From Clostridia bacterium (GTDB lineage: Bacteria > Bacillota > Clostridia > TANB77 > CAG-465), in assembly GCA_030524345.1 (NCBI GenBank), contig JAUNGP010000006.1:15105-79104 (forward strand): a stretch of 64,000 bases of DNA, read 5' to 3'. This document shows positions 1 to 64,000 of this stretch, piece after piece. Each line of letters starts with the position of its first letter. Within the stretch, counting starts at the first letter, position 1. The notes under the pieces were generated by a model, which was given only the letters and a program-made list of their open reading frames with translations, made no database searches and was not told the origin of the DNA. The translations under genes and the position numbers were made by a program.

Positions 1-453
1 ATGAGAAGGCATCTGAAAGGAGTATTGACCCTGCAACTTGTATGCCGGGCACAGACCGTATTAGACGTGTTTAAAGCGCCTAAAAGAGCTGCAAATATCT
101 ATGAAAAAATGGTGTCATTTGTATGCTTTATAGCTAGAACAGATGCAATTAACATGGAAAATCATGAAGATAAAAGGTGGAAGTTTTCCACAAGAGCATT
201 TCATTCTGATGAATTCTATAATGCGGTAGAGGAAATTTTGGATACCTTAACCAAAGGAACTGATAGAATACAGTATTTTTTGGTAAAGACAGTAAATGAA
301 CTGACCAAAAAGCCAGTACTTGCCTTTACAATAAAAGATGAGAGTGAATTTGATGCAATTGAAGGTAACCTCATTTCGAATTATATTGTAGATTTTAGTC
401 ATTTGGGAGCGGAGAACTATATTGACAAGATTAAAAGTTTAAAAGCAAAATGA
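1..453 (+). CDS. hypothetical protein, C-terminal part (5' end outside window)
   Basis: The ORF is open from the window edge; no motif recognised. Confidence 0.4.
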   Translation: MRRHLKGVLTLQLVCRAQTVLDVFKAPKRAANIYEKMVSFVCFIARTDAINMENHEDKRWKFSTRAFHSDEFYNAVEEILDTLTKGTDRIQYFLVKTVNELTKKPVLAFTIKDESEFDAIEGNLISNYIVDFSHLGAENYIDKIKSLKAK

Positions 454-723
454 ATCAAATTGCGGTGGCCCTATGGCCACTTTTTTTTCGCAAATTTTTT
501 TCTTAAATATGATTTTTTTGTCATTTATGCTTAAAATACTTGATATATTTTTCGTTTTAATGTATAATTTAGATGTATATATGGTATTAATTTAATTTGA
601 AAGAAATTAATTTACATAATATGCAAGAGACAATCTAACATGATAATATAATAAAATTATTGGTTTATGTGAGATATATAAATGTTGGACATTGAAAAAG
701 GAATATTTAAGGAGGAAAAAGAT

Positions 724-2271
724 ATGGTAGGTATAATCATTACTGCAGTAATAGCATTTTCCTTGGGAAGTGTGATTTTTTTCTTTGCTGGAATCAAGTA
801 TAGGAAAAAGATTGCTGAATCTACAGTAATATCTGCTGAAAAGCAAGCAGAAAAAATTATAGAAGATAGTAAAATCGATGCAGAGAGATTAAAAAAAGAT
901 GCTATTTTACAAGCAAAAGATGAAATGTTAAAGCAAAAAGATGAATTTGAAAAGGAAGCAAAGCTTAGGAAGAAAGAATTACAAGAGACTGAGAATAGAA
1001 TCAATCAAAGACAAGATTTGGTTGATAAGAGGGCAGCTTTAATAGAAGAAAAAGAAAATAACATTATTAAGAAAAATGATGAAATAGCAAAAAAAGAAAA
1101 AGATCTTCAAAATGCTAAGCAAAGAGAAATTGAAGAACTTAGTAAAATAGCTAAAATGACAGTAGATGAAGCAAAAGAGAATATGATGTCAAAATTAGAA
1201 GATGATATGAAATCAGATATGGCTACATATGTTAGAACTGAAACGGAAAAAGCAAAAGAAGAAGTAGAGAAAAAAGCAAGAGAAATTCTTGTTGGAGCAA
1301 TACAAAAGTGTGCTACAGATCATACTTCAGAAGCTACTGTCACAGTTGTATCTTTACCAAATGATGATTTAAAAGGAAGAATTATTGGTAGAGAGGGAAG
1401 AAATATAAAGACAATTGAAACATTGACAGGAATTGATTTAATTATTGATGATACTCCAGATGTTATAGTATTGTCAAGCTTTGACCCTATTAGAAGAGAA
1501 GTAGCAAGAATCGCTTTGGAAAGGCTTATTGCAGATGGAAGAATACATCCTGGAAAGATTGAAGAAATGATAGAAAAAGCAAAATCTGAAGTGGAAAATA
1601 CAATTAAAGAAGAAGGAGAAAGAGCATTATATGAGACAGGAGTAATGGATGTTCATCCTGATTTAGTAAAATTACTTGGAAAGTTAAAATACAGAACAAG
1701 TTATGGTCAAAATGTACTTAACCATTCTATCGAAGTATCAAACCTAGCTGGAACTTTGGCGATTGAATTGGGACTTGATCCAACAATTGCTAAAAGGGCT
1801 GGCTTATTACATGATATAGGAAAATCATTTGATCATGATGTAGAAGGTACACATGTTAGCTTAGGTATAGAATTACTAAAAAAATATAAAGAAAAAGATG
1901 AAGTTATTTGGGGAATGGAAGCGCATCATGGTGATACTGAACCGAAAACAATTGAGGCAATTTTAGTTCAAGCAGCAGATATTATATCTGCGTCTAGACC
2001 GGGTGCTAGAAAAGAAACTGTTAGTGCATATATTAAGAGACTACAAAAACTAGAAGAAATATGTGATTCTTATAAAGGTGTTGATAAATCTTATGCAATA
2101 CAAGCAGGTCGTGAAGTAAGAATCATAGTAAAGCCTGAACAAGTAGATGACGACTCAATAGTACTAATGGCTAGAAATGTGGCAAAGCAAATTGAAGAAG
2201 AAATGATTTATCCAGGACAAATCAAAGTGAATGTAATCCGTGAAACTAGAGCAATCGAACTTGCTAAATAA
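724..2271 (+). CDS. rny: ribonuclease Y
   Basis: N-terminal TM helix, long coiled-coil, KH motif ([22 protein letters not shown]) and HD domain (LLHDIGK...HH). Start chosen at the ATG with AGGAGG at 8 nt spacing rather than the first ATG at 682. Confidence 0.9.
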
Positions 2272-2350
2272 AAAATGAGGGCGCTAAGGTGTAAAAGTAA
2301 CATCTTGGTGTCTTTTTGTTTTTATGATAAGCATATTCAGATATACATAT

Positions 2351-2526
2351 TTGACATAATATGAAAAAAAGTGATATAATATAAATATGAATATATAAAT
2401 TAAGTCTCTACAAATTTTAGGGAACTGGTATCCCTTTATATTGTGTAGAACTTTATTTATTTACCATTTTAGGTAGCAAAAAAATAGAAAGGACTCCCAA
2501 GTTATAAAGGGAAAAATGGTGTTATT
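2351..2526 (+). promoter_or_regulatory. promoter plus structured 5' leader, family copy 0
   Basis: TTGACA (2351) and TGnTATAAT (2375-2380). A hairpin at about 2405-2451 (TCTACAA..AGGGA-actggta-TCCCT..TTGTGTAGA) is followed by a U-rich tract. An SD-containing hairpin lies just 5' of the ATG. About 80% identical to the copies at 16.0 and 17.5 kb. Confidence 0.6.
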
Positions 2527-2751
2527 ATGAAAAAGTATGATTTCTTTGGTATGAAACAATTTCTGGTAGGAGGTAAAGCTCATCTTGACGGTGAGACAAT
2601 CATTTCACGGTATCTTATAGGAAACCATAAGATCCTCGTTGAGGACAATGACGACAGTTTTCGAGTTACCGTCGATCGTACTACCCGAGTAGTGGATTCA
2701 GAAGAAAAAGTGGAGGGAATCCTCTTAGGAATCTACCTGGTTACCTATTAA
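2527..2751 (+). CDS. small hypothetical protein (74 aa), GC-elevated, leader-controlled
   Basis: ORF directly after the conserved leader. ATG is preceded by the 4-codon uORF ATGGTGTTATTATGA. A 16-bp perfect terminator follows. Confidence 0.5.
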   Translation: MKKYDFFGMKQFLVGGKAHLDGETIISRYLIGNHKILVEDNDDSFRVTVDRTTRVVDSEEKVEGILLGIYLVTY

Positions 2752-2756
2752 AATGA

Positions 2757-2810
2757 ACACCTTTAAATGTTAGAGAAAATTTTATTTAACATTTAAAGGT
2801 GTATTTTTTG
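2757..2810 (+). terminator. rho-independent terminator
   Basis: 16-bp perfect stem (acacctttaaatgtta / taacatttaaaggtgt) followed by TTTTTTG. Confidence 0.8.
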
Positions 2811-2937
2811 CCTATTTATATATAATATATATTATTTGTGAATTACATATAATTGCTTGCTAAAAGAAATTTTCTCTAAGTATCGATAATTGGTATTAAT
2901 TGGAAAAAAAGACAAATAATAAATTTAGGGTGATGAT

Positions 2938-3897
2938 ATGAAAATTGGAATTCCAAAAGCATTATATTATTATGAATATCCAATCCTTTTTAAAAGTTTT
3001 TTTGAAGCACTTGGAATAGAAGTTGTACTAAGCGATGATACAAATAAAAAAACTTTAGAGGAGGGAATTAGTAAATCAATTGATGAAGAATGCTTAGCAA
3101 GTAAAATATTTTTAGGTCATGTCAATAATTTGGTTAGCAGAATGCAAAGTGAAAGTATAGATTATATTTTTGTACCAAGACTTTGTACTTTTAAGGATAA
3201 GAAAACAATATGTGTGAAATTCTATGCTTTATATGATATTTGTAATAACATATTTAACGCAAATTTTATTACTTTAAATATCGATTATGAAAAGGGAGAA
3301 AATGAGTTAAAATCTTTTATGTGTTTAGGTAAAAAGTTAGGAAAAGGAGTAAGAGAGACTTTCATAGCATACACTTCTGCGAAAAAAAGACAAAAAGAAT
3401 ATGAAATTTTTAGATTAACTAAACAGATGAAAGAGATGAGAACTACAAATAATATGAAAATACTATTGGTATCTCATCCATATATATATAATGATCGTTA
3501 TCTTGGAGATACAATTAAGGGGTATTTAAAAAAGCTTGGTATTGATGTATTCTTTGCAGATATTAATTGTTCTAGTATTCAAAGAAGTGAATCAAAAAAG
3601 ATGAGATATAAAAATATATCAAAAAGTATATATTGGAAACAAAGCATTCATTTACTAAATGGAGTAGAAGAGTATTTAAGATGTGTAGATGGGATCATAT
3701 ATTTATCTGTATTTCCATGTGGCACTGATTCTCTTGTGAATGAGCTGGCTATCAGAAAGGTAAAAGATATACCAAGTCTTAATATTATACTGGATGAAGA
3801 AGATGGAATGGCAGGAATATATACAAGGCTTGAGAGTTTTATTGATATATTAGAAAGCAAAATAGAAAGAAGTGAGATTGAATATGCAAAAAGATAA
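2938..3897 (+). CDS. 2-hydroxyacyl-CoA dehydratase family protein (activase-associated domain)
   Basis: First gene of a three-gene operon with overlapping stop/start codons. Its neighbours are an HgdB/D-component-like gene and a BadF/BcrA-type activase. Family call from composition and context; moderate confidence. Confidence 0.5.
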   Translation: MKIGIPKALYYYEYPILFKSFFEALGIEVVLSDDTNKKTLEEGISKSIDEECLASKIFLGHVNNLVSRMQSESIDYIFVPRLCTFKDKKTICVKFYALYDICNNIFNANFITLNIDYEKGENELKSFMCLGKKLGKGVRETFIAYTSAKKRQKEYEIFRLTKQMKEMRTTNNMKILLVSHPYIYNDRYLGDTIKGYLKKLGIDVFFADINCSSIQRSESKKMRYKNISKSIYWKQSIHLLNGVEEYLRCVDGIIYLSVFPCGTDSLVNELAIRKVKDIPSLNIILDEEDGMAGIYTRLESFIDILESKIERSEIEYAKR

Positions 3898-5002
3898 AAA
3901 GTTTGTTGTTAGTTTTCCTCATATTGGAAATTACTATATTCCTATCTATAATTTATTAAAAAAATTAATTGATGAAGAAACAACAAGGATTTTAATCCCA
4001 GAGAAAATGAGTAAAAATACAATAGATGTAGGGAGCAAATCGAGTCCCGAGTTTATATGTATTCCTTTTAAATATAATATGGGAAATTATATTGAGTCCT
4101 TAAATAGAGGCGCAAATGTATTGATACAAGCCGGTGGAGGATGTAGATATGGATATTATGCTGAAATACAAGAGCAAATCCTAAGGGATATGGGGTATAA
4201 ATTTACCTATATTACATTACTCGATCCAGAGGGGATTAATATTTTAAATGTATATCATAAGTTTCATTCAATTAATCCTAAATTAAAATTGAAGGATTTT
4301 GTTAGCTATTTTTTATTTACCATTAAAGTAATTCACATTTTAGATGAATTTGAGACGTATATTAGAGAAAATATGGTGTTTGAAAAAGAGAAAGGAAATT
4401 TAGAAAAAATACATCAATCTTTTTTAGAGGAATTAAAAAATGTTAACTCATATAAGGAGTTATATTTTATCAAAAATAAATATTTTAAGCTTGCCAAAAG
4501 TGTTCGAAAAGAGGATAACCAGGAAAATTACATTAAAATAGGAATTGTTGGAGAGCTATATACCTCTATGGAGCCATTTTCTAGTCTTTTTTTAGAAAAA
4601 GAACTGGCTACCATGGGGTGCCTTACGAAAAGATATACTACAGTAACATATTTATTATTTGAAAAAGGAAAAGCACAAAATAAATTGTTAAATAAGGCGA
4701 GTAAATATGTAAATTATGCACTTGGTGCTGACGGACTTGAAAGTATTGCGCATACATTAGAACTGATCAATGATGGCTATGATGGAATTATCCATATTAA
4801 GCCATTTGGATGCACCCCTGAAATTAATGCAATGCCAATTTTACAAAAGATCAGCCAAGATGAAAACATACCAATTATTTATTTTACTTTTGATTCGCAA
4901 ACTAGTGAAGTAGGTATAAAAACAAGACTGGAAGCATTTTATGATATGCTAGTTATGAGAAAAGAAAATTTAAATCGTAATGGGAGGGAGATATATGGAT
5001 AA
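3884..5002 (+). CDS. 2-hydroxyglutaryl-CoA dehydratase D-component-like protein
   Basis: Overlaps the upstream gene by about 14 nt and the downstream activase by 8 nt. Resembles the HgdB-like subunit family (uncertain). Confidence 0.5.
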   Translation: MQKDKKFVVSFPHIGNYYIPIYNLLKKLIDEETTRILIPEKMSKNTIDVGSKSSPEFICIPFKYNMGNYIESLNRGANVLIQAGGGCRYGYYAEIQEQILRDMGYKFTYITLLDPEGINILNVYHKFHSINPKLKLKDFVSYFLFTIKVIHILDEFETYIRENMVFEKEKGNLEKIHQSFLEELKNVNSYKELYFIKNKYFKLAKSVRKEDNQENYIKIGIVGELYTSMEPFSSLFLEKELATMGCLTKRYTTVTYLLFEKGKAQNKLLNKASKYVNYALGADGLESIAHTLELINDGYDGIIHIKPFGCTPEINAMPILQKISQDENIPIIYFTFDSQTSEVGIKTRLEAFYDMLVMRKENLNRNGREIYG

Positions 5003-5966
5003 GTATTATATTGGTATAGATATCGGTTCTATATCTACAAAAGCGGTAATGATAAATCAAGATAGAAAAATCATAGCAAGTGAATATCTTTGGACAGAAG
5101 GAAATCCCATAGAAGCTACCAAAAAAGTTATTACAAAACTGAAGGAGAAAATGCCAATAAAAAATCCTAAAATATATGGTGTTGGGACAACTGGATCAGC
5201 TAGAAACCTTGTGGGAAGTGTAGTGGGAGCAAATATCATAAAAAATGAGATTACTGCACATGCCATTGGAACATTGTCTATCTATCCTGATGTTAGGACA
5301 ATTCTTGAAATTGGTGGTCAGGATTCTAAAATTATTATATTAAATCAGGGAATTGTAGTAGATTATGCCATGAATACATTATGCGCAGCAGGCACTGGTG
5401 CATTTTTATCTTCACAATCTAAAAGGCTTGGAATTGATATTAGTGATATGGGAGATATTGCATTAAGTTCCAAAAACCCATCTAAAATAGCTGCAAGGTG
5501 TACCGTGTTTGCAGAGTCTGATCTTGTTCATAAAGCCCAAATTGGTCATAAAAAAGAAGATTTGGTTGCAGGTCTTTGTAATTCAGTAGTGAAAAACTAC
5601 TTAAATAATCTATCTAGGGGTAAAAAAATTAAAGATAGAGTTGTATTTCAAGGTGGAGTGAGCAAAAATAAAGGGGTAATAAAGGCATTTGAAAATGAGC
5701 TTGATACTCAAATATTTGTAGATGAAAATTCACATTTAATGGGAGCATTAGGAATTGCAATATTATCTCAAAAAGCAAATAAAGAAGAAAAAGAGTTAGC
5801 ATTTGATTTTAATATCCAAGATATAGATTTTAAGACACTTGGTGTAGAGTGTAAAGGTTGTAGCAATAACTGTGAAATAGTTTATATTTATAAAAATGGA
5901 AATGTGATCGATAAAATGGGCGGTAGATGTGAAAAATTCAATTTGGTTGAAGCAAAGAGTAGTTAA
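4995..5966 (+). CDS. CoA-substrate-specific enzyme activase (BadF/BadG/BcrA/BcrD ATPase family, HgdC-like)
   Basis: N-terminus YIGIDIGSISTKAVMIN (ASKHA phosphate-1 motif). CAAGTGAF motif. C-terminal Cys cluster. SD GGAGGGAG 5 nt upstream of ATG. Confidence 0.8.
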   Translation: MDKYYIGIDIGSISTKAVMINQDRKIIASEYLWTEGNPIEATKKVITKLKEKMPIKNPKIYGVGTTGSARNLVGSVVGANIIKNEITAHAIGTLSIYPDVRTILEIGGQDSKIIILNQGIVVDYAMNTLCAAGTGAFLSSQSKRLGIDISDMGDIALSSKNPSKIAARCTVFAESDLVHKAQIGHKKEDLVAGLCNSVVKNYLNNLSRGKKIKDRVVFQGGVSKNKGVIKAFENELDTQIFVDENSHLMGALGIAILSQKANKEEKELAFDFNIQDIDFKTLGVECKGCSNNCEIVYIYKNGNVIDKMGGRCEKFNLVEAKSS

Positions 5967-6159
5967 TTTATATAATATACATTATTTGTGAATTACAATA
6001 AAACACTTTCAAAAAAGAAATCTCCCTAAAATCAAGTCATGTCTTATTACTTGACACTTTCTTAGATCGTATGTTATAATAAAATTAAGAAAGAGAATAA
6101 ATACTCAATAACTATTTGAGCATGGTCTCAAAATATTATTTCAAGGGGGTGTTGCCATT

Positions 6160-6318
6160 ATGAGGCATGACTTTGATAGATTGGAATTACCTTTCATTAT
6201 GATAAATGATGAGGTAATACAAAAAAATAAAGTTGAAATAGTAGATGAGAAAAATGGATTTAAAATTGAAGCAGCAGTATTTACTATAAGTAGATTAATA
6301 GATGGTTGTATGGAATAA
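6160..6318 (+). CDS. small hypothetical protein (52 aa)
   Basis: ATG preceded by AAGGGGGTG. Not in the ORF track (<60 aa). The antisense 60-aa ORF in the track is probably spurious. Confidence 0.35.
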   Translation: MRHDFDRLELPFIMINDEVIQKNKVEIVDEKNGFKIEAAVFTISRLIDGCME

Positions 6319-6408
6319 TACAACCTTTTTTCTTGTCTTTCAAAAGAAGTTGTGATATAATGTTAACATAAAGTTCAAAGTGCTAGACACAATTGTGAAA
6401 GGAGAAAC

Positions 6409-7056
6409 ATGATGAAAATATTTTTGATTAGACATGGAGAGTCTATTGCTAACGTTGGAGAAAATTATAAAGAGCGTATATTAGACTCTAAAGTAACTTT
6501 AACCGAAAACGGTATTCATCAGGCATTGGTAGCCGGCAGATGGCTAAAAGAGTATTGTGATATTAATGGTATTGATCTAAATCAAGCGGTAATCTGGAGA
6601 AGTCCTTATAAGCGTACAATCCAAACCTGTGATGCGTTTAATCAAAGCTTGAAGATTAAACGAATAAAAGAAGATGTTACTTTAGTAGAACAGCGCTTTG
6701 GCTTGTTTGATTGCATTCCGGATGAAGAATTGCCAAAAATTTATCCTGTAGAGTTCGAAGAATTTCAGCGTCAAAAGAAAAATGGCGGAAAATTTTTTGC
6801 TAAACCTCCTATGGGTGAAGCTCCATATGATGTAGCGATCAGAATCCATCAATTTTTTGGTACCATTCGAAGAGATTATGAAAAACATGGCACAGATACA
6901 TTGTTTGTTTTTACTCATGGAACAACATTAAGATGTTTTTTAATGCGCTATTTTCATTATACTCTGGACTGGTACGAGGCAGAACATAACCCTAAAAATT
7001 GTTGGGTCCGTCTAATTGATGGTGATAAGGATATGGGATATATTTATAACCAGTAA
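6409..7056 (+). CDS. histidine phosphatase family protein (phosphoglycerate-mutase-like)
   Basis: N-terminal LIRHGES (RHG catalytic motif) and a downstream HG motif. Confidence 0.8.
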   Translation: MMKIFLIRHGESIANVGENYKERILDSKVTLTENGIHQALVAGRWLKEYCDINGIDLNQAVIWRSPYKRTIQTCDAFNQSLKIKRIKEDVTLVEQRFGLFDCIPDEELPKIYPVEFEEFQRQKKNGGKFFAKPPMGEAPYDVAIRIHQFFGTIRRDYEKHGTDTLFVFTHGTTLRCFLMRYFHYTLDWYEAEHNPKNCWVRLIDGDKDMGYIYNQ

Positions 7057-7163
7057 TGTGTTTTAAACACTCACTAAAATTAATAGTGAGTGTTTTTTTG
7101 TTGACTTTCTTAAAATTTGTGATATAATAAGCACACTATAAAAATTAAAGGAGGTATATAATT

Positions 7164-7814
7164 ATGCCAGGAATTTGTTATCATGTATATTATGCAACAT
7201 TAGTAAAAAATTATTTGTGTCTTGCAGAGGATAAAGTAAAAAGGTTCTATGAGGGAAACTTCATTCCTGATATGTTTGGAAAGGAAGGGAAAAACCGAAC
7301 TCATATGTATATTCCTTATACTTATGGTTTTACTGTTCCGGACATGGATAGAATTTTTGGGATTTGTAGGCCACATTTTGAAAATCCAATTGTGTTAGGT
7401 ATTTATTCTCATTTATATCTTGATGATCGATTTATCAGAGAGTTTCTGGTTCCATCTTTTGACTGGAATGTGGAAAAGGGAGTCATTACAAATCCAAAGA
7501 CAGGATATACCGCAACAAAAGAAGAGTTCTTTGGTAGTAAAGATACCGGCCTTTATGGTGCATATACTTCAATCAATCCACTCCTTATCAAAGAATGTAA
7601 CTTAGATATTGAAAGTATACCTGAAAAACTCGAAATGTCTGGTATTGAAATTTATGATGTAGGTAGGAGAGAAAAAACTTGGAAGGAAGAACTGAATGGT
7701 TATTTAGCACAAAGTATCCCATACACAGGCGAAATTCTTGATTATCAGGAACTTACTTCTAAAATAAGAGGATTTGCTCTTGACCTGGCTACAGAATTAA
7801 GTAAAATTTTATAA
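7164..7814 (+). CDS. hypothetical protein
   Basis: ORF with promoter and SD (AAAGGAGG). Followed by a terminator hairpin at about 7825-7860. Confidence 0.5.
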   Translation: MPGICYHVYYATLVKNYLCLAEDKVKRFYEGNFIPDMFGKEGKNRTHMYIPYTYGFTVPDMDRIFGICRPHFENPIVLGIYSHLYLDDRFIREFLVPSFDWNVEKGVITNPKTGYTATKEEFFGSKDTGLYGAYTSINPLLIKECNLDIESIPEKLEMSGIEIYDVGRREKTWKEELNGYLAQSIPYTGEILDYQELTSKIRGFALDLATELSKIL

Positions 7815-7824
7815 TTTCAAAAGG

Positions 7825-7860
7825 GGGCTCCACACTGATTATGTGGAGCTCTTTATATAT
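7825..7860 (+). terminator. rho-independent terminator
   Basis: gctccaca / tgtggagc 8-bp stem followed by a T-rich tract. The 7841 ATG of the ORF-track model lies inside this hairpin. Confidence 0.7.
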
Positions 7861-7918
7861 ATATCTTGATTTTATTCTTGTTTTATTATATAATTTCTAC
7901 GTTAGGGGGAAATTTGAA

Positions 7919-8704
7919 TTGAAAGTTTTAATTGTAGGAGATGTAGTAGGTAGAAATGGCCTTAATAGATTAAAAATAGAATTAGATCATTTACTAAAAG
8001 AGGAAAAAATAGACTTTTGTATAGTAAATGGAGAAAATTCAGCAAGTGGAAGAGGAATAAGAGTAAAAGAATACAATGAAATCATGGAAGATGGGGCAGA
8101 TGCTATCACTATGGGGAATCATATATATTATAGAAAAGAGATGGCATCACAGTACATAAAACTCTCAAGACTTGTAATACCTGCTAATGTAACAAATCTT
8201 AATGGACATGGGTATGTGATAATTGAAAAAAATGGTATTAAATTTTGTGTGATTAATCTAATTGGAAAATTTGGAATGGGTGATATGTTTGAAAAAAATA
8301 CTATTAGTCCATTTGATGAGGTAACAAAAATTCTTGAGAAAATCAAAAATGAGCATGTAGATTATATTTTTGTAGATTTTCATGCAGAAGCAACTGCCGA
8401 AAAAATCGCTATGGGATATTTTTTAGAGGATAAAGTAAGTTGTGTATTTGGGACACATACGCATGTTCAAACAGCAGATGAAAGAATTTCTGAGAGTGGA
8501 ATGGCGTATATAACCGATGTTGGAATGACAGGTCCAACAAATAGTGTAATTGGACTTAAAAAAGAAATTGCTTTAACTAGATTTGTAAAAGGGGAATACG
8601 CAAGATATGAATGTAGTGGAGAAGAAGCAATATTTAATGCTATTATAGTAGAATATGATGACAAAACAAAGAAAGCCATCCATATTAGAAGAATTAATCA
8701 ATAA
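7919..8704 (+). CDS. ymdB: YmdB-like metallophosphoesterase (2',3'-cyclic-nucleotide phosphodiesterase family, TIGR00282)
   Basis: KVLIVGDVVGRNG...NGEN metallophosphatase motifs and an HAE motif. TTG start with GGGGGA SD preferred over the in-terminator ATG at 7841. Confidence 0.75.
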   Translation: MKVLIVGDVVGRNGLNRLKIELDHLLKEEKIDFCIVNGENSASGRGIRVKEYNEIMEDGADAITMGNHIYYRKEMASQYIKLSRLVIPANVTNLNGHGYVIIEKNGIKFCVINLIGKFGMGDMFEKNTISPFDEVTKILEKIKNEHVDYIFVDFHAEATAEKIAMGYFLEDKVSCVFGTHTHVQTADERISESGMAYITDVGMTGPTNSVIGLKKEIALTRFVKGEYARYECSGEEAIFNAIIVEYDDKTKKAIHIRRINQ

Positions 8705-8760
8705 CAATAGTAACTAAAAAGAACTTTTATTAATATGATATATCAAGTGTGGTGATATTA

Positions 8761-9282
8761 ATGAAAGCTTTTTTTAAGAGTATATATGATGATGCAGAAA
8801 ATATGTTAAAGAAGGATCCAGCAGCCACTAACATTTTTTCTGTTATTTTATTATATCCAGGATTTCATGCAATCTTGATACATAGACTCACGCATCTTTT
8901 ATACCGTAAACATTTGTTCTTTATAGCTAGAGCTATCTCACAACTTACCAGATTTTTTACAGGAATTGAAATACACCCTGGAGCCAAAATTGGAAAGCGA
9001 TTATTTATTGATCATGGCATGGGAATTGTTATTGGTGAAACCGCTATTATTGGGGATGATTGCACTATATATCATCAAGTTACTTTAGGTGGAACAGGAA
9101 AAGAAGCCAAAAAGAGACATCCTACGATAGGAAATGATGTGGTGATCGGATGTGGAAGTAAAGTACTTGGAAATATAACTATTGGAAATCATGTAAAAAT
9201 CGGGGCTAATTCTGTTGTATTAAAAGATATACCAGATCATTCAACTGCAGTTGGAATACCATGTAAAATAATCAAGCGTTGA
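8761..9282 (+). CDS. cysE: serine O-acetyltransferase
   Basis: Left-handed beta-helix hexapeptide repeats ([38 protein letters not shown]). Confidence 0.85.
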
Positions 9283-9356
9283 CATAAAATGAAAGAAATG
9301 ATATAATATGCTCGTTAAAAATAATAATCTAATAAAATTTTTAAAGAGGATAAAAA

Positions 9357-9788
9357 ATGAGTTTTGGTAGTATTTTGAAAGCAGCATCTAGTAATCATGT
9401 AGAAGTAGAGGTATATGAAAAGTTAAAACCATTATTACTTCAGCTTGCAAATGAGCGGGAAAAAGGTTGTAAACTTTTGTTTTTCAATATTAGTGATCTT
9501 GTTATTGAAAAATTAAAAGAGTTGATTCGTAGTGATGATATTTTAGTCCAACAGGATATGATCATTTGGGATGAATCTGCCATTTTAAAGAAAGAGTTTC
9601 CTAAACCCTCTCCGTGTCAAAAATGTTCATTTGAAATGAGAATTGCTTGCTGTGGATGTTCGGAACAACAGGCATGGAAAGAATCCAAAGAAACGGAAAC
9701 CAAAACTGTATATGATGTAGAAAAAGAAATATCAATTACTATGAAAGATAAGGAAATCAGTATACAAATTGAAAAAAGGCGGGAATAA
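9357..9788 (+). CDS. hypothetical protein with C-terminal Cys cluster
   Basis: ORF with SD. CQKCSFEMRIACCGC motif. Confidence 0.45.
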   Translation: MSFGSILKAASSNHVEVEVYEKLKPLLLQLANEREKGCKLLFFNISDLVIEKLKELIRSDDILVQQDMIIWDESAILKKEFPKPSPCQKCSFEMRIACCGCSEQQAWKESKETETKTVYDVEKEISITMKDKEISIQIEKRRE

Positions 9789-9798
9789 TCTCCTGCCT

Positions 9799-10287
9799 TT
9801 AATGATGATACGTTTCATGATTGATCATTTTAAATGCTCTAAATAGTTGTTCTAGTAGAAAGACTCTAATTAATTGATGTGGAAATGTCATGCTTGAAAA
9901 GCATATTTTATTTTCACTTGTATTCAGTAATTCATCGGTCATTCCTAAACTTCCACCAATTACAAATACTAAAGTAGAGGTACCATAAGTGGTTAGGTCT
10001 TCTATTTTTTTGGAAAAAGCATCCGAAGAATATTCTTTTCCTTTTAAATCTAGGAAAAATATAGTACTTTTTCCTATCTTAATTAGTTTTTCTTTTAGTT
10101 TATTACTTTCTATCTGTTTTATTTTTTGAATTTCCGCGTCATTTAAATTTTGTGGTAATTTTTCATCTTCTAGTTCTATTATTTCCATTTTAGCATATTT
10201 TGATAGCCTCTTTAGATATTCATTACAAAGTTCTTTTAAAGCTTTTTCTTTTATTTTTCCAACACATACTATTTTAATACTTAACAT
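9799..10287 (-). CDS. rlmH: 23S rRNA (pseudouridine1915-N3)-methyltransferase RlmH
   Basis: SPOUT family, about 160 aa. N-terminus MLSIKIVCVGKIKEK. Confidence 0.85.
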   Translation of the reverse strand: MLSIKIVCVGKIKEKALKELCNEYLKRLSKYAKMEIIELEDEKLPQNLNDAEIQKIKQIESNKLKEKLIKIGKSTIFFLDLKGKEYSSDAFSKKIEDLTTYGTSTLVFVIGGSLGMTDELLNTSENKICFSSMTFPHQLIRVFLLEQLFRAFKMINHETYHH

Positions 10288-11081
10288 ATATTATATTCCT
10301 CACTTGATAATGTTTTGCTTGCAAAGTTAATATTAAGATGATCAGTATCAACATCATTTTGTTTTAGAGTAGTAATGATAGTATTAAAAGCAATATCCTC
10401 ATTATTATTATTTTCGCTTAAATGGGCAAGTAAAAAGTTTGCTTGTCCAAGTTTTGCAAGCCTTGCAATAGTAGTAGCACTAACATCATTAGATAAATGA
10501 CCAATGGGGCTTTTAATACGTCTTTTTAAATGAAAAGGATATTTACCAAAATCAAGCATAGCAGTATCATAGTTTGCCTCTAAAATGATATAATCAGAGA
10601 ATTTTAAATGATCAAACACATCACCTGTCATGTGCCCTAGGTCAGTAGCATATGAAAGAGTAGTATTTCCAGATTTAATTCTAAAGCCACAAGGCATTAC
10701 AGCATCGTGTGGTGTCTCAAAAGGCAATATTTCGATACCATTAATTTGAAAAGGTTTATCATATTCTGTTTTAATGATATTAGCTGATATATTTTTTTCT
10801 TTTAAAAGTTCACTCAAAAGATCAGCTGTTTTACCACAAGCATATATAGGAATGTTAGTATTCTTTCTACATAATAAAGGAAGTCCTTTTATATGATCAG
10901 AATGCTCATGAGTAATTAAAACAGCTGAAATGTTTGAAATATCCTTATCAAGACTTTTTAGTCCATCATTAATTGCTTTATAAGTTACACCAGCATCAAT
11001 TAATATATTGGTTCTACCGCCATTATCGATATGGAACAAATTACCAGAACTAGAACTATATAATGGATGTATATTTAACAT
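10281..11081 (-). CDS. MBL-fold metallo-hydrolase (YycJ/WalJ-like)
   Basis: HEHSDH metallo-beta-lactamase motif. Start at the internal Met with GAGGAG SD. Confidence 0.8.
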   Translation of the reverse strand: MLNIHPLYSSSSGNLFHIDNGGRTNILIDAGVTYKAINDGLKSLDKDISNISAVLITHEHSDHIKGLPLLCRKNTNIPIYACGKTADLLSELLKEKNISANIIKTEYDKPFQINGIEILPFETPHDAVMPCGFRIKSGNTTLSYATDLGHMTGDVFDHLKFSDYIILEANYDTAMLDFGKYPFHLKRRIKSPIGHLSNDVSATTIARLAKLGQANFLLAHLSENNNNEDIAFNTIITTLKQNDVDTDHLNINFASKTLSSEEYNIC

Positions 11082-11082
11082 T

Positions 11083-12354
11083 TTAATTCTCCTCATTCTT
11101 TACATATTCGATATTTGCACCAAGATTTGCAAATTTTGCTGTAATATCTTCGTATCCTCTAAGTATATGATGAATATCATATACTTCAGTATTGCCTTCT
11201 GCAACAAGTCCTGCAATGATCATCGCAGCACCAGCCCTTAAATCATGAGAATGAACAGGAGCACTATATAGTTTATCAACTCCTTTTACGATTGCAGTAG
11301 TTCCATGAGCAGAAATATCAGCTCCCATCTTGGCAAGTTCATCGGTGTATTGAAATCTAGATTCCCAAATATTTTCAACAATCATGCCTGTGCCACTTGC
11401 TACAGTCAGTAGAATACATATTTGCGGTTGCATATCTGTAGGAAAGCCTGGATAAGGACTAGTTTTAACAGTAAAAGAGTTTGGCTTTTTATCCATAGAA
11501 ACTCTGATACTATCTTCATATTCTTTTACAGTAGCTCCAGCTTCCAAAAGCTTAGCAGTAATTGGCTCCATATGTTTTGGAATACAATTTTTAATAAGAA
11601 CATCACCACGAGTAACAGCAGCTGCAACCATAAAAGTGCCAGTTTCGATTTGATCTGGTATAATAGAATAACTAGATACTTGATGTAATTCTTTGACACC
11701 TGTAATCTTAATAGTATCTGTACCGGCTCCTTTAATTTGGGCTCCCATAGAATTTAAAAAGTTTGCCAAATCAACGATGTGAGGTTCCTTTGCTACATTT
11801 TCTATAACAGTAGTTCCTTCTGCTAAAGTAGCGGCAAGAATTGCATTCATTGTAGCTCCAACACTTACTACATCTAAAAATACAGGAGCACCTTTGAGTG
11901 AAGTAGTTCTACTAGCATACACATTACCATTTCTTACTTCAACAGTGGCTCCAAGTCTTTCAAAAGCCTTAATATGTTGATCGATTGGTCTAGCGCCAAG
12001 ATTACAACCACCAGGTAAACTAATTTGAACCTTATCAAATCTTCCAAGTAATGAGCCAAGCAAATAATAAGAAGCTCTAAATTTACTTGTAAGTTCCGAA
12101 GAAGCAATTGCAGAATTAACATTTGAATTGTCAATAATTAGTTCATTTTTAGAAATATATTCAATATTAGAGCCTAGCGACTCTAGTATTTTTACATATG
12201 CTCTGATATCACTTATATCCGGTACATTTTCCAAATGACATTTTCCTTTTACTAACAAAGTAGCAGGTAAAATAGCAACAGCAGCATTCTTAGCGCCACT
12301 TATAGTTACTTCGCCATTTAGTCTACATGGACCATGTACAATAAATTTTTCCAT
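11083..12354 (-). CDS. murA: UDP-N-acetylglucosamine 1-carboxyvinyltransferase
   Basis: MEKFIVHGPCRLNGEVTISGAKNAAV N-terminus and the full-length EPSP-synthase-like fold. SD GGGGGA 7 nt upstream. Confidence 0.9.
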   Translation of the reverse strand: MEKFIVHGPCRLNGEVTISGAKNAAVAILPATLLVKGKCHLENVPDISDIRAYVKILESLGSNIEYISKNELIIDNSNVNSAIASSELTSKFRASYYLLGSLLGRFDKVQISLPGGCNLGARPIDQHIKAFERLGATVEVRNGNVYASRTTSLKGAPVFLDVVSVGATMNAILAATLAEGTTVIENVAKEPHIVDLANFLNSMGAQIKGAGTDTIKITGVKELHQVSSYSIIPDQIETGTFMVAAAVTRGDVLIKNCIPKHMEPITAKLLEAGATVKEYEDSIRVSMDKKPNSFTVKTSPYPGFPTDMQPQICILLTVASGTGMIVENIWESRFQYTDELAKMGADISAHGTTAIVKGVDKLYSAPVHSHDLRAGAAMIIAGLVAEGNTEVYDIHHILRGYEDITAKFANLGANIEYVKNEEN

Positions 12355-12475
12355 ATATGATTCCCCCAATTTTTACCATAAATTATATAAAGAATATAAA
12401 TATTTCTTAATAATTATTCATACAAGAGTATAACATAATTTGTCAAAAAAGACAATAACTATATAAAATAAACAA

Positions 12476-12673
12476 TTAATGGCGTAAATTCCTTTTGGCA
12501 TTTATCAATATACATTTACAATGATTTGTAAAACGACTTAAGGTATTTTCTATACATACTAAATTTGAAAATGTATAAATATCTTTTCCTGTAATGTAAT
12601 GACCGTTTGATGTAGGAAGTTTTAAATTACTACAATTGAGTAAATATTTTTTCATAGTTTGTGGGTTTATCCC
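12476..12673 (-). CDS. small hypothetical protein (about 66 aa)
   Basis: Internal Met preceded by AGGAGGTGA at 7 nt. Confidence 0.35.
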   Translation of the reverse strand, partial: GINPQTMKKYLLNCSNLKLPTSNGHYITGKDIYTFSNLVCIENTLSRFTNHCKCILINAKRNLRH

Positions 12674-12888
12674 CATAAAATCACCTCCTATATTTATTAT
12701 ATGCATTAGAGATGAAAAAAGAAACAAACGGGAAATTGCCTCTTTATATGGGTTGTTTTAATTTAGAATAATTTTGTCATCATGAAACAAATTACAAAAA
12801 ATGATACAAAAGACTTGTTTTTTTAAATTTCATATGTTAAAATATACTAGTAACATTAAAGACTTGAAAATAGGAAGGTGTGAAAAAA

Positions 12889-13107
12889 ATGAAAACAGAT
12901 ATACAACCAAAATATGGAAAAGCTGAAATAAGATGTGTTTGCGGTAACGTAATCGAAACTGGCTCTGTAAAAGAAGAAATGAGAACAGATACATGTAGTA
13001 AATGTCATCCATTTTTCACAGGTCAAAAACAAGCTATGTCTAGCCAAGGTAGAGCAGCTAAGTTTATGGAAAAATATGGAAATAAAGTTAAAAAAGCAGA
13101 TAAATAG
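12889..13107 (+). CDS. rpmE: 50S ribosomal protein L31
   Basis: MKTDIQPKY...CxC...CSKCHPFFTG. Terminator hairpin at about 13125-13165. Confidence 0.9.
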   Translation: MKTDIQPKYGKAEIRCVCGNVIETGSVKEEMRTDTCSKCHPFFTGQKQAMSSQGRAAKFMEKYGNKVKKADK

Positions 13108-13194
13108 TCTTATTTAAATATGGAATAAATGTGAAGAGTGTCGAAGTTGATTGAGACACTCTTTCACTTTATATATTTTAGGAGTTTATGGATT

Positions 13195-14943
13195 ATGAAA
13201 ATTAAGAAAAATAAAGGCAAAAAAGAAAAAATTGGTGGGATTGCTCTTAGTAATGGGATCATCCTAAAAAGTGAAAAAAGGGATAGTATTACAAAGAAAA
13301 ATAGTGATGGAAAGATAATAGTAAAGATAGATAAACATTTTATTGGTAAGAGTAAATTTAGTTTATTAGACCTACCCTTTATAAGAGGAATGTATAATAT
13401 AGTATCACAGCTGACGAGTTCCAAAGTAGATTTAAAAGAAAATGTAAAAGCAATTTGTGATGCATTCAATATCAAATATGATGAAGAAGAGTTAAATATA
13501 AAAACTCCTGTTTTAATAGGCATGATTATAATAATAGTTATATTTTTTCTTGTCATAACTCCATGTCTTATATCACTACCTTTTGGCCATTTCAAAGAAA
13601 TGGTACAAGCATTAATTCAATTTTTAATACTTGCTTTATTGCTAGTATCCTTAAGAGTGAGTAAATCATTAGTATCTATTTTAGAATATCATGGGGCAGA
13701 ACATAAAATTGTCAATGCTTATGAGAACTTAAATTTTGATGAACTAACAGTAGAAAATGTCAAAAAAGAATCTAGAATCCATAGAAGATGTGGCTCTAAC
13801 TTTATTGCTTTTTTTATACTCATTACAATACTTGAGACCTTACTGATCACAGTAGATCATATCGCTATTAAAATGTTAATACTTGCACTTCTTATCATCC
13901 CTAATATATCTATTTCTTATGAACTAGTGATGCTTCTTGGAAATCTTCCTAAATGTTTAGCATATTTATTTTATCCAATTATGGCTGTACAGTTTATGAC
14001 TACAAAAAATCCTAGCGATGATAAAATAAAACTTGCTATTTACGGAGTTTATGGGGTGTTAAAGGAGAATCTAAAGATGAGCGTATCAGAGCTTATAAAA
14101 AAATATGAGGAGGAAAATTATGACTTAATTCAAAACAAAGAGTATCAGTTACAAGATATGCTACAGGTCGTATCCTATGTAACAAAAAAGAATACAAATC
14201 ATATATACATTTATATGAATGAATATCTGTTAAGTTATAATGAGCAAATTGAGGTAATAAGACTTCTAGACCAATTATTTAAAGAAGATGTGCCACTTCA
14301 GTATATTACAAATAGAGCCTATTTTTATAACGAGGAATATATTGTGAACCATCATGTATTGATCCCAAGACAAGATACAGAAATATTAGTACAAAAAGCA
14401 ATTGAATATATTTCAAAATATGATTTAAAAAAAATGATAGATCTATGTACTGGTAGTGGATGTATTGGGATATCTATTGCTAACAATTCTGATATAGAAA
14501 AAGTAATCCTTAGTGATATCTCTAAAGAGGCATTAAGTGTAGCAAGACAAAATATTCAATTAAATAATGCAACTAAAGTAGTAGCCTACCTTTCTGATTT
14601 GTTGGAACTATATATTGATAACAAAACAGTAGTAGATATCATTGTATCAAATCCCCCTTATATCAAAACAGATGTTATCCAAACGCTTGATAAAACGGTA
14701 TTAAAAGAACCAAGACTTGCTCTTGATGGTGGCAAATCTGGGCTTGACATCTATATTAAAATATTAGATCAAGCAAAATATGTCTTAAAGGAACATGGAT
14801 ACTTAATGTTTGAAATTGGATATGATGAATTAGAAGAATTAAAACATATCATTTCAACGCATCCAGAATATGAATTGATAGAGTCAATCAAAGACTATGG
14901 AGGAAATGATAGAGTTATTATATGTCGCTTTTGCAATATTTAG
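13195..14943 (+). CDS. prmC: DUF1385 (YqhQ-like membrane) domain fused to peptide-chain-release-factor N5-glutamine methyltransferase PrmC/HemK
   Basis: The N-terminal half has TM helices and a GAEHK..NAYE motif (YqhQ/DUF1385). The C-terminal half has a SAM-MTase fold with NPPY and VLIPRQDTE motifs. Confidence 0.75.
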   Translation: MKIKKNKGKKEKIGGIALSNGIILKSEKRDSITKKNSDGKIIVKIDKHFIGKSKFSLLDLPFIRGMYNIVSQLTSSKVDLKENVKAICDAFNIKYDEEELNIKTPVLIGMIIIIVIFFLVITPCLISLPFGHFKEMVQALIQFLILALLLVSLRVSKSLVSILEYHGAEHKIVNAYENLNFDELTVENVKKESRIHRRCGSNFIAFFILITILETLLITVDHIAIKMLILALLIIPNISISYELVMLLGNLPKCLAYLFYPIMAVQFMTTKNPSDDKIKLAIYGVYGVLKENLKMSVSELIKKYEEENYDLIQNKEYQLQDMLQVVSYVTKKNTNHIYIYMNEYLLSYNEQIEVIRLLDQLFKEDVPLQYITNRAYFYNEEYIVNHHVLIPRQDTEILVQKAIEYISKYDLKKMIDLCTGSGCIGISIANNSDIEKVILSDISKEALSVARQNIQLNNATKVVAYLSDLLELYIDNKTVVDIIVSNPPYIKTDVIQTLDKTVLKEPRLALDGGKSGLDIYIKILDQAKYVLKEHGYLMFEIGYDELEELKHIISTHPEYELIESIKDYGGNDRVIICRFCNI

Positions 14944-14972
14944 AAAGCTACAGGTATTATAATCAAATTAAA

Positions 14973-15138
14973 TTGACATAACATGCAAAAAATGATATAA
15001 TATAGACATGGATAATAAATGAAGTTCTATATGATTATAAAGGACAGGTACCTTATATGAATCATGTGGAACTTTTTTTGTATCACAACAATTAATGAAA
15101 GGATTCCCGTGATAGAAAATAAGGGAAAAGGTGAACTT
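14973..15138 (+). promoter_or_regulatory. promoter plus structured 5' leader, family copy 1 (diverged)
   Basis: TTGACA (14973) and TATAAT (14996). Hairpin ATGATTAT-AAGG-acaggta-CCTT-ATGAATCAT followed by TTTTTTTG. SD hairpin TTCCC...GGGAA. Confidence 0.55.
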
Positions 15139-15936
15139 ATGCAGACAAATGTAAAACACGTAGGAAAAGGCTATGTAGAGGAAGAGTCCTTTGCTGTAAT
15201 AGGTGGTGAAAAATCTGAAACAATAGGCATCGAAAGATATGAAAATGGGATTTTATGGATCGATAAAAATTTTGGTGTCTGTGGTGCTACTATCGGACGT
15301 TGGGCAGAAATTGTCTCCGGGATGTTTGCAAAAGAGGCAAACTTTGAAAGAGAAATTCAAAGAGTATTTGGATCAAGTACTCCCCTTCATACAGTCATTT
15401 TTTATTTTAATAGGGTGAAGGTAAGTGTCAACAAAGAGCATTCTTCTCCAAAAGAGATTGTAGCTTTATGGGAAAGTAATTTTTATAAGCCAAAAAAGAA
15501 CTATCATGAGGCTGCAAATAGCTTAAAAGAGAAGCTGGAATCTATCATCTATTCTGAACTCAGTGGTATTGTAGATGTTGGCTCTATTACAAAGGAGGAT
15601 GCAACTCTAAGTAAGGATCAGCTGGATTTGCTGGAAAAATGCATTCAAAAACTGGTTACCTTAAAGAAGGCAGAAGCCATTTTCAAGTATACGGAAATGG
15701 AATTTGAAAGTGAGCTTTCAAAACAGGAATTTTATTCGATGAAGGATGCATCCACTCTTAAATTTGCAGTAAAATGGGCAAAGGCAATGCAATACTTGAT
15801 GCAAGAGCGGGATGAATCTGCAAGAGCTGTTGGACAGGAAGCAAGCAAAATGGCAGATCCTGATGTTCCTTTTTATGTCGAGGAAATCGCTAAATCCTAT
15901 TTAAAGCGATGCTGGAAATACGGCAATTCTCTGTAG
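15139..15936 (+). CDS. hypothetical protein (265 aa), GC-elevated, leader-controlled
   Basis: ORF starts at MQTNVKHVGKGY directly after the leader. About 40% GC against a genome at about 28%. Confidence 0.55.
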   Translation: MQTNVKHVGKGYVEEESFAVIGGEKSETIGIERYENGILWIDKNFGVCGATIGRWAEIVSGMFAKEANFEREIQRVFGSSTPLHTVIFYFNRVKVSVNKEHSSPKEIVALWESNFYKPKKNYHEAANSLKEKLESIIYSELSGIVDVGSITKEDATLSKDQLDLLEKCIQKLVTLKKAEAIFKYTEMEFESELSKQEFYSMKDASTLKFAVKWAKAMQYLMQERDESARAVGQEASKMADPDVPFYVEEIAKSYLKRCWKYGNSL

Positions 15937-15944
15937 GTTCTGAC

Positions 15945-15968
15945 AAAAGACTCAGCATTAATTTGCTG
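15945..15968 (+). terminator. rho-independent terminator (repeat family gac[ct]cagcattaatttgctgggtc)
   Basis: 9-bp stem followed by a T-run. The same hairpin recurs at 16549 and 18199. Confidence 0.75.
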
Positions 15969-16035
15969 GGTCTTTTAAGATATAAAAACGATTGATAAAG
16001 AGGTCTATTTTAACCAGTACTATCAGCAAGTTAAA

Positions 16036-16291
16036 TTGACATAATGTCAAGAAAGTGATATAATATAAATATGGAACATATAAATTAAGTTTCCACAAAT
16101 TTTGGGAGCTAGTATCCCTTTATATTGTGTGGAACTTTCTTTTTTTTAAAAAATACAATTTTAAGGTACTCGACATACTGAGTTAGGTGCTACAACTTAA
16201 CCTATTCTACACCTGAAAGTAGACAAGTAGCAACAAGTTTTATAGAAAGGATTCCCCACGCAGTATGATAAAGGGGAAAAATGGTGTTATT
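16036..16291 (+). promoter_or_regulatory. promoter plus structured 5' leader, family copy 2
   Basis: TTGACA (16036), 17 nt, TATAAT (16059). Hairpin TTTCCACAA..GGGA-gctagta-TCCC..TTGTGTGGAA followed by CTTTCTTTTTTTT, which is terminator/attenuator-like. A 130-nt spacer. Then the SD hairpin TTCCCC-N15-GGGGAA. Confidence 0.65.
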
Positions 16292-16537
16292 ATGAAAGAA
16301 TTAAAGGGTTTTGAAAGATTACAGGGATTTGACCATATCCTTCCTAGAGGAATTGATATTATTCAGCTGAAGGCTGGACAGGTTCTTTGGATTGATGAAG
16401 ATGGACTGTATATTGCAGAATCAGATGTCATACTTATAGTTGAACATCTAGATATTATCTATGATCCGGCTGACAGCCAACATGGCAGATTATGGTGGAA
16501 TTGTAGTGATGTTATCAAAGAAATTCCGCTGAAATAA
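16292..16537 (+). CDS. small hypothetical protein (81 aa), GC-elevated, leader-controlled
   Basis: Starts at MKELKGF. The 4-codon uORF ATGGTGTTATTATGA overlaps its ATG. Paralogous N-terminus with the 17747 ORF. Confidence 0.5.
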   Translation: MKELKGFERLQGFDHILPRGIDIIQLKAGQVLWIDEDGLYIAESDVILIVEHLDIIYDPADSQHGRLWWNCSDVIKEIPLK

Positions 16538-16548
16538 ATTTTCCATAT

Positions 16549-16573
16549 GTTCTGAAAAGGACCCAGCATTAAT
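16549..16573 (+). terminator. rho-independent terminator (repeat family)
   Basis: ggacccagcattaatttgctgggtc followed by TTATTTTTATTT. Confidence 0.8.
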
Positions 16574-16654
16574 TTGCTGGGTCTTATTTTTATTTGATAT
16601 TAGAACAAATGTTTATATATGCTACATATACCAATTTTAGTCTATATTTTTTTC

Positions 16655-16683
16655 TTGAAATACCAAATCTTATATGTTACAAT
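16655..16683 (+). promoter_or_regulatory. sigma-A-type promoter for whiA (duplicated copy at 18295)
   Basis: TTGAAA, 17 nt, TACAAT. Confidence 0.6.
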
Positions 16684-16705
16684 ATACTTAATTTGAGGTG
16701 GTAAT

Positions 16706-17446
16706 ATGTCATTTTCATCCGATGTTAAAGATGAAATATTAAAAAACTTTTCGGGAAATCAAAAAACGTGTTGTATTAAAGCTGAAAAATTTGGTGAATA
16801 CTTAACATCAGTACCATTAAAAAATATATTAGGCAATGAATTTAAAGAATATTTAGATATATCCAAACTGAAAGAATGTTGTATTAAGTCAATCTTAAAA
16901 GGCGTGTTTTTAGGTTCTGGCTGTATTGTCGATCCAATGTTAGATTATCATTTTGAAGTAATATTTAAAAATAAAGCTTGCGGAGAGTATATTTTGAATT
17001 TGCTATCAGTACTTGATTTTACTCCTAAAATGATCAAGAGAAAAAAGCAAAATGTGGTATATTTTAAAGAATCAGAACAAATATCTCTTTTTTTGAGTAT
17101 TCTTGGAGCAAATAATGCTGTTTTAAAATTTGAGCAAATACGAGTTGAAAAAGAAGTTAAAAATAGTATCAATAGAACTACTAACTGTGAAACAGCCAAT
17201 TTATCTAAAACAATTAATTCAGCTGTAAAGCAAATAGAGGCGATTAAAAAACTAAAAGAACATGGTAAGTTTGCCTCTTTAAATGATAAATTAAAATATA
17301 CTGCAAATTTACGTTTAAAGTATCCAACAGAAAGCTTAGATTATATAGCATCTAAGACGGCAAAAGATGAAAAAAATAAAATTAGCAAATCTGGTTTAAA
17401 GCATAGATTAGATAAACTGATTCAACTTGCTGCAGAAATAAAATAA
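16706..17446 (+). CDS. whiA: DNA-binding protein WhiA, N-terminally shortened (246 aa)
   Basis: NCETANLSKTI and ISKSGLKHRLDKL (C-terminal HTH) motifs. One LAGLIDADG-like segment (FLGSGCIVDP...YHFEVIF). About 65 aa of the first LAGLIDADG-like domain are absent relative to the Bacillus-type WhiA I recall. Confidence 0.8.
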   Translation: MSFSSDVKDEILKNFSGNQKTCCIKAEKFGEYLTSVPLKNILGNEFKEYLDISKLKECCIKSILKGVFLGSGCIVDPMLDYHFEVIFKNKACGEYILNLLSVLDFTPKMIKRKKQNVVYFKESEQISLFLSILGANNAVLKFEQIRVEKEVKNSINRTTNCETANLSKTINSAVKQIEAIKKLKEHGKFASLNDKLKYTANLRLKYPTESLDYIASKTAKDEKNKISKSGLKHRLDKLIQLAAEIK

Positions 17447-17492
17447 CATTTTTGGCATAATTAGTACTTATAATATCTATAAGCAAGTTAAA

Positions 17493-17746
17493 TTGACATA
17501 ATGTTAAGAAAGTGATATAATATAAATATGGAACATATAAATTAAGTTTCCACAAATTTTGGGAGCTAGTATCCCTTTATATTGTGTGGAACTTTCTTTT
17601 TTTTAAAAAATACAATTTTAAGGTACTCGACATACTGAGTTAGGTGCTACAACTTAACCTATTCTACACCTGAAAGTAGACAAGTAGCAACAAGTTTTAT
17701 AGAAAGGATTCCCCACAGTATGATAAAGGGGAAAAATGGTGTTATT
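17493..17746 (+). promoter_or_regulatory. promoter plus structured 5' leader, family copy 3
   Basis: Nearly identical to copy 2 over about 270 nt. Confidence 0.65.
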
Positions 17747-18172
17747 ATGAAAGAATTAAGACAGTTTTACTTTGGAGATCTTAATAGTGTATCTGTTGCT
17801 CCTGAAGAGGTAACCGTGATCCAGCTAAAAGCCGGTGAATCCATTGAGGTCCATAGGGAACTCTATACAGCACCGATTGATCAAACTTTAGTTGTCGACC
17901 GGTTACGGATTCGGAAAGGCAAAGCTAGTTGTACGATGATTCGTCAGATTATTGACGGATTTCAGGTCCAGCAGTTTCCGGTTCGACCGGATCGCTTCTT
18001 GAGAAGAGTGGCAAGTAACAAAGGATTTAAGACCATAATTGTTCCGGGCGGAATCACTCCGCTGACTAGATACGGCTATGTACCTGTTCCGGATTTCAAC
18101 ATGAATGGTACTACTTACTTCCTGTTTCCCTATAGCTTTTTTAAGAAGCTGACAGCACCGAAAGAAGCTTGA
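17747..18172 (+). CDS. hypothetical protein (141 aa), GC-elevated, leader-controlled
   Basis: Starts at MKELRQF. The N-terminal ~30 aa are paralogous to the 16292 ORF (shared IQLKAG); the rest is unrelated. Confidence 0.5.
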   Translation: MKELRQFYFGDLNSVSVAPEEVTVIQLKAGESIEVHRELYTAPIDQTLVVDRLRIRKGKASCTMIRQIIDGFQVQQFPVRPDRFLRRVASNKGFKTIIVPGGITPLTRYGYVPVPDFNMNGTTYFLFPYSFFKKLTAPKEA

Positions 18173-18198
18173 TCCCACACCACCATATGTTCTGAAAA

Positions 18199-18223
18199 AG
18201 GACCCAGCATTAATTTGCTGGGT
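18199..18223 (+). terminator. rho-independent terminator (repeat family)
   Basis: Identical to the hairpin at 16549. Confidence 0.8.
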
Positions 18224-18294
18224 CTTATTTTTATTTGATATTAGAACAAATGTTTATATATGCTACATATACCAATTTTAGTCTATATTTTTTC

Positions 18295-18323
18295 TTGAAA
18301 TACCAAATCTTATATGTTACAAT
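18295..18323 (+). promoter_or_regulatory. sigma-A-type promoter for hemW (duplicate of 16655)
   Basis: TTGAAA, 17 nt, TACAAT, lying within a 160-nt segment identical to 16540-16700. Confidence 0.6.
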
Positions 18324-18360
18324 ATACTTAGTTTAGAGATACATATATAGGAGGATTATC

Positions 18361-19539
18361 ATGAAACAAGATCTTGGTATATATATCCATATACCTTTTT
18401 GTATAAGTAAATGTTATTATTGCAATTTTGTATCCTATGTAAATCAGGATAATATGATAGAAGAATATATCAATGCAGTCTGCATGGAAATACTACAAAA
18501 TGCAGAAATACTAAGTGAATATAATATAGCAACTGTATATTTTGGTGGCGGTACTCCCTCTTATATAGATTCAAAATATATTAAACAAATAATGGATACT
18601 TTAAACTTATTTAAAAAAGGAAATGACTTTTTAGAAGTAACACTTGAAGTAAATCCTTGTAGTGTTACTTTAGATAAGCTAATTCAGTATAGAAATTGTG
18701 GAATCAATAGAATTAGTATTGGGCTTCAATCCACACATGATGACATTTTAAAAACAATTGGCAGAAAACACACACTAAATGACTTTCATAATACATTAAA
18801 ATATTGTAAAGAGGCAGGTTTTGACAATCTTTCTGTAGATATTATATATCCTTTACCAAATCTTGATCTAAATCGTTTTTCTGAAACTTTAAATTATCTG
18901 ATGAAGGTAAAAGAAGAATACAATATTAAACATATATCAATATATAATTTAGAGATCCATAAAGGTAGTAAAATTGAGTTTTTGTTAAATGAAGGATATG
19001 TGAGCTTGGTAGACGAAGAAACTGAGTATCAAATGAAAGAATTAATTGAATCAAAGCTGAAAGAAAATGGTTTCTATCCATATGAGATTTCTAATTTTTG
19101 TGTAAAAGGTTTTGAGTCTAAACACAATATGAATTATTGGAATCAGGGAATATATCTTGGCTTTGGAGTTTGTTCATCTAGTTTCTTTGGAAGTGTAAGA
19201 TATAAAAATACTGATAGTATAAAGGAATATATAAAAGATATAAAGTCAAACATTAGTCCTATTGCAGAAAAAGAAAGTCTTGACTTACTAGATTTGATGA
19301 AAGAGTTTATAATACTAAAATTAAGACTGAAAAATGGTTTTTCTACAAATGAATTTAAAAAATTTGGAAAAGATATATTTGATATCTTCTCAGAAGAATT
19401 ACAAGAATTAAAAGAAAATCAACTAATTGATATCCGAAAAATAGAAGGAAATTTTGAAGCAAAAACTAAAAATTATAATATAGCCCTGACAAAAAGAGGT
19501 TGTGAAGTAGCAAATGTTGTATGGGAGAAATTTGTATAG
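18361..19539 (+). CDS. hemW: radical SAM family heme chaperone HemW / oxygen-independent coproporphyrinogen-III-oxidase-like protein
   Basis: CxxxCxxC radical-SAM motif (CISKCYYCNF) near the N-terminus. HemN-like length and C-terminal domain. Confidence 0.8.
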   Translation: MKQDLGIYIHIPFCISKCYYCNFVSYVNQDNMIEEYINAVCMEILQNAEILSEYNIATVYFGGGTPSYIDSKYIKQIMDTLNLFKKGNDFLEVTLEVNPCSVTLDKLIQYRNCGINRISIGLQSTHDDILKTIGRKHTLNDFHNTLKYCKEAGFDNLSVDIIYPLPNLDLNRFSETLNYLMKVKEEYNIKHISIYNLEIHKGSKIEFLLNEGYVSLVDEETEYQMKELIESKLKENGFYPYEISNFCVKGFESKHNMNYWNQGIYLGFGVCSSSFFGSVRYKNTDSIKEYIKDIKSNISPIAEKESLDLLDLMKEFIILKLRLKNGFSTNEFKKFGKDIFDIFSEELQELKENQLIDIRKIEGNFEAKTKNYNIALTKRGCEVANVVWEKFV

Positions 19540-19550
19540 GAGGAAATTTT

Positions 19551-20090
19551 ATGATTTCTAATGTCGATAGTAGTGCTAAGTATAATATAAGAGTGAATTG
19601 TAAATTAGAAGAATTGATAAAAGAGATTTCAGATGCTTGCTATATAAATATGAAATCTTATTATATGATCAATATCTATATGATACCAGAGATAGTAGAT
19701 ATTTTAAAAATAACAGATCTATCTTCTTTGGAGTCATATGTTATCATTCAAGACTTAAATGGTCTAGAAAAACAAATCATACATAAAAATGGTAATGTTA
19801 TAAAATCTAGCACAATTAATGATATTTTAGCAGTGAAGGAATTATTATTAAAATTAAATTATAATGAGCTTATGTATATGAACTATGATATATATTGCTA
19901 TCAAAAAAATAATAGTTTCATCACAATAAAAAACATATTAAAACAAGGTATATTTATTGAAGGTAACGAAGAGATGTTATCTTTATTAAAAGAGAAAAAT
20001 ATACCATATGACAGTTCTAATTTATGTGTTGATAATGAAAAAAATGCTTTAGAGAATGTCCAGAAAAATCTAAAAAACAATATGAAATAA
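19551..20090 (+). CDS. hypothetical protein
   Basis: ORF between hemW and polA. No motif recognised. Confidence 0.4.
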   Translation: MISNVDSSAKYNIRVNCKLEELIKEISDACYINMKSYYMINIYMIPEIVDILKITDLSSLESYVIIQDLNGLEKQIIHKNGNVIKSSTINDILAVKELLLKLNYNELMYMNYDIYCYQKNNSFITIKNILKQGIFIEGNEEMLSLLKEKNIPYDSSNLCVDNEKNALENVQKNLKNNMK

Positions 20091-20107
20091 ATGTAAGGAG
20101 TAAATTT

Positions 20108-22855
20108 ATGGAAAAATTTTTAATAATAGATGGTAATAGTATAATGAATAGGGCTTTTTATGGCCTTTCTAGTGCAAGAATGACAACAAAAGAAGGAATA
20201 CATACCAATGCTGTGTTTGGCTTTCTTAATACTTATTGGTTAATGCTAGATAAATTAAATCCGGATTATGTAGCTGTATCTTTTGACTTAAGAGCTCCTA
20301 CATTTAGACATAAATTATATACGGATTATAAAGGTACAAGAAAAGGAATGCCTGAAGAATTAAAAGAACAAATGCCTATCATAAAAGAAGTTCTTAGCGC
20401 CATGAATATTCCAGTACTTCAACTTGAAACTTATGAAGCGGATGATATCCTTGGTACTGTTTCAAATATCAATACAAAAAACAATATATTTACATATATT
20501 CTAACAGGAGATAGAGACAGTTATCAATTAATTAGTTCTAATACTTCTGTAGTCATGCCTAGTAATAAAAATAAAACAGATTATACTATTTATACCCCTG
20601 AACTTTTAAAAGAAAATTATCATATTACTCCAATGCAAGTAATAGAAGTAAAAGCTCTTATGGGTGATGCTTCTGATAATATACCAGGAGTAAAAGGCGT
20701 AGGTGAGAAAACTGCTTATTCCCTTATTGAGGAAAATGGTAATATTGACACTATATATGAAAATATTGATTCATTAGGACTAGCACCCAAACTGAAAGAA
20801 AAACTTATCAAAGACAAAGAAATGGCATATCTTAGCAAAACACTTGCTACCATTGATGTAAATGTTCCAATTGAATTAAATTATAATGATTGTAAATTAA
20901 AAAATGTAGATACTCCAAAATTATATCGCTTATTTAAAAACTTAGAATTTTCGAAGTTTTTAAATAAATATGATTTTACATATGAGATGGAACAAGAAGA
21001 AAAACAAAATAATGCCTCTTTAGTGAATCTTGAGGTTGCTAAAACAATTATAGTAGATGATACCAATATAGATGTTCATTATAATAATTTAGTAGAGCTG
21101 TTTAAGAAAGCTTCTCTATCTTATATCTTTGATACCAACCATTGCAAATTTGATTCTTTTAAATCAATACTTAACTTTACAAATAAATATTACTTAGCAT
21201 TATATTCTCATGATGAAAATATTTCTTATATTATTAATTTAGATCATTTATCTAAAAAAGATATTTTAAAGGAATTTTGTGCATCTGAGTGTAATAAGTT
21301 TAGTTATAACATGAAACAAGATTTAAGATATTTTTTTGATTTAAATATATGCGATGTATGTCATTTTAAATTTGACGTTATGATAGCATATTATTTAATG
21401 GACTCTAATAGAACTAACTATAATATAGACTACATTTTGTACGATTTATTTCACTATGAATTAAAAATAAATGATCAAAAGAAAGGCGACGTACAGTTAT
21501 CATTATTTGGAGATGTAGCAAATGATATACAGGAAACTGAATTTTTAAGTACTGATGATATAAAAAATATCAATGCTTGTTTAAAAGGTATCTATTTGTC
21601 TCATGATATAGTGCTCGAAAAATTAAAAAGACTCAACATGTTGGAGCTTTTTGATATGATTGAAATGCCGCTTGTTGAAACTCTTGCTAGTATGGAACAT
21701 GTTGGTATGTATATTGACTTGGAAAAATTAGAGGCTTTTAGTAAAAAACTAACTGATAGGATGTCTATATTAGAAAAAGAAATTTATGAACTAGCTGGTG
21801 AAACGTTTAATATTAATTCGACGCAACAATTAGGAGTTATCCTCTTTGAAAAATTAAATCTTCCAACCGTGAAGAAAAATAAGACTGGATACTCTACTGA
21901 TAAAGATGTCTTAGATGAATTATCTGATAAACATCCTATTATTAGTAAAATCATAGAACATAGACAGACTATGAAATTATATACTACGTTTGTAGAAGGA
22001 TTAAGAATAACGATTAAGGATGATCATAGAATTCATACTACATTTATGCAAACAGTTACATCTACTGGACGTTTAAGTAGTGTAGAACCAAATCTTCAAA
22101 ATATTCCTGTAAGGTTAGAACTTGGTAGAGAAGTTAGATCATTTTTTGCGGGTGAAGATACTCATGTGATTGTAGACGCCGATTATAGTCAAATAGAACT
22201 TAGGGTACTTGCTCATATATCACATGATGAAACAATGATAGAAGCATTTAAAAATGATATAGATATTCATAAAGTTACTGCTTCACAAGTATTTGATGTT
22301 CCTTTAGAGGAAGTTACTCCTACTATGCGTACACATGCAAAAGCTGTTAATTTTGGTATTGTTTATGGTATAAGCGACTTTGGTCTTGCAAAAAATATAT
22401 CTAGTACAAAAAAAGAAGCTGCTATGTATATAGATAATTATTTAAAGAAATATAGTGGGATAGCTAGATTTATGGAAGATGTTGTTAAAGAGGCTAAAAT
22501 CAATGGATATGTGACTACTTTATTTCATAGAAGAAGATATATTCCTGAATTACTACAGAAAAATAAAATGGTAGTCCAATTTGGTGAGCGTATTGCAATG
22601 AATACTCCAATTCAGGGGACTGCAGCAGATATTATAAAACTTGCAATGAATAGAATATATAAAGAGCTAAAGGTGAATCAATTACAATCTAAACTTGTTA
22701 TGCAAGTACATGATGAATTGATAATCGAAACTGTACCAGAGGAAGTAGAACAAGTAAAAAGCATCATGAAAAAAGCAATGGAGAATGTAATAACATTAGA
22801 CATACCTTTAAAAGTTGACTTAAATGTTGGAAAAACTTGGTATGATGCTAAATAA
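20108..22855 (+). CDS. polA: DNA polymerase I
   Basis: 5'-3' exonuclease N-terminus. Polymerase motifs DYSQIELR and KxxxNFGxxYG (motif B). C-terminal QVHDEL. Confidence 0.95.
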   Translation: MEKFLIIDGNSIMNRAFYGLSSARMTTKEGIHTNAVFGFLNTYWLMLDKLNPDYVAVSFDLRAPTFRHKLYTDYKGTRKGMPEELKEQMPIIKEVLSAMNIPVLQLETYEADDILGTVSNINTKNNIFTYILTGDRDSYQLISSNTSVVMPSNKNKTDYTIYTPELLKENYHITPMQVIEVKALMGDASDNIPGVKGVGEKTAYSLIEENGNIDTIYENIDSLGLAPKLKEKLIKDKEMAYLSKTLATIDVNVPIELNYNDCKLKNVDTPKLYRLFKNLEFSKFLNKYDFTYEMEQEEKQNNASLVNLEVAKTIIVDDTNIDVHYNNLVELFKKASLSYIFDTNHCKFDSFKSILNFTNKYYLALYSHDENISYIINLDHLSKKDILKEFCASECNKFSYNMKQDLRYFFDLNICDVCHFKFDVMIAYYLMDSNRTNYNIDYILYDLFHYELKINDQKKGDVQLSLFGDVANDIQETEFLSTDDIKNINACLKGIYLSHDIVLEKLKRLNMLELFDMIEMPLVETLASMEHVGMYIDLEKLEAFSKKLTDRMSILEKEIYELAGETFNINSTQQLGVILFEKLNLPTVKKNKTGYSTDKDVLDELSDKHPIISKIIEHRQTMKLYTTFVEGLRITIKDDHRIHTTFMQTVTSTGRLSSVEPNLQNIPVRLELGREVRSFFAGEDTHVIVDADYSQIELRVLAHISHDETMIEAFKNDIDIHKVTASQVFDVPLEEVTPTMRTHAKAVNFGIVYGISDFGLAKNISSTKKEAAMYIDNYLKKYSGIARFMEDVVKEAKINGYVTTLFHRRRYIPELLQKNKMVVQFGERIAMNTPIQGTAADIIKLAMNRIYKELKVNQLQSKLVMQVHDELIIETVPEEVEQVKSIMKKAMENVITLDIPLKVDLNVGKTWYDAK

Positions 22856-22882
22856 TAATCATATGGATAAGGGTTGATGTGA

Positions 22883-23443
22883 GTGAAAAAAATTTTATAT
22901 GTATTTGTCATTTTTATAACCATATTTCTAATAGGAATTAAGGTAATTAAAACGTTTGTTTATCCTATCAAGTATTTTGATATTATCAAACAGGAAGCTA
23001 TTAATAATAATATAGATCCTTATTTAATACTTTCTATTATTAAAGCGGAAAGTAGCTTTCATGTTGATGCTACTTCTAATAAAAATGCGAAAGGATTAAT
23101 GCAAATGATAGATTCCACGGCTCAAGAAGTAAATAATAAAATAAATAATTCCGATAATATTGAGGAGAGCAATAACTATATTGATATCTATGATGCAAGT
23201 ACTAACATAGCGCTTGGATGTAATTATTTTGCCTCTTTAGTTGAAAGATATGAGGGAAACTATTACCTTGCAATATGTGCATATAATGCTGGCCTTGGAA
23301 ATGTCGATAAATGGATTAGTGATGGAATTGTGTCTCCTAAATTAGATAGCTATGAAAACATTAATCTTCCATTTAAAGAGACTGAGAAGTATTTAAAAAA
23401 GGTTATGACTACATATAAAATATATAAGATTCTATATAAATAA
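22883..23443 (+). CDS. lytic transglycosylase (SLT domain), membrane-anchored
   Basis: ESSFHVDATSNKNAKGLMQM SLT motif. N-terminal TM. GTG start. Confidence 0.8.
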   Translation: MKKILYVFVIFITIFLIGIKVIKTFVYPIKYFDIIKQEAINNNIDPYLILSIIKAESSFHVDATSNKNAKGLMQMIDSTAQEVNNKINNSDNIEESNNYIDIYDASTNIALGCNYFASLVERYEGNYYLAICAYNAGLGNVDKWISDGIVSPKLDSYENINLPFKETEKYLKKVMTTYKIYKILYK

Positions 23444-23604
23444 TAGTGTATATTATAGAGATAATGATTCAGACCAAAATAGTTAAAGAGGCAAGTATAT
23501 ATGCTTTTTTAACTATTTTTTGACATATTAAATGAATGATGATATAATGTATAGCACACTTTATAAAATAATGATTCTAAAAATTTGGAAAAGGAGAAAA
23601 CATA

Positions 23605-24918
23605 ATGAATGATATGCAAATTGTAAAATGTGGAACTACTCAGCGGATAGCAAGCTATGAATTTTTAAATTGGCACGAATTGCCAATTGAGGTAAGACAA
23701 TATTTTAAATGTATTGGTCCGCTTATGGATTCCGATGATCATATGGAATTAAAAGTCCAAAAGATTTATTATAATGGTGGTGGTGAGCTTGTAAACTATG
23801 GACTGAATGCTTTCGTAAGAGATATTTATTGTTTTGAAAGTTATTCAAACTCCAGGGTATATGTCATATATTCTGATAGGTTTGGTAGATATTATGAGGT
23901 AAGGGATCGTAAGATTGCCCAATTTATTTATGATGCTCATCTTTGTATAAGCGCTGAGGGAGTGCTGCTTTTTTACTGTACAGAAAATAATATCAATTCA
24001 ATTGTTTATGCCACTTTAAACTGTAAATCTGGAACTACAATAAGTGCTTATAATTTTACAAAGCCATATAAAAATAATATCATTACGGATATATTTACAT
24101 ATGATGATATAACCTTTGTTGAAGTGAAAGGAGAAAATAATCTTGACAAATATTATTATGCTCTAAATTTTTCCTTTAAATTATTTGAAGCCTATGGAAC
24201 GCAAATCTATATTGAAGTTCATAGACTACAAGGCTCACGCACTGATATTTTTAATAATGATTTTAAATATGAACATATACAGAGCCGTATTGAAGCATCA
24301 GACCGATTACTTTCATTATCCCAAGTAAGAAGAAATTATTCTTTAGTAGAATTTAAAAAACGTTTTGGGAAGAAAGCTTGTTGTGAGAAAAGGGAAAAAT
24401 TAGAGACAAATTATGAACATCAAATCGAAACAAGCATTATTTCATATGCTGGAGATCCTGGAATTGATGATTGTATTAATTCTTTTGTGTCTCACCTAGT
24501 AGTTCTATGTCCTACAATTTCAAAAAAGATAGGCTTATTTAGACGTATTGAATATCATAAAAATATTATTATTCAAATAGATCGATTTGGTGATGATCAC
24601 ATTCATTCTAATATTCCCGAATATATATCTATTTCAGGGATGAACTTATATGTCTCTCCGGAAGGAATTATACTTGGTATTAACTCCAATTTCTTATACG
24701 TGTCTCTTGATGGGATCGTTTGGAAACGCTATAAGCTTGAGGAACTTACCAAAGACGAGACTTTTTACTCTGCTTTTATATCTTTTAATGATGGGGAAGT
24801 TCGTTTAAATGTAACACTTTCAGGAGAAAAAAAACAATATTTTATTTTAAACTTCAAATTTGATTTTTGGAATTTATACACTTCTCCTGTTGAGGTCTAC
24901 ATGAATCAGGGTAATTAA
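23605..24918 (+). CDS. hypothetical protein (437 aa)
   Basis: SD AAGGAG. Terminator hairpin after the stop (about 24925-24972). Confidence 0.5.
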   Translation: MNDMQIVKCGTTQRIASYEFLNWHELPIEVRQYFKCIGPLMDSDDHMELKVQKIYYNGGGELVNYGLNAFVRDIYCFESYSNSRVYVIYSDRFGRYYEVRDRKIAQFIYDAHLCISAEGVLLFYCTENNINSIVYATLNCKSGTTISAYNFTKPYKNNIITDIFTYDDITFVEVKGENNLDKYYYALNFSFKLFEAYGTQIYIEVHRLQGSRTDIFNNDFKYEHIQSRIEASDRLLSLSQVRRNYSLVEFKKRFGKKACCEKREKLETNYEHQIETSIISYAGDPGIDDCINSFVSHLVVLCPTISKKIGLFRRIEYHKNIIIQIDRFGDDHIHSNIPEYISISGMNLYVSPEGIILGINSNFLYVSLDGIVWKRYKLEELTKDETFYSAFISFNDGEVRLNVTLSGEKKQYFILNFKFDFWNLYTSPVEVYMNQGN

Positions 24919-25043
24919 TACATTACACTGCAAAAAAATAGCAAAAATACAACAAATTACTGTATTTTTGCTATTTTTTACTAGACAGCAACATATATTA
25001 CATGGTATAATATGTAGGTATTTAAGAGATGGAGGGATAAAAA

Positions 25044-25769
25044 ATGAGTGGACATTCAAAATGGGCAAACATAAAAAGAAAGAAAGAAGCTACTGATTCT
25101 AAAAGAGCTAATATTTTCTCAAAACTTGGAAAAGAAATAACAGTAGCAGTAAAGATGGGTGGTAGCCCAGATCCTAATGTTAATCGAAAATTAAAAGATG
25201 TGATTGCTAAAGCAAAAGCACAAAATATGCCAAACGATAATATCAACAGATGTATTCAAAAGGCTGCAGGAGATTCTTCTTCTGACAACTATGAAGAAAT
25301 GGTATATGAAGGGTTTGGACCTTGTGGAACTGCTATCATAGTAGAAGCTTTAACAGATAATAAAAATAGAACAGCAGCAGATCTTAGATCTATATTTAGT
25401 AAATCAGGTGGTAGTCTTGGTCAGACTGGCTCTGTTGGATATATGTTTGATAAAAAGGGTTATATATTAATTGAGAGAACATCTGATATAGATGAAGATA
25501 CGCTAATGCTAGAAGTTTTAGAAATTGGTGCAGAAGATTTTGTTTCGGAAGATGAGTATATAGAGATTATAACCGCTCCAGAAAATTTTTCTAATGTAAG
25601 AGAAGAAATAGAGAAGAAGAATCTTACTATATTAGAAGCTGATATAAGACAAATTGCTAATATCAAAAAAGAACTATCCGATGAGGAAATAGATAAAGTT
25701 CAAAACTTCCTAGATAAGTTAGATGATAATGATGATGTTCAAAATGTTTGGCACAATGCAGAAATATAA
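25044..25769 (+). CDS. yebC: YebC/PmpR family DNA-binding transcriptional regulator
   Basis: MSGHSKWANIKRKK N-terminus, diagnostic of the family. Confidence 0.9.
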   Translation: MSGHSKWANIKRKKEATDSKRANIFSKLGKEITVAVKMGGSPDPNVNRKLKDVIAKAKAQNMPNDNINRCIQKAAGDSSSDNYEEMVYEGFGPCGTAIIVEALTDNKNRTAADLRSIFSKSGGSLGQTGSVGYMFDKKGYILIERTSDIDEDTLMLEVLEIGAEDFVSEDEYIEIITAPENFSNVREEIEKKNLTILEADIRQIANIKKELSDEEIDKVQNFLDKLDDNDDVQNVWHNAEI

Positions 25770-25905
25770 CGTTACATAATTTTAAAACATTTTTGTAATA
25801 TTTATCAAAAAAATATTGACTTTACATAAAATATATGCTATAATGATAATGTAAGAAATTTTCCTCACTTGTCGGAATTTTCTTATAAAGGTTAATAGGA
25901 GGGGG

Positions 25906-26532
25906 ATGTTAAACATGTATTATGATAATAAATCTAGTTTCTATATAAGACAATATGGGCCAAAAGTTTTAGTTATTGTTCTAATTGTGTTAATAGCAAG
26001 TACTGGATTATACATATATATGGCTAGCAGAAAAACTCCTACCGTAGATGTTACACAACAAACAATAGCTCAACAAGGCTCAACTACTTCACAAGAAGAA
26101 CAAAAGGTTGATGAAAATGTAGCATCTTTAGAATTACCTGCAAATTTAGAGAAATTAAAACCATTAGAAACAGCAACTGTAAAAATTGCTTCAATAGAAA
26201 ATAATGGTGAAATAGTAGTAATCTCTGGCGAAACAAGATTTAAAGCAAAATTGATTGGACTTGATTTTAATACTGTAGAGCCAGATACAATATATCAAAT
26301 GGGACAAGATATAGCAAACAGACAAGTTGAGATAGCATTTGATAATATAAAATGTACTAATGATACAGCAAATATATATATCTATTTGAATGATGAATTA
26401 TATAATGCTAAATTATTAGAACAAGGAAAATTAAAGCTTAATTCAAATGATATTAATAAACTACTATTAAAAGAATTAACTGAATCTCAAGCCTATGCAA
26501 AACAAACAAGAGCAGGGATTTGGGAATATTAA
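25906..26532 (+). CDS. membrane-anchored thermonuclease (SNase)-like domain protein
   Basis: N-terminal TM. A C-terminal domain with LIGLDFNTVE...LLEQGKLKLN resembles the SNase OB-fold (weak). Confidence 0.45.
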   Translation: MLNMYYDNKSSFYIRQYGPKVLVIVLIVLIASTGLYIYMASRKTPTVDVTQQTIAQQGSTTSQEEQKVDENVASLELPANLEKLKPLETATVKIASIENNGEIVVISGETRFKAKLIGLDFNTVEPDTIYQMGQDIANRQVEIAFDNIKCTNDTANIYIYLNDELYNAKLLEQGKLKLNSNDINKLLLKELTESQAYAKQTRAGIWEY

Positions 26533-26699
26533 AAAAGCATGCCGAACTAGGGAAAAACCTTAGTTTTCATATATCAACCTCTTATGATCGCCTCTATAGT
26601 AATGTAGAGGCATCTATTTTTTTGTTCAAAACTAAGTTGACATAAATTTGTAGTTGTGATATAATAAGATTATATTTAATAAAGGAGGGTAATTTAACT

Positions 26700-27164
26700 A
26701 TGATTACCGAAAAACAATATCCCTATCGTGTACTTCAATACGAATGGGAACGGCTTTATCCTTGGGTAAACAAAGCATTTTCCGAGCTGGATCATTTATT
26801 TTATCTTAGCTCTACGGAGTATGAGGTTTTCTTTGACAAATTCGGCGTTCATATCTGCCAAAGAGGAAAAGATTCTCTCTTTTCGTTTAACAGTAATCTT
26901 TTTCCCACTATCAAGCAGCGTCATGATGAGATCTGTAAGCAAATTGGTCCCTATGTACCAGAAACTATGAGTGCAAAGATAAAGCTTATCTGTAAACATT
27001 TTGGAGACATCAAAGATATTCCGGACTTGGAAAGTATTTGGCTTAAGGGAGAAAAGGATTTTGTTATTGAGTATCTGTATTCAATAGTAGATGATAATAA
27101 GAAGAAGCAGTCACAGAAAAAGTGTGATTTAATGAATCATTTACTGGATATGGTTGAGTATTAA
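26700..27164 (+). CDS. hypothetical protein, GC-elevated
   Basis: Own promoter (TTGACA / TGTGATATAAT) and SD AAAGGAGGG. Confidence 0.5.
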   Translation: MITEKQYPYRVLQYEWERLYPWVNKAFSELDHLFYLSSTEYEVFFDKFGVHICQRGKDSLFSFNSNLFPTIKQRHDEICKQIGPYVPETMSAKIKLICKHFGDIKDIPDLESIWLKGEKDFVIEYLYSIVDDNKKKQSQKKCDLMNHLLDMVEY

Positions 27165-27265
27165 TGTTTCTTAATTTTATAAAGACGCAGGTAATGAATG
27201 TTACTTGCGTTTTTATTCACATAGCTATTAACTTCTGTTATAATAAGAAAACATAGATAGGTAAG

Positions 27266-27655
27266 GTGATGATAGATATGCAAATAGAATTGCACGAGAA
27301 AAATATTATATACATTTTAAATTGTATAAATTATACCATAAATAATCTTAATCAAGCAGAGGAATATTTTAAAAGATCTAATTATCATCTTTATCTTAAC
27401 GATCTGCTTATCATGCATAGATTATTATCGTTGAAAGGGAATAAGTATTATTATAATGAATCAAATAATATATTCTTTATAGGACAAAAAGATTATTTAT
27501 CTTCTAAAGAAAAAGATTTTGAAATATTAAAGTATAATAAGAAAAAGCATAAGAAAACAAACGTACAAAAGATAGATAAAGTTAAATATAATTATTTTAA
27601 AAGTAAATTTTATATTTTTAAAAAACAACTTGACAAATTAAAAAAAGTAGTGTAG
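27266..27655 (+). CDS. hypothetical Lys-rich protein
   Basis: ORF with SD. Very AT-rich. Confidence 0.35.
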   Translation: MMIDMQIELHEKNIIYILNCINYTINNLNQAEEYFKRSNYHLYLNDLLIMHRLLSLKGNKYYYNESNNIFFIGQKDYLSSKEKDFEILKYNKKKHKKTNVQKIDKVKYNYFKSKFYIFKKQLDKLKKVV

Positions 27656-27766
27656 TATATTAAAAATGATAGTTTGTAATTTTGATATTAGGTGCAAAGC
27701 ACCATTAATAAAAACTATAACGATTGCGCAAAATAATAATTTTGTGAAAATAGGAGTGGAAGTTTA

Positions 27767-27795
27767 TTGACACAGGTTCTAATATATGGTATTAT
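27767..27795 (+). promoter_or_regulatory. near-consensus sigma-A promoter with no adjacent ORF
   Basis: TTGACA, 17 nt, TATTAT. The next start codon (the integrase) is about 320 nt downstream. Confidence 0.5.
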
Positions 27796-28117
27796 ACTAG
27801 TGTTAGTATTTATCATATATTGTTAAGATATTTGAGCTCCATATTTGCGTTTTAAAGGATTTTTATTTTTTTGCCAAGTACTTTTACGTTTGAAATGAAT
27901 GTTTCCATATCTTCTTTATACTATATGATTACTATTTTGTATATTACTATTCCATTCCTATATTATATGTTATAGTTTTATACGATTTCGCAAAACGTTG
28001 TCTTATATTTACTTTTTTAATCTTCTAATAATTTTTCTGCCATGTAACTATATACCTTAACAAATAAAAATGGCTTAAAATCAAAATATGAGCGTCGTTT
28101 TTAAGGAGGTTTTTTTG

Positions 28118-29077
28118 ATGTATGACGATATACCAGATTATATGAAAGAATTCTTATCATATATGCAAAATATAAAAAATAGATCTGCAAATACAATACG
28201 AGAATATTATTATGATTTACGCGATGTGTTTCGATTCTTGAAATTATATAAGTCTAAAGTAAAAATTAAAGATATAACACCAGAACTAATAAATGAAACC
28301 GATATATCAGATTTAGATATAGAATTTTTAAGAAAAGTCGATTTAGCAGATTTATATGAATATTTGAATTTTATTTCAAACATTCGTTCTGACAAAGCTA
28401 CAACTAGAGCCCGTAAAGTTGCTGCATTAAAATCATTTTTTAATTTCATGACTTTCAAGCAAAAAGTGTTAGATAAAAATCCAACTGTAGAACTAGAAAC
28501 ACCAAAGCTTTCTAAAAGATTACCAAAATATCTAACATTAGATGAAAGCAAGGCTCTCCTCCACTCCATCGAGGGAAAACATGAAAAAAGAGATACTTGT
28601 ATTATTACGTTATTTTTAAACTGTGGCTTACGTCTATCTGAGCTTGTATCTATCAATATGAAAGACATGAAAGATAATGTTTTAACGATTGTGGGTAAAG
28701 GTGATAAAGAGCGTTCTGTATACTTAAATAATGCCTGCCAGAAGGCAATTTCAGAATATATTGCTGTACGCCCTAAGGATGTTAAAGACCATGAAGCTTT
28801 ATTTATAAGTGAGAGGGGAACAAGAATAGGAAGAAGGACAATTGAAATGATGGTGAAAAAGTATATTACTTTGGCAGGATTAGATCCTAAAAAGTATTCT
28901 CCTCATAAATTACGACATACAGCTGCAACACTTATGCACAAATATGGTAATGTAGATATTCGTTCTTTACAACAAATACTTGGACATGAAAGCATATCTA
29001 CAACTGAAATATATACCCATATTGACAGTGAGCAAGTAAAAGAAGCATTAGAGAGTAATCCATTAAATGATATGTAA
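28118..29077 (+). CDS. tyrosine recombinase, XerC/XerD family (phage-integrase fold)
   Basis: C-terminal HKLRHTAATLMH...LGHESISTTEIYTH (R-H-R-Y catalytic set). N-terminal core-binding-domain motifs. Confidence 0.85.
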   Translation: MYDDIPDYMKEFLSYMQNIKNRSANTIREYYYDLRDVFRFLKLYKSKVKIKDITPELINETDISDLDIEFLRKVDLADLYEYLNFISNIRSDKATTRARKVAALKSFFNFMTFKQKVLDKNPTVELETPKLSKRLPKYLTLDESKALLHSIEGKHEKRDTCIITLFLNCGLRLSELVSINMKDMKDNVLTIVGKGDKERSVYLNNACQKAISEYIAVRPKDVKDHEALFISERGTRIGRRTIEMMVKKYITLAGLDPKKYSPHKLRHTAATLMHKYGNVDIRSLQQILGHESISTTEIYTHIDSEQVKEALESNPLNDM

Positions 29078-29386
29078 TAAAAAGTAAGAGAAGAAAACCT
29101 GATCCTTATTATTTTTGTGTTTCTTCTCTTCTATTTTGCCTCTTTAACTAAAATCCTTTAATAGATCTATATGATATTATCTAACTGCCTCCCCACTCGA
29201 CTACTGTTCTTCTATCTTTTCTCTAATATTCTTTCCCAGCAGCAATATAACGCTTATTATTATCCAGACTATATTAGACTTTTTCATGATGTCATCTCCT
29301 ATGTATAACTTATACGTAAAATAGATAAGAAAGTTAATAAAGAGGCTAAAAAGAAGTAGTAACAATATATACTACTTCTAGTTTTA

Positions 29387-29971
29387 TTATATTACAGGTA
29401 AAAGGTAAAATTCATGATTTAATATTCTTTTCTTATAATCATAAACAATGGAAATGCCATCTGGAAAATCTTCATATTGATCGATTACATGAATCAAATC
29501 CATATAAAAATTTAAAAAGGATAGCCTATTACCATGAAATTTAATAATAATTGGTTCTTTGCCAAGCTTTTCAATATTTTCCATAATTTGATAAAAGGCT
29601 TCTCTAACTCTTTTTAAACTTTCAGCTTCATTGAAAGGCGCAGACATTTCTGTAATATAATAAGTCAGCATATCATATCCTTTCTTTGACACATTATACC
29701 CGTTAATTAAAAAAACAAAATCTTCTATTGCTATATCGTTTGGAATAAAATGATAAGAAATATAATAATGATATGTTAAGAATTCATTTAATATCACACT
29801 AATTTCTTCCTCTGTTAAATTATTAGAGGAGATGCCATAAATTCTAAATTCTTTTCTTTGCGGAGAAAAGTAGAATTTAGCTTTCCAATTATTATGTCCA
29901 TCATCGTATATCAACATTTCATCTTCTAATACATATTCAGTTATTAATTTGTCCATACTAATTCCCTCCAT
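29387..29971 (-). CDS. hypothetical protein, operon partner of the transglutaminase-like protein
   Basis: 3-nt gap to the upstream gene. Terminator hairpin (agaagtagta...tactacttct) after its stop. Confidence 0.45.
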   Translation of the reverse strand: MEGISMDKLITEYVLEDEMLIYDDGHNNWKAKFYFSPQRKEFRIYGISSNNLTEEEISVILNEFLTYHYYISYHFIPNDIAIEDFVFLINGYNVSKKGYDMLTYYITEMSAPFNEAESLKRVREAFYQIMENIEKLGKEPIIIKFHGNRLSFLNFYMDLIHVIDQYEDFPDGISIVYDYKKRILNHEFYLLPVI

Positions 29972-29974
29972 CTG

Positions 29975-30652
29975 TCATACTGATTTAGATAAAAGTTCAT
30001 ATATAGCATTATCTACTTCCTTAGAGATGCTCTCAAAATCATATTGAATATCAACAAGAAAATCATGGTACTCTTTCTGAAAACTATCATTATTAGAATC
30101 ATTTACAATTTCTTGTATTAGTGGAACTACACATAATAGGTTTGCCCTTTGCTCTAATGATGTTCTCAGGTCATTTATTGAAGTTTTTTTGATATTTTCA
30201 ATAAGAGGTATTGCTTTCAATTCTTTATCACTCCAGCTCTGCATGTTTTTAGGTTTGCGCATCAAATAATAAAGCCTTTTGTCTATTTTAAGTAACATAG
30301 TGGGATCATATACATATCCATTGCTTTCAATAAAATAATGCCAGGCACTATCCTTTCCATATTTTAATTCTAAATCTTTCATATCGGCCTGTATCAAAGT
30401 AGGATGTTCAAATCCAAAAGATAATAATAGACTCCTATCATAACATTTACCAGGTCCCATTATCGGCTTTAAATACTTAATATGTATTGAAAGTGGGATA
30501 CCATTAAAATAAAACCCTTTTAGCTTATCATAGACATCTTCTTCAAATAATTGAACTTTCCCTAAGAAAACGCCAATTTTTAGTAGCAAGTAGATACGTT
30601 TTAGAAATAGTCTAGTGATCAAATTATATTTCATATTATTGTCTCCTCTCAT
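29975..30652 (-). CDS. transglutaminase-like superfamily cysteine peptidase-like protein
   Basis: GKCYDRS...SAWHYFIESNGYVYDPT matches the Cys...His-x-W/Y...Asp-Pro-Thr arrangement of the transglutaminase-like core. Confidence 0.5.
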   Translation of the reverse strand: MRGDNNMKYNLITRLFLKRIYLLLKIGVFLGKVQLFEEDVYDKLKGFYFNGIPLSIHIKYLKPIMGPGKCYDRSLLLSFGFEHPTLIQADMKDLELKYGKDSAWHYFIESNGYVYDPTMLLKIDKRLYYLMRKPKNMQSWSDKELKAIPLIENIKKTSINDLRTSLEQRANLLCVVPLIQEIVNDSNNDSFQKEYHDFLVDIQYDFESISKEVDNAIYELLSKSV

Positions 30653-30799
30653 CTCCTTTATATAATTAATAAAGAGTTTTATAAAAATTTAGGTAGATTA
30701 TATCACAGTTTTGGCCTATAGGCAAATAAAAAGCACTAAATTAGTGCTTTTCTTAGTTTAGTATAGTTAATATATTATTAAAATAAAGAGGCATGCTAT

Positions 30800-31102
30800 T
30801 TAATGATAGATAGGTATCAATAAAGTTTGACCTTTATATATATTACTAGATGACATATGATTAACATCTTGTATGTCATATATTACTTTTTGTATATCCA
30901 TATTATTTTTTTTAGAAATATCGCCTGCAATATTCCATAAAGTATCTTTATCATTTACTATAATACTGTAAGTTTTTACTTCTTCTTTACCAAGCTCATA
31001 GACAGTAATAAGTCTAAATAAGGAAAATATTGCGAAAGCAATTAGAATATTTGATATCATCTTTTTTACATTTATTTTGTAATTAATACTACATTTTACC
31101 AT
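30800..31102 (-). CDS. small membrane-anchored LysM-domain protein
   Basis: N-terminal TM. YSIIVNDKDTLWNIAGDISKK...GQTLLIPI is LysM-like. Confidence 0.6.
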   Translation of the reverse strand: MVKCSINYKINVKKMISNILIAFAIFSLFRLITVYELGKEEVKTYSIIVNDKDTLWNIAGDISKKNNMDIQKVIYDIQDVNHMSSSNIYKGQTLLIPIYH

Positions 31103-31283
31103 AAAATCACCTCATAAAACATTTGTTCTTTTAACTAATATTATTATAGTACATGAACAAATGTTTGTCAATAGCTTTTTGAAATAAAAAAGAATAAATG
31201 TTCGATTATATAGGAGAATAAAAAGATACCGTTCTTTAAGCGATATCTTTTTTACTTTCTAGAATTCAAGTTATGCACACTAT

Positions 31284-31892
31284 TTATATTTGATTTACTA
31301 CAGTTTGATACATTAGATCCCTAATTTTTATAGAAATATCGACATTTTCATTAAATTGTATATCCTTTAAAATAATAGTTTCATCAATGATATACTTATC
31401 TATGATAGGTTTTATTTGTGTATATTTAGAATAAGTAACACTGAAATCATAATCTATATAGTGATATATCTCCTTTTTGGTGCAAATATCTAATGCCTTC
31501 CTTGCAGTATTTAGGTAAGTTCTTGATAGTGGTCCTGCGCCAAGTAAAATCCCACCAAAATATCTTACAATTATAATACATATATTAGTAATTGCCTCTT
31601 TAGTTAAAAGTTCATATATTGCCTTGGTACCTGTTCCTTTGGGTTCACCATCATCTGAAAATCGAATGTTACAAACATTATTTTGAAGAAGAGAATAAAT
31701 ATATACCACATGTCTTGCCTCTTTATTATTATCTTTTATTATATTTATATAATTTATTGCTTCTTCTTCACTATTTACTTTAAAAATATATGAATAAAAT
31801 TTAGATTTTTTCTCTATAATAACACCATTTGCTATTTCTCCAAATTTTGGTATGTAACTTTTATCATGATTTAATATACTATAGTATTTCAT
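31284..31892 (-). CDS. YigZ/IMPACT family protein (UPF0029)
   Basis: DDGEPKGTGTKAI...IIVVRYFGGILLGAGPLSRTY matches the IMPACT core (DDGEP..GTAG...VVTRYFGGIKLG..GL.RAY). Confidence 0.75.
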   Translation of the reverse strand: MKYYSILNHDKSYIPKFGEIANGVIIEKKSKFYSYIFKVNSEEEAINYINIIKDNNKEARHVVYIYSLLQNNVCNIRFSDDGEPKGTGTKAIYELLTKEAITNICIIIVRYFGGILLGAGPLSRTYLNTARKALDICTKKEIYHYIDYDFSVTYSKYTQIKPIIDKYIIDETIILKDIQFNENVDISIKIRDLMYQTVVNQI

Positions 31893-32083
31893 TAATATAG
31901 GTCTCCTTTATATTAAGGATTATAGCATAAAGGTATATTATTTTCAATCTTTTATTTAGTCCACATATAAAAGATTGATTTGATAAGATGCTTATGGTAT
32001 AATATATTACATAATTTTATAATATGTAATGGTTAATATCTACGCTACTTATAAACTATAATAATTTAAAGGAGAATGAAAAT

Positions 32084-33019
32084 ATGAAAAAAAAGTTATT
32101 TACAAGTCACTCTAAGATTGTCTTTATTTATGCTGCAGATTACATTTATAAATGCTTTCATGTATTTCATGCAGACACTATATTTACAAGTAATTATGAA
32201 TCGTACATATTAGAAAATGATTTGAAACATTTTTCGCCTGATGATGCTAAAAACTCTCATAATGCAAAGCATAATGATTTAATCATAAAGCGGATTCAAC
32301 TTGCTATGAAAGAAAATAAAAAGATTAAAATTGTAAGTTCTACTTTTAAATACCAGTTTAATGATGAAAACTTTAGATTTAAAGGTAGAGATAATACTTT
32401 TGATAATATCTTTAAGCCTAATTTAAATCCTAAATATGTTCCAAAAATACAAAGCGTATACAATAATGATGTATTATTAAATTTTGCATTGTATATGAGA
32501 GCTAAAGGGAAAATACCAGTTATTGTTACAAGAAATCCATATACAATTCTTAATGCCTTATACTTAGGAATTTGTGTAAACCCAAATAATGAACAAAACT
32601 TTACTATGATGAAAAGGGATGTTTTAGTATCATCAAGAAAAACGAGAAATAAAACTCATTTATTTTTTGAAGCTCAATATATTATGAAAAATCCTAGTGA
32701 GTTTAATCATTACTTAAAAAACGATTTCTATGTAAAAGTTATATTTTCCTGCGTTTTAGAAAAATTAATAAAGCATAACTATATTGAAGTATTTTATTAT
32801 CTTGCATACCTGATATCTACTCATGAAAATTTTAAGTTTGTTATAACACCTTCTATTACCACTTATAGTTATTCCTTTAAAAATAGTATGATTTTTAACC
32901 ATGCTATGGCAGTAGCTAGTAATATAAAAGGAAATAGTCATATAATAGGTACAGAAAATATAGATATTTCAGATATAGCTAATAATAATACTTATACAAT
33001 GAAACCTTACTTCAAATAA
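32084..33019 (+). CDS. hypothetical protein, paralog A (PIN-like C-terminal motif)
   Basis: NDVLLNFALYMRAKGKIPVIVTRN...LGI aligns with the downstream paralog and with the DD.IL..A.....V.LVT.D....A...GI signature of PhoH-type PIN domains, but has Asn in place of the last Asp. Confidence 0.4.
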   Translation: MKKKLFTSHSKIVFIYAADYIYKCFHVFHADTIFTSNYESYILENDLKHFSPDDAKNSHNAKHNDLIIKRIQLAMKENKKIKIVSSTFKYQFNDENFRFKGRDNTFDNIFKPNLNPKYVPKIQSVYNNDVLLNFALYMRAKGKIPVIVTRNPYTILNALYLGICVNPNNEQNFTMMKRDVLVSSRKTRNKTHLFFEAQYIMKNPSEFNHYLKNDFYVKVIFSCVLEKLIKHNYIEVFYYLAYLISTHENFKFVITPSITTYSYSFKNSMIFNHAMAVASNIKGNSHIIGTENIDISDIANNNTYTMKPYFK

Positions 33020-33036
33020 AAAAGGAGATTTGGAAT

Positions 33037-34413
33037 ATGATAAACTATAGTAAAGATGAAATTATAAAGCTTGCTTTTGATGATAAGAAAACAATTTGGG
33101 ATTTATTTGAACTTTTTAAGGTTGCTAATGATAAAGAGTATTATCGTTTTATACATGACATATTTGGTGATGATATGATAGGATATACTACTTTTGCTGA
33201 TCAAGTATCTCTTAATAATAAAAAATATCGTATAAACCATACAATCCCAAAAGGCATATCTCCGGAAGAATTAATAAAAATGGCGGAAAATGGCAAAAAT
33301 AGAATTGACTTTATGAGAATGTTAGGAATAAACGGAACTAGTAAGTTTTATAAAATGGCTAAAGAAGTATTTGGAAGAGATGAATATGAATATGATATTT
33401 TTATAAGCAAGGTAAAAGAAAATACAGCTAAGTTTTTAGGTGACTCTATTGAAAAGGCTAAAGCTACTAAAAAGCAAAATAAATTAAAAGGAAATAATCA
33501 AGTAGCATATTTATATAGCATAGACTATTTATATATGTATAAAGACTGCGAAAACTTTAGTATACCGCTCTCTCAGGAGTCATATATTCTTTCTTTGGCT
33601 ATAAAGTACTTTTCTTCTAACCCATTTTTAAAATCAATTAGTTCTAAAATAGCAGAAGTGATAAATAAAAACTCTAACGTAGAACTTATTACTGAGGAAA
33701 ATACATTTGATTTTGTAGAGAGAATAAATATAAGCGATGACCCCCACTCAGTATCAGGCATGTTCAATATATTACAAAATAATGTATCGGGGGCATGTCA
33801 TACGCCCATATGTGCTGTTGATAATGATTTATTAATCTTAGATGCACTTAAGCTGAAAAGCCAAGGGAAAAAACCTATTGTAGTTACAAGTAATGTTATT
33901 ACTCAAAGAAACTTACAATATTTTGGTATTGCTTCTATGCCTGCCTGTATATATAACCTAGATGATGGCATACTTTCTTTACAAGATAAAATGCTTTTAC
34001 CTAAAGAGGCAACTCCTCTTCTTCCTTGCATTTGTTTTGATGCTTCATATGTGTTAAGTAAAAAAGACGAATTTTTTAGCTACTTATGTAGTATGGATTC
34101 TATTAAAGTCATTTTTTCAACTATATATGATGATATAATAGAATATTTTATGAAGAAATCTGGATTTAATGCATCTGACGAACTTATGCTAAAAAAGATT
34201 CTATATAGTATCTGTTATGCTGTTTCTTTTAATCCTACCGTTAAATTCATCCCTGTTTCAGGAACCTCTACTGGTTTATACAGTTTTAATTCCAGTATTA
34301 TATTAAATAATACTATTAATTTAAGTAGAGTATATAATGATATTACTATTGCAAGCACTAATAGCAATTTGGTAACAACAGCAAATTTAATGGGGATCAA
34401 AGTAATAATGTAA
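33037..34413 (+). CDS. hypothetical protein, paralog B (N-terminal HTH-like region plus PIN-like C-terminal half)
   Basis: The C-terminal ~200 aa are homologous to paralog A (DNDLLILDALKLKSQGKKPIVVTSN...FGI; VKFIPVSGTSTGLYSFNSS). The N-terminal ~200 aa are extra. Confidence 0.4.
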   Translation: MINYSKDEIIKLAFDDKKTIWDLFELFKVANDKEYYRFIHDIFGDDMIGYTTFADQVSLNNKKYRINHTIPKGISPEELIKMAENGKNRIDFMRMLGINGTSKFYKMAKEVFGRDEYEYDIFISKVKENTAKFLGDSIEKAKATKKQNKLKGNNQVAYLYSIDYLYMYKDCENFSIPLSQESYILSLAIKYFSSNPFLKSISSKIAEVINKNSNVELITEENTFDFVERINISDDPHSVSGMFNILQNNVSGACHTPICAVDNDLLILDALKLKSQGKKPIVVTSNVITQRNLQYFGIASMPACIYNLDDGILSLQDKMLLPKEATPLLPCICFDASYVLSKKDEFFSYLCSMDSIKVIFSTIYDDIIEYFMKKSGFNASDELMLKKILYSICYAVSFNPTVKFIPVSGTSTGLYSFNSSIILNNTINLSRVYNDITIASTNSNLVTTANLMGIKVIM

Positions 34414-34463
34414 AATAAAAAGAATGAATTCTGTAATACAGTTTTCATTCTTTCTTTTTATGA

Positions 34464-35750
34464 TTATTTTTTCATTATATACTTTGCTTTTGCTTTTTTT
34501 AGGACAGTATCTTTTGTGATGATACATTTTTCTATATTAGGATTAGATGGGACTTCATACATAGAATCCATCATAATACTCTCCATGATTGATCTAAGAC
34601 CCCTTGCACCAGTTTTTCTAGATAAAGCTAAGTCTACTATCTCTTCAATTGCATCTTGTTCTATTTCTAGCTCTACATGATCCATTTTAAACAATTTTTT
34701 ATATTGCTTTAATAATGCATTCTTAGGTTTAGATAATATATTAATCAAGGCATCCTTTGTTAATTGATTTAAACTTGTTATGATAGGTAATCTTCCAACA
34801 AGTTCTGGAATCAATCCATATTTTACTATATCATTTGGTAAAACTTTAGAAAATGCTTTTCCTACATCCATTTCTTCTTTTGGTTCTAATGTAGCACCAA
34901 ATCCCATTGTTTTGGTCTCAGTTCTAGCATTGATGATTTTCTCTAGTCCATCAAAAGCTCCTCCACATATAAATAGGATATTAGTCGTATCTATCTTAAT
35001 AAACTCTTGCTGTGGATGTTTTCGCCCGCCTTGGGGAGGTACATTTGCTACAGTTCCTTCGATGATTTTAAGTAATGCTTGTTGTACCCCTTCGCCACTA
35101 ACATCTCTTGTTATGGATGGATTTTCTGATTTTCTGGATATTTTATCCAATTCATCTATGTAGATAATTCCTCTTTCTGCTTTTTGTACATCATAATCTG
35201 CTGCTTGTATTAGCCTTAATAATATATTTTCTACATCTTCTCCTACATAACCTGCTTCTGTAAGCGTAGTAGCATCTGCTATTGCAAATGGGACATGTAG
35301 TATTTTAGCAAGCGTTTGAGCAAGTAATGTTTTTCCGCATCCTGTTGGACCTAAAAGAAGAATATTACTTTTTTGTATTTCAACATCATCTAATTTATCC
35401 ATATTTCTAATTCTCTTGTAATGGTTATATACAGATACTGATAATACTTTTTTAGCCTCATCTTGGCCAATTACATACTCATCCAATACTCTTTTGATAT
35501 TTTCAGGTGATGGAAGCTCATTGCTTTCTAATAGTTCTTTTGAACCATTTTTTTCTATATTATCTCCAATATCTTCATCTTGTATAATTTTATGGCACAT
35601 TTCAATACATTCATCACATATAAAAATACCATCTGGGCCTTCTATTAATTTGTTTACTTCTTGTCTAAGTCTTCCACAAAATGAACAAAATATAATGTCT
35701 GATGTATAACTTTTTGTTGTATCATCACCATTTTTTTTCCCTTTTCCCAT
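34464..35750 (-). CDS. clpX: ATP-dependent Clp protease ATP-binding subunit ClpX
   Basis: N-terminal C4 zinc finger (CSFCG...CDECIE). Walker A GPTGCGKT. Length 428 aa. Confidence 0.95.
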
Positions 35751-35755
35751 ATGAA

Positions 35756-36367
35756 TTATTTCTCCTTATTTATATTTCCAATGTTGTCCATAACTTCATC
35801 AATTAATCCATATTCTTTTGCTTCTTCTGCTGATAAGAAGTTATCTCTGTCAGTATCTTTTTCTATGATATCTAATGGCTTACCAGTTCTCTCACTTAAT
35901 ATTTTATTTAGATTTGCCTTTACTTTTAATAAGTATTCAGTATGTATTTTGATATCACTAGCTTGACCTTGAACTCCACCTAATGGTTGATGTATCATTA
36001 CAGTTGAGTTAGGTAATGCAAATCTTTTTCCTTTTGTCCCTGCTGCAAGTAAAAATGCTCCCATACTAGCTGCCATACCTACACATATTGTGGATACATC
36101 AGATTTTATATATTGCATTGTATCATATATTCCCATACCTGCAGTAACACTTCCTCCAGGACTATTAATATATATGTATATATCCTTTCCTGGATCTTCA
36201 GCGTCTAAAAATAATAATTGTGCTATTACTAAAGAGGCAGTTACATCATTTACTTCATCAGATAAGAATATAATTCTTTCCTTTAGAAGTCTAGAATAAA
36301 TATCATAAGATCTCTCACCTTTACTTGTTTGCTCTATTACCATTGGTACTAAACTATTATTAATCAT
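35756..36367 (-). CDS. clpP: ATP-dependent Clp protease proteolytic subunit ClpP
   Basis: [19 protein letters not shown]...[11 protein letters not shown]...MIHQPLGG (Ser-His-Asp triad context). Confidence 0.95.
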
Positions 36368-36396
36368 AATTAAACCTCCTTTATTTAATTATAAAA

Positions 36397-37683
36397 TTAT
36401 TTTTCAATGGCATTATCTACAACAACAGCCATTGTTTTTTCTTGTATTACTTGCTCAGTAATATAGTGTCTTATATTTGGGTTTGTTTTAAAGTTTGAAG
36501 TATCTTCAGTATTACCATATTGTTTTACTAATTCTTCAATCTTTTCATCGATATCTTTTTCTTCGGCCTTAATGCCTTCGACTTTTGCTATAAATTCTAA
36601 TGCAAGTTTTAATGTTACATCTCTTTTTGCATTAGGTCTTAGATTTGTTTTGAACTCCTCTAAAGTTGAACCCATATATTGACAATATTGTTCCATTGTA
36701 ATGCCTTGGTATGATAAATTAGCAGAAAATTGCTCTATCATTTTTTCTACTTCACTATCAATCATAGCTTCTGGTATAGTTACCTCGGTATTTTCTACTA
36801 ATTTTTCCAAAGCTTTGCTTTCTTTATTTCTTTTTGCTTCGGCTTCTTTATCTGATTTTATTTTTTTCTCTAAATCCTTTTTATATTCTTCTAAAGTTTC
36901 AAATTCAGAAACATCTTTTGCAAACTCATCATCTAATTCTGGTAGAATTTTTGATTTTATACTAATTAATTTTACTTTAAACATAGCATCTTTTCCAGCT
37001 AAATTTTCTGCATGATAATCTTCTGGAAATTTAACATTAATTTCTTTTTCTTCACCAATTTTCATACCTACTAATTGATCTTCAAATCCTGGTATAAATT
37101 GACCACTTCCAATTGTTAATTCGAAATTTTCTGCCTTTCCGCCATCAAATGCTACTCCATCAACAAATCCTTCAAAATCGATTGTTGAGATATCATCTTT
37201 GGCTAAATCCCTATCATCAACACTAACAATTCTAGCATTTTTGTCTCTTGCATTTTCTAATTCTTTTTCAACATCTTTTTTAGTTACTCTTGTACTAAAT
37301 TTTTCAACTTCTAAACCTTTATAAGCTTTTACATTAACTTCAGGTTTTACATAAAAAGTTACAGTATAAATGAATTCTTTTCCTTTTCCGATCTGTTTTA
37401 CATCCAATTCTGGTTTTGAAACAACTTCTAATTTATGTTCTTCAATTGCTTTAGCATAAGCTTCATCAACATTATCTTCGATAACTGTTTCGTACAAAAC
37501 ACCTTCTCCATAAGTTTTTTCAACAATACTTCTTGGTACTTTACCGTTTCTGAATCCAGGCACTTTAAAGTATTTTGCGTTTTTAGTAAATGCCTTATCT
37601 AAAGCTTTTTCAAAATCTTCTTTAGACATTGTAAATTCTAATACTACTTTTGAATTTTCTTGTTTTTCTACTTTTACACTCAT
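36397..37683 (-). CDS. tig: trigger factor
   Basis: 428 aa. FKBP-type PPIase central domain. Canonical tig-clpP-clpX gene order. Confidence 0.9.
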   Translation of the reverse strand: MSVKVEKQENSKVVLEFTMSKEDFEKALDKAFTKNAKYFKVPGFRNGKVPRSIVEKTYGEGVLYETVIEDNVDEAYAKAIEEHKLEVVSKPELDVKQIGKGKEFIYTVTFYVKPEVNVKAYKGLEVEKFSTRVTKKDVEKELENARDKNARIVSVDDRDLAKDDISTIDFEGFVDGVAFDGGKAENFELTIGSGQFIPGFEDQLVGMKIGEEKEINVKFPEDYHAENLAGKDAMFKVKLISIKSKILPELDDEFAKDVSEFETLEEYKKDLEKKIKSDKEAEAKRNKESKALEKLVENTEVTIPEAMIDSEVEKMIEQFSANLSYQGITMEQYCQYMGSTLEEFKTNLRPNAKRDVTLKLALEFIAKVEGIKAEEKDIDEKIEELVKQYGNTEDTSNFKTNPNIRHYITEQVIQEKTMAVVVDNAIEK

Positions 37684-37934
37684 TCTAATTCCTCCATTAA
37701 CAAAAATTTGACTTATATAATATATATTAACCAGTCAGTTTAACTATTATATTATACCATAAATCTTTAAATTTTCAACCTATTTATAAAAAAACATACA
37801 AAAAGTTACACTTCCTTTTTTAGAAAGAATTTGTTTTTTTATTTATTTTATTGTAATTCGCAAATAATGTATATTATATAAAATAAAAGCAATTAAAGAC
37901 GCACAGATATTTCTGTACGTCTCTTTCTTTTCCT

Positions 37935-38264
37935 TTAAAGTGCTCTTACCAACGTTTTCAGTTCATTGAAATATGACTGATTGTTTTCAATAGCCAACTG
38001 ACATGGTGTATAATCCATCGTTACTCCTCTTCTAAGCCCAAGTACAATCTCTGCACTCTTCTCTCCAAGTTTTTCGATCCCCATCGCCTGGCAGAGCCTC
38101 TCTTCTATCTCCTCCATGGGAATATGGAGTTCTCTTGACATAAACAGTGCCGCGATATTTGCCTTTGCTGCATAATATTCTTGGCCTCTTCCGTGTTGTT
38201 CTCCCATAGGGAAACCTCTCACAATACCCATTACTTGTAATTCAGTAAATCTCATGTTTGCCAT
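37935..38264 (-). CDS. hypothetical protein (about 109 aa), GC-elevated
   Basis: Start at MANMRF with AAGGAGG at 8 nt. Upstream in-frame Mets lack an SD. Confidence 0.45.
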   Translation of the reverse strand: MANMRFTELQVMGIVRGFPMGEQHGRGQEYYAAKANIAALFMSRELHIPMEEIEERLCQAMGIEKLGEKSAEIVLGLRRGVTMDYTPCQLAIENNQSYFNELKTLVRAL

Positions 38265-38461
38265 ATTTTTGGCCTCCTTCATAATATAATCTATTAATAT
38301 TATATCACATTTTAAAAATTCCATCAAATTATGTCATTTTCTTATTCCTTTTTATAGAATTTTTCTTTATATTTTACTTATATGTGATTTACAAATATTA
38401 TCTTTTATATACTTTAAGTAACATAAAAAGGCATGCTTTTCTATTGCATGTCTTTTTTATG

Positions 38462-40516
38462 TTACTTACTATCTACCATATAATCTTCAATGACTTTATA
38501 AGTCCAAGCCGACGAACCAGTATACCAAGTCCAACCTCCTCTGCCTACATGATCTGGATTAGAATAAATATCTGCCGCTACAACATAAGGCTCTACCATA
38601 TATTTATCTGCCATATCCTTAGAATCAGAATGATAGATAGGATTAATATATTTTAGGATTTGTATTCCTTCTTCTTTCATTCCAAATTCAAAATATGCCT
38701 TAGCAAGCCATGTTGCAGCATGAGTATATTGGCCTCCATTTTCTCTTGTACCAGGTACATAGGCCTTGATATATCCGGGATTATTCTTTGGCTTATCAAA
38801 AGCCGGATAAAGCAATTTTACAATCATATTTTCTTTATCTACCAAATATTTATCAGCTGTTTTTAAACATTCGACTAGTTCATTTCTTACATCTGGATAA
38901 TCTTTCATTGCAATCACAGCCCAAGCTTGGGAAATCAAGTCTATCTTACATTCCCTATTAGAGTTTGCTCCTAGCACTTCCCCATTTTCAAAAAAGGCTC
39001 TAACAAAATGATCTTCATCCCAAGCATTATCAATAATACTATGTTTAAAAATATGTCTTTGCTTTTCACATAATTTTTCCATTGTATCATCTTTTTTAAT
39101 CTGAGATAACTTAGTAAATCTTTTTAAAATATCCATCATAAAAAATGTAAGCCACACGGATTCTCCTCTTATACTGCTAAATCCATCATTCCAATCGCCA
39201 TCTCCTATTTCAAGTAAACCATTTTTTTCATTAATTCTTGATAGGCTATACTGAATAGCTAGTTTTGCGTGCTCATATACAGTAGCCTCTTTATCTATTT
39301 GATGATATATATCATATACCTCTCTTTTATCTCCCATCGGTTTATCTTCTAAAAAATGTGTTTTAACATCTAATATAGAAATATCTCCTGTTTTTTCTAC
39401 ATATTCAGAAAGTACATATGGAAGCCATAGATAATCATCACTAAAATAGGTTCTAATCCCTGCATTATTATGAACATGCCACCAATGAAGAACATCACCT
39501 TTTTCAAATTGTTTACTAGAATTTAATATGATCTGTTCCCTCGTTTTTTCAGGCCAAGAGCTAATCAATGCTAAAGTATCTTGAAGTTGATCTCTAAATC
39601 CTATGGCTCCACCAGATTGATAAAAAGCAGATCTTGCAAAAAGTCTACACACGATGGTCTGATATAGTAACCAACCATTTGCCATAATTTCTAAATACTG
39701 ATTATCCAGCTTAAAGTTTCTTACTACACGCTCCCTCCAATACGCAATTGTATCTTGATATTCCTTTTCTATTGCCTCCTTGGTATCATATTTTTTTAAT
39801 ACTTCGGCAATATACTCTTTATCATTGCTACAGCCGAATATAATAGAGTATTTTTCTTCTTTTCCCTCTGCAAGTTTTGTTGTAATTCTTACCATGTAAT
39901 CGTCTGGCATATACTCTACAATTGAATTCTCATTTGCTCCTTTTACAGTAACAAAAGATATGCAGTCAGAAAACTCTAAACTATATGGATTTTTAAACTG
40001 CATTACACCATCTTTTTCTCTACACAAAATATATTGTAAATTAGTCTCCTGGGCAACACCAAGAACTGGTTCTAATCGATACTCTATTACACATTCTTGA
40101 GCTTTAGAATATTTATTTTCAAGTGTAATCGTTTGTATTTTTACAGTATCCTCTTTAGGAATAAAGATATCCATTTTTTTAGATATATAATGATCTTCTT
40201 GTAATACTTTAGAATATCCAAATCCATATACTAAATTATAATTATTATCATATATTCCATGAAATATCTCTCCAGGCTTAAAGCTAATCCAATCATTACA
40301 CCAATTCGTAAGTTTAAATCCTTGACTATTTTTATAATAGGTGTATACAGTACCATAGCTTGAAACTACGGTACCGAAATTTTCATTTGCCATGACATTA
40401 CACCAAGGAAGTGGAGTTTTAACATTTAATATATGATATTCATCTCCTTGCTTATTAAATCCACCATATGAATTAAAAGCTATATATTCATTTGAGTTAG
40501 AATTAAACTCCATCAA
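38462..40516 (-). CDS. GH94-family glycoside hydrolase/phosphorylase module (C-terminal module of a split cyclic beta-1,2-glucan synthase)
   Basis: N-terminal beta-sandwich motif (TPLPWCNVMANENFG). GDWNDG catalytic-acid motif. C-terminal GGWTWYTGSSAW, typical of GH94. Overlaps the upstream gene by 14 nt. Confidence 0.75.
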   Translation of the reverse strand: MMEFNSNSNEYIAFNSYGGFNKQGDEYHILNVKTPLPWCNVMANENFGTVVSSYGTVYTYYKNSQGFKLTNWCNDWISFKPGEIFHGIYDNNYNLVYGFGYSKVLQEDHYISKKMDIFIPKEDTVKIQTITLENKYSKAQECVIEYRLEPVLGVAQETNLQYILCREKDGVMQFKNPYSLEFSDCISFVTVKGANENSIVEYMPDDYMVRITTKLAEGKEEKYSIIFGCSNDKEYIAEVLKKYDTKEAIEKEYQDTIAYWRERVVRNFKLDNQYLEIMANGWLLYQTIVCRLFARSAFYQSGGAIGFRDQLQDTLALISSWPEKTREQIILNSSKQFEKGDVLHWWHVHNNAGIRTYFSDDYLWLPYVLSEYVEKTGDISILDVKTHFLEDKPMGDKREVYDIYHQIDKEATVYEHAKLAIQYSLSRINEKNGLLEIGDGDWNDGFSSIRGESVWLTFFMMDILKRFTKLSQIKKDDTMEKLCEKQRHIFKHSIIDNAWDEDHFVRAFFENGEVLGANSNRECKIDLISQAWAVIAMKDYPDVRNELVECLKTADKYLVDKENMIVKLLYPAFDKPKNNPGYIKAYVPGTRENGGQYTHAATWLAKAYFEFGMKEEGIQILKYINPIYHSDSKDMADKYMVEPYVVAADIYSNPDHVGRGGWTWYTGSSAWTYKVIEDYMVDSK

Positions 40517-43500
40517 TCATATCACCCTCCATATTATCTTTTGTATTTTCATTTAAAAGCTCTGTTGCTTTTTCAGTAGCAGATTCTTCGTTTTTCTCAA
40601 AACATAAGAATTCAGATATGTTTTGTATATATCTTCTAGAAAGATATGTAAGTAATGTTATTTCTTGTTTTGTCAAATTACTGATATTTAAGATATATAT
40701 ATCACCCTTACTTTGTTCCATATATACCGCTCTATCAATTCTTGTCTTAATATACCTATATATTGGACCATCTTGCTTTTGTGGTTCATCTATTAATACT
40801 ATGATATCTAAGTCAATTTTCCTATTTTTTACATAGTCCATAAAGTTAATCACTTCATTGATGATTCCTGCATCTTCTATTTTATTAATATGTACAAGAA
40901 TAATCGGTAAATCTCCAGATATTGAATATTTCCAAAGTGCTGATTGATTTAAATTTTCATCCCAGAATTTTTCATCCTCTGTAATACTCTTTTTAATCAA
41001 AACATCTTTTAAAATGTTATTATATACCTCTGCTCTAGTTGGCTCTAATTTTAAATATCTTGCTACAACACTATTTAATTCATTTGTAAGTTTACATTGA
41101 TCTTCTATTCCATCCTTATCTAGGTTTAATATTGCATTTGATATTTTATATCTACTATCTGCAACACCTAAAACATAATAAAATTCTTGTCTTTCATAAG
41201 GCTCTAAGATAATTCTTGCCCTATAGGATAAAACTGGCCATAATGGATACCTTACAATATTTTCATCATATGAAGTCTCATCGTTATTAAATAACTTTTG
41301 CTTTTCTGTTTCCACTTCTTTTTCAAGATCGATTCCAACAAGTTTTGCAAACACATATAATTCTTTATCATCGTCTGATTTCTTTCTTTTGCTTGCAACC
41401 AATACATCTAAATCTTCGTCATAGTAAGTTTCGATCTGTAAATTACTAAATGAAGGATGAACAATTCCTGTCATATAATCAGTCATTGCGGGTTCAACAT
41501 AGGTATTAATGATAATTTCCTTTTTAGTATTTCCATTATTATATACACTAATTTTTTTCATTTCTGCATTAAATTCTGGTGATATAGATATTGTTGTAGC
41601 GGTCTCTAAATCTCCTGCTACAAGTGTACATTCAACATTGTTTAATGAACTCACCCATTTACATTTGTCCGTATTTTTATTAAATTTACTATGTATATTG
41701 CAATCTGTAACAGAAATAGTATTTCCAGTAGTCTTATCAGTAAGATATACAAAATTTCCACTTGTTTCAAGTTCAGTATATCTTTGTCTATTTACAATTT
41801 TATCTTTATACCTTAAAAAGCTTGCTCCATTATTGCTAATCATACTTGATAGATGAGAGCCCTTTAAAAATGCAATATTTAATTTATTACTTGCATCATT
41901 TGGTGTAATATATTTTCTATCTGCATAAGTATAACTAACATATGTAGTATATTTTTGTGTATTTTTCTGTTTAAATTTATTTTCTTTGTCCTTTGCACCC
42001 TTTTTAATATTGGCTTTTATTCTCTCACGCTCTTTTAATAATATTTCACATGCTTTTATATTTGGATTGGAATGAAATCTTGACTTGATAACTCCATGAT
42101 TTATATAATTATTAATTGCAGTCAGTATCATACCCTGATGGTGCGCCATATATGTTTTGGCTATCTCACACTCAGCACCTGCATGTAAGTTTTCCTTTGT
42201 GTAGTCAATAGACTCATAAAATCCATAAGAAGAATATAATCCCAGTTCTTTTAACCTATTCATATTTTTATATACTCTGACTGGATCTATTTCTATCATA
42301 AGGATTGAAGAATATGGAGATATTACAAGTGAGTCATTAAGCCCTCTTTTTAATCCAAGCCAAGGTATTCCAAATGCTTTATACTGATAATTTAATTCAT
42401 CATCTTTTACAGCATATGCAGATTCAGATATTCCCCAAGCAACATTATTTGCTTTTGCATATTTTAATTGACTATATTTTGTAAAGAAGAGTGACTGATC
42501 AATTAAAGTATGCTCATAGGATTTATTAAATAGAAATGGCATAAAATACTCAAATGCTGTACCAGTCCAAGATATTAGTCCTTTATATCCATCCAAGCTC
42601 ACTAGGTTTCTTGCTAAAGCAAACCAGTGCTTTGAAGTCACTTGCTTTGATGCAATTGCAATCAAACTTGTTGTTCTACTCTCTGACATTAACATATCAT
42701 AATAGCTATCTACTAGCGTTCCATTTTCCACTGCATATCCAATCGAAAATAAATTTCTAGAAGTATCATATAATTTGGAAAAGTCCGCTTCCTCTATAAT
42801 ACTTTCAGTAATGTCAAGCATCCCATCAATTCTTTCTTGATACTCGGCAATAAAATCTTTGATACTATACGATTTATCTTTCTTTAAATCATATAAAAAT
42901 TCTCTTGCTACATAAAGACAAGATATAAAATTTCCACTGTCAACCGTAGAAACAAATCTAGGTCGTAATGGTTCTAATGTTTTAATATTATACCAATTAT
43001 ATAAGTGACCATTCCAGGTTTCTAACTTTTCAATAGTGTTATATATATTTTCTAACCTTTTAATCATATCCGCTTTATTAATAAAGCCTAAATCATAAGC
43101 ATCAATAATTGCAAGTATCCCAAATCCAATATTAGTAGAAGATGTTCTATTTGCTATTTTGTGCCTTCTATTTTCTTGAAAATTATCTGTAGGTAAATAA
43201 TTATTCGTTGGACTCATCATCGTATCAAAGAAAGTCCAAGTTCTTTTAGCTACTTCTAATACCTCTTCCTTTTCTTTTTCCTCCAATGGTTTTATTCTAC
43301 CTACTAAATGATCCTTTCCAAGTAAATAACAAAGCATTGGTCCAAGTAAAAATGAAATTGCTACAAATATTTTAAAGTCTATTAATACAACTGCCTCAGT
43401 ATCTAATGCAAATGGAACAAACAAAATGAAAAGTCCTACAATTACATTAATAAACATATTAGAATAATAATATGATAAACTATCTTTTGCTGATTTTTCT

Positions 43501-46133
43501 AGCATTTCTCCTGTTGTCCATTGTAGTAAATTCTTTTTAGAAATCAACATTCTATAAAGTGACATCGTAAATGCACTAATACAATTATATGCCCTATATG
43601 GCATTGTAACAAAATGAAAGCACATTGTAAGAAAATCAGCACTAGCTCCATGAATAATAGGAATATATTGCACATCTTTTGTGTGTCTTACTTTACCATA
43701 TAATATAATATCAATAATTGAGAGTACATATCCAAAATTTAAAGCTACAAAACTTAATAAAGTGGTCACTATGAAAGTCTCTTTTGATACAAATATCGAT
43801 ACAATAATAGCAATTAGGGCAAATACATCTAAAAGGGGTCTTCTTAAATTATCAAATATTTTCCATTTAGATAATATGTTAAGTTTTGATTTTGGACTGA
43901 TCAGCCATCTAATGATTTGCATGTCTCCCCTATACCATCTATGATTTCTTTTCATATATGCTATATAATTATTTGGAAAACCATCTTGAAGTTCAACATC
44001 TGATGCAAGTCCTGCCCTTATAAACGATCCTTCTAGTAAATCATGACTTAATACCAAATTTTCTGGTATTTCTTTTCCAAGTAACTTTTCAAAAAGTTCT
44101 ATATTATAGATTCCTTTTCCACAAAATATAGCTTCTCCAAAAACATCTTGATAAACATTTGCTATCGCATTTGTGTAAATGTCAAGGCCACCTACACCCC
44201 CAAATATTTTGGAAAATATACTTTTATTTGCAGCTTCTATGTCAAGACCTACAGAAGGTGTGATAAGGCCATATCCCTTTTCTACAATTTTTCCATTTTG
44301 AGATAATACTGGCTGGTTTAATGGATGAGCGATAATCGATACTAAATCCTTTGCAGTATTAAGTGATAATTGGCTATCTTCATCCATTGTGATTGCATAT
44401 TTTGCAGGCATAATATCATCATAGATAAGATACATTGCTCTACTTATTTCCTCTTGGCTTAAATTTCCAAGAATCAATTTATTAAACTGTGAAAGAGCCC
44501 CTCTTTTTCTCTCCCATCCCATATAGCAGCCTTCACCTTTAGAATATACACGTTTTCTATATATAAAATTAAATATTTTATGTTCAGATTCATACTTTTC
44601 ATTTAATTCATCTAATCTTTTCTTTGCATATTCAACTATTTTTTTGTCAATACTAATCGTTTCCCTATCACTAGAAATACAATCTCCAAGGAGCATATAA
44701 TACATATTCTCGCTTCTATTAGAAAGATATGTAACTTCCATTTTTTTAATCATGTCATCTAATTTTTCTACAGAAGAGATCACTGTTGGCATAACAACAT
44801 AGGTTGGATATTTCTTATCAACCGTTTTGGCAAAATCAAATCTAGGTAATACTTTAGGATGTATCATTTTTCTAAGTAGATAACTTAGTATTTTATCAGA
44901 AGCCTCCAAAGAAAATACAAAGGCGATGATATAAAAGAATATATTGATCCCTAAATATTCAAAATGAATTAACTCTCTGCCAACAAAATAAGTTATTAAC
45001 GCAGCAATCAATAATAAAAAAGAAATGTAAATATGTGCTTTGATTGGTTGTATACACTTATAATAAAGTCTATCAGTAAAATAAGATTTATTAAGCTCCT
45101 TTTTTAAAAGATATTTTTCTTCACCAATTAGGAAAAAACCAACATGTTTTTTATACTTATGTGAACATTCTACTGCTTTTTTAGCTACATATGCTTCCGA
45201 CAAATTATACTTTTTAGCAAGCCTTATAATATAGCTTCTATATCTTCCTTTTGTTTTATAATCACATTTTTTAAATTCATTTGTATAATCTTTTCTTAAG
45301 GTTTCATCAATTTTATTTACTTTTTCAAATATTTCCCTAAAATTAAGTCCCTGTAATTGCTTATATGCAAGTATTGCTCTTCCTATATAATCTGTCGTTT
45401 TAGCAATTTCCATATGCTCTTTTACAATTGCCTCTTCTACTGTAAATCCAATCTTATCTGCTTCTTCTGTTAATATATTAAAAAAGCTCTCTCCTTTTGG
45501 GCCAAGTTCTTTTAATCTATATGCCATATATTCTACTAATGCTGTATTTGTATGTTTTATTTTAGAATAATCTGTTAATGCTGTTTTATTAAAGCCTTTA
45601 AAAAAATTAAAATCATGATATAATTCTTTTACCAATTTATCAGTAGAAAGATTTTCATTGGAAAGGATTTTTTCAACTTCCATTTTTCTCATCTGAGAAT
45701 TTGATATATTAACACAAATTCTTGCTATAAACTTTAATAATGCCATTTTTAACATTAGAACAAATAAATCTAGCTCTTCCGAAGTAAGGTATGATAACTT
45801 CTGATGTTCCTTTAAACAATTTAATATAATATTTTTATCAATATATCCCGTATTTTTTTCCACTAGCTCATAAGCTAAGAAAAAAATGCTAATGCACTTA
45901 TCACCATTATTTGTTTTTATCACCGGCAATTTTTTGTTTTTTAGTATTCTTCTAGATTCTTTTATTTCATCGTATTCTTGTTCTATGATATACATATTGT
46001 CTAGTATCCATTGCCCAGCAGAATGTATCTGTATTTTCATATCATAAGTTTTCTCTAAAATCTTATGCGTTTTTGCTATTATTTTATAATTTTTTTCTGC
46101 TTCATTAAATGTGGCTTTTAGCGAATTTTTCAT
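40503..46133 (-). CDS. cyclic beta-1,2-glucan synthase-like protein (N-terminal domain plus GT84 glycosyltransferase plus TM region plus central glucan-processing domain)
   Basis: 1876 aa. The GT84-type motif GWERKRGAL and DxD-containing region (ITMDEDSQL). Multiple TM helices after the GT domain. Large alpha-helical central domain. Confidence 0.7.
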   Translation of the reverse strand: MKNSLKATFNEAEKNYKIIAKTHKILEKTYDMKIQIHSAGQWILDNMYIIEQEYDEIKESRRILKNKKLPVIKTNNGDKCISIFFLAYELVEKNTGYIDKNIILNCLKEHQKLSYLTSEELDLFVLMLKMALLKFIARICVNISNSQMRKMEVEKILSNENLSTDKLVKELYHDFNFFKGFNKTALTDYSKIKHTNTALVEYMAYRLKELGPKGESFFNILTEEADKIGFTVEEAIVKEHMEIAKTTDYIGRAILAYKQLQGLNFREIFEKVNKIDETLRKDYTNEFKKCDYKTKGRYRSYIIRLAKKYNLSEAYVAKKAVECSHKYKKHVGFFLIGEEKYLLKKELNKSYFTDRLYYKCIQPIKAHIYISFLLLIAALITYFVGRELIHFEYLGINIFFYIIAFVFSLEASDKILSYLLRKMIHPKVLPRFDFAKTVDKKYPTYVVMPTVISSVEKLDDMIKKMEVTYLSNRSENMYYMLLGDCISSDRETISIDKKIVEYAKKRLDELNEKYESEHKIFNFIYRKRVYSKGEGCYMGWERKRGALSQFNKLILGNLSQEEISRAMYLIYDDIMPAKYAITMDEDSQLSLNTAKDLVSIIAHPLNQPVLSQNGKIVEKGYGLITPSVGLDIEAANKSIFSKIFGGVGGLDIYTNAIANVYQDVFGEAIFCGKGIYNIELFEKLLGKEIPENLVLSHDLLEGSFIRAGLASDVELQDGFPNNYIAYMKRNHRWYRGDMQIIRWLISPKSKLNILSKWKIFDNLRRPLLDVFALIAIIVSIFVSKETFIVTTLLSFVALNFGYVLSIIDIILYGKVRHTKDVQYIPIIHGASADFLTMCFHFVTMPYRAYNCISAFTMSLYRMLISKKNLLQWTTGEMLEKSAKDSLSYYYSNMFINVIVGLFILFVPFALDTEAVVLIDFKIFVAISFLLGPMLCYLLGKDHLVGRIKPLEEKEKEEVLEVAKRTWTFFDTMMSPTNNYLPTDNFQENRRHKIANRTSSTNIGFGILAIIDAYDLGFINKADMIKRLENIYNTIEKLETWNGHLYNWYNIKTLEPLRPRFVSTVDSGNFISCLYVAREFLYDLKKDKSYSIKDFIAEYQERIDGMLDITESIIEEADFSKLYDTSRNLFSIGYAVENGTLVDSYYDMLMSESRTTSLIAIASKQVTSKHWFALARNLVSLDGYKGLISWTGTAFEYFMPFLFNKSYEHTLIDQSLFFTKYSQLKYAKANNVAWGISESAYAVKDDELNYQYKAFGIPWLGLKRGLNDSLVISPYSSILMIEIDPVRVYKNMNRLKELGLYSSYGFYESIDYTKENLHAGAECEIAKTYMAHHQGMILTAINNYINHGVIKSRFHSNPNIKACEILLKERERIKANIKKGAKDKENKFKQKNTQKYTTYVSYTYADRKYITPNDASNKLNIAFLKGSHLSSMISNNGASFLRYKDKIVNRQRYTELETSGNFVYLTDKTTGNTISVTDCNIHSKFNKNTDKCKWVSSLNNVECTLVAGDLETATTISISPEFNAEMKKISVYNNGNTKKEIIINTYVEPAMTDYMTGIVHPSFSNLQIETYYDEDLDVLVASKRKKSDDDKELYVFAKLVGIDLEKEVETEKQKLFNNDETSYDENIVRYPLWPVLSYRARIILEPYERQEFYYVLGVADSRYKISNAILNLDKDGIEDQCKLTNELNSVVARYLKLEPTRAEVYNNILKDVLIKKSITEDEKFWDENLNQSALWKYSISGDLPIILVHINKIEDAGIINEVINFMDYVKNRKIDLDIIVLIDEPQKQDGPIYRYIKTRIDRAVYMEQSKGDIYILNISNLTKQEITLLTYLSRRYIQNISEFLCFEKNEESATEKATELLNENTKDNMEGDMIDGV

Positions 46134-46417
46134 ATTAAATCAAACCTTTCATATATATTTTAACCTACATACATGATTATATAATAAAAAGAATTATTTT
46201 GCAACATAAAAAAGCTATATTCAAGCTAAAAAAAGACAGAATAATACTTTATTTTTCTATTCATATTTTATGCACAAAAGATATTCTTTATTATACCATC
46301 AGCATTGTAATATTATGTAAAATATGATATAATATTTTGGAATTTATAATAGATTTTAAAAGAATAATTTCTTTAATACACTTATTCTTTTAAAATAAAA
46401 AATAGGAGGAATTTGAT

Positions 46418-47836
46418 ATGTTAAACGCTATTAGTAACCATGACTTCAAAGAATTTGGATGTCCAAACTGTGGCTGTGATTTTGCCTACAATTCGTGTGG
46501 TATCAGCGGTATGGGTGCAATGCCTGCAAAATGTGGAGAATGTAACCATGAATTTGTTATCTTAGCAGATGGGCTCACAGAATCTCCAATAGGATTTGGC
46601 ACAGAAAACCAAAATGAATATTACCATCCAAAACTTCAGACACATCCAAGAAAAGGTACACCTAAACACAAATTTGTACGGCCCGATCTTAGACCAGAAA
46701 ATGGTATAGGTGAATTTTGTAGTCCGCGGGGTGTTGGATATGATCTTGCATGCTTTGTAAAAAGTAAAGAAGCAGGTCAGCGAATCGTGCAAATGTTTGA
46801 AAAAATTGCTGCCAAAAGAAAGAAAAAAGCACAAGGCTGTAAATGCTTTGTATGTGGCCACAGTCCTGCCTGGCTTGACTACAGACCTCACGAGCCATTA
46901 TGGATACAGGTTAAAATTCAATATTGTAGCAAACATGAAAGAAATATTTCTGTACTTTCACAATTGATTGCAAAAGACGGAATTATCACAGAAGATAAAA
47001 TCATGCAAGCTATTAATTTTGAAGAGACGTTTGAAAATTTGTGGAATTTTGTAGTATGTCATTCTGTTTACAATGTTGTTGACTTAGAATTTTTACAGAA
47101 CTTGTTAAAAGATCCTAATCAACTTACAAAACAAGATAAAAGTCTTATGGAAATCGACTATAAATATCATAAAAATATTTTGGCGATGTTCCACTCTTTT
47201 GGATTTTATCTACAATTTAATGACTTGCTGAAAAACAATAGAACTAATATGGCTTATCTTGCTGCAGAACAATATGGTCAAGCTATTTCTTTTGTATTTA
47301 ATCATTCTGTAAATCCAGATGGTTTAGAGAAAAAAACTTACCTTTCTCTCTCTAACGAAATAAAGGAAATGCTTATGGCCTATCCATATGTAAATGTCTC
47401 AAGCACATATTGTGATTTTAAAACGGCTCGCGTGGATGAGTTAACTAAAAAATACCAAAAAACATTAACAGAGCAAAACTTTGCATTTACCTTCAGAAAT
47501 CTTTGGAACAAAATCATTAAAATGCATGTTTATGATTGTATTGATATTGAATATTTAAGAAAACTCTCAGATCCCAAAGAACCCAATCCTGACTTTTCTG
47601 ATACAGATATCATTACAATGTTTCATGCATATGGTCTATATCTTCAGGTTACCATATTACTCAATGAAGAAAATGTGAAAATGGCAGCGTTTGCCGTAGA
47701 GCAGTTTTCTAACACATTAACTTCTCATTTTAACCTGGACTTTGAAAATCAAATGGAAAGAGAAAAATATAAAAATCTTTTCATGGACCTTGCCGTATTA
47801 CTCAATTCCTACTGGAATAAAAAACACTTAGATTAA
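46418..47836 (+). CDS. hypothetical Cys-rich protein with internal ~120-aa tandem repeats
   Basis: N-terminal CPNCGC...CGECNHEF and CKCFVCGH zinc-ribbon-like clusters. Two repeats (FENLWNFVVCHSVYNVVDLEFLQNL... vs FRNLWNKIIKMHVYDCIDIEYLRKL...). GC-elevated. Confidence 0.5.
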   Translation: MLNAISNHDFKEFGCPNCGCDFAYNSCGISGMGAMPAKCGECNHEFVILADGLTESPIGFGTENQNEYYHPKLQTHPRKGTPKHKFVRPDLRPENGIGEFCSPRGVGYDLACFVKSKEAGQRIVQMFEKIAAKRKKKAQGCKCFVCGHSPAWLDYRPHEPLWIQVKIQYCSKHERNISVLSQLIAKDGIITEDKIMQAINFEETFENLWNFVVCHSVYNVVDLEFLQNLLKDPNQLTKQDKSLMEIDYKYHKNILAMFHSFGFYLQFNDLLKNNRTNMAYLAAEQYGQAISFVFNHSVNPDGLEKKTYLSLSNEIKEMLMAYPYVNVSSTYCDFKTARVDELTKKYQKTLTEQNFAFTFRNLWNKIIKMHVYDCIDIEYLRKLSDPKEPNPDFSDTDIITMFHAYGLYLQVTILLNEENVKMAAFAVEQFSNTLTSHFNLDFENQMEREKYKNLFMDLAVLLNSYWNKKHLD

Positions 47837-47883
47837 AAAAATAACCATAAGCTTAATAATTAGCTTATGGTTATTTTTATGAT

Positions 47884-49695
47884 TTATTTTTTACCACTTC
47901 TAAATCTCAATGTAGGATCTAGTATTTTCTTTCTAAGTCTGATATTTTCTGGTGTTACTTCAACAAGCTCGTCATCTCCAATAAATTCAATTGATTGCTC
48001 TAATGTCATTTTTTTCACTGGAACAAGTTTTAATGCATCATCACTACCAGATGCTCTTGTATTTGTTAAATGTTTTTCTTTACATACATTGATTGTCAAA
48101 TCATCGCTTCTTGAATTTTCGCCAACAATCATTCCAACATAAACTTCAGTACCAGGTGTAATGAATAATGTTGAACGTTCTTGCGCTTGGAAAAGTCCAT
48201 ATCCTGTAGCTTTACCTTGTTCAAAAGCAATAACGGCCCCTCTTGGTCTTGTTGTAATTTCACCTTTATCTGGCTCATAGCCTGCAAACATATGATTCAT
48301 GATACCATTTCCTTTAGTATCTGTCATAAATTCCCCTCTATAGCCTATAAGGCCACGAGCAGGTATTTTAAACTCTAATCTACTATATCCAATTTGTGAA
48401 GCGGAAGCTGTCATATTAGTCATTTCACCTTTTCTCTGACCAATTTTTTCCATAACTACACCCACAAATTCTTCTGGAACATCAATAATTAAATCTTCCA
48501 TTGGTTCACATTTAACGCCATCTATTTCTTTATAAATAACAGTAGGTCTTGATACTAAAAGTTCAAATCCTTCTCTTCTCATATTTTCTATTAAGATAGA
48601 CAAGTGTAACTCTCCCCTACCAGATACTTTAAAGCTATCTGCACTATCTGTATCTTCTACTCTTAAAGATACATTTTTCTCAAGTTCTTTGTATAGTCTA
48701 TCTCTCAAATGTCTAGATGTAATAAATTTTCCTTCTTTTCCTGCAAAAGGTCCATTATTTACACTAAATGTCATAGAAACAGTTGGCTCATCAATATTAA
48801 CAAATTCTACTGCTTCAGGGTTTTGAACATCAGCTATTGTTTCACCAATTTCAATTCCTTCCACTCCATTTACAGCCACAATATCACCACAATAAGCAAC
48901 TTCTGCTTCTACTCTATTTAGTCCGGAATAAGTAAATAGTTTACCGATCTTAATATTTTCTACTCTACCATCTTTCTTACAAAGGGCTACTTGTTGACCA
49001 TTTTTTATGGTACCTCTCTCTATTCTTCCTATCCCCACTCTTCCTGTGTATTCATCAGAATCAATATTTGTTACAAGGAGTTGTAAAGGCTCATCTTTAT
49101 CTCCCTTTGGCTCTGGAACAGTATTAATAATTGTTTCAAATAATGGTTGCATATTATCACTTTCATCATCTAATGATAATTTTGCAAAGCCATTCTTACC
49201 AGATGCGTATACTACCTTAAAATCAAGTTGTTCATCATTTGCATCTAAATCCATAAATAGCTCTAGTACTTCATCAACAACTTCTGTTGGCCTAGCACCA
49301 GGTCTATCAATTTTATTAATAACTACAATTGGGACTAAATTTAGAGCTAATGCTTTACTAAGTACAAATCTTGTTTGAGGCATTGGTCCATCAAAAGCAT
49401 CTACAACAAGAATTACACCATCAACCATTTTTAGTACACGTTCTACTTCTCCACCAAAATCAGCATGTCCAGGAGTATCAACAATATTTATTTTAATATC
49501 TTTGTACTGAATTGCTGTATTTTTAGATAAAATTGTAATTCCTCTTTCTCTTTCTATATCATTAGAATCCATTACACGTTCTGCTACTTTTTCATTACTT
49601 CTAAATGTTCCGCTTTGCTTTAAAAGTGCATCTACAAGTGTAGTTTTACCATGGTCAACGTGTGCTATGATGGCCACATTTCTTAAGTTTTTCAT
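47884..49695 (-). CDS. typA: translational GTPase TypA/BipA
   Basis: [14 protein letters not shown]1 motif. Full EF-G-like domain order without domain IV. 603 aa. Confidence 0.95.
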
Positions 49696-49859
49696 CTTTA
49701 TATCATCCTTTCTAAAACATTTTCATTCCTAAATAAAATTGTCCAAAAATATAACCTAAAATAAAATCACCTAGGTCATATATAAATTTCCGTATATATC
49801 ATATATATATTTACCGAAATATTATACTACAATATATACTATTTGTCAACATAAAGTGA

Positions 49860-50294
49860 CTAATTATCAGAAAACAACTTATTCATCACTTGAAAGCTAT
49901 TTAAAAGTTCTTCCCTTTCCTTTTCTGAAAGTCCTTCCCAGTTCTTTTTATATTTTTTACTTAAAAAATCATTTAATTCCATAATTACTAGTCTTCCTTG
50001 TTTGGTAAGTGATACATCTACTACTCTTTCATCATACTTTTTTCTAAGCCTTAAAGTATAACCTTTTTTCTCAAGTCTTTTACACTGGGCAGACATATTC
50101 CCTGTATCCATGCTCATTTCACTACTTAACTCCCCTATATTTAAAGTTCCTTCTTCAAATAAAACAGCAAGTATTTGATACTGCAAATATGTTATTTTAT
50201 GCTTATAGCAAAAAGGACGTAAAGCTTCCATAAGTCCATTTTCCATATTTCTATTTAACTTATCAATTGTATTTTTATATGTAATAAAATTCAT
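49860..50294 (-). CDS. MarR family transcriptional regulator
   Basis: Winged-helix region LQYQILAVLFEEG...IGELS...DERVVDVSLTKQG. Confidence 0.8.
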   Translation of the reverse strand: MNFITYKNTIDKLNRNMENGLMEALRPFCYKHKITYLQYQILAVLFEEGTLNIGELSSEMSMDTGNMSAQCKRLEKKGYTLRLRKKYDERVVDVSLTKQGRLVIMELNDFLSKKYKKNWEGLSEKEREELLNSFQVMNKLFSDN

Positions 50295-50477
50295 ATAAAT
50301 CCTCCTTTAAAAAAACTATATTTCTATTAAAAATATATGTATTTCACATATTATATAATTTATATGAAATTAATGCAATAGTAATCCCCCATTTTTTGAT
50401 AAATTTTCTAATTTATGATATAATAATAGTAGTAATATTTTTTATATCTATAAAATAATTTTTAAGGAGGAACGACT

Positions 50478-50678
50478 ATGTTCAAAAAAATGGTGAAAGA
50501 TGTAAAAAGCGTAAGGAGACTGATTGAAGTGAAAAAGGCAGCTGGTTTTACTGTTGGCAACAAAAAGATGATCAACGGCGGTCATACGCTACTGATCAAT
50601 TTGAAAGCTCCTGACGGTCACTGTGACGAACAAGTCTTAAGACACGGATTCAATCCGTTATTGGCTATGTTTGTCTAA
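50478..50678 (+). CDS. small hypothetical protein (66 aa), GC-elevated, strongly signalled
   Basis: TTGATA, 17 nt, TATAAT promoter. AAGGAGG SD. Terminator ggcgaccaactggtcgcc followed by a T-run. Confidence 0.55.
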   Translation: MFKKMVKDVKSVRRLIEVKKAAGFTVGNKKMINGGHTLLINLKAPDGHCDEQVLRHGFNPLLAMFV

Positions 50679-50684
50679 ACATCA

Positions 50685-50712
50685 AAACGGCGACCAACTG
50701 GTCGCCCTTATT
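50685..50712 (+). terminator. rho-independent terminator
   Basis: GC-rich 8-bp stem ggcgacca/tggtcgcc followed by CTTATTTTTTTATTTT. Confidence 0.85.
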
Positions 50713-50715
50713 TTT

Positions 50716-51327
50716 TTATTTTATTTTGACATTATTTTTCTTTTCATAATCTCCTTTTAATTTATATGCCTCATCTAACATACTCTTAGCAAACTCATTT
50801 AATTTTGCTTTATCCTCAGCAATTTCCTTTGTAACATATACTGGTTTTCCATAAATCACATATACCTTAGAAAATAGCCTAGCATTTTTTGTAAGATATA
50901 CTGGTATAATTGGTACATTTGCTTTATATGCAATATATGCAGCTCCAACTTTGGCAATACCTTTTTCTTTATCCTTTTTGATTCTTTTTCCCTCAGGAAA
51001 AATTAAAAGTTTTCTTTTTTCTCCCTCACTAAATATATTAATAGCATGCATAACACTTTTGACGTCTTTCTCTCCCCTACGAATTGGAAAAACATGGCAC
51101 TTTCTAAATAAATATCCAAAAAATTTATATTTAAAGAGTTCAGCTTTTGCCATAATCCATAAATTATCAGTTTTTGCATATATCCATAAGGGTTCTAGCG
51201 TATTGGAATGATTTGGACATATTAAACATTTATCAAGATTTTCCTCTGCCTCTTTATTGACATACCTTACTCTATATAAAAAATGGCATACCACAATATT
51301 AATAATGAATTTTACAAATTTAATCAT
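50716..51327 (-). CDS. plsC: 1-acyl-sn-glycerol-3-phosphate acyltransferase family protein
   Basis: ICPNHSNTLEP (HxxxxD/E acyltransferase box) and FPEGKR motif. Overlaps cmk by 4 nt. Confidence 0.75.
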   Translation of the reverse strand: MIKFVKFIINIVVCHFLYRVRYVNKEAEENLDKCLICPNHSNTLEPLWIYAKTDNLWIMAKAELFKYKFFGYLFRKCHVFPIRRGEKDVKSVMHAINIFSEGEKRKLLIFPEGKRIKKDKEKGIAKVGAAYIAYKANVPIIPVYLTKNARLFSKVYVIYGKPVYVTKEIAEDKAKLNEFAKSMLDEAYKLKGDYEKKNNVKIK

Positions 51328-52010
51328 GATAGTTCAACTCTTTCCTTTAAAAGCTCTATCACCATATCTACTGTCTCATCATTTGTAAGAGAAGTAGTAT
51401 CAATTTCAATTGCGTCCTCTGCTTTCCTTAAAGGGGATTCTTTTCTTGTTGAATCTTGTAAATCTCTTTTTAATAATTCTTCCCTTATAATGTCAATATC
51501 TTTTATCTCTCCCTTTTTAGCCAAATCCCTTTGCCTTCTTATCGCACGTATATCTGCAGTAGCACTTAAAAATATTTTTAAAGTAGCATTTGGAAATACC
51601 ACAGTACCAATATCTCTTCCTTCTAAAACCACATTAGAATTTTCTGCCATTTTTCTTTGCAATTCAACTAACTTTTCTCTTACTGGTAAAAATTTTGATA
51701 CATCAGATGCTGCCATACTAGCTTTAGATGTACGGATTTTATCTGTCACATCCTTATTATTTAAAAATACTTTTGTCATATTATCCTCATATGCAAGTCT
51801 TATATCGATACTATCAATATTTCTCTTAATATTTTCTTCTGTAAGCTCTAGTCCTTTTTCTAAAAAATATACTCCTGCTGCTCTATACATAGCACCAGTA
51901 TCAATATACAAAATATTTAATTTTTGTGCTATTCCTTTTGCTAACACAGATTTTCCAGTTGCAGCACAACCATCTATTGCAATAATATAATTTTTATTTG
52001 ATTTTTCCAT
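51324..52010 (-). CDS. cmk: cytidylate kinase
   Basis: IIAIDGCAATGKSVLAKGIAQKLNILYIDTGAMYRA P-loop/NMP-binding. Start at the internal Met with AAGAGGAGAGAGG SD; the ORF-track N-terminal extension of about 59 aa is rejected. Confidence 0.9.
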   Translation of the reverse strand: MEKSNKNYIIAIDGCAATGKSVLAKGIAQKLNILYIDTGAMYRAAGVYFLEKGLELTEENIKRNIDSIDIRLAYEDNMTKVFLNNKDVTDKIRTSKASMAASDVSKFLPVREKLVELQRKMAENSNVVLEGRDIGTVVFPNATLKIFLSATADIRAIRRQRDLAKKGEIKDIDIIREELLKRDLQDSTRKESPLRKAEDAIEIDTTSLTNDETVDMVIELLKERVELS

Positions 52011-52107
52011 AAATATTCCTCTCTCCTCTTTATTTTTCACAAGATTTATGTTATCATATATGTTGATATTTGTAAAGTAATTTTTAACGAAAGGTAGTGA
52101 ATTTATC

Positions 52108-52638
52108 ATGGCAAAAGATTTAGAACTTTTTGATAACAAAATTATAGTATTATATATACTTGACACAAACTCTAAAGCTTTATCCATTGATCAAATTGCA
52201 AAATTTTGTGAAGATTTCGATGATATAACTTACTTTGACATCTGTGCTTATGTAGAAGATTTAAAAGCAAGTAATTATATCAAGGAAGTCTTGCAAGATA
52301 GTAATTTGCTATATGAAATAACAGAAAATGGTATTTTAACATTAAGGGAACTATTAGAACTAATCCCTGGTGTAAATTTATATAATATAAAAAAGATCAT
52401 CAATAAAAATATTGTGAAAGTAAAAACTGATTATTCAATTGATACTGTAACAATCCCTATTAAGTCAGAAGAATTTAAAGTCTCCTGTTATATCAAAGAT
52501 GGTAATGATGAACTTGTGAACATCACAATATATGCTGGAAACAAAAATCAAGCCAAAAATATTTCTAAAAATTGGAATGAAAATGCTGAAAAAATATATT
52601 CAACACTATTAGAAATGATGACAAAAGATGAATTATAA
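52108..52638 (+). CDS. hypothetical protein (possible winged-helix N-terminus)
   Basis: ORF with start overlapping the cmk upstream region. No strong motif. Confidence 0.45.
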   Translation: MAKDLELFDNKIIVLYILDTNSKALSIDQIAKFCEDFDDITYFDICAYVEDLKASNYIKEVLQDSNLLYEITENGILTLRELLELIPGVNLYNIKKIINKNIVKVKTDYSIDTVTIPIKSEEFKVSCYIKDGNDELVNITIYAGNKNQAKNISKNWNENAEKIYSTLLEMMTKDEL

Positions 52639-52735
52639 ATAGATACTATTCGTTTTATTTTTATGATACTTGCATTTTATGAAGTATTATACTATAATAA
52701 ATATGTTAATTTTAAAGCTATAAGGAGTGAATTTT

Positions 52736-54013
52736 ATGTTAGATATAAAGTATATAAGAGAAAATAGTGACATCGTAAAAAAAGCAGCTGAAAATAAACT
52801 AATTCAAGTTGATATAGATCGTTTATTAGAAATCGATTTGCTGCTTCGTAACAAGAATCAAGAGCTTGATACATTAAGAGAAGAAAGAAATAAACTCTCT
52901 TCTTCTATCCCAACTCTTGTAGATCCTGAAAAGAAGAATACAATAGAATATGTAAGAACACTAAAAGATAAAATTTCAGCACTAGAATCAGAAGTTGCAC
53001 CTTTAAAAGAAGAATTTGATAACTTGATGTATGAGGTTCCTGGCGTTCCTTTTGAAGAAGTCCCAATTGGAAAAACAGATGAAGATAATGTAGAAATCAA
53101 AAGGGTTGGCAAAATCCCTACTTTTGATTTTGAAATTAAAGACCATGTAGATTTAGCAGAATCTCTTGATTTAGTAGACATTCCTAGAGGCGTAAAAGTT
53201 GCAGGATCTAGATCTTATTATCTAAAGAATGAAGCTGTATTACTTGAAATGGCTTTATGTAGATATGTTGTTGATAAATTGGTCAAAAAAGGATTTACAC
53301 CAATGACTGTTCCTACACTTGTAAAAGAAGCACCTATGTATGGTACAAGTTATTTCCCTGGCGGACGTGATCAAGCTTATGCAGTAACAGAAGATGAGTT
53401 ATACCTAGTTGGGACTTCTGAAGTAGCTCTTGTCTCTTATCATAGTAATGAGACTTTTGAAAGTGAAGCAGAACTACCAAAAATGTATTGTGGATATTCA
53501 AGCTGTTACAGACGTGAAGCTGGTACTTATGGTAAAGATACAAGAGGTCTTTACAGAGTTCATCAATTTACAAAAATTGAGCAAGTTATCATGTGTAAAG
53601 CAGACTTTGATGAACAATATAGACTACATGACTTTTTACTAAATAATGCAGAGGAAATTCTACAAGACTTAAAAATCCCATACAGAGTTGTTAAAGTTTG
53701 TACTGGTGATATGGGAATTGGACAAGTAAGAAAACATGATATTGAAGCGTGGATGCCAAGTCGTGGCAAATATAGCGAAACACACTCTTGTTCTTCTTTT
53801 AATGATTTCCAAGCAAGACGTAGTAATATCAAATATAAAGATCAAGATGGCAATACAAAATATTGTTATACATTAAATAATACTGCAATTGCCTCACCAA
53901 GAATATTAATTCCGCTTCTTGAATTATATCAAAATGCGGATGGATCTGTAAACATACCAGAAGTTTTAGTTCCATATATGGGTGGTATGACAAAAATAGA
54001 AAAGAAAAAATAA
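52736..54013 (+). CDS. serS: serine--tRNA ligase
   Basis: MLDIKYIREN coiled-coil tRNA-binding arm. Class II motifs (FRRE-like CYRREAG, GxGxGxxR-like region). Confidence 0.95.
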   Translation: MLDIKYIRENSDIVKKAAENKLIQVDIDRLLEIDLLLRNKNQELDTLREERNKLSSSIPTLVDPEKKNTIEYVRTLKDKISALESEVAPLKEEFDNLMYEVPGVPFEEVPIGKTDEDNVEIKRVGKIPTFDFEIKDHVDLAESLDLVDIPRGVKVAGSRSYYLKNEAVLLEMALCRYVVDKLVKKGFTPMTVPTLVKEAPMYGTSYFPGGRDQAYAVTEDELYLVGTSEVALVSYHSNETFESEAELPKMYCGYSSCYRREAGTYGKDTRGLYRVHQFTKIEQVIMCKADFDEQYRLHDFLLNNAEEILQDLKIPYRVVKVCTGDMGIGQVRKHDIEAWMPSRGKYSETHSCSSFNDFQARRSNIKYKDQDGNTKYCYTLNNTAIASPRILIPLLELYQNADGSVNIPEVLVPYMGGMTKIEKKK

Positions 54014-54058
54014 TAATAAACGATATCGAGACTTTAACCATTCTCGATATCGCTTTTT

Positions 54059-54412
54059 TTAAATAATATCTACGGGATAATAGTATAAGAACACTTCATT
54101 AACCGCATCTATTTCAGAATCAAACTCAAAATAGAGCTTCAGTTCTATTGGAAGCTCCTGATATTTTTTCATAATCTTCCGATAATCTTTGGCTGTTCTT
54201 TCCTTTTTAATCAGCCAGTTTAAAAACTTTTCAAGTTTTTTCAGATGTTTTGGCTTAATATCCTTTGTCCTTTCAAAATCAAAGTCTTTCACTTGTTCTA
54301 AAGTTTCATACGCATACGAAATAAGATGCTTAATTGCTCGTTCCCGTTCTACTGCTAAAGCACTATTATACTTTTGTGCTTCTTGTAAAATATTACTTTC
54401 GAAAATTTCCAT
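54059..54412 (-). CDS. hypothetical protein, GC-elevated
   Basis: ORF only. Confidence 0.4.
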   Translation of the reverse strand: MEIFESNILQEAQKYNSALAVERERAIKHLISYAYETLEQVKDFDFERTKDIKPKHLKKLEKFLNWLIKKERTAKDYRKIMKKYQELPIELKLYFEFDSEIDAVNEVFLYYYPVDII

Positions 54413-54569
54413 CGCTTTTCTCTCCTTTCATAATCATATTAGGTTTATATTTTCAATAATCATATTATAACTTGTTTTTGATTTTATGTCAAGCTAATCT
54501 TACTTTTATAACAATATATTGCTTTTTTACCTAATATATGTTATGATATTGATGTTAGTGAGGTAAATT

Positions 54570-55151
54570 ATGTTAAAAAATGTAAAATTTGAAACTTCTA
54601 TATTTAGTGCAAAACAAATTCTTCAAACTGAACTTGAGCAGATTGTTCTTGTTGGTAAATCTAATGTTGGTAAGTCATCCTTTATCAATAGTCTTTGTGG
54701 TCAAAAAAAACTAGCAAAAGTGGGACAAAATCCCGGAAAAACTAGAAGTATCAACTATTATAATGTTAATCAAGAATTCTATTTAGTAGACTTACCAGGA
54801 TATGGATATTCAATTATGTCGCAAAAGGAAAAAGAAAATATAAATCAATTAATAGACCATTATATGAATAAAAATAATAAAATTAAACATATATTCTTTT
54901 TGGTAGATATCAGACATCAGCCTACTGAAAACGACAGAACGATGTATGAATGGTTACTAGATAAAAAAATTCCATTTACCATCATTGCTACAAAAGCTGA
55001 TAAAATTGCAAAAACCAAAATAGATGAGTATACTCTTCAAATAACAAAAACGCTTTTTGCAAAAGAGGAGATCATTGCCTTCTCTAGCGAAAATAAAATA
55101 AATATAGAAAAAATTGAAAATATCATATTAGATGTTATAAAAGCTGACTAA
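54570..55151 (+). CDS. engB: ribosome biogenesis GTP-binding protein YsxC/EngB
   Basis: LVGKSNVGKSSFINSL (G1) and DLPGYG (G3) motifs. Confidence 0.9.
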   Translation: MLKNVKFETSIFSAKQILQTELEQIVLVGKSNVGKSSFINSLCGQKKLAKVGQNPGKTRSINYYNVNQEFYLVDLPGYGYSIMSQKEKENINQLIDHYMNKNNKIKHIFFLVDIRHQPTENDRTMYEWLLDKKIPFTIIATKADKIAKTKIDEYTLQITKTLFAKEEIIAFSSENKINIEKIENIILDVIKAD

Positions 55152-55189
55152 AATCAGCTTTTTTTTATTCAAAAAAAATTGACTAATTG

Positions 55190-55918
55190 TCAATTCTTTA
55201 TATCATTTTCAATTTTTTCTTCTGCCCTACTACTAATTTTATATCCAATAATACCAAGAGCTATAAATAGCGCAACAAGTAATATTGCTATAATAAAATT
55301 TCCTTCAGATAATCTGTTTCCAGCATAAACAGTAATGAATAAACCAGGGATTCTTGAAATAGTAGCAATTATTAAGAATCTCTTTGGATTTACGGGACTA
55401 ATTCCTGCTAAATAGATAAATATATCTTTCGGAATGAGTGGTATCACGAACATGATAAACATAAAAAGTTCCAATTTTTTTGGATTTTTAAATAGCTTTT
55501 TATTTTTAAACTTATCAATCTGCTCTTGGTCAAAAAATAGCTGTATAAAACTAATACCAATTTTCCTAGTTAAATAAAATACAATGAATGTACCAATAAA
55601 GATACCAACTAAACAAAGTAACATTCCACCTAATGTTCCATAAAGCATACCAGAGATAATTTCCATTGGCTGGCCTGGAATGACAGCTACTACAATTTGA
55701 AGTATTTGTAATCCTAAAGTGATTATAACTCCTTTGATTCCCATATTAGCAATATCATCTTTTAATTCTAATCTTGATTCTTCTGTTGCAAGTTTTGAAA
55801 TAAACGGTAAAGCCTTTATTGTAAGATATGTGATCAAACAAATTGTTAAAAATATGATAATTGTTCTTATCAATAGAATCTTTTTTTCCTTTTTTGTTAA
55901 TTTCTCTTTTCTTGTCAT
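55190..55918 (-). CDS. TVP38/TMEM64 (DedA-related) family membrane protein
   Basis: Multi-TM protein with VIPGQPMEIISGMLYG motif. Confidence 0.75.
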   Translation of the reverse strand: MTRKEKLTKKEKKILLIRTIIIFLTICLITYLTIKALPFISKLATEESRLELKDDIANMGIKGVIITLGLQILQIVVAVIPGQPMEIISGMLYGTLGGMLLCLVGIFIGTFIVFYLTRKIGISFIQLFFDQEQIDKFKNKKLFKNPKKLELFMFIMFVIPLIPKDIFIYLAGISPVNPKRFLIIATISRIPGLFITVYAGNRLSEGNFIIAILLVALFIALGIIGYKISSRAEEKIENDIKN

Positions 55919-55998
55919 TATGCAAAACCTCACATTTTCTAATTATAACATATAACGACATTACTTACAATAAAATAACAAAAATATAGAGCAATTTT

Positions 55999-56418
55999 TC
56001 ATACCCTTTTCTTCCCTAAATCTTGTGAAAATCTTAACAAATACCCATCTGGATCCATGATTAAAAACTCCCTATTTCCTAATAATTCATTATCTTTTCT
56101 ATACCAATTTTCCTCCATATCTACCGTAACATCATAATGATTTGCTAACACGTTATGATAGATACAATCTACATTTTTTACTTCTAATTGAAAATTAATT
56201 CCCCTTCCAAACGGGTATTCTAGTTTCCCTGTTTCCCACTTGTTATTCTGAGTATCTAACTCTTGTAACATGAATTGTATTTCTCCTAAAGAAAGAAATA
56301 CAAATTTATCCTCTCTTCTTTCATATTCCAATTGAAAACCTAATATATCTTGATAAAAATGTAATGATTTCTTAATATCTCTAACATCTAACTCTGGTAT
56401 TATTTTATTATAATACAT
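55999..56418 (-). CDS. VOC (glyoxalase/bleomycin-resistance) family protein
   Basis: PELDVRDIKKSLHFYQDILGF beta-alpha-beta-beta-beta motif. Confidence 0.7.
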   Translation of the reverse strand: MYYNKIIPELDVRDIKKSLHFYQDILGFQLEYERREDKFVFLSLGEIQFMLQELDTQNNKWETGKLEYPFGRGINFQLEVKNVDCIYHNVLANHYDVTVDMEENWYRKDNELLGNREFLIMDPDGYLLRFSQDLGKKRV

Positions 56419-56645
56419 AGTCTTTCTCCTTTATACTAATATAATTTTATCATGGAAAAAATAAAATGCAATATAGTTTAAATAAAAACTATATTGCATC
56501 TTACTTTTATTTAACCATATGCCAAGAAAAAATAAGACCCAAGAGAAAAAAGGTCTTATTTTTAATTTAACTTAAAAAACAGGAGGTTATCAAGTTAAAT
56601 AAAGTGTTAAACACCTATTATATATATATTCACATAATACGATAA

Positions 56646-56885
56646 TTATTCCATATGATCTATGATTTTTTCAAATTCCCTTTGCGACAGCACTTTTCCC
56701 TCGCTAACAAGATTATCATTTACAACTAGCCCTGGGATATTTTTCACCCCATATTTCCCCATCGATTTCTGATCATCTAATTTTTCTATTTTTATAATAT
56801 TGTCATGTTCTTCCGCCACACGTGTTATGACTTTGCAAAGTTGTATTCCATTTCTACAGTTTGCACCTATGATTTTAACATTCAT
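56646..56885 (-). CDS. thioredoxin-fold small protein (redox-active-disulfide-protein-2-like) with CxxG instead of CxxC
   Basis: MNVKIIGANCRNG...KYGVKNIPGLVVNDNLVSEGKV resembles the TIGR00412 family. Start chosen at the Met with AAGGAG SD; the upstream part of the ORF-track model is rejected. Confidence 0.55.
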   Translation of the reverse strand: MNVKIIGANCRNGIQLCKVITRVAEEHDNIIKIEKLDDQKSMGKYGVKNIPGLVVNDNLVSEGKVLSQREFEKIIDHME

Positions 56886-57047
56886 ATCCATTCTCCTTTC
56901 CATATCATTTTTTGTTTTTACATTATCTCCTTTACTGATATGCTTATTATAATCAATATTTGTGTTATTTTTATGTTCATTTTCAAAAAATAATGTATGA
57001 ATCCAATGAAAAATACCAGACATCATTTCATATGTCTGGTATCCCAA

Positions 57048-57389
57048 TTATTGCTTTTTGTAATACTCCAAATGTACTTTCTCCCCATTAGACTGAAAGA
57101 TTTCCTCCCCTACATCAAATCCAAGTCTTGATAGAACGTTGTACGTAAAAAGTGGTCCTATACCTCTATATCCTGCCGTAGCGACGGCAATACTTGCAAC
57201 GCACTCAATTTCATTTTCAACAATCCGAAAAAGTTGTAGTGGCCAGGTGTCAGATTCTGAGTAGTTGACTTTGGAGCCTTTTACATAATCAATAACAGCG
57301 ATATGGAAGAATTCTTCTACATCTTTGAAGCTAAATATCTGCTCATATGCAATATCTGTGTATGTTCCTCCAAATTTCATCTTAAACAT
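57048..57389 (-). CDS. hypothetical protein, GC-elevated
   Basis: ORF only. Confidence 0.4.
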   Translation of the reverse strand: MFKMKFGGTYTDIAYEQIFSFKDVEEFFHIAVIDYVKGSKVNYSESDTWPLQLFRIVENEIECVASIAVATAGYRGIGPLFTYNVLSRLGFDVGEEIFQSNGEKVHLEYYKKQ

Positions 57390-57479
57390 GTGCTTCCCCC
57401 TATAATAATTATATTTTTTGTAAAAAAATCGCTGTTAATATTATATCACATTTCAAAGTACTTGTAAATATTATGTAAA

Positions 57480-58436
57480 TCACTTTTGTGATTTCTCTTT
57501 ATTTCTTTTATCATTAATCATATCCATTTCTTTTTCTGTTATGAGAAATACCTTATTTTCTTTTGCCCAAGCAACACAGCCTTTCAAAACAGTATTTAAA
57601 AAGACTCTTGGAACTTTGATAAGTCTTTGACAAGCCTCATCTGTAAATTTAATTTCTGGGTCTATTCTGGAAGCAGCATATTTTACAGTATCTAAACTAA
57701 TTCCTTTGCTTGCTGGAATTGGTTCTGATATAGGTCTTTTAAACCTAGTATACCAAAAATTTTTATTGTCCCTATATCCATAATCAACTGGTATAGCTGG
57801 AAATCCTCCCGCTCTTACACCATTTACGATAGTATCATAATACTGGTTCTTCATTAATATATTATCTATCTTGAGAATAAAATGTGCTCCATGCTCACTA
57901 GTTATTCCATTAAAATCATGGTATGGTGGTAAGTACTCTTCTTTTACAGTATCATTTTGCGCATGATCTAGTTCCTTTACCCAAGTACATTCAAATACTT
58001 GAAATGCCTCTTTTACAATTTTAGGATATTTTTCATTTGGATTCTCTCTTGCCCTTTTTCCATCAACTAGAGTAAAAATACAGTCCTTCATTTTCTCATC
58101 TGTTGTCTCACCTGGATATCCCAGTCTTACTGCCTCCTTAAAATATTTCCTTTTATCAGTTATAAAATTGATACTACATTTTCCGGTTTTTAAAATATTT
58201 TTTGCAGTGTTAGAACTATTTCTACAACAAAGCACCATAGCATAATAATCCTTTCCTGCAATATAATATGGAAAACACAAAGAATAGGAACCTAAATTTG
58301 TCTTTCCATTTTCATTTAATGTACCAATCTCAGTTGTTGGCATTGGAAAAAAACTAGATGTTTGATAGAAATTATCAACAATTCTTAAATTTTTAAATCC
58401 TTCTAATTCCTCTATTTTTTTCATTTCTTCACTCAT
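57480..58436 (-). CDS. flavin-reductase-like (FMN-binding split-barrel) domain protein with C-terminal extension
   Basis: N-terminal region LGSYSLCFPYYIAGKDYYAMVLC...CSINFIT resembles the flavin reductase-like fold. Confidence 0.5.
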   Translation of the reverse strand: MSEEMKKIEELEGFKNLRIVDNFYQTSSFFPMPTTEIGTLNENGKTNLGSYSLCFPYYIAGKDYYAMVLCCRNSSNTAKNILKTGKCSINFITDKRKYFKEAVRLGYPGETTDEKMKDCIFTLVDGKRARENPNEKYPKIVKEAFQVFECTWVKELDHAQNDTVKEEYLPPYHDFNGITSEHGAHFILKIDNILMKNQYYDTIVNGVRAGGFPAIPVDYGYRDNKNFWYTRFKRPISEPIPASKGISLDTVKYAASRIDPEIKFTDEACQRLIKVPRVFLNTVLKGCVAWAKENKVFLITEKEMDMINDKRNKEKSQK

Positions 58437-58456
58437 ATATCTTTCCCCCTTATAAT

Positions 58457-59641
58457 TTATTTTACCAAGTCATATGTGTCTCTTGCTATCATAAGCTCTT
58501 CATTAGTAGGAACAACGTAAAGTTTTACTTTTGAATCATCAGTAGAAATACATACTTCTTTTCCCTTTACTTTATTTCTATCTTTATCTAACTTAATATC
58601 TAAAAATTCTAAATAATTGCATATTCTCTCGCGAGCCTCATATCCATTTTCGCCTACTCCACCAGTAAAAGTGATAACATCGACACCTCCAAGAGAAACC
58701 ATATATTGTGCAATATATTGTGCAATTTTATATGCCTGAGAATCAAGAGCAAGCATAGAACGGCTATCATTATCTTCATATGCTCTTTCTATATCCCTAT
58801 AGTCTTCCGAAACGCCGGATACTCCCCAAGCACCAGATCCCTTATTTAAAATTTTTTCCATTTCTTCTATTGTTAATTTATCACGCTTCATGATATAAGT
58901 TACAATAGAAGGATCAATATCGCCGCATCTAGTAGCCATCGGAATACCAGACATTGGTGTAAGCCCCATAGAAGTCTCTATAGACTTTCCATTCTCTATA
59001 GCACATATAGATGCACCTTGTCCTAAATGGCAATTGATTACTTTCATATTTTGATTACCCAAAATTTCAGCTATTCTACCATATACATACCTATGACTAG
59101 TACCATGGAATCCATATTTCCTAATTTTGTACTCTTCGTAGTACTTATACGGTATTTGATATATATATGCCTCTTTAGGCATAGTCTGATGAAAGGCTGT
59201 GTCAAATACAGCAACCATTGGCACATTAGGTAACTTTTTTTGCATAGCCCTAATTCCAGCAATTCCTTCAGGATTATGTAGTGGTGCAAGAGGAATGCAT
59301 TTTTCTATTTGTGAAATCACTTTTTCATCTATTAAAACAGACTGATTAAAGATTTCTCCGCCATGTACAATTCTATGCCCAACAGCTCCAATTTCATCTA
59401 GTGATTCTAAAGCTTTATACTCATTACTAGTTAATAGTTTTAATACAATGTCTAGTGCTTCTTTATAATCTCTTGCCACATGTTGTATAACATGTTTTGT
59501 TCCTCTCACATTAAGTCTTAAAGATGAATTCTTTCCACCAATCCTCTCATAGTTTCCTTTTACAATTCTCTCTTCATTTTTCATATCAATCAGTTGAAAT
59601 TTTAATGTAGAGCTACCACAATTCAAAACAAATATTTTCAT
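58457..59641 (-). CDS. ackA: acetate kinase
   Basis: MKIFVLNCGSSTLKFQL N-terminus. VHGG motif. AVFDTAFHQTMP. Start at the internal Met with AAAGGAG SD. Confidence 0.9.
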   Translation of the reverse strand: MKIFVLNCGSSTLKFQLIDMKNEERIVKGNYERIGGKNSSLRLNVRGTKHVIQHVARDYKEALDIVLKLLTSNEYKALESLDEIGAVGHRIVHGGEIFNQSVLIDEKVISQIEKCIPLAPLHNPEGIAGIRAMQKKLPNVPMVAVFDTAFHQTMPKEAYIYQIPYKYYEEYKIRKYGFHGTSHRYVYGRIAEILGNQNMKVINCHLGQGASICAIENGKSIETSMGLTPMSGIPMATRCGDIDPSIVTYIMKRDKLTIEEMEKILNKGSGAWGVSGVSEDYRDIERAYEDNDSRSMLALDSQAYKIAQYIAQYMVSLGGVDVITFTGGVGENGYEARERICNYLEFLDIKLDKDRNKVKGKEVCISTDDSKVKLYVVPTNEELMIARDTYDLVK

Positions 59642-59798
59642 AAGACTCACTCCTTTAGTGTCAAATTGATACTTTAGTATATCATAAACCTTGTCTATTG
59701 TAAATTCATTTTTACGATAAATAATGAAAAAACTATCCTTGTACCAATATATGTTAATATTATAGTACAAAAATACAATTTAATTTTACAATAGTACA

Positions 59799-59827
59799 TT
59801 GATTATCACAAAAAACTTATATATAAT
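59799..59827 (+). promoter_or_regulatory. consensus-like sigma-A promoter driving a noncoding transcript convergent with cas9
   Basis: TTGATT, 17 nt, TATAAT. Confidence 0.6.
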
Positions 59828-59833
59828 AAAGAT

Positions 59834-59937
59834 AATACACACCTAACACACACACTCGTTATACTTTCCTATTGTTTTATAATAAATTTGTCACTATCAA
59901 GAAGGATTACTTCCTTCTTGTTTTTATTTTTTTAAAT
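59834..59937 (+). ncRNA. candidate ~100-nt small RNA abutting the cas9 3' end (possible tracrRNA / fixed guide RNA)
   Basis: Defined by the promoter at 59799-59827 and the terminator caagaaggattacttccttcttg plus TTTTTATTTTTTT at 59898-59937. Contains no ATG. The U-tract overlaps the last cas9 codons on the opposite strand. Confidence 0.5.
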
Positions 59938-62900
59938 GAAAATTCATGCGTATCTCGGGTAATTTTACCTCAGTGTAATTGCCTAAAATATCTACCTGAT
60001 ACTTTTTTATAACAGCTAAATTTCGAACTCCAAGACTTGGTTGCCAATATCTTCTATCATGAGTAGACAAAGCAATGGATGAGGAATTAATCCCACATTT
60101 TATATAGTATCCATATATTTCATTAACAAATATTTTTTCTTTTGTATTTCCTTTCTTCATTGAAGTTAAATAAAAGCCTTTTTTGCTTTGAATATAAACT
60201 AAATCTCCCGGATATAATGAAAAAATAAAATGATCATTTTTCATTTCTTTCCACTTAGATTGTGGCTTAGCGGAAACACAAGCCTTACTTGGCAATGCTT
60301 CTCTAATAGTATCTGATACATATATTGGTACAAAATAATATCCTTCATTAGGAATATGGAAAACATCAATTCTTACTGTATCTCCATTTCCTGCAACTCC
60401 CCCTATTTTATCTATTTTAACATTGCTAGAACTTTTTAACTCTAGTTTTACTTTATTTACAATAGGACCCTTTTCTCCATTTGATTTTGGTTTAAAGAAA
60501 GGTTTACTAAAAGCTACTTTGGCATTTCCATTCGCTTCTATTAATTTTTTTCTTAGCGCTTCATATAATAGCCTATCATCTTTTTTATTATAATAATTTT
60601 CTATCTCATTTTCTTTATTTAACTTAAGCTCAGTAAGTTTTTTTCTAACAATGATGTTTCCATTTTTACATAATCCATTAATTGTTTCCTTATGTGCCAT
60701 TCCTCTCACTTTCCTATTTGGCATTTTAGATACAAAAATTGCTTTTGGATTATCATAGACATTGATCATTTCCAGTTCTTTTTTTACTTCACTATCAGTA
60801 TCTTTCATTCTTGCTTTAAGTTCCAAAATAATTTTTTGATACGCCTCACTTAAATCCATTCTTTTATTACATGTGATACTTTGGATCATCTTTTCACTTA
60901 CTATGGCAATAATAACAGCATCAAGAGCATGATGTTTATCATCTTCTCTAGACTTATTTAAATGAAACATTTTCCTAACAGTATAGGTAATTCCCCCTCT
61001 TAAAGCCATAATTCTTTTACTTTCAGAAATATTTTCATTTGGCTCAATATACAAATAATTTCTGATTAGAGAAAGTACAATTCTTGTTATATATTGAGTA
61101 TCTTTTAAGTTTCTTTCTTTCCATAACATTTCCTCCTCCAAAGAAATCGTCTCTTTCAAAAGATTGCTTACCTTTTTGTGCGTTTTAAGACAGGAAAGTA
61201 CTCTTTCTTTGTATTCATCTATGTTTTTACCAGATTTTAAAATATATTCATTTGGCAACATATCTCCCTTACTTCTAATTTCACATACTTTTGCAAGTAC
61301 TTTATTGTGATAACTATTATCAAAAGTTCTATGATAGGGAATCATATAATCAATATCTACTTTTTTGGAAAATAATTCGCTCAAAGGAATCGTATCCCCA
61401 GAATAGATACATGTTCCATTTTGTTCTTTCCAAAGTCTATACTTTAATATTTCTTCATCTGTAACATTTTCCTTACAAAATTTTTCTTTTATTTCCGTGA
61501 CAATACTTTGTTCCCTAAGCGCATTTGCTGCATTTTCTCTACCAATTCTGGTAATGAATTCTCGAGCAAGTTCTATGTTTACAATTTCAGGACTGCCATA
61601 TTTATCAATGATAGCATTAATTACTTTAATAGACTGTGATATTCCTCGCCTTACTACTGGATTTGTGATCTCTGTTAAATCATTTAATGACAACTTCCTC
61701 TTCTTTTCAAAGTTCATATTTCCTCTAAAATCATGATATACCATATTCGTTGCTTTATCATATGTAAGTCCCTCTTTCAAATAAGGGATTATCTTTTTCA
61801 TTGCCTTGATGGAAAGATGACTAAAATTGGAAAATGTTATATTTAATAGCAATGAAACTATCTGATCATTTAATCCAATTTTAGACAAATATTCTATTCT
61901 TTTCTCATCACTTTTATACAAAGTCAGTATGGTTGCTATATAATCTAATGTATTCTCGTCAAAATGATATATATAGTCTTTTTCATAACCATCTAAAACT
62001 TTTCTTAATTTATGAAAAGACTCTAATTCTCTTAACTTGATATCTGTATTTTTTTCATTTTGTTCTATAACATTTTTGGTATCTTCACTTTTTGATAAAG
62101 AAAAAAAGTTATAATGGATCATATTAAATATCTCATCATCCGGAAGATGAATTATTTCCCTGATACGAAAATAGGAAAGCTCTGATGTATGTCTAAATTC
62201 TTCAATAATTTTTACTTTCTCATCTTCACTAAGTTCTCTTGTATCTGACTTTTTATGATTCATGATTCCATTTTTTCCTACATCCAAATTTAATTTTTCA
62301 ATCTTAATTTTATTTAAGTCTTGTAACAATTTAAATATTTCAAATGTATATGTACTTTTAGCAGCCCTTAGCTCATTTTTTTCAAAAGTACAAGTTCCTA
62401 TCATCTTCTCTATGACATTTCCTGTATAATGGCTTGTAAAAGCAGGTCCTTCATCAAAATTTCGCTGTGACAAGAATATATTTATATATTCATTAATGAA
62501 TTCCTCATCTATATTCTCATAATAATTCCTTTGGCTATCTAAAATAAGTTTTATCTCATGCAATATATGTTCTCTTTTAACTACAGAGCCATAATCCCCT
62601 ATTTTATTTCTCACCTTCAGTATTTTATCACCATTTGAATCGAGGACAAATTCATTTTCTACACGATATTTAAATTTATCATCTTTTAAATACATTTCAC
62701 CAACAGTTCTATATCCCTTCTCTATAAGGATTTTATCATTTTCAGCAATTGCCTTTAAAACTTTACCGTTTTTATCATCTAATGTATTATATTTTGCATT
62801 GGATTGATAACCACGCTTTTTAACAAAATGAATCAGTAGTGAAGCAAGTTCTAACTTAGATATTTTATGATCCAATGCTTTTACTCGAATTTCATAAATA

Positions 62901-63187
62901 TTATGACAATGTATTTGATATAATTCGCTCTCACTTACAATATTGCTTCGAATTAAGAGTTGTTTTACTCTTAAAATTCTATGAGTTCTTCTTCTCAATC
63001 TTCTTCTATTACTTCGCTTTTTACTTCTTTCTTCTGCAAGAGAAGCCCCACTTTTAGGAACTTCTGCAGCTTCAAATATTCTCACACCAAGATCTAAAAT
63101 TTTGACTGGCTCTCCCATATCATCATCTTTTACTACTGCCCAGCCAACTGATGTAATTCCTATGTCTAGCCCTATTCTATATCCCAT
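59924..63187 (-). CDS. cas9: type II CRISPR-associated endonuclease Cas9-like protein with degenerate HNH active site (orphan; no cas1/cas2/array)
   Basis: RuvC-I IGLDIGITSVGWAV. Arg-rich bridge helix RRRLRRRTHRILR. RuvC-II EIVNIELARE. HNH block DIDYMIPYHRTFDNSYHNKVL...EIRSKG has Tyr at the catalytic His position and Ile at the metal-binding Asn position. RuvC-III KHHALDAVIIA. Start at MGYRIG with GGAGGG SD. Confidence 0.85.
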   Translation of the reverse strand: MGYRIGLDIGITSVGWAVVKDDDMGEPVKILDLGVRIFEAAEVPKSGASLAEERSKKRSNRRRLRRRTHRILRVKQLLIRSNIVSESELYQIHCHNIYEIRVKALDHKISKLELASLLIHFVKKRGYQSNAKYNTLDDKNGKVLKAIAENDKILIEKGYRTVGEMYLKDDKFKYRVENEFVLDSNGDKILKVRNKIGDYGSVVKREHILHEIKLILDSQRNYYENIDEEFINEYINIFLSQRNFDEGPAFTSHYTGNVIEKMIGTCTFEKNELRAAKSTYTFEIFKLLQDLNKIKIEKLNLDVGKNGIMNHKKSDTRELSEDEKVKIIEEFRHTSELSYFRIREIIHLPDDEIFNMIHYNFFSLSKSEDTKNVIEQNEKNTDIKLRELESFHKLRKVLDGYEKDYIYHFDENTLDYIATILTLYKSDEKRIEYLSKIGLNDQIVSLLLNITFSNFSHLSIKAMKKIIPYLKEGLTYDKATNMVYHDFRGNMNFEKKRKLSLNDLTEITNPVVRRGISQSIKVINAIIDKYGSPEIVNIELAREFITRIGRENAANALREQSIVTEIKEKFCKENVTDEEILKYRLWKEQNGTCIYSGDTIPLSELFSKKVDIDYMIPYHRTFDNSYHNKVLAKVCEIRSKGDMLPNEYILKSGKNIDEYKERVLSCLKTHKKVSNLLKETISLEEEMLWKERNLKDTQYITRIVLSLIRNYLYIEPNENISESKRIMALRGGITYTVRKMFHLNKSREDDKHHALDAVIIAIVSEKMIQSITCNKRMDLSEAYQKIILELKARMKDTDSEVKKELEMINVYDNPKAIFVSKMPNRKVRGMAHKETINGLCKNGNIIVRKKLTELKLNKENEIENYYNKKDDRLLYEALRKKLIEANGNAKVAFSKPFFKPKSNGEKGPIVNKVKLELKSSSNVKIDKIGGVAGNGDTVRIDVFHIPNEGYYFVPIYVSDTIREALPSKACVSAKPQSKWKEMKNDHFIFSLYPGDLVYIQSKKGFYLTSMKKGNTKEKIFVNEIYGYYIKCGINSSSIALSTHDRRYWQPSLGVRNLAVIKKYQVDILGNYTEVKLPEIRMNFHLKK

Positions 63188-63238
63188 ATATCCCTCCAAG
63201 AGCAAAAGTGTATCTGAAAAAAGATACACTTATGTCAA

Positions 63239-63958
63239 TTATTTTTCATAAATTAATATTGTATAAGAACTATTACCACGATACTTTTTTGTCATAGGAG
63301 TAAAATCATCTTCTCCATCAAAAGTAAATACAGTAAGTTCTATAGGAGATACTATATTTCTAGTATTTTTATCTCCAACTAATTTAATTGAACTACAAAT
63401 TCTCTCATCATTCATGATATCTTGTGTTATATGATAATATGATCTTCCAGGTATTAAATGAATATCATCATATAAATAGCATTGTACTTTAGGAAACAAT
63501 AAATATGCATCATCAGGATTTAAGACTATTTGATTGATTGTTTCTCCGCTATCTAAAGTAAACTTTATGTTATACCCTATTTTATAATTGTTATAATTTA
63601 CATACTCATGATAATACTGATCAAAAATTGTTTTAAAATCATCTCTAACAATTTCTTCCTCTAGTGTAGGTATTGCATAAAAAATCCCCATAATATTTTC
63701 TGCAGAAAAGTCACAATAGTATTCTTTTACTAGCCTTTTTCTATTTCCTTCGTCAATATATAATCCTATTTTCATTTCATTCTCATCTACATATTCTTCA
63801 GTTTTTTGAGATTTTACTTCATTTTCAAGCGTTTTCGATGCTTCACTAACATGAGAAGATATGTTTGTTACAACTTTAGTATTTGATAGTACTATTTTTG
63901 CAACGACTACACAGAGTAGTATCATACAAATTAGAATAACGAATATTTTCTTTTTCAA
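63239..63958 (-). CDS. hypothetical membrane-anchored/secreted protein
   Basis: N-terminal signal/TM segment (KIFVILICMILLCVVVA). A weak terminator hairpin (gtgtatc/gatacac) lies between it and cas9. Confidence 0.5.
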   Translation of the reverse strand: MKKKIFVILICMILLCVVVAKIVLSNTKVVTNISSHVSEASKTLENEVKSQKTEEYVDENEMKIGLYIDEGNRKRLVKEYYCDFSAENIMGIFYAIPTLEEEIVRDDFKTIFDQYYHEYVNYNNYKIGYNIKFTLDSGETINQIVLNPDDAYLLFPKVQCYLYDDIHLIPGRSYYHITQDIMNDERICSSIKLVGDKNTRNIVSPIELTVFTFDGEDDFTPMTKKYRGNSSYTILIYEK

Positions 63959-64000
63959 AATGCCACCTCATAAATTATATTCCTATTTTAGCATTAAAAA

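Follow-up and report, generated by a model that had tools for sequence, protein, structure and literature searches.

A type II-C Cas9 with an inactivated HNH site and a single crRNA-like unit in gut Clostridia, a candidate domesticated remnant of a CRISPR locus

The 64-kb stretch of Clostridia DNA analyzed here (the window) carries a full-length type II-C cas9 gene. The encoded protein keeps its RuvC site, but its HNH domain has lost its catalytic residues. Next to the gene lie one spacer-like segment and one CRISPR repeat with a predicted promoter and terminator. We think it slightly more probable than even (about 0.55) that a type II-C CRISPR-Cas9 system was domesticated here and that this locus is its remnant, in which a single guide would make Cas9 an RNA-guided binder or a nickase of the non-target strand. 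The host lineage is uncultured gut Clostridia, and the locus is chromosomal.

RESULTS

The window encodes a complete type II-C Cas9 whose RuvC residues are preserved

The cas9 gene and its RuvC catalytic residues lie at the following positions.

59924..63187, minus strand: cas9 coding sequence, type II-C lineage, HNH-inactivated, full length (1087 aa; TIGR01865, Pfam, and PDB matches)
63164-63166, minus strand: RuvC-I catalytic Asp D8 (GAC, motif GLDIG), intact, invariant in the clade members that span the N terminus
61571-61573, minus strand: RuvC-II catalytic Glu E539 (GAA, motif IELARE), intact, read on the DNA
60920..60931, minus strand: RuvC-III motif HHALD, intact, holding H753 and D756
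60929-60931, minus strand: RuvC-III H753 (CAT), read on the DNA
60920-60922, minus strand: RuvC-III D756 (GAT), read on the DNA

The initial annotation had called this open reading frame a Cas9, and profile and structure searches bear this out. The Cas9 equivalog model TIGR01865 matches end to end (690.8 bits against a cut-off of 100, model positions 1-1070), Pfam matches the domains HNH_4 (47.8 bits), Cas9_RuvC, and RuvC_III, and the closest solved structures in a PDB search are type II-C Cas9s (21dz, E = 4e-197; 9ar4, E = 4e-174). The protein begins MGYRIGLDIG, with a ribosome-binding site, GGAGGG, upstream; there is also an alternative, longer start at a GTG at 63229. It is 100% identical to a database protein that NCBI names MAG Clostridia bacterium Cas9 (P0001), and it groups phylogenetically with II-C proteins, with its nearest active relatives in cas9-cas1-cas2-array loci. 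All four RuvC catalytic residues (D8, E539, H753, and D756), which had been described as intact, were read on the DNA and are conserved in the clade, as they are in every RuvC-intact dead Cas9 examined (main clade, P0046, and P0202). The Arg-rich bridge helix, KKRSNRRRLRRRTHRILRVK, is also present, and its conservation equals that in the active clade.

The HNH domain has lost its catalytic residues

The HNH domain and the residues at its active site are placed as follows.

61148..61465, minus strand: HNH domain, approximately residues 575-680, fold kept and catalytic site lost (Pfam HNH_4 on residues 593-645)
61346-61348, minus strand: Y614 (TAT, motif DIDY), in the place of the HNH general-base His, read on the DNA
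61304-61306, minus strand: N628 (AAT, motif NKVL), kept, read on the DNA
61277-61279, minus strand: I637 (ATT, motif CEIRSKG), at the metal-coordinating Asn position, ENxxKG having become EIRSKG, read on the DNA

These reads agree with the initial annotation, which had claimed that D-x-D-H is DIDY, that the downstream metal-binding Asn is Ile, and that the first Asn is retained, and which had suggested an alignment check. In an HMMER alignment with solved Cas9 chains, Y614 falls on the catalytic histidine of 9ar4 (in VDH) and I637 on the asparagine of its ENrxKG motif; both positions are Ala in 21dz. Since 161 of the 166 Cas9 sequences scored have His and Asn at these two positions, the window substitutions are genuine departures at near-invariant positions. 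The domain is present within RuvC, with the His and the metal-binding Asn of the catalytic D-H...N set replaced, and no compensating histidine was found in the corresponding stretch of the orthologue P0002 (GIDYIIPYSKSFDNTYSNKVLVKSSEIKVKG).

Each altered codon is one base from the canonical one (TAT from CAT and ATT from AAT), a pattern that mistakes in sequencing or assembly could produce from a normal Cas9, but the chance of such errors is negligible, and an error in the window Cas9 is refuted by its orthologues. Orthologues from seven other samples carry substitutions at both of these positions, a check that the initial annotation had proposed; most of them have lost the first Asp of DxDH as well, and cas1, cas2, and the array are absent at the locus in all of them. 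The closest relatives (P0002, P0003, P0004, P0006, and P0015), which derive from separate sequencing runs, have xIDY or VVEY and no second Asn, and the His-to-Tyr change at the Y614 position is found in P0046, P0145, P0178, and P0202 in addition to these five.

We also compared regional conservation at equal overall divergence of the dead clade and its active sister clade. HNH conservation is 0.55 in the dead clade and 0.71 in the active one, a ratio of 0.77, and this domain and RuvC-III/L2 (0.86) are the only clearly relaxed regions. The ratio is 0.88 for the REC/RuvC-II linker and unchanged (0.97-1.02) for REC and the bridge helix, while WED/PI is more conserved in the dead clade than in the active sisters (1.11-1.17), as expected from a fixed PAM and target. 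The dN/dS value of the HNH region is 0.2-0.6.

The dead-HNH Cas9 is vertically inherited and under purifying selection

Orthologous Cas9s 56-66% identical, from the seven other samples, carry the same HNH losses at the same chromosomal position and form a monophyletic clade (bootstrap 100%, neighbor-joining tree). Eight loci from different samples have the same gene order, a 240-aa gene, cas9, a gap of about 290 nt, and ackA, followed, where the contig extends that far, by a DUF447-like gene, VTT, engB, and serS. The neighboring proteins are 78-88% identical compared to 56-62% for Cas9, and every gene gives the same closest pair. These comparisons indicate that Cas9 is inherited vertically and has co-diverged with its housekeeping neighbors.

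We compared six cas9 genes from at least four distinct lineages (dS 0.4 to >1.2), and their reading frames are full length, at 1086-1093 codons. Whole-gene dN/dS is 0.15-0.19 at dS 0.4-0.6 and 0.20-0.37 for more diverged pairs, which are near saturation. Such ratios indicate purifying selection on cas9 after HNH inactivation. As the losses are shared throughout a vertically inherited clade that is under purifying selection, neither sequencing error nor recent pseudogenization accounts for them.

This evidence bears on the idea that the locus is a decaying type II-C leftover without present function, its solo repeat and spacer being the last undeleted piece of an array, which we regard as quite improbable. 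Decay would fit the absence of cas1, cas2, an array, and a local tracrRNA described below, the relaxed HNH region, the in-frame stop codon in the cas9 gene of one orthologue (L005), and the fact that no cas9-specific promoter is evident; cas9 sits behind a terminator-like hairpin without a clear promoter of its own, and its expression may be low. However, it does not fit six full-length genes with dN/dS of 0.15-0.37 over that range of dS, or a conservation of the RuvC residues, bridge helix, and PI domain that equals or exceeds that in active relatives. Nor does it fit a noncoding core conserved beside barely alignable intergenic DNA, or the same layout arising again in a second lineage, both of which are presented below.

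A solo crRNA-like unit adjoins the cas9 stop codon

The description of this Cas9 as an orphan holds in that no array, cas1, or cas2 was found, but a conserved spacer-repeat unit adjoins the cas9 stop codon. It lies directly past the stop codon, on the opposite strand, and has four parts.

59799..59827, plus strand: promoter-like site of the solo crRNA-like gene, TTGATT, 17 nt, TATAAT (10/12 consensus matches)
59834..59857, plus strand: spacer-like segment (psiS), AATACACACCTAACACACACACTC, the 3' 12 nt of which, ACACACACACTC, are invariant across the clade
59858..59883, plus strand: solo CRISPR repeat (psiR), GTTATACTTTCCTATTGTTTTATAAT, the first 22 nt of which resemble the active sister repeat
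59898..59933, plus strand: intrinsic terminator of the crRNA-like gene, CAAGAAGGATTACTTCCTTCTTG and a T run, overlapping the cas9 stop codon on the other strand

The unit has the single repeat and spacer-like element outside an array that mark crRNA-like or scaRNA-type RNAs. The first 22 nt of psiR are identical at 21 of 22 positions (one mismatch) to the repeat of the sister clade (loci L007-L011), and, as judged from such sequence comparison, the unit descends from an array repeat and not from a tracrRNA anti-repeat. The 36-nt core of psiR and psiS has a mean pairwise identity of 88% across the clade, compared to 30-47% in flanking intergenic DNA, even though dS between genes exceeds 1 for L001. 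A perfect TATAAT precedes the spacer-like segment by 7 nt in 9 of 9 loci of both dead lineages. The spacer-like segment is CA-rich and 17-24 nt long across the clade, and psiS occurs once in the window (at most one mismatch).

The terminator is the sole terminator-like site in the region, where 0.1 would be expected, and in the predicted RNA fold it is the one stable hairpin, with the spacer-like segment and repeat unpaired. Matching hairpins followed by a T run are found on the same strand in L002, L005, L006, and L016. We predict from these consensus matches to a promoter and a terminator that the unit is a conserved small gene, and we infer that it is transcribed and loaded into Cas9. No target of the solo guide was found in the 64-kb window, the flanking DNA fetched, or viral contigs, and the 14-nt seed end of the spacer had no match at up to three mismatches near any locus.

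The same region could instead be kept as a terminator, a 3'-untranslated-region element, or an antisense control acting in cis on cas9 or ackA, while Cas9 does a structural or regulatory job that needs no guide. The local tracrRNA has been lost, the unit overlaps the cas9 3' end within an ackA upstream region that contains other conserved blocks, and a role of Cas9 without its RNA partners has been reported (PMC12477760). We nonetheless find a guide-independent job improbable. Conservation covers exactly the 5' 22 nt of the repeat and the seed end of the spacer and does not extend to the hairpin, the sequence of which differs in every locus. In addition, the constraint on the RNA- and PAM-reading parts of the protein (bridge helix, REC, and PI) equals that in active Cas9s, and the second lineage with this layout keeps its tracrRNA.

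The locus lacks cas1, cas2, an array, and a local tracrRNA

Neither the 64-kb window nor contig L001, which is 23 kb long and extends 10 kb past the window end, yielded a direct-repeat array, and psiR is the only CRISPR repeat copy at the locus. A tblastn search with Cas1 and Cas2 queries from sister loci gave no match in the window or in any clade locus. The arrangement of cas1 and cas2 beside cas9, without csn2 or cas4, is not found here, and ackA is the next gene after cas9.

The former place of the tracrRNA is the following gap.

63188..63238, minus strand: 51-nt gap from the 240-aa gene to cas9, lacking both the anti-repeat and the remainder of the tracrRNA body

The gap contains only TTGACA (63233-63238) and a hairpin (approximately 63207-63230), while active sisters carry a tracrRNA at the equivalent position (L007, 7806-7915; L008, 7827-7936; L010, 7110-7219). 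Pairing of the repeat with the gap has an energy of -9 to -14 kcal/mol, compared to -36 to -38 kcal/mol in the sisters. A covariance model trained on six related tracrRNAs, an nhmmer search, and a scan for duplexes found no tracrRNA in the window, L001-L005, or L012-L015. Only the terminator hairpin of the ancestral tracrRNA is left in L002, and we read the L003 group as retaining the tracrRNA promoter and terminator with the anti-repeat gone. Taken together, the gap sequences indicate that the canonical tracrRNA is deleted from its ancestral place. This deletion complicates a simple RNA-guided nickase model. We know of no characterized Cas9 that loads a crRNA without a tracrRNA, so the window lineage may load its guide in a way known for no Cas9.

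A second dead lineage shows the same pattern

The active sister clade is canonical, with cas9-cas1-cas2, an array, and a tracrRNA. Its repeat belongs to a 36-nt family that ends in TGATATAAT, an end which, by analogy with Neisseria type II-C arrays, we take to suggest repeat-internal promoters and crRNAs transcribed towards cas2.

Another dead Cas9, P0046, shares its locus with the active P0021 (GIY-YIG, cas9, ..., CsoR), and cas1, cas2, and the array are deleted in P0046. This lineage has the His-to-Tyr change, an intact tracrRNA, and a solo guide that has an 11-nt CA-rich run in common with the main-clade guide. It is a second, independent case of the same pattern. RuvC has been lost as well in P0145 and P0178, two relatives of P0046, and the P0145 locus retains a tracrRNA and a solo guide with a spacer that matches phage contigs at 20 of 20 positions. 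With such a match, defence by binding is a live option; the initial annotation's view of a role repurposed rather than defensive is plausible.

At a little under even odds, we extend the main reading to the proposal that type II-C Cas9 has been domesticated repeatedly in gut Clostridia, in at least two independent lineages, to a single-guide nickase or dead Cas9. Each case would have involved in-place deletion of cas1, cas2, and the array, the same His-to-Tyr HNH knockout, and retention of a promoter-guide-repeat-terminator unit with the shared CA-rich run; one branch would have become a dead Cas9 with a phage-matching guide, and the window lineage may load its guide in a way new for Cas9.

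DISCUSSION

Binding or nicking by a single-guide Cas9

In the domestication that we favor, an ancestral type II-C locus would have lost its adaptation genes, its array, and the HNH catalytic centre, while selection would have kept the full-length Cas9 (RuvC site, bridge helix, REC lobe, and PAM-interacting domain) and one hard-wired crRNA-like gene convergent with cas9, with its promoter, 17-24-nt guide, repeat, and terminator. The single guide would load Cas9 and direct it to one fixed DNA sequence, which might lie in a mobile element or a host promoter. As an HNH domain in this state could not cut the target strand, the complex would be limited to sitting on the DNA and blocking transcription or replication or, at most, to nicking the displaced strand through RuvC. 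The most likely activity is repression of the fixed target.

It is also conceivable, but unlikely, that the protein works as a nickase and not as a silent binder, with RuvC nicking the displaced strand at CA-rich sites and so stimulating recombination or changes of repeat length in the host, or crippling a mobile element as it replicates. The engineered SpCas9 variant H840A is a nickase of the non-target strand, and SpCas9 guides as short as about 17 nt usually allow binding and not cutting. The conserved RuvC catalytic residues of the RuvC-intact dead Cas9s would suit a nickase, as would the HNH domain being kept as a folded module, which is expected if HNH still gates RuvC, and the near-microsatellite main-clade guide, with its CA-rich run shared by the P0046 guide. 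On the other hand, the P0145 locus keeps its tracrRNA and guide after RuvC loss, so binding alone evidently can suffice, the guide of the L003 group would be only about 17 nt, and no CA-rich target was found in 64 kb of genome. IsrB, an OMEGA protein, is a natural RuvC-only nickase (PMC10734277), and the window Cas9 may likewise work by RuvC-only nicking; IsrB, in contrast, wholly lacks an HNH domain and uses a long omega RNA, and the window protein, with a retained HNH domain and the size of a Cas9, was rejected as an IsrB-type nickase.

Comparison with known systems

The window Cas9 shares its protein family and domain order with canonical type II-C proteins (9ar4 Cas9 and NmeCas9) and with the active sisters in L007-L011, and its solo repeat belongs to the same 36-nt family as theirs; unlike them, the locus has one repeat unit and lacks cas1, cas2, an array, a local tracrRNA, and an HNH catalytic centre. 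A solo diverged repeat and a short spacer-like segment outside an array also occur in the scaRNA of Francisella novicida, which acts with tracrRNA and Cas9, and in the long-form tracrRNA of Streptococcus pyogenes, both of which direct Cas9 to a fixed site without cleavage, as a transcriptional repressor (PMC8730458). In those systems, however, Cas9 is active and also defends, a full array, cas1/cas2, and tracrRNA are present, and cleavage is avoided through partial complementarity only, whereas the nuclease in the window is genetically disabled and the immune components have been lost. The crRNA-like regulatory RNAs CreR and CreA of types I and V-A have the same anatomy, a single repeat-like and a single spacer-like element with an intrinsic terminator (bioRxiv 10.1101/2024.10.29.618823), but they accompany complete, active CRISPR-Cas loci and target nearby cas or toxin promoters; no such nearby target site was found near the window locus.

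Among Cas9 variants, the 2025 classification includes only one inactivated form, the phage-encoded variant II-C2 (Makarova 2025), in which RuvC is inactivated and HNH is active and which has no array (PMC12669027; PMC10910872). It resembles the window Cas9 as an array-less type II-C protein with one inactivated nuclease site. Assignment to this variant was rejected, as its inactivation pattern is the mirror image of ours and it is phage borne, linked to an SNF2 helicase, and proposed to be an anti-CRISPR, while the window Cas9 is chromosomal and vertically inherited. The CampyICE1 Cas9 of Campylobacter is also a type II-C cas9 without cas1/cas2, with very short arrays and little-varying spacers (PMC8743540), but it keeps its HNH and RuvC motifs and a tracrRNA, lies on a mobile element, and has spacers against plasmids. 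The Cas12 subtypes V-C, V-M, and V-K act by binding only (PMC12669027), and the window Cas9 may interfere or regulate in the same way, although these belong to another protein family.

Significance

We found no published description of a dead-HNH, single-guide Cas9 in the literature. Natural nuclease-impaired Cas12 and Cascade systems serve transposons, silence plasmids, and regulate genes, and a chromosomal, vertically inherited dead-HNH Cas9 with a single fixed guide would be their Cas9 counterpart, as well as a natural version of the nickase and dead Cas9 engineered in the laboratory. If our reading is true, Cas9 has been exapted, more than once, for a fixed cellular or anti-phage task. The locus would then offer a test case for the biological use of RuvC-only Cas9 activity, and it would make guide loading by Cas9 without a conventional tracrRNA a testable possibility.

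Catalytic residues of the window's Cas9

The cas9 ORF encodes 1,087 amino acids counted from MGYRIGLDIG, with GGAGGG upstream, and the protein matches the Cas9 equivalog model TIGR01865 end to end at 690.8 bits (cut-off 100), as well as the Pfam models HNH_4, Cas9_RuvC, and RuvC_III. An identical protein (P0001) is present at NCBI, annotated as Cas9 of a Clostridia MAG, and the nearest solved structures are type II-C Cas9s (E = 4e-197 and 4e-174). The initial annotation had described a Cas9 with intact RuvC motifs and an HNH site lacking its catalytic His and second Asn, and we found this observation to be correct in every detail, with both substituted codons read on the DNA as follows.

59924-63187, minus strand: cas9 ORF
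61346-61348, minus strand: TAT codon, Y614
61277-61279, minus strand: ATT codon, I637

The first Asn of the site, N628 (NKVL), is retained, and the RuvC residues D8, E539, H753, and D756 are all intact. HMMER alignment to solved type II-C chains confirmed the catalytic positions: Y614 lies opposite the catalytic His of the VDH motif in 9ar4 and I637 opposite the Asn of its ENrxKG motif, and both lie opposite Ala positions of 21dz. His and Asn occupy both HNH positions in 161 of the 166 sequences scored. We also looked for an alternative His/Asn pair nearby; the orthologue alignment contained no conserved substitute for either residue in this HNH stretch, and the orthologue P0002 has no His there at all. 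Together, these residue assignments show an HNH site that is predicted to be unable to perform its chemistry.

The five nearest homologues (P0002, P0003, P0004, P0006, and P0015) are 55 to 66% identical to the window's Cas9 and come from different sequencing runs. In all five, Tyr replaces the His, the second Asn is gone (EI, EA, DA, EY), and the first Asp of DxDH is also lost (to G, V, or S), while the RuvC residues are complete in every clade homologue where covered, the P0015 sequence being without its N terminus. This HNH-dead clade has a neighbor-joining (NJ) bootstrap value of 100%, and its sister is an active clade (P0005-P0017) with a normal DxDH...EN. On this comparative evidence, the HNH losses are neither a sequencing error nor a recent accident. 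Searching a word-indexed database with a profile of the dead HNH region returned short fragments only, all with a normal HNH, and an exhaustive search of representatives was used in its place.

Selection on cas9

Whole-gene dN/dS values (Nei-Gojobori) were 0.15 to 0.19 for pairs at a dS of 0.4 to 0.6 and 0.20 to 0.37 for more diverged pairs, which are near saturation; the HNH region gave values of 0.2 to 0.6. We also compared identity by region in four dead-clade and six active-sister sequences, for which the mean identity is 63% and 64%, respectively.

Ratio of dead-clade to active-clade identity by Cas9 region
HNH: 0.77
RuvC-III / L2: 0.86
REC/RuvC-II linker: 0.88
RuvC-I, RuvC-II, bridge helix, REC: 0.95-1.02
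WED / PI: 1.11-1.17

This is the pattern one would expect for a Cas9 in which the reading of guide and PAM persists, now at a fixed target, and HNH chemistry is no longer in use. In one clade locus, L005, cas9 contains a single in-frame stop at about 1627-1629 (KFKYKL*NGEF) and is otherwise collinear with, and 66% identical to, the window's gene; either the gene was lost recently or the stop is an assembly artifact.

Chromosomal context of the dead clade

The window and eight further clade loci (L001-L005, L012-L015) have a common gene order of a 240-aa gene, cas9, a gap of ~275 to 320 nt, and ackA, and, where the contig extends beyond ackA, genes for a DUF447-like protein and VTT, followed by engB, serS, cmk, and plsC. 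A tRNA gene is located upstream of the 240-aa gene. Between clade loci, AckA, the DUF447-like protein, and VTT are 78 to 88% identical, compared to 56 to 62% for Cas9, and L003 and L014 are the closest pair for every gene compared. Since the neighbors show these identities and the same closest pair recurs for every gene, the data indicate that cas9 and its neighbors co-diverged vertically, to roughly genus-to-family depth. One GTDB representative, MGBC120553, comes from the mouse gut catalogue.

We found neither cas1 nor cas2 in the window or any fetched dead-clade locus, and no repeat array in these loci. Loci of the active sister clade follow the canonical cas9-cas1-cas2-array layout, with a 36-nt repeat, and a clear tracrRNA is encoded directly ahead of cas9 in the same orientation. 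The array of one active sister locus, L008, is apparently in three blocks (12780-13952, 14891-15042, and 16345-16497) with phage-like genes (DUF4355, ART-PolyVal) between them.

The invariable upstream neighbor of the HNH-dead cas9 is a ~240-aa secreted-looking protein, 59 to 84% identical between loci.

63239-63958, minus strand: 239-aa protein with an N-terminal hydrophobic segment; no precomputed Pfam match on record

In L002, the stop codon of this gene abuts the former tracrRNA terminator. Upstream of it in L001 (the 23-kb contig that continues ~10 kb past the window), positions 1-9000, beyond the window's right end, hold a defense-type island beside a partial tRNA copy, with CTD10/MC6/DUF2326 genes, an integrase fragment, an EcoRI-type methylase, and a GmrSD/HNH protein; at this place in other clade loci the whole tRNA gene directly adjoins the 240-aa gene. 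On a larger scale, cumulative GC skew over 1-64000 of the window peaks near 26 to 28 kb, and the large ORFs, among them 40503-46133 (1,876 aa) and 38462-40516, are mostly on the plus strand and then mostly on the minus strand beyond ~34 kb, a pattern like that of a replication terminus.

A predicted solo guide unit beside cas9

The initial annotation was right about the enzyme, the repurposed role that it suggested is a plausible hypothesis, and its account of the locus as an orphan cas9 was incomplete: by its sequence, cas9 is not fully orphan, as a conserved predicted solo unit adjoins its stop codon. Directly 3' of this stop in every clade locus is a 36-nt block that reads, on the cas9 strand, TATAAAACAATAGGAAAGTATAAC joined to GAGTGTGTGTGT. 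Compared with the final 21 nt of the CRISPR repeat in the sister clade, its left half has a single difference; the likeness is to the array repeat and not to the anti-repeat of the tracrRNA. Mean identity of the block between deep lineages is 88%, compared to 30 to 47% for the DNA on both sides, and synonymous sites of the adjoining genes are saturated. Read on the plus strand of the window, the block belongs to a complete predicted small gene, convergent with cas9.

59799-59804, plus strand: -35 element, TTGATT
59822-59827, plus strand: -10 element, TATAAT
59834-59857, plus strand: spacer-like segment, AATACACACCTAACACACACACTC
59858-59883, plus strand: repeat, GTTATACTTTCCTATTGTTTTATAAT
59898-59933, plus strand: terminator hairpin with a T run that overlaps the cas9 stop codon

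In each of the nine loci examined, from both dead lineages, a perfect TATAAT is located 7 nt ahead of the spacer-like segment, and the predicted guide length ranges from 17 to 24 nt across loci, with 17 nt in the L003 group. In the predicted 99-nt RNA, the spacer-like segment is single stranded and the terminator is the sole stable hairpin; a stem enclosing spacer and repeat, seen in L002 and the L003 group and not in L001 or L005, was dropped as a feature. The 3' end of the guide is the seed end in type II crRNAs, and it is the 3' 12 nt of the main-clade guide, ACACACACACTC, that are invariant, with the 5' part differing between lineages. A DNA pattern scan for the conserved core added a single genome (L012) from the GTDB set and had no match in JGI metagenomes. 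With a single repeat-like and a single spacer-like element together with a terminator, the unit has the layout of crRNA-like regulatory RNAs (bioRxiv 10.1101/2024.10.29.618823).

The crRNA-strand repeats of active relatives (L007-L011 and L017) close with an extended -10 box, either TGATATAAT or TGGTATAAT. This suggests promoters inside the repeats, of the kind found in the type II-C arrays of Neisseria, and exactly this repeat-end promoter logic is retained in the solo units.

A second conserved intergenic block, ATGTAYTATTGTAAAATT (about 59785-59810, minus strand), has an equivalent in L002-L015 and sits between the solo unit and the predicted ackA promoter (TTTACA 59704 ... TATACT 59676); candidate roles for it are an ackA operator and a second promoter. 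L010, a comparison locus for this block, is disrupted by an IS110 element.

The missing tracrRNA

In the window, the ancestral tracrRNA site is a 51-nt gap (63188-63238) with TTGACA and a hairpin only. L002 retains the tracrRNA terminator hairpin almost verbatim and nothing else, and in our reading the L003 group keeps promoter and terminator, with the anti-repeat and the next stem deleted. Pairing energies of the repeat with the dead-clade gaps are -9 to -14 kcal/mol, compared to -36 to -38 kcal/mol in active sisters. We searched with a covariance model built from six tracrRNAs, with nhmmer, and with a duplex scan. The covariance model recovers the tracrRNAs of L006, L008, L016, and L017, all among its training sequences, and none of the three methods gave a convincing tracrRNA in the window, in the other clade loci, or in the 10 kb by which L001 extends past the window. 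An anti-repeat that fits canonical loading would be complementary to GTTATACTTTCCTATTGTTTTA. Three candidates were rejected: 33751-33833 of the window (19.8 bits, E about 0.09) is inside an ORF and not complementary to the repeat; a potential anti-repeat at about 45270 (-19.5 kcal/mol) is inside the 1,876-aa ORF and has no tracrRNA tail; and AATAGGAATATAAT, just upstream of the 240-aa gene, is the -10 region of that gene and is not conserved.

The missing tracrRNA is the main weakness of the functional model. Either a tracrRNA is encoded elsewhere in the genome, or the guide is loaded differently, for which pairing with the complementary 3' untranslated region of the convergent cas9 mRNA is one speculation, or guidance has been lost altogether.

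A second HNH-dead lineage

P0046 (locus L006) has IIDY in its HNH and has lost the Asn; it is 61 to 62% identical to the active P0021 group and 50% identical to P0001. L006 has the order GIY-YIG, cas9, CsoR-type repressor, and the syntenic active locus L017 has GIY-YIG, cas9, cas1, cas2, an array of 36 repeats, CsoR, and copA (L006 segments compared, 2366-2483 and 5800-5900), from which it follows that L006 lost cas1, cas2, and its array by deletion in place. The L006 tracrRNA is kept (66.6 bits, covariance model), and in a mini-unit a degenerate second repeat provides the TGATATAAT promoter, followed by a 23- to 24-nt guide (GGAACACACACTCACACACACCAC), one repeat, and a terminator. The guides of P0046 and the main clade share a CA-rich run, AACACACACTC, for which we offer no explanation.

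P0145 (L016) and P0178 join P0046 at 98.5% NJ bootstrap, within the P0021 clade at 99.5%. Both combine the His-to-Tyr change with loss of RuvC-II and RuvC-III residues and, judged by these motifs, are natural fully dead Cas9s; in L016, the HNH reads TINY/SEAEQKG, RuvC-II reads ILKFSN in place of IELARE, and RuvC-III reads KYSINA in place of HHAxDA.

L016, 513-3671: cas9
L016, 325-435: intact tracrRNA (114.5 bits, covariance model)
L016, about 3700-3760: solo promoter-guide-repeat-terminator unit

A further protein, P0202, has the His-to-Tyr change and an intact RuvC and joins the main clade at 87% NJ bootstrap. A single origin of all dead forms received 0% NJ bootstrap, and the trees point to at least two independent origins, each by His to Tyr, with the NJ method and long branches as caveats.

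Search for the guide's target

The 20-nt guide of L016, CTAACTATTTTTAATTGTGT, matches three IMG/VR contigs (L075, L076, and L077) at 20 of 20 positions, where a rough estimate of the chance expectation is <1. L075 and L077 are one phage type, and the match is inside a 107-aa ORF adjoining an SSB gene. Exact 20-mers of the CA-rich guides had no match in viral contigs. A 16-mer of a CA-rich guide had 5 matches, in unrelated viral contigs (three of high G+C), none of which extends, and the 54 matches of a near-microsatellite 18-mer are uninformative. Near the locus, the 14-nt seed end at ≤3 mismatches matched only the solo unit itself.

Place among known systems and proposed working

In the 2025 CRISPR-Cas classification (PMC12669027) and the 2023 rare-systems survey (PMC10910872), the sole such variant is II-C2, a mirror image of the system described here: a phage Cas9 with a dead RuvC, a live HNH, and no array, whereas the window's Cas9 is chromosomal with a dead HNH. 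Repression by scaRNA or long tracrRNA (PMC8730458), CreR and CreA (bioRxiv 10.1101/2024.10.29.618823), the CampyICE1 orphan Cas9 (PMC8743540), and IsrB (PMC10734277) each differ from it in defining respects. Searches of open-access full text turned up no account of a solo-guide Cas9 that is chromosomal and HNH-dead, so prior mention elsewhere is possible.

The conservation data show that RuvC, the bridge helix, REC, PI, and one predicted crRNA-like gene have been maintained. Cas9 and its single guide would bind one fixed DNA sequence and, with the HNH dead, would cause steric repression or, at most, a RuvC nick of the displaced strand. The 17-nt guides of the L003 group and the existence of RuvC-dead relatives favor binding; the clade's strictly conserved RuvC residues are compatible with nicking. 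The target may be a mobile element or a host gene, and of the two the phage match of the P0145 guide suggests a mobile element.
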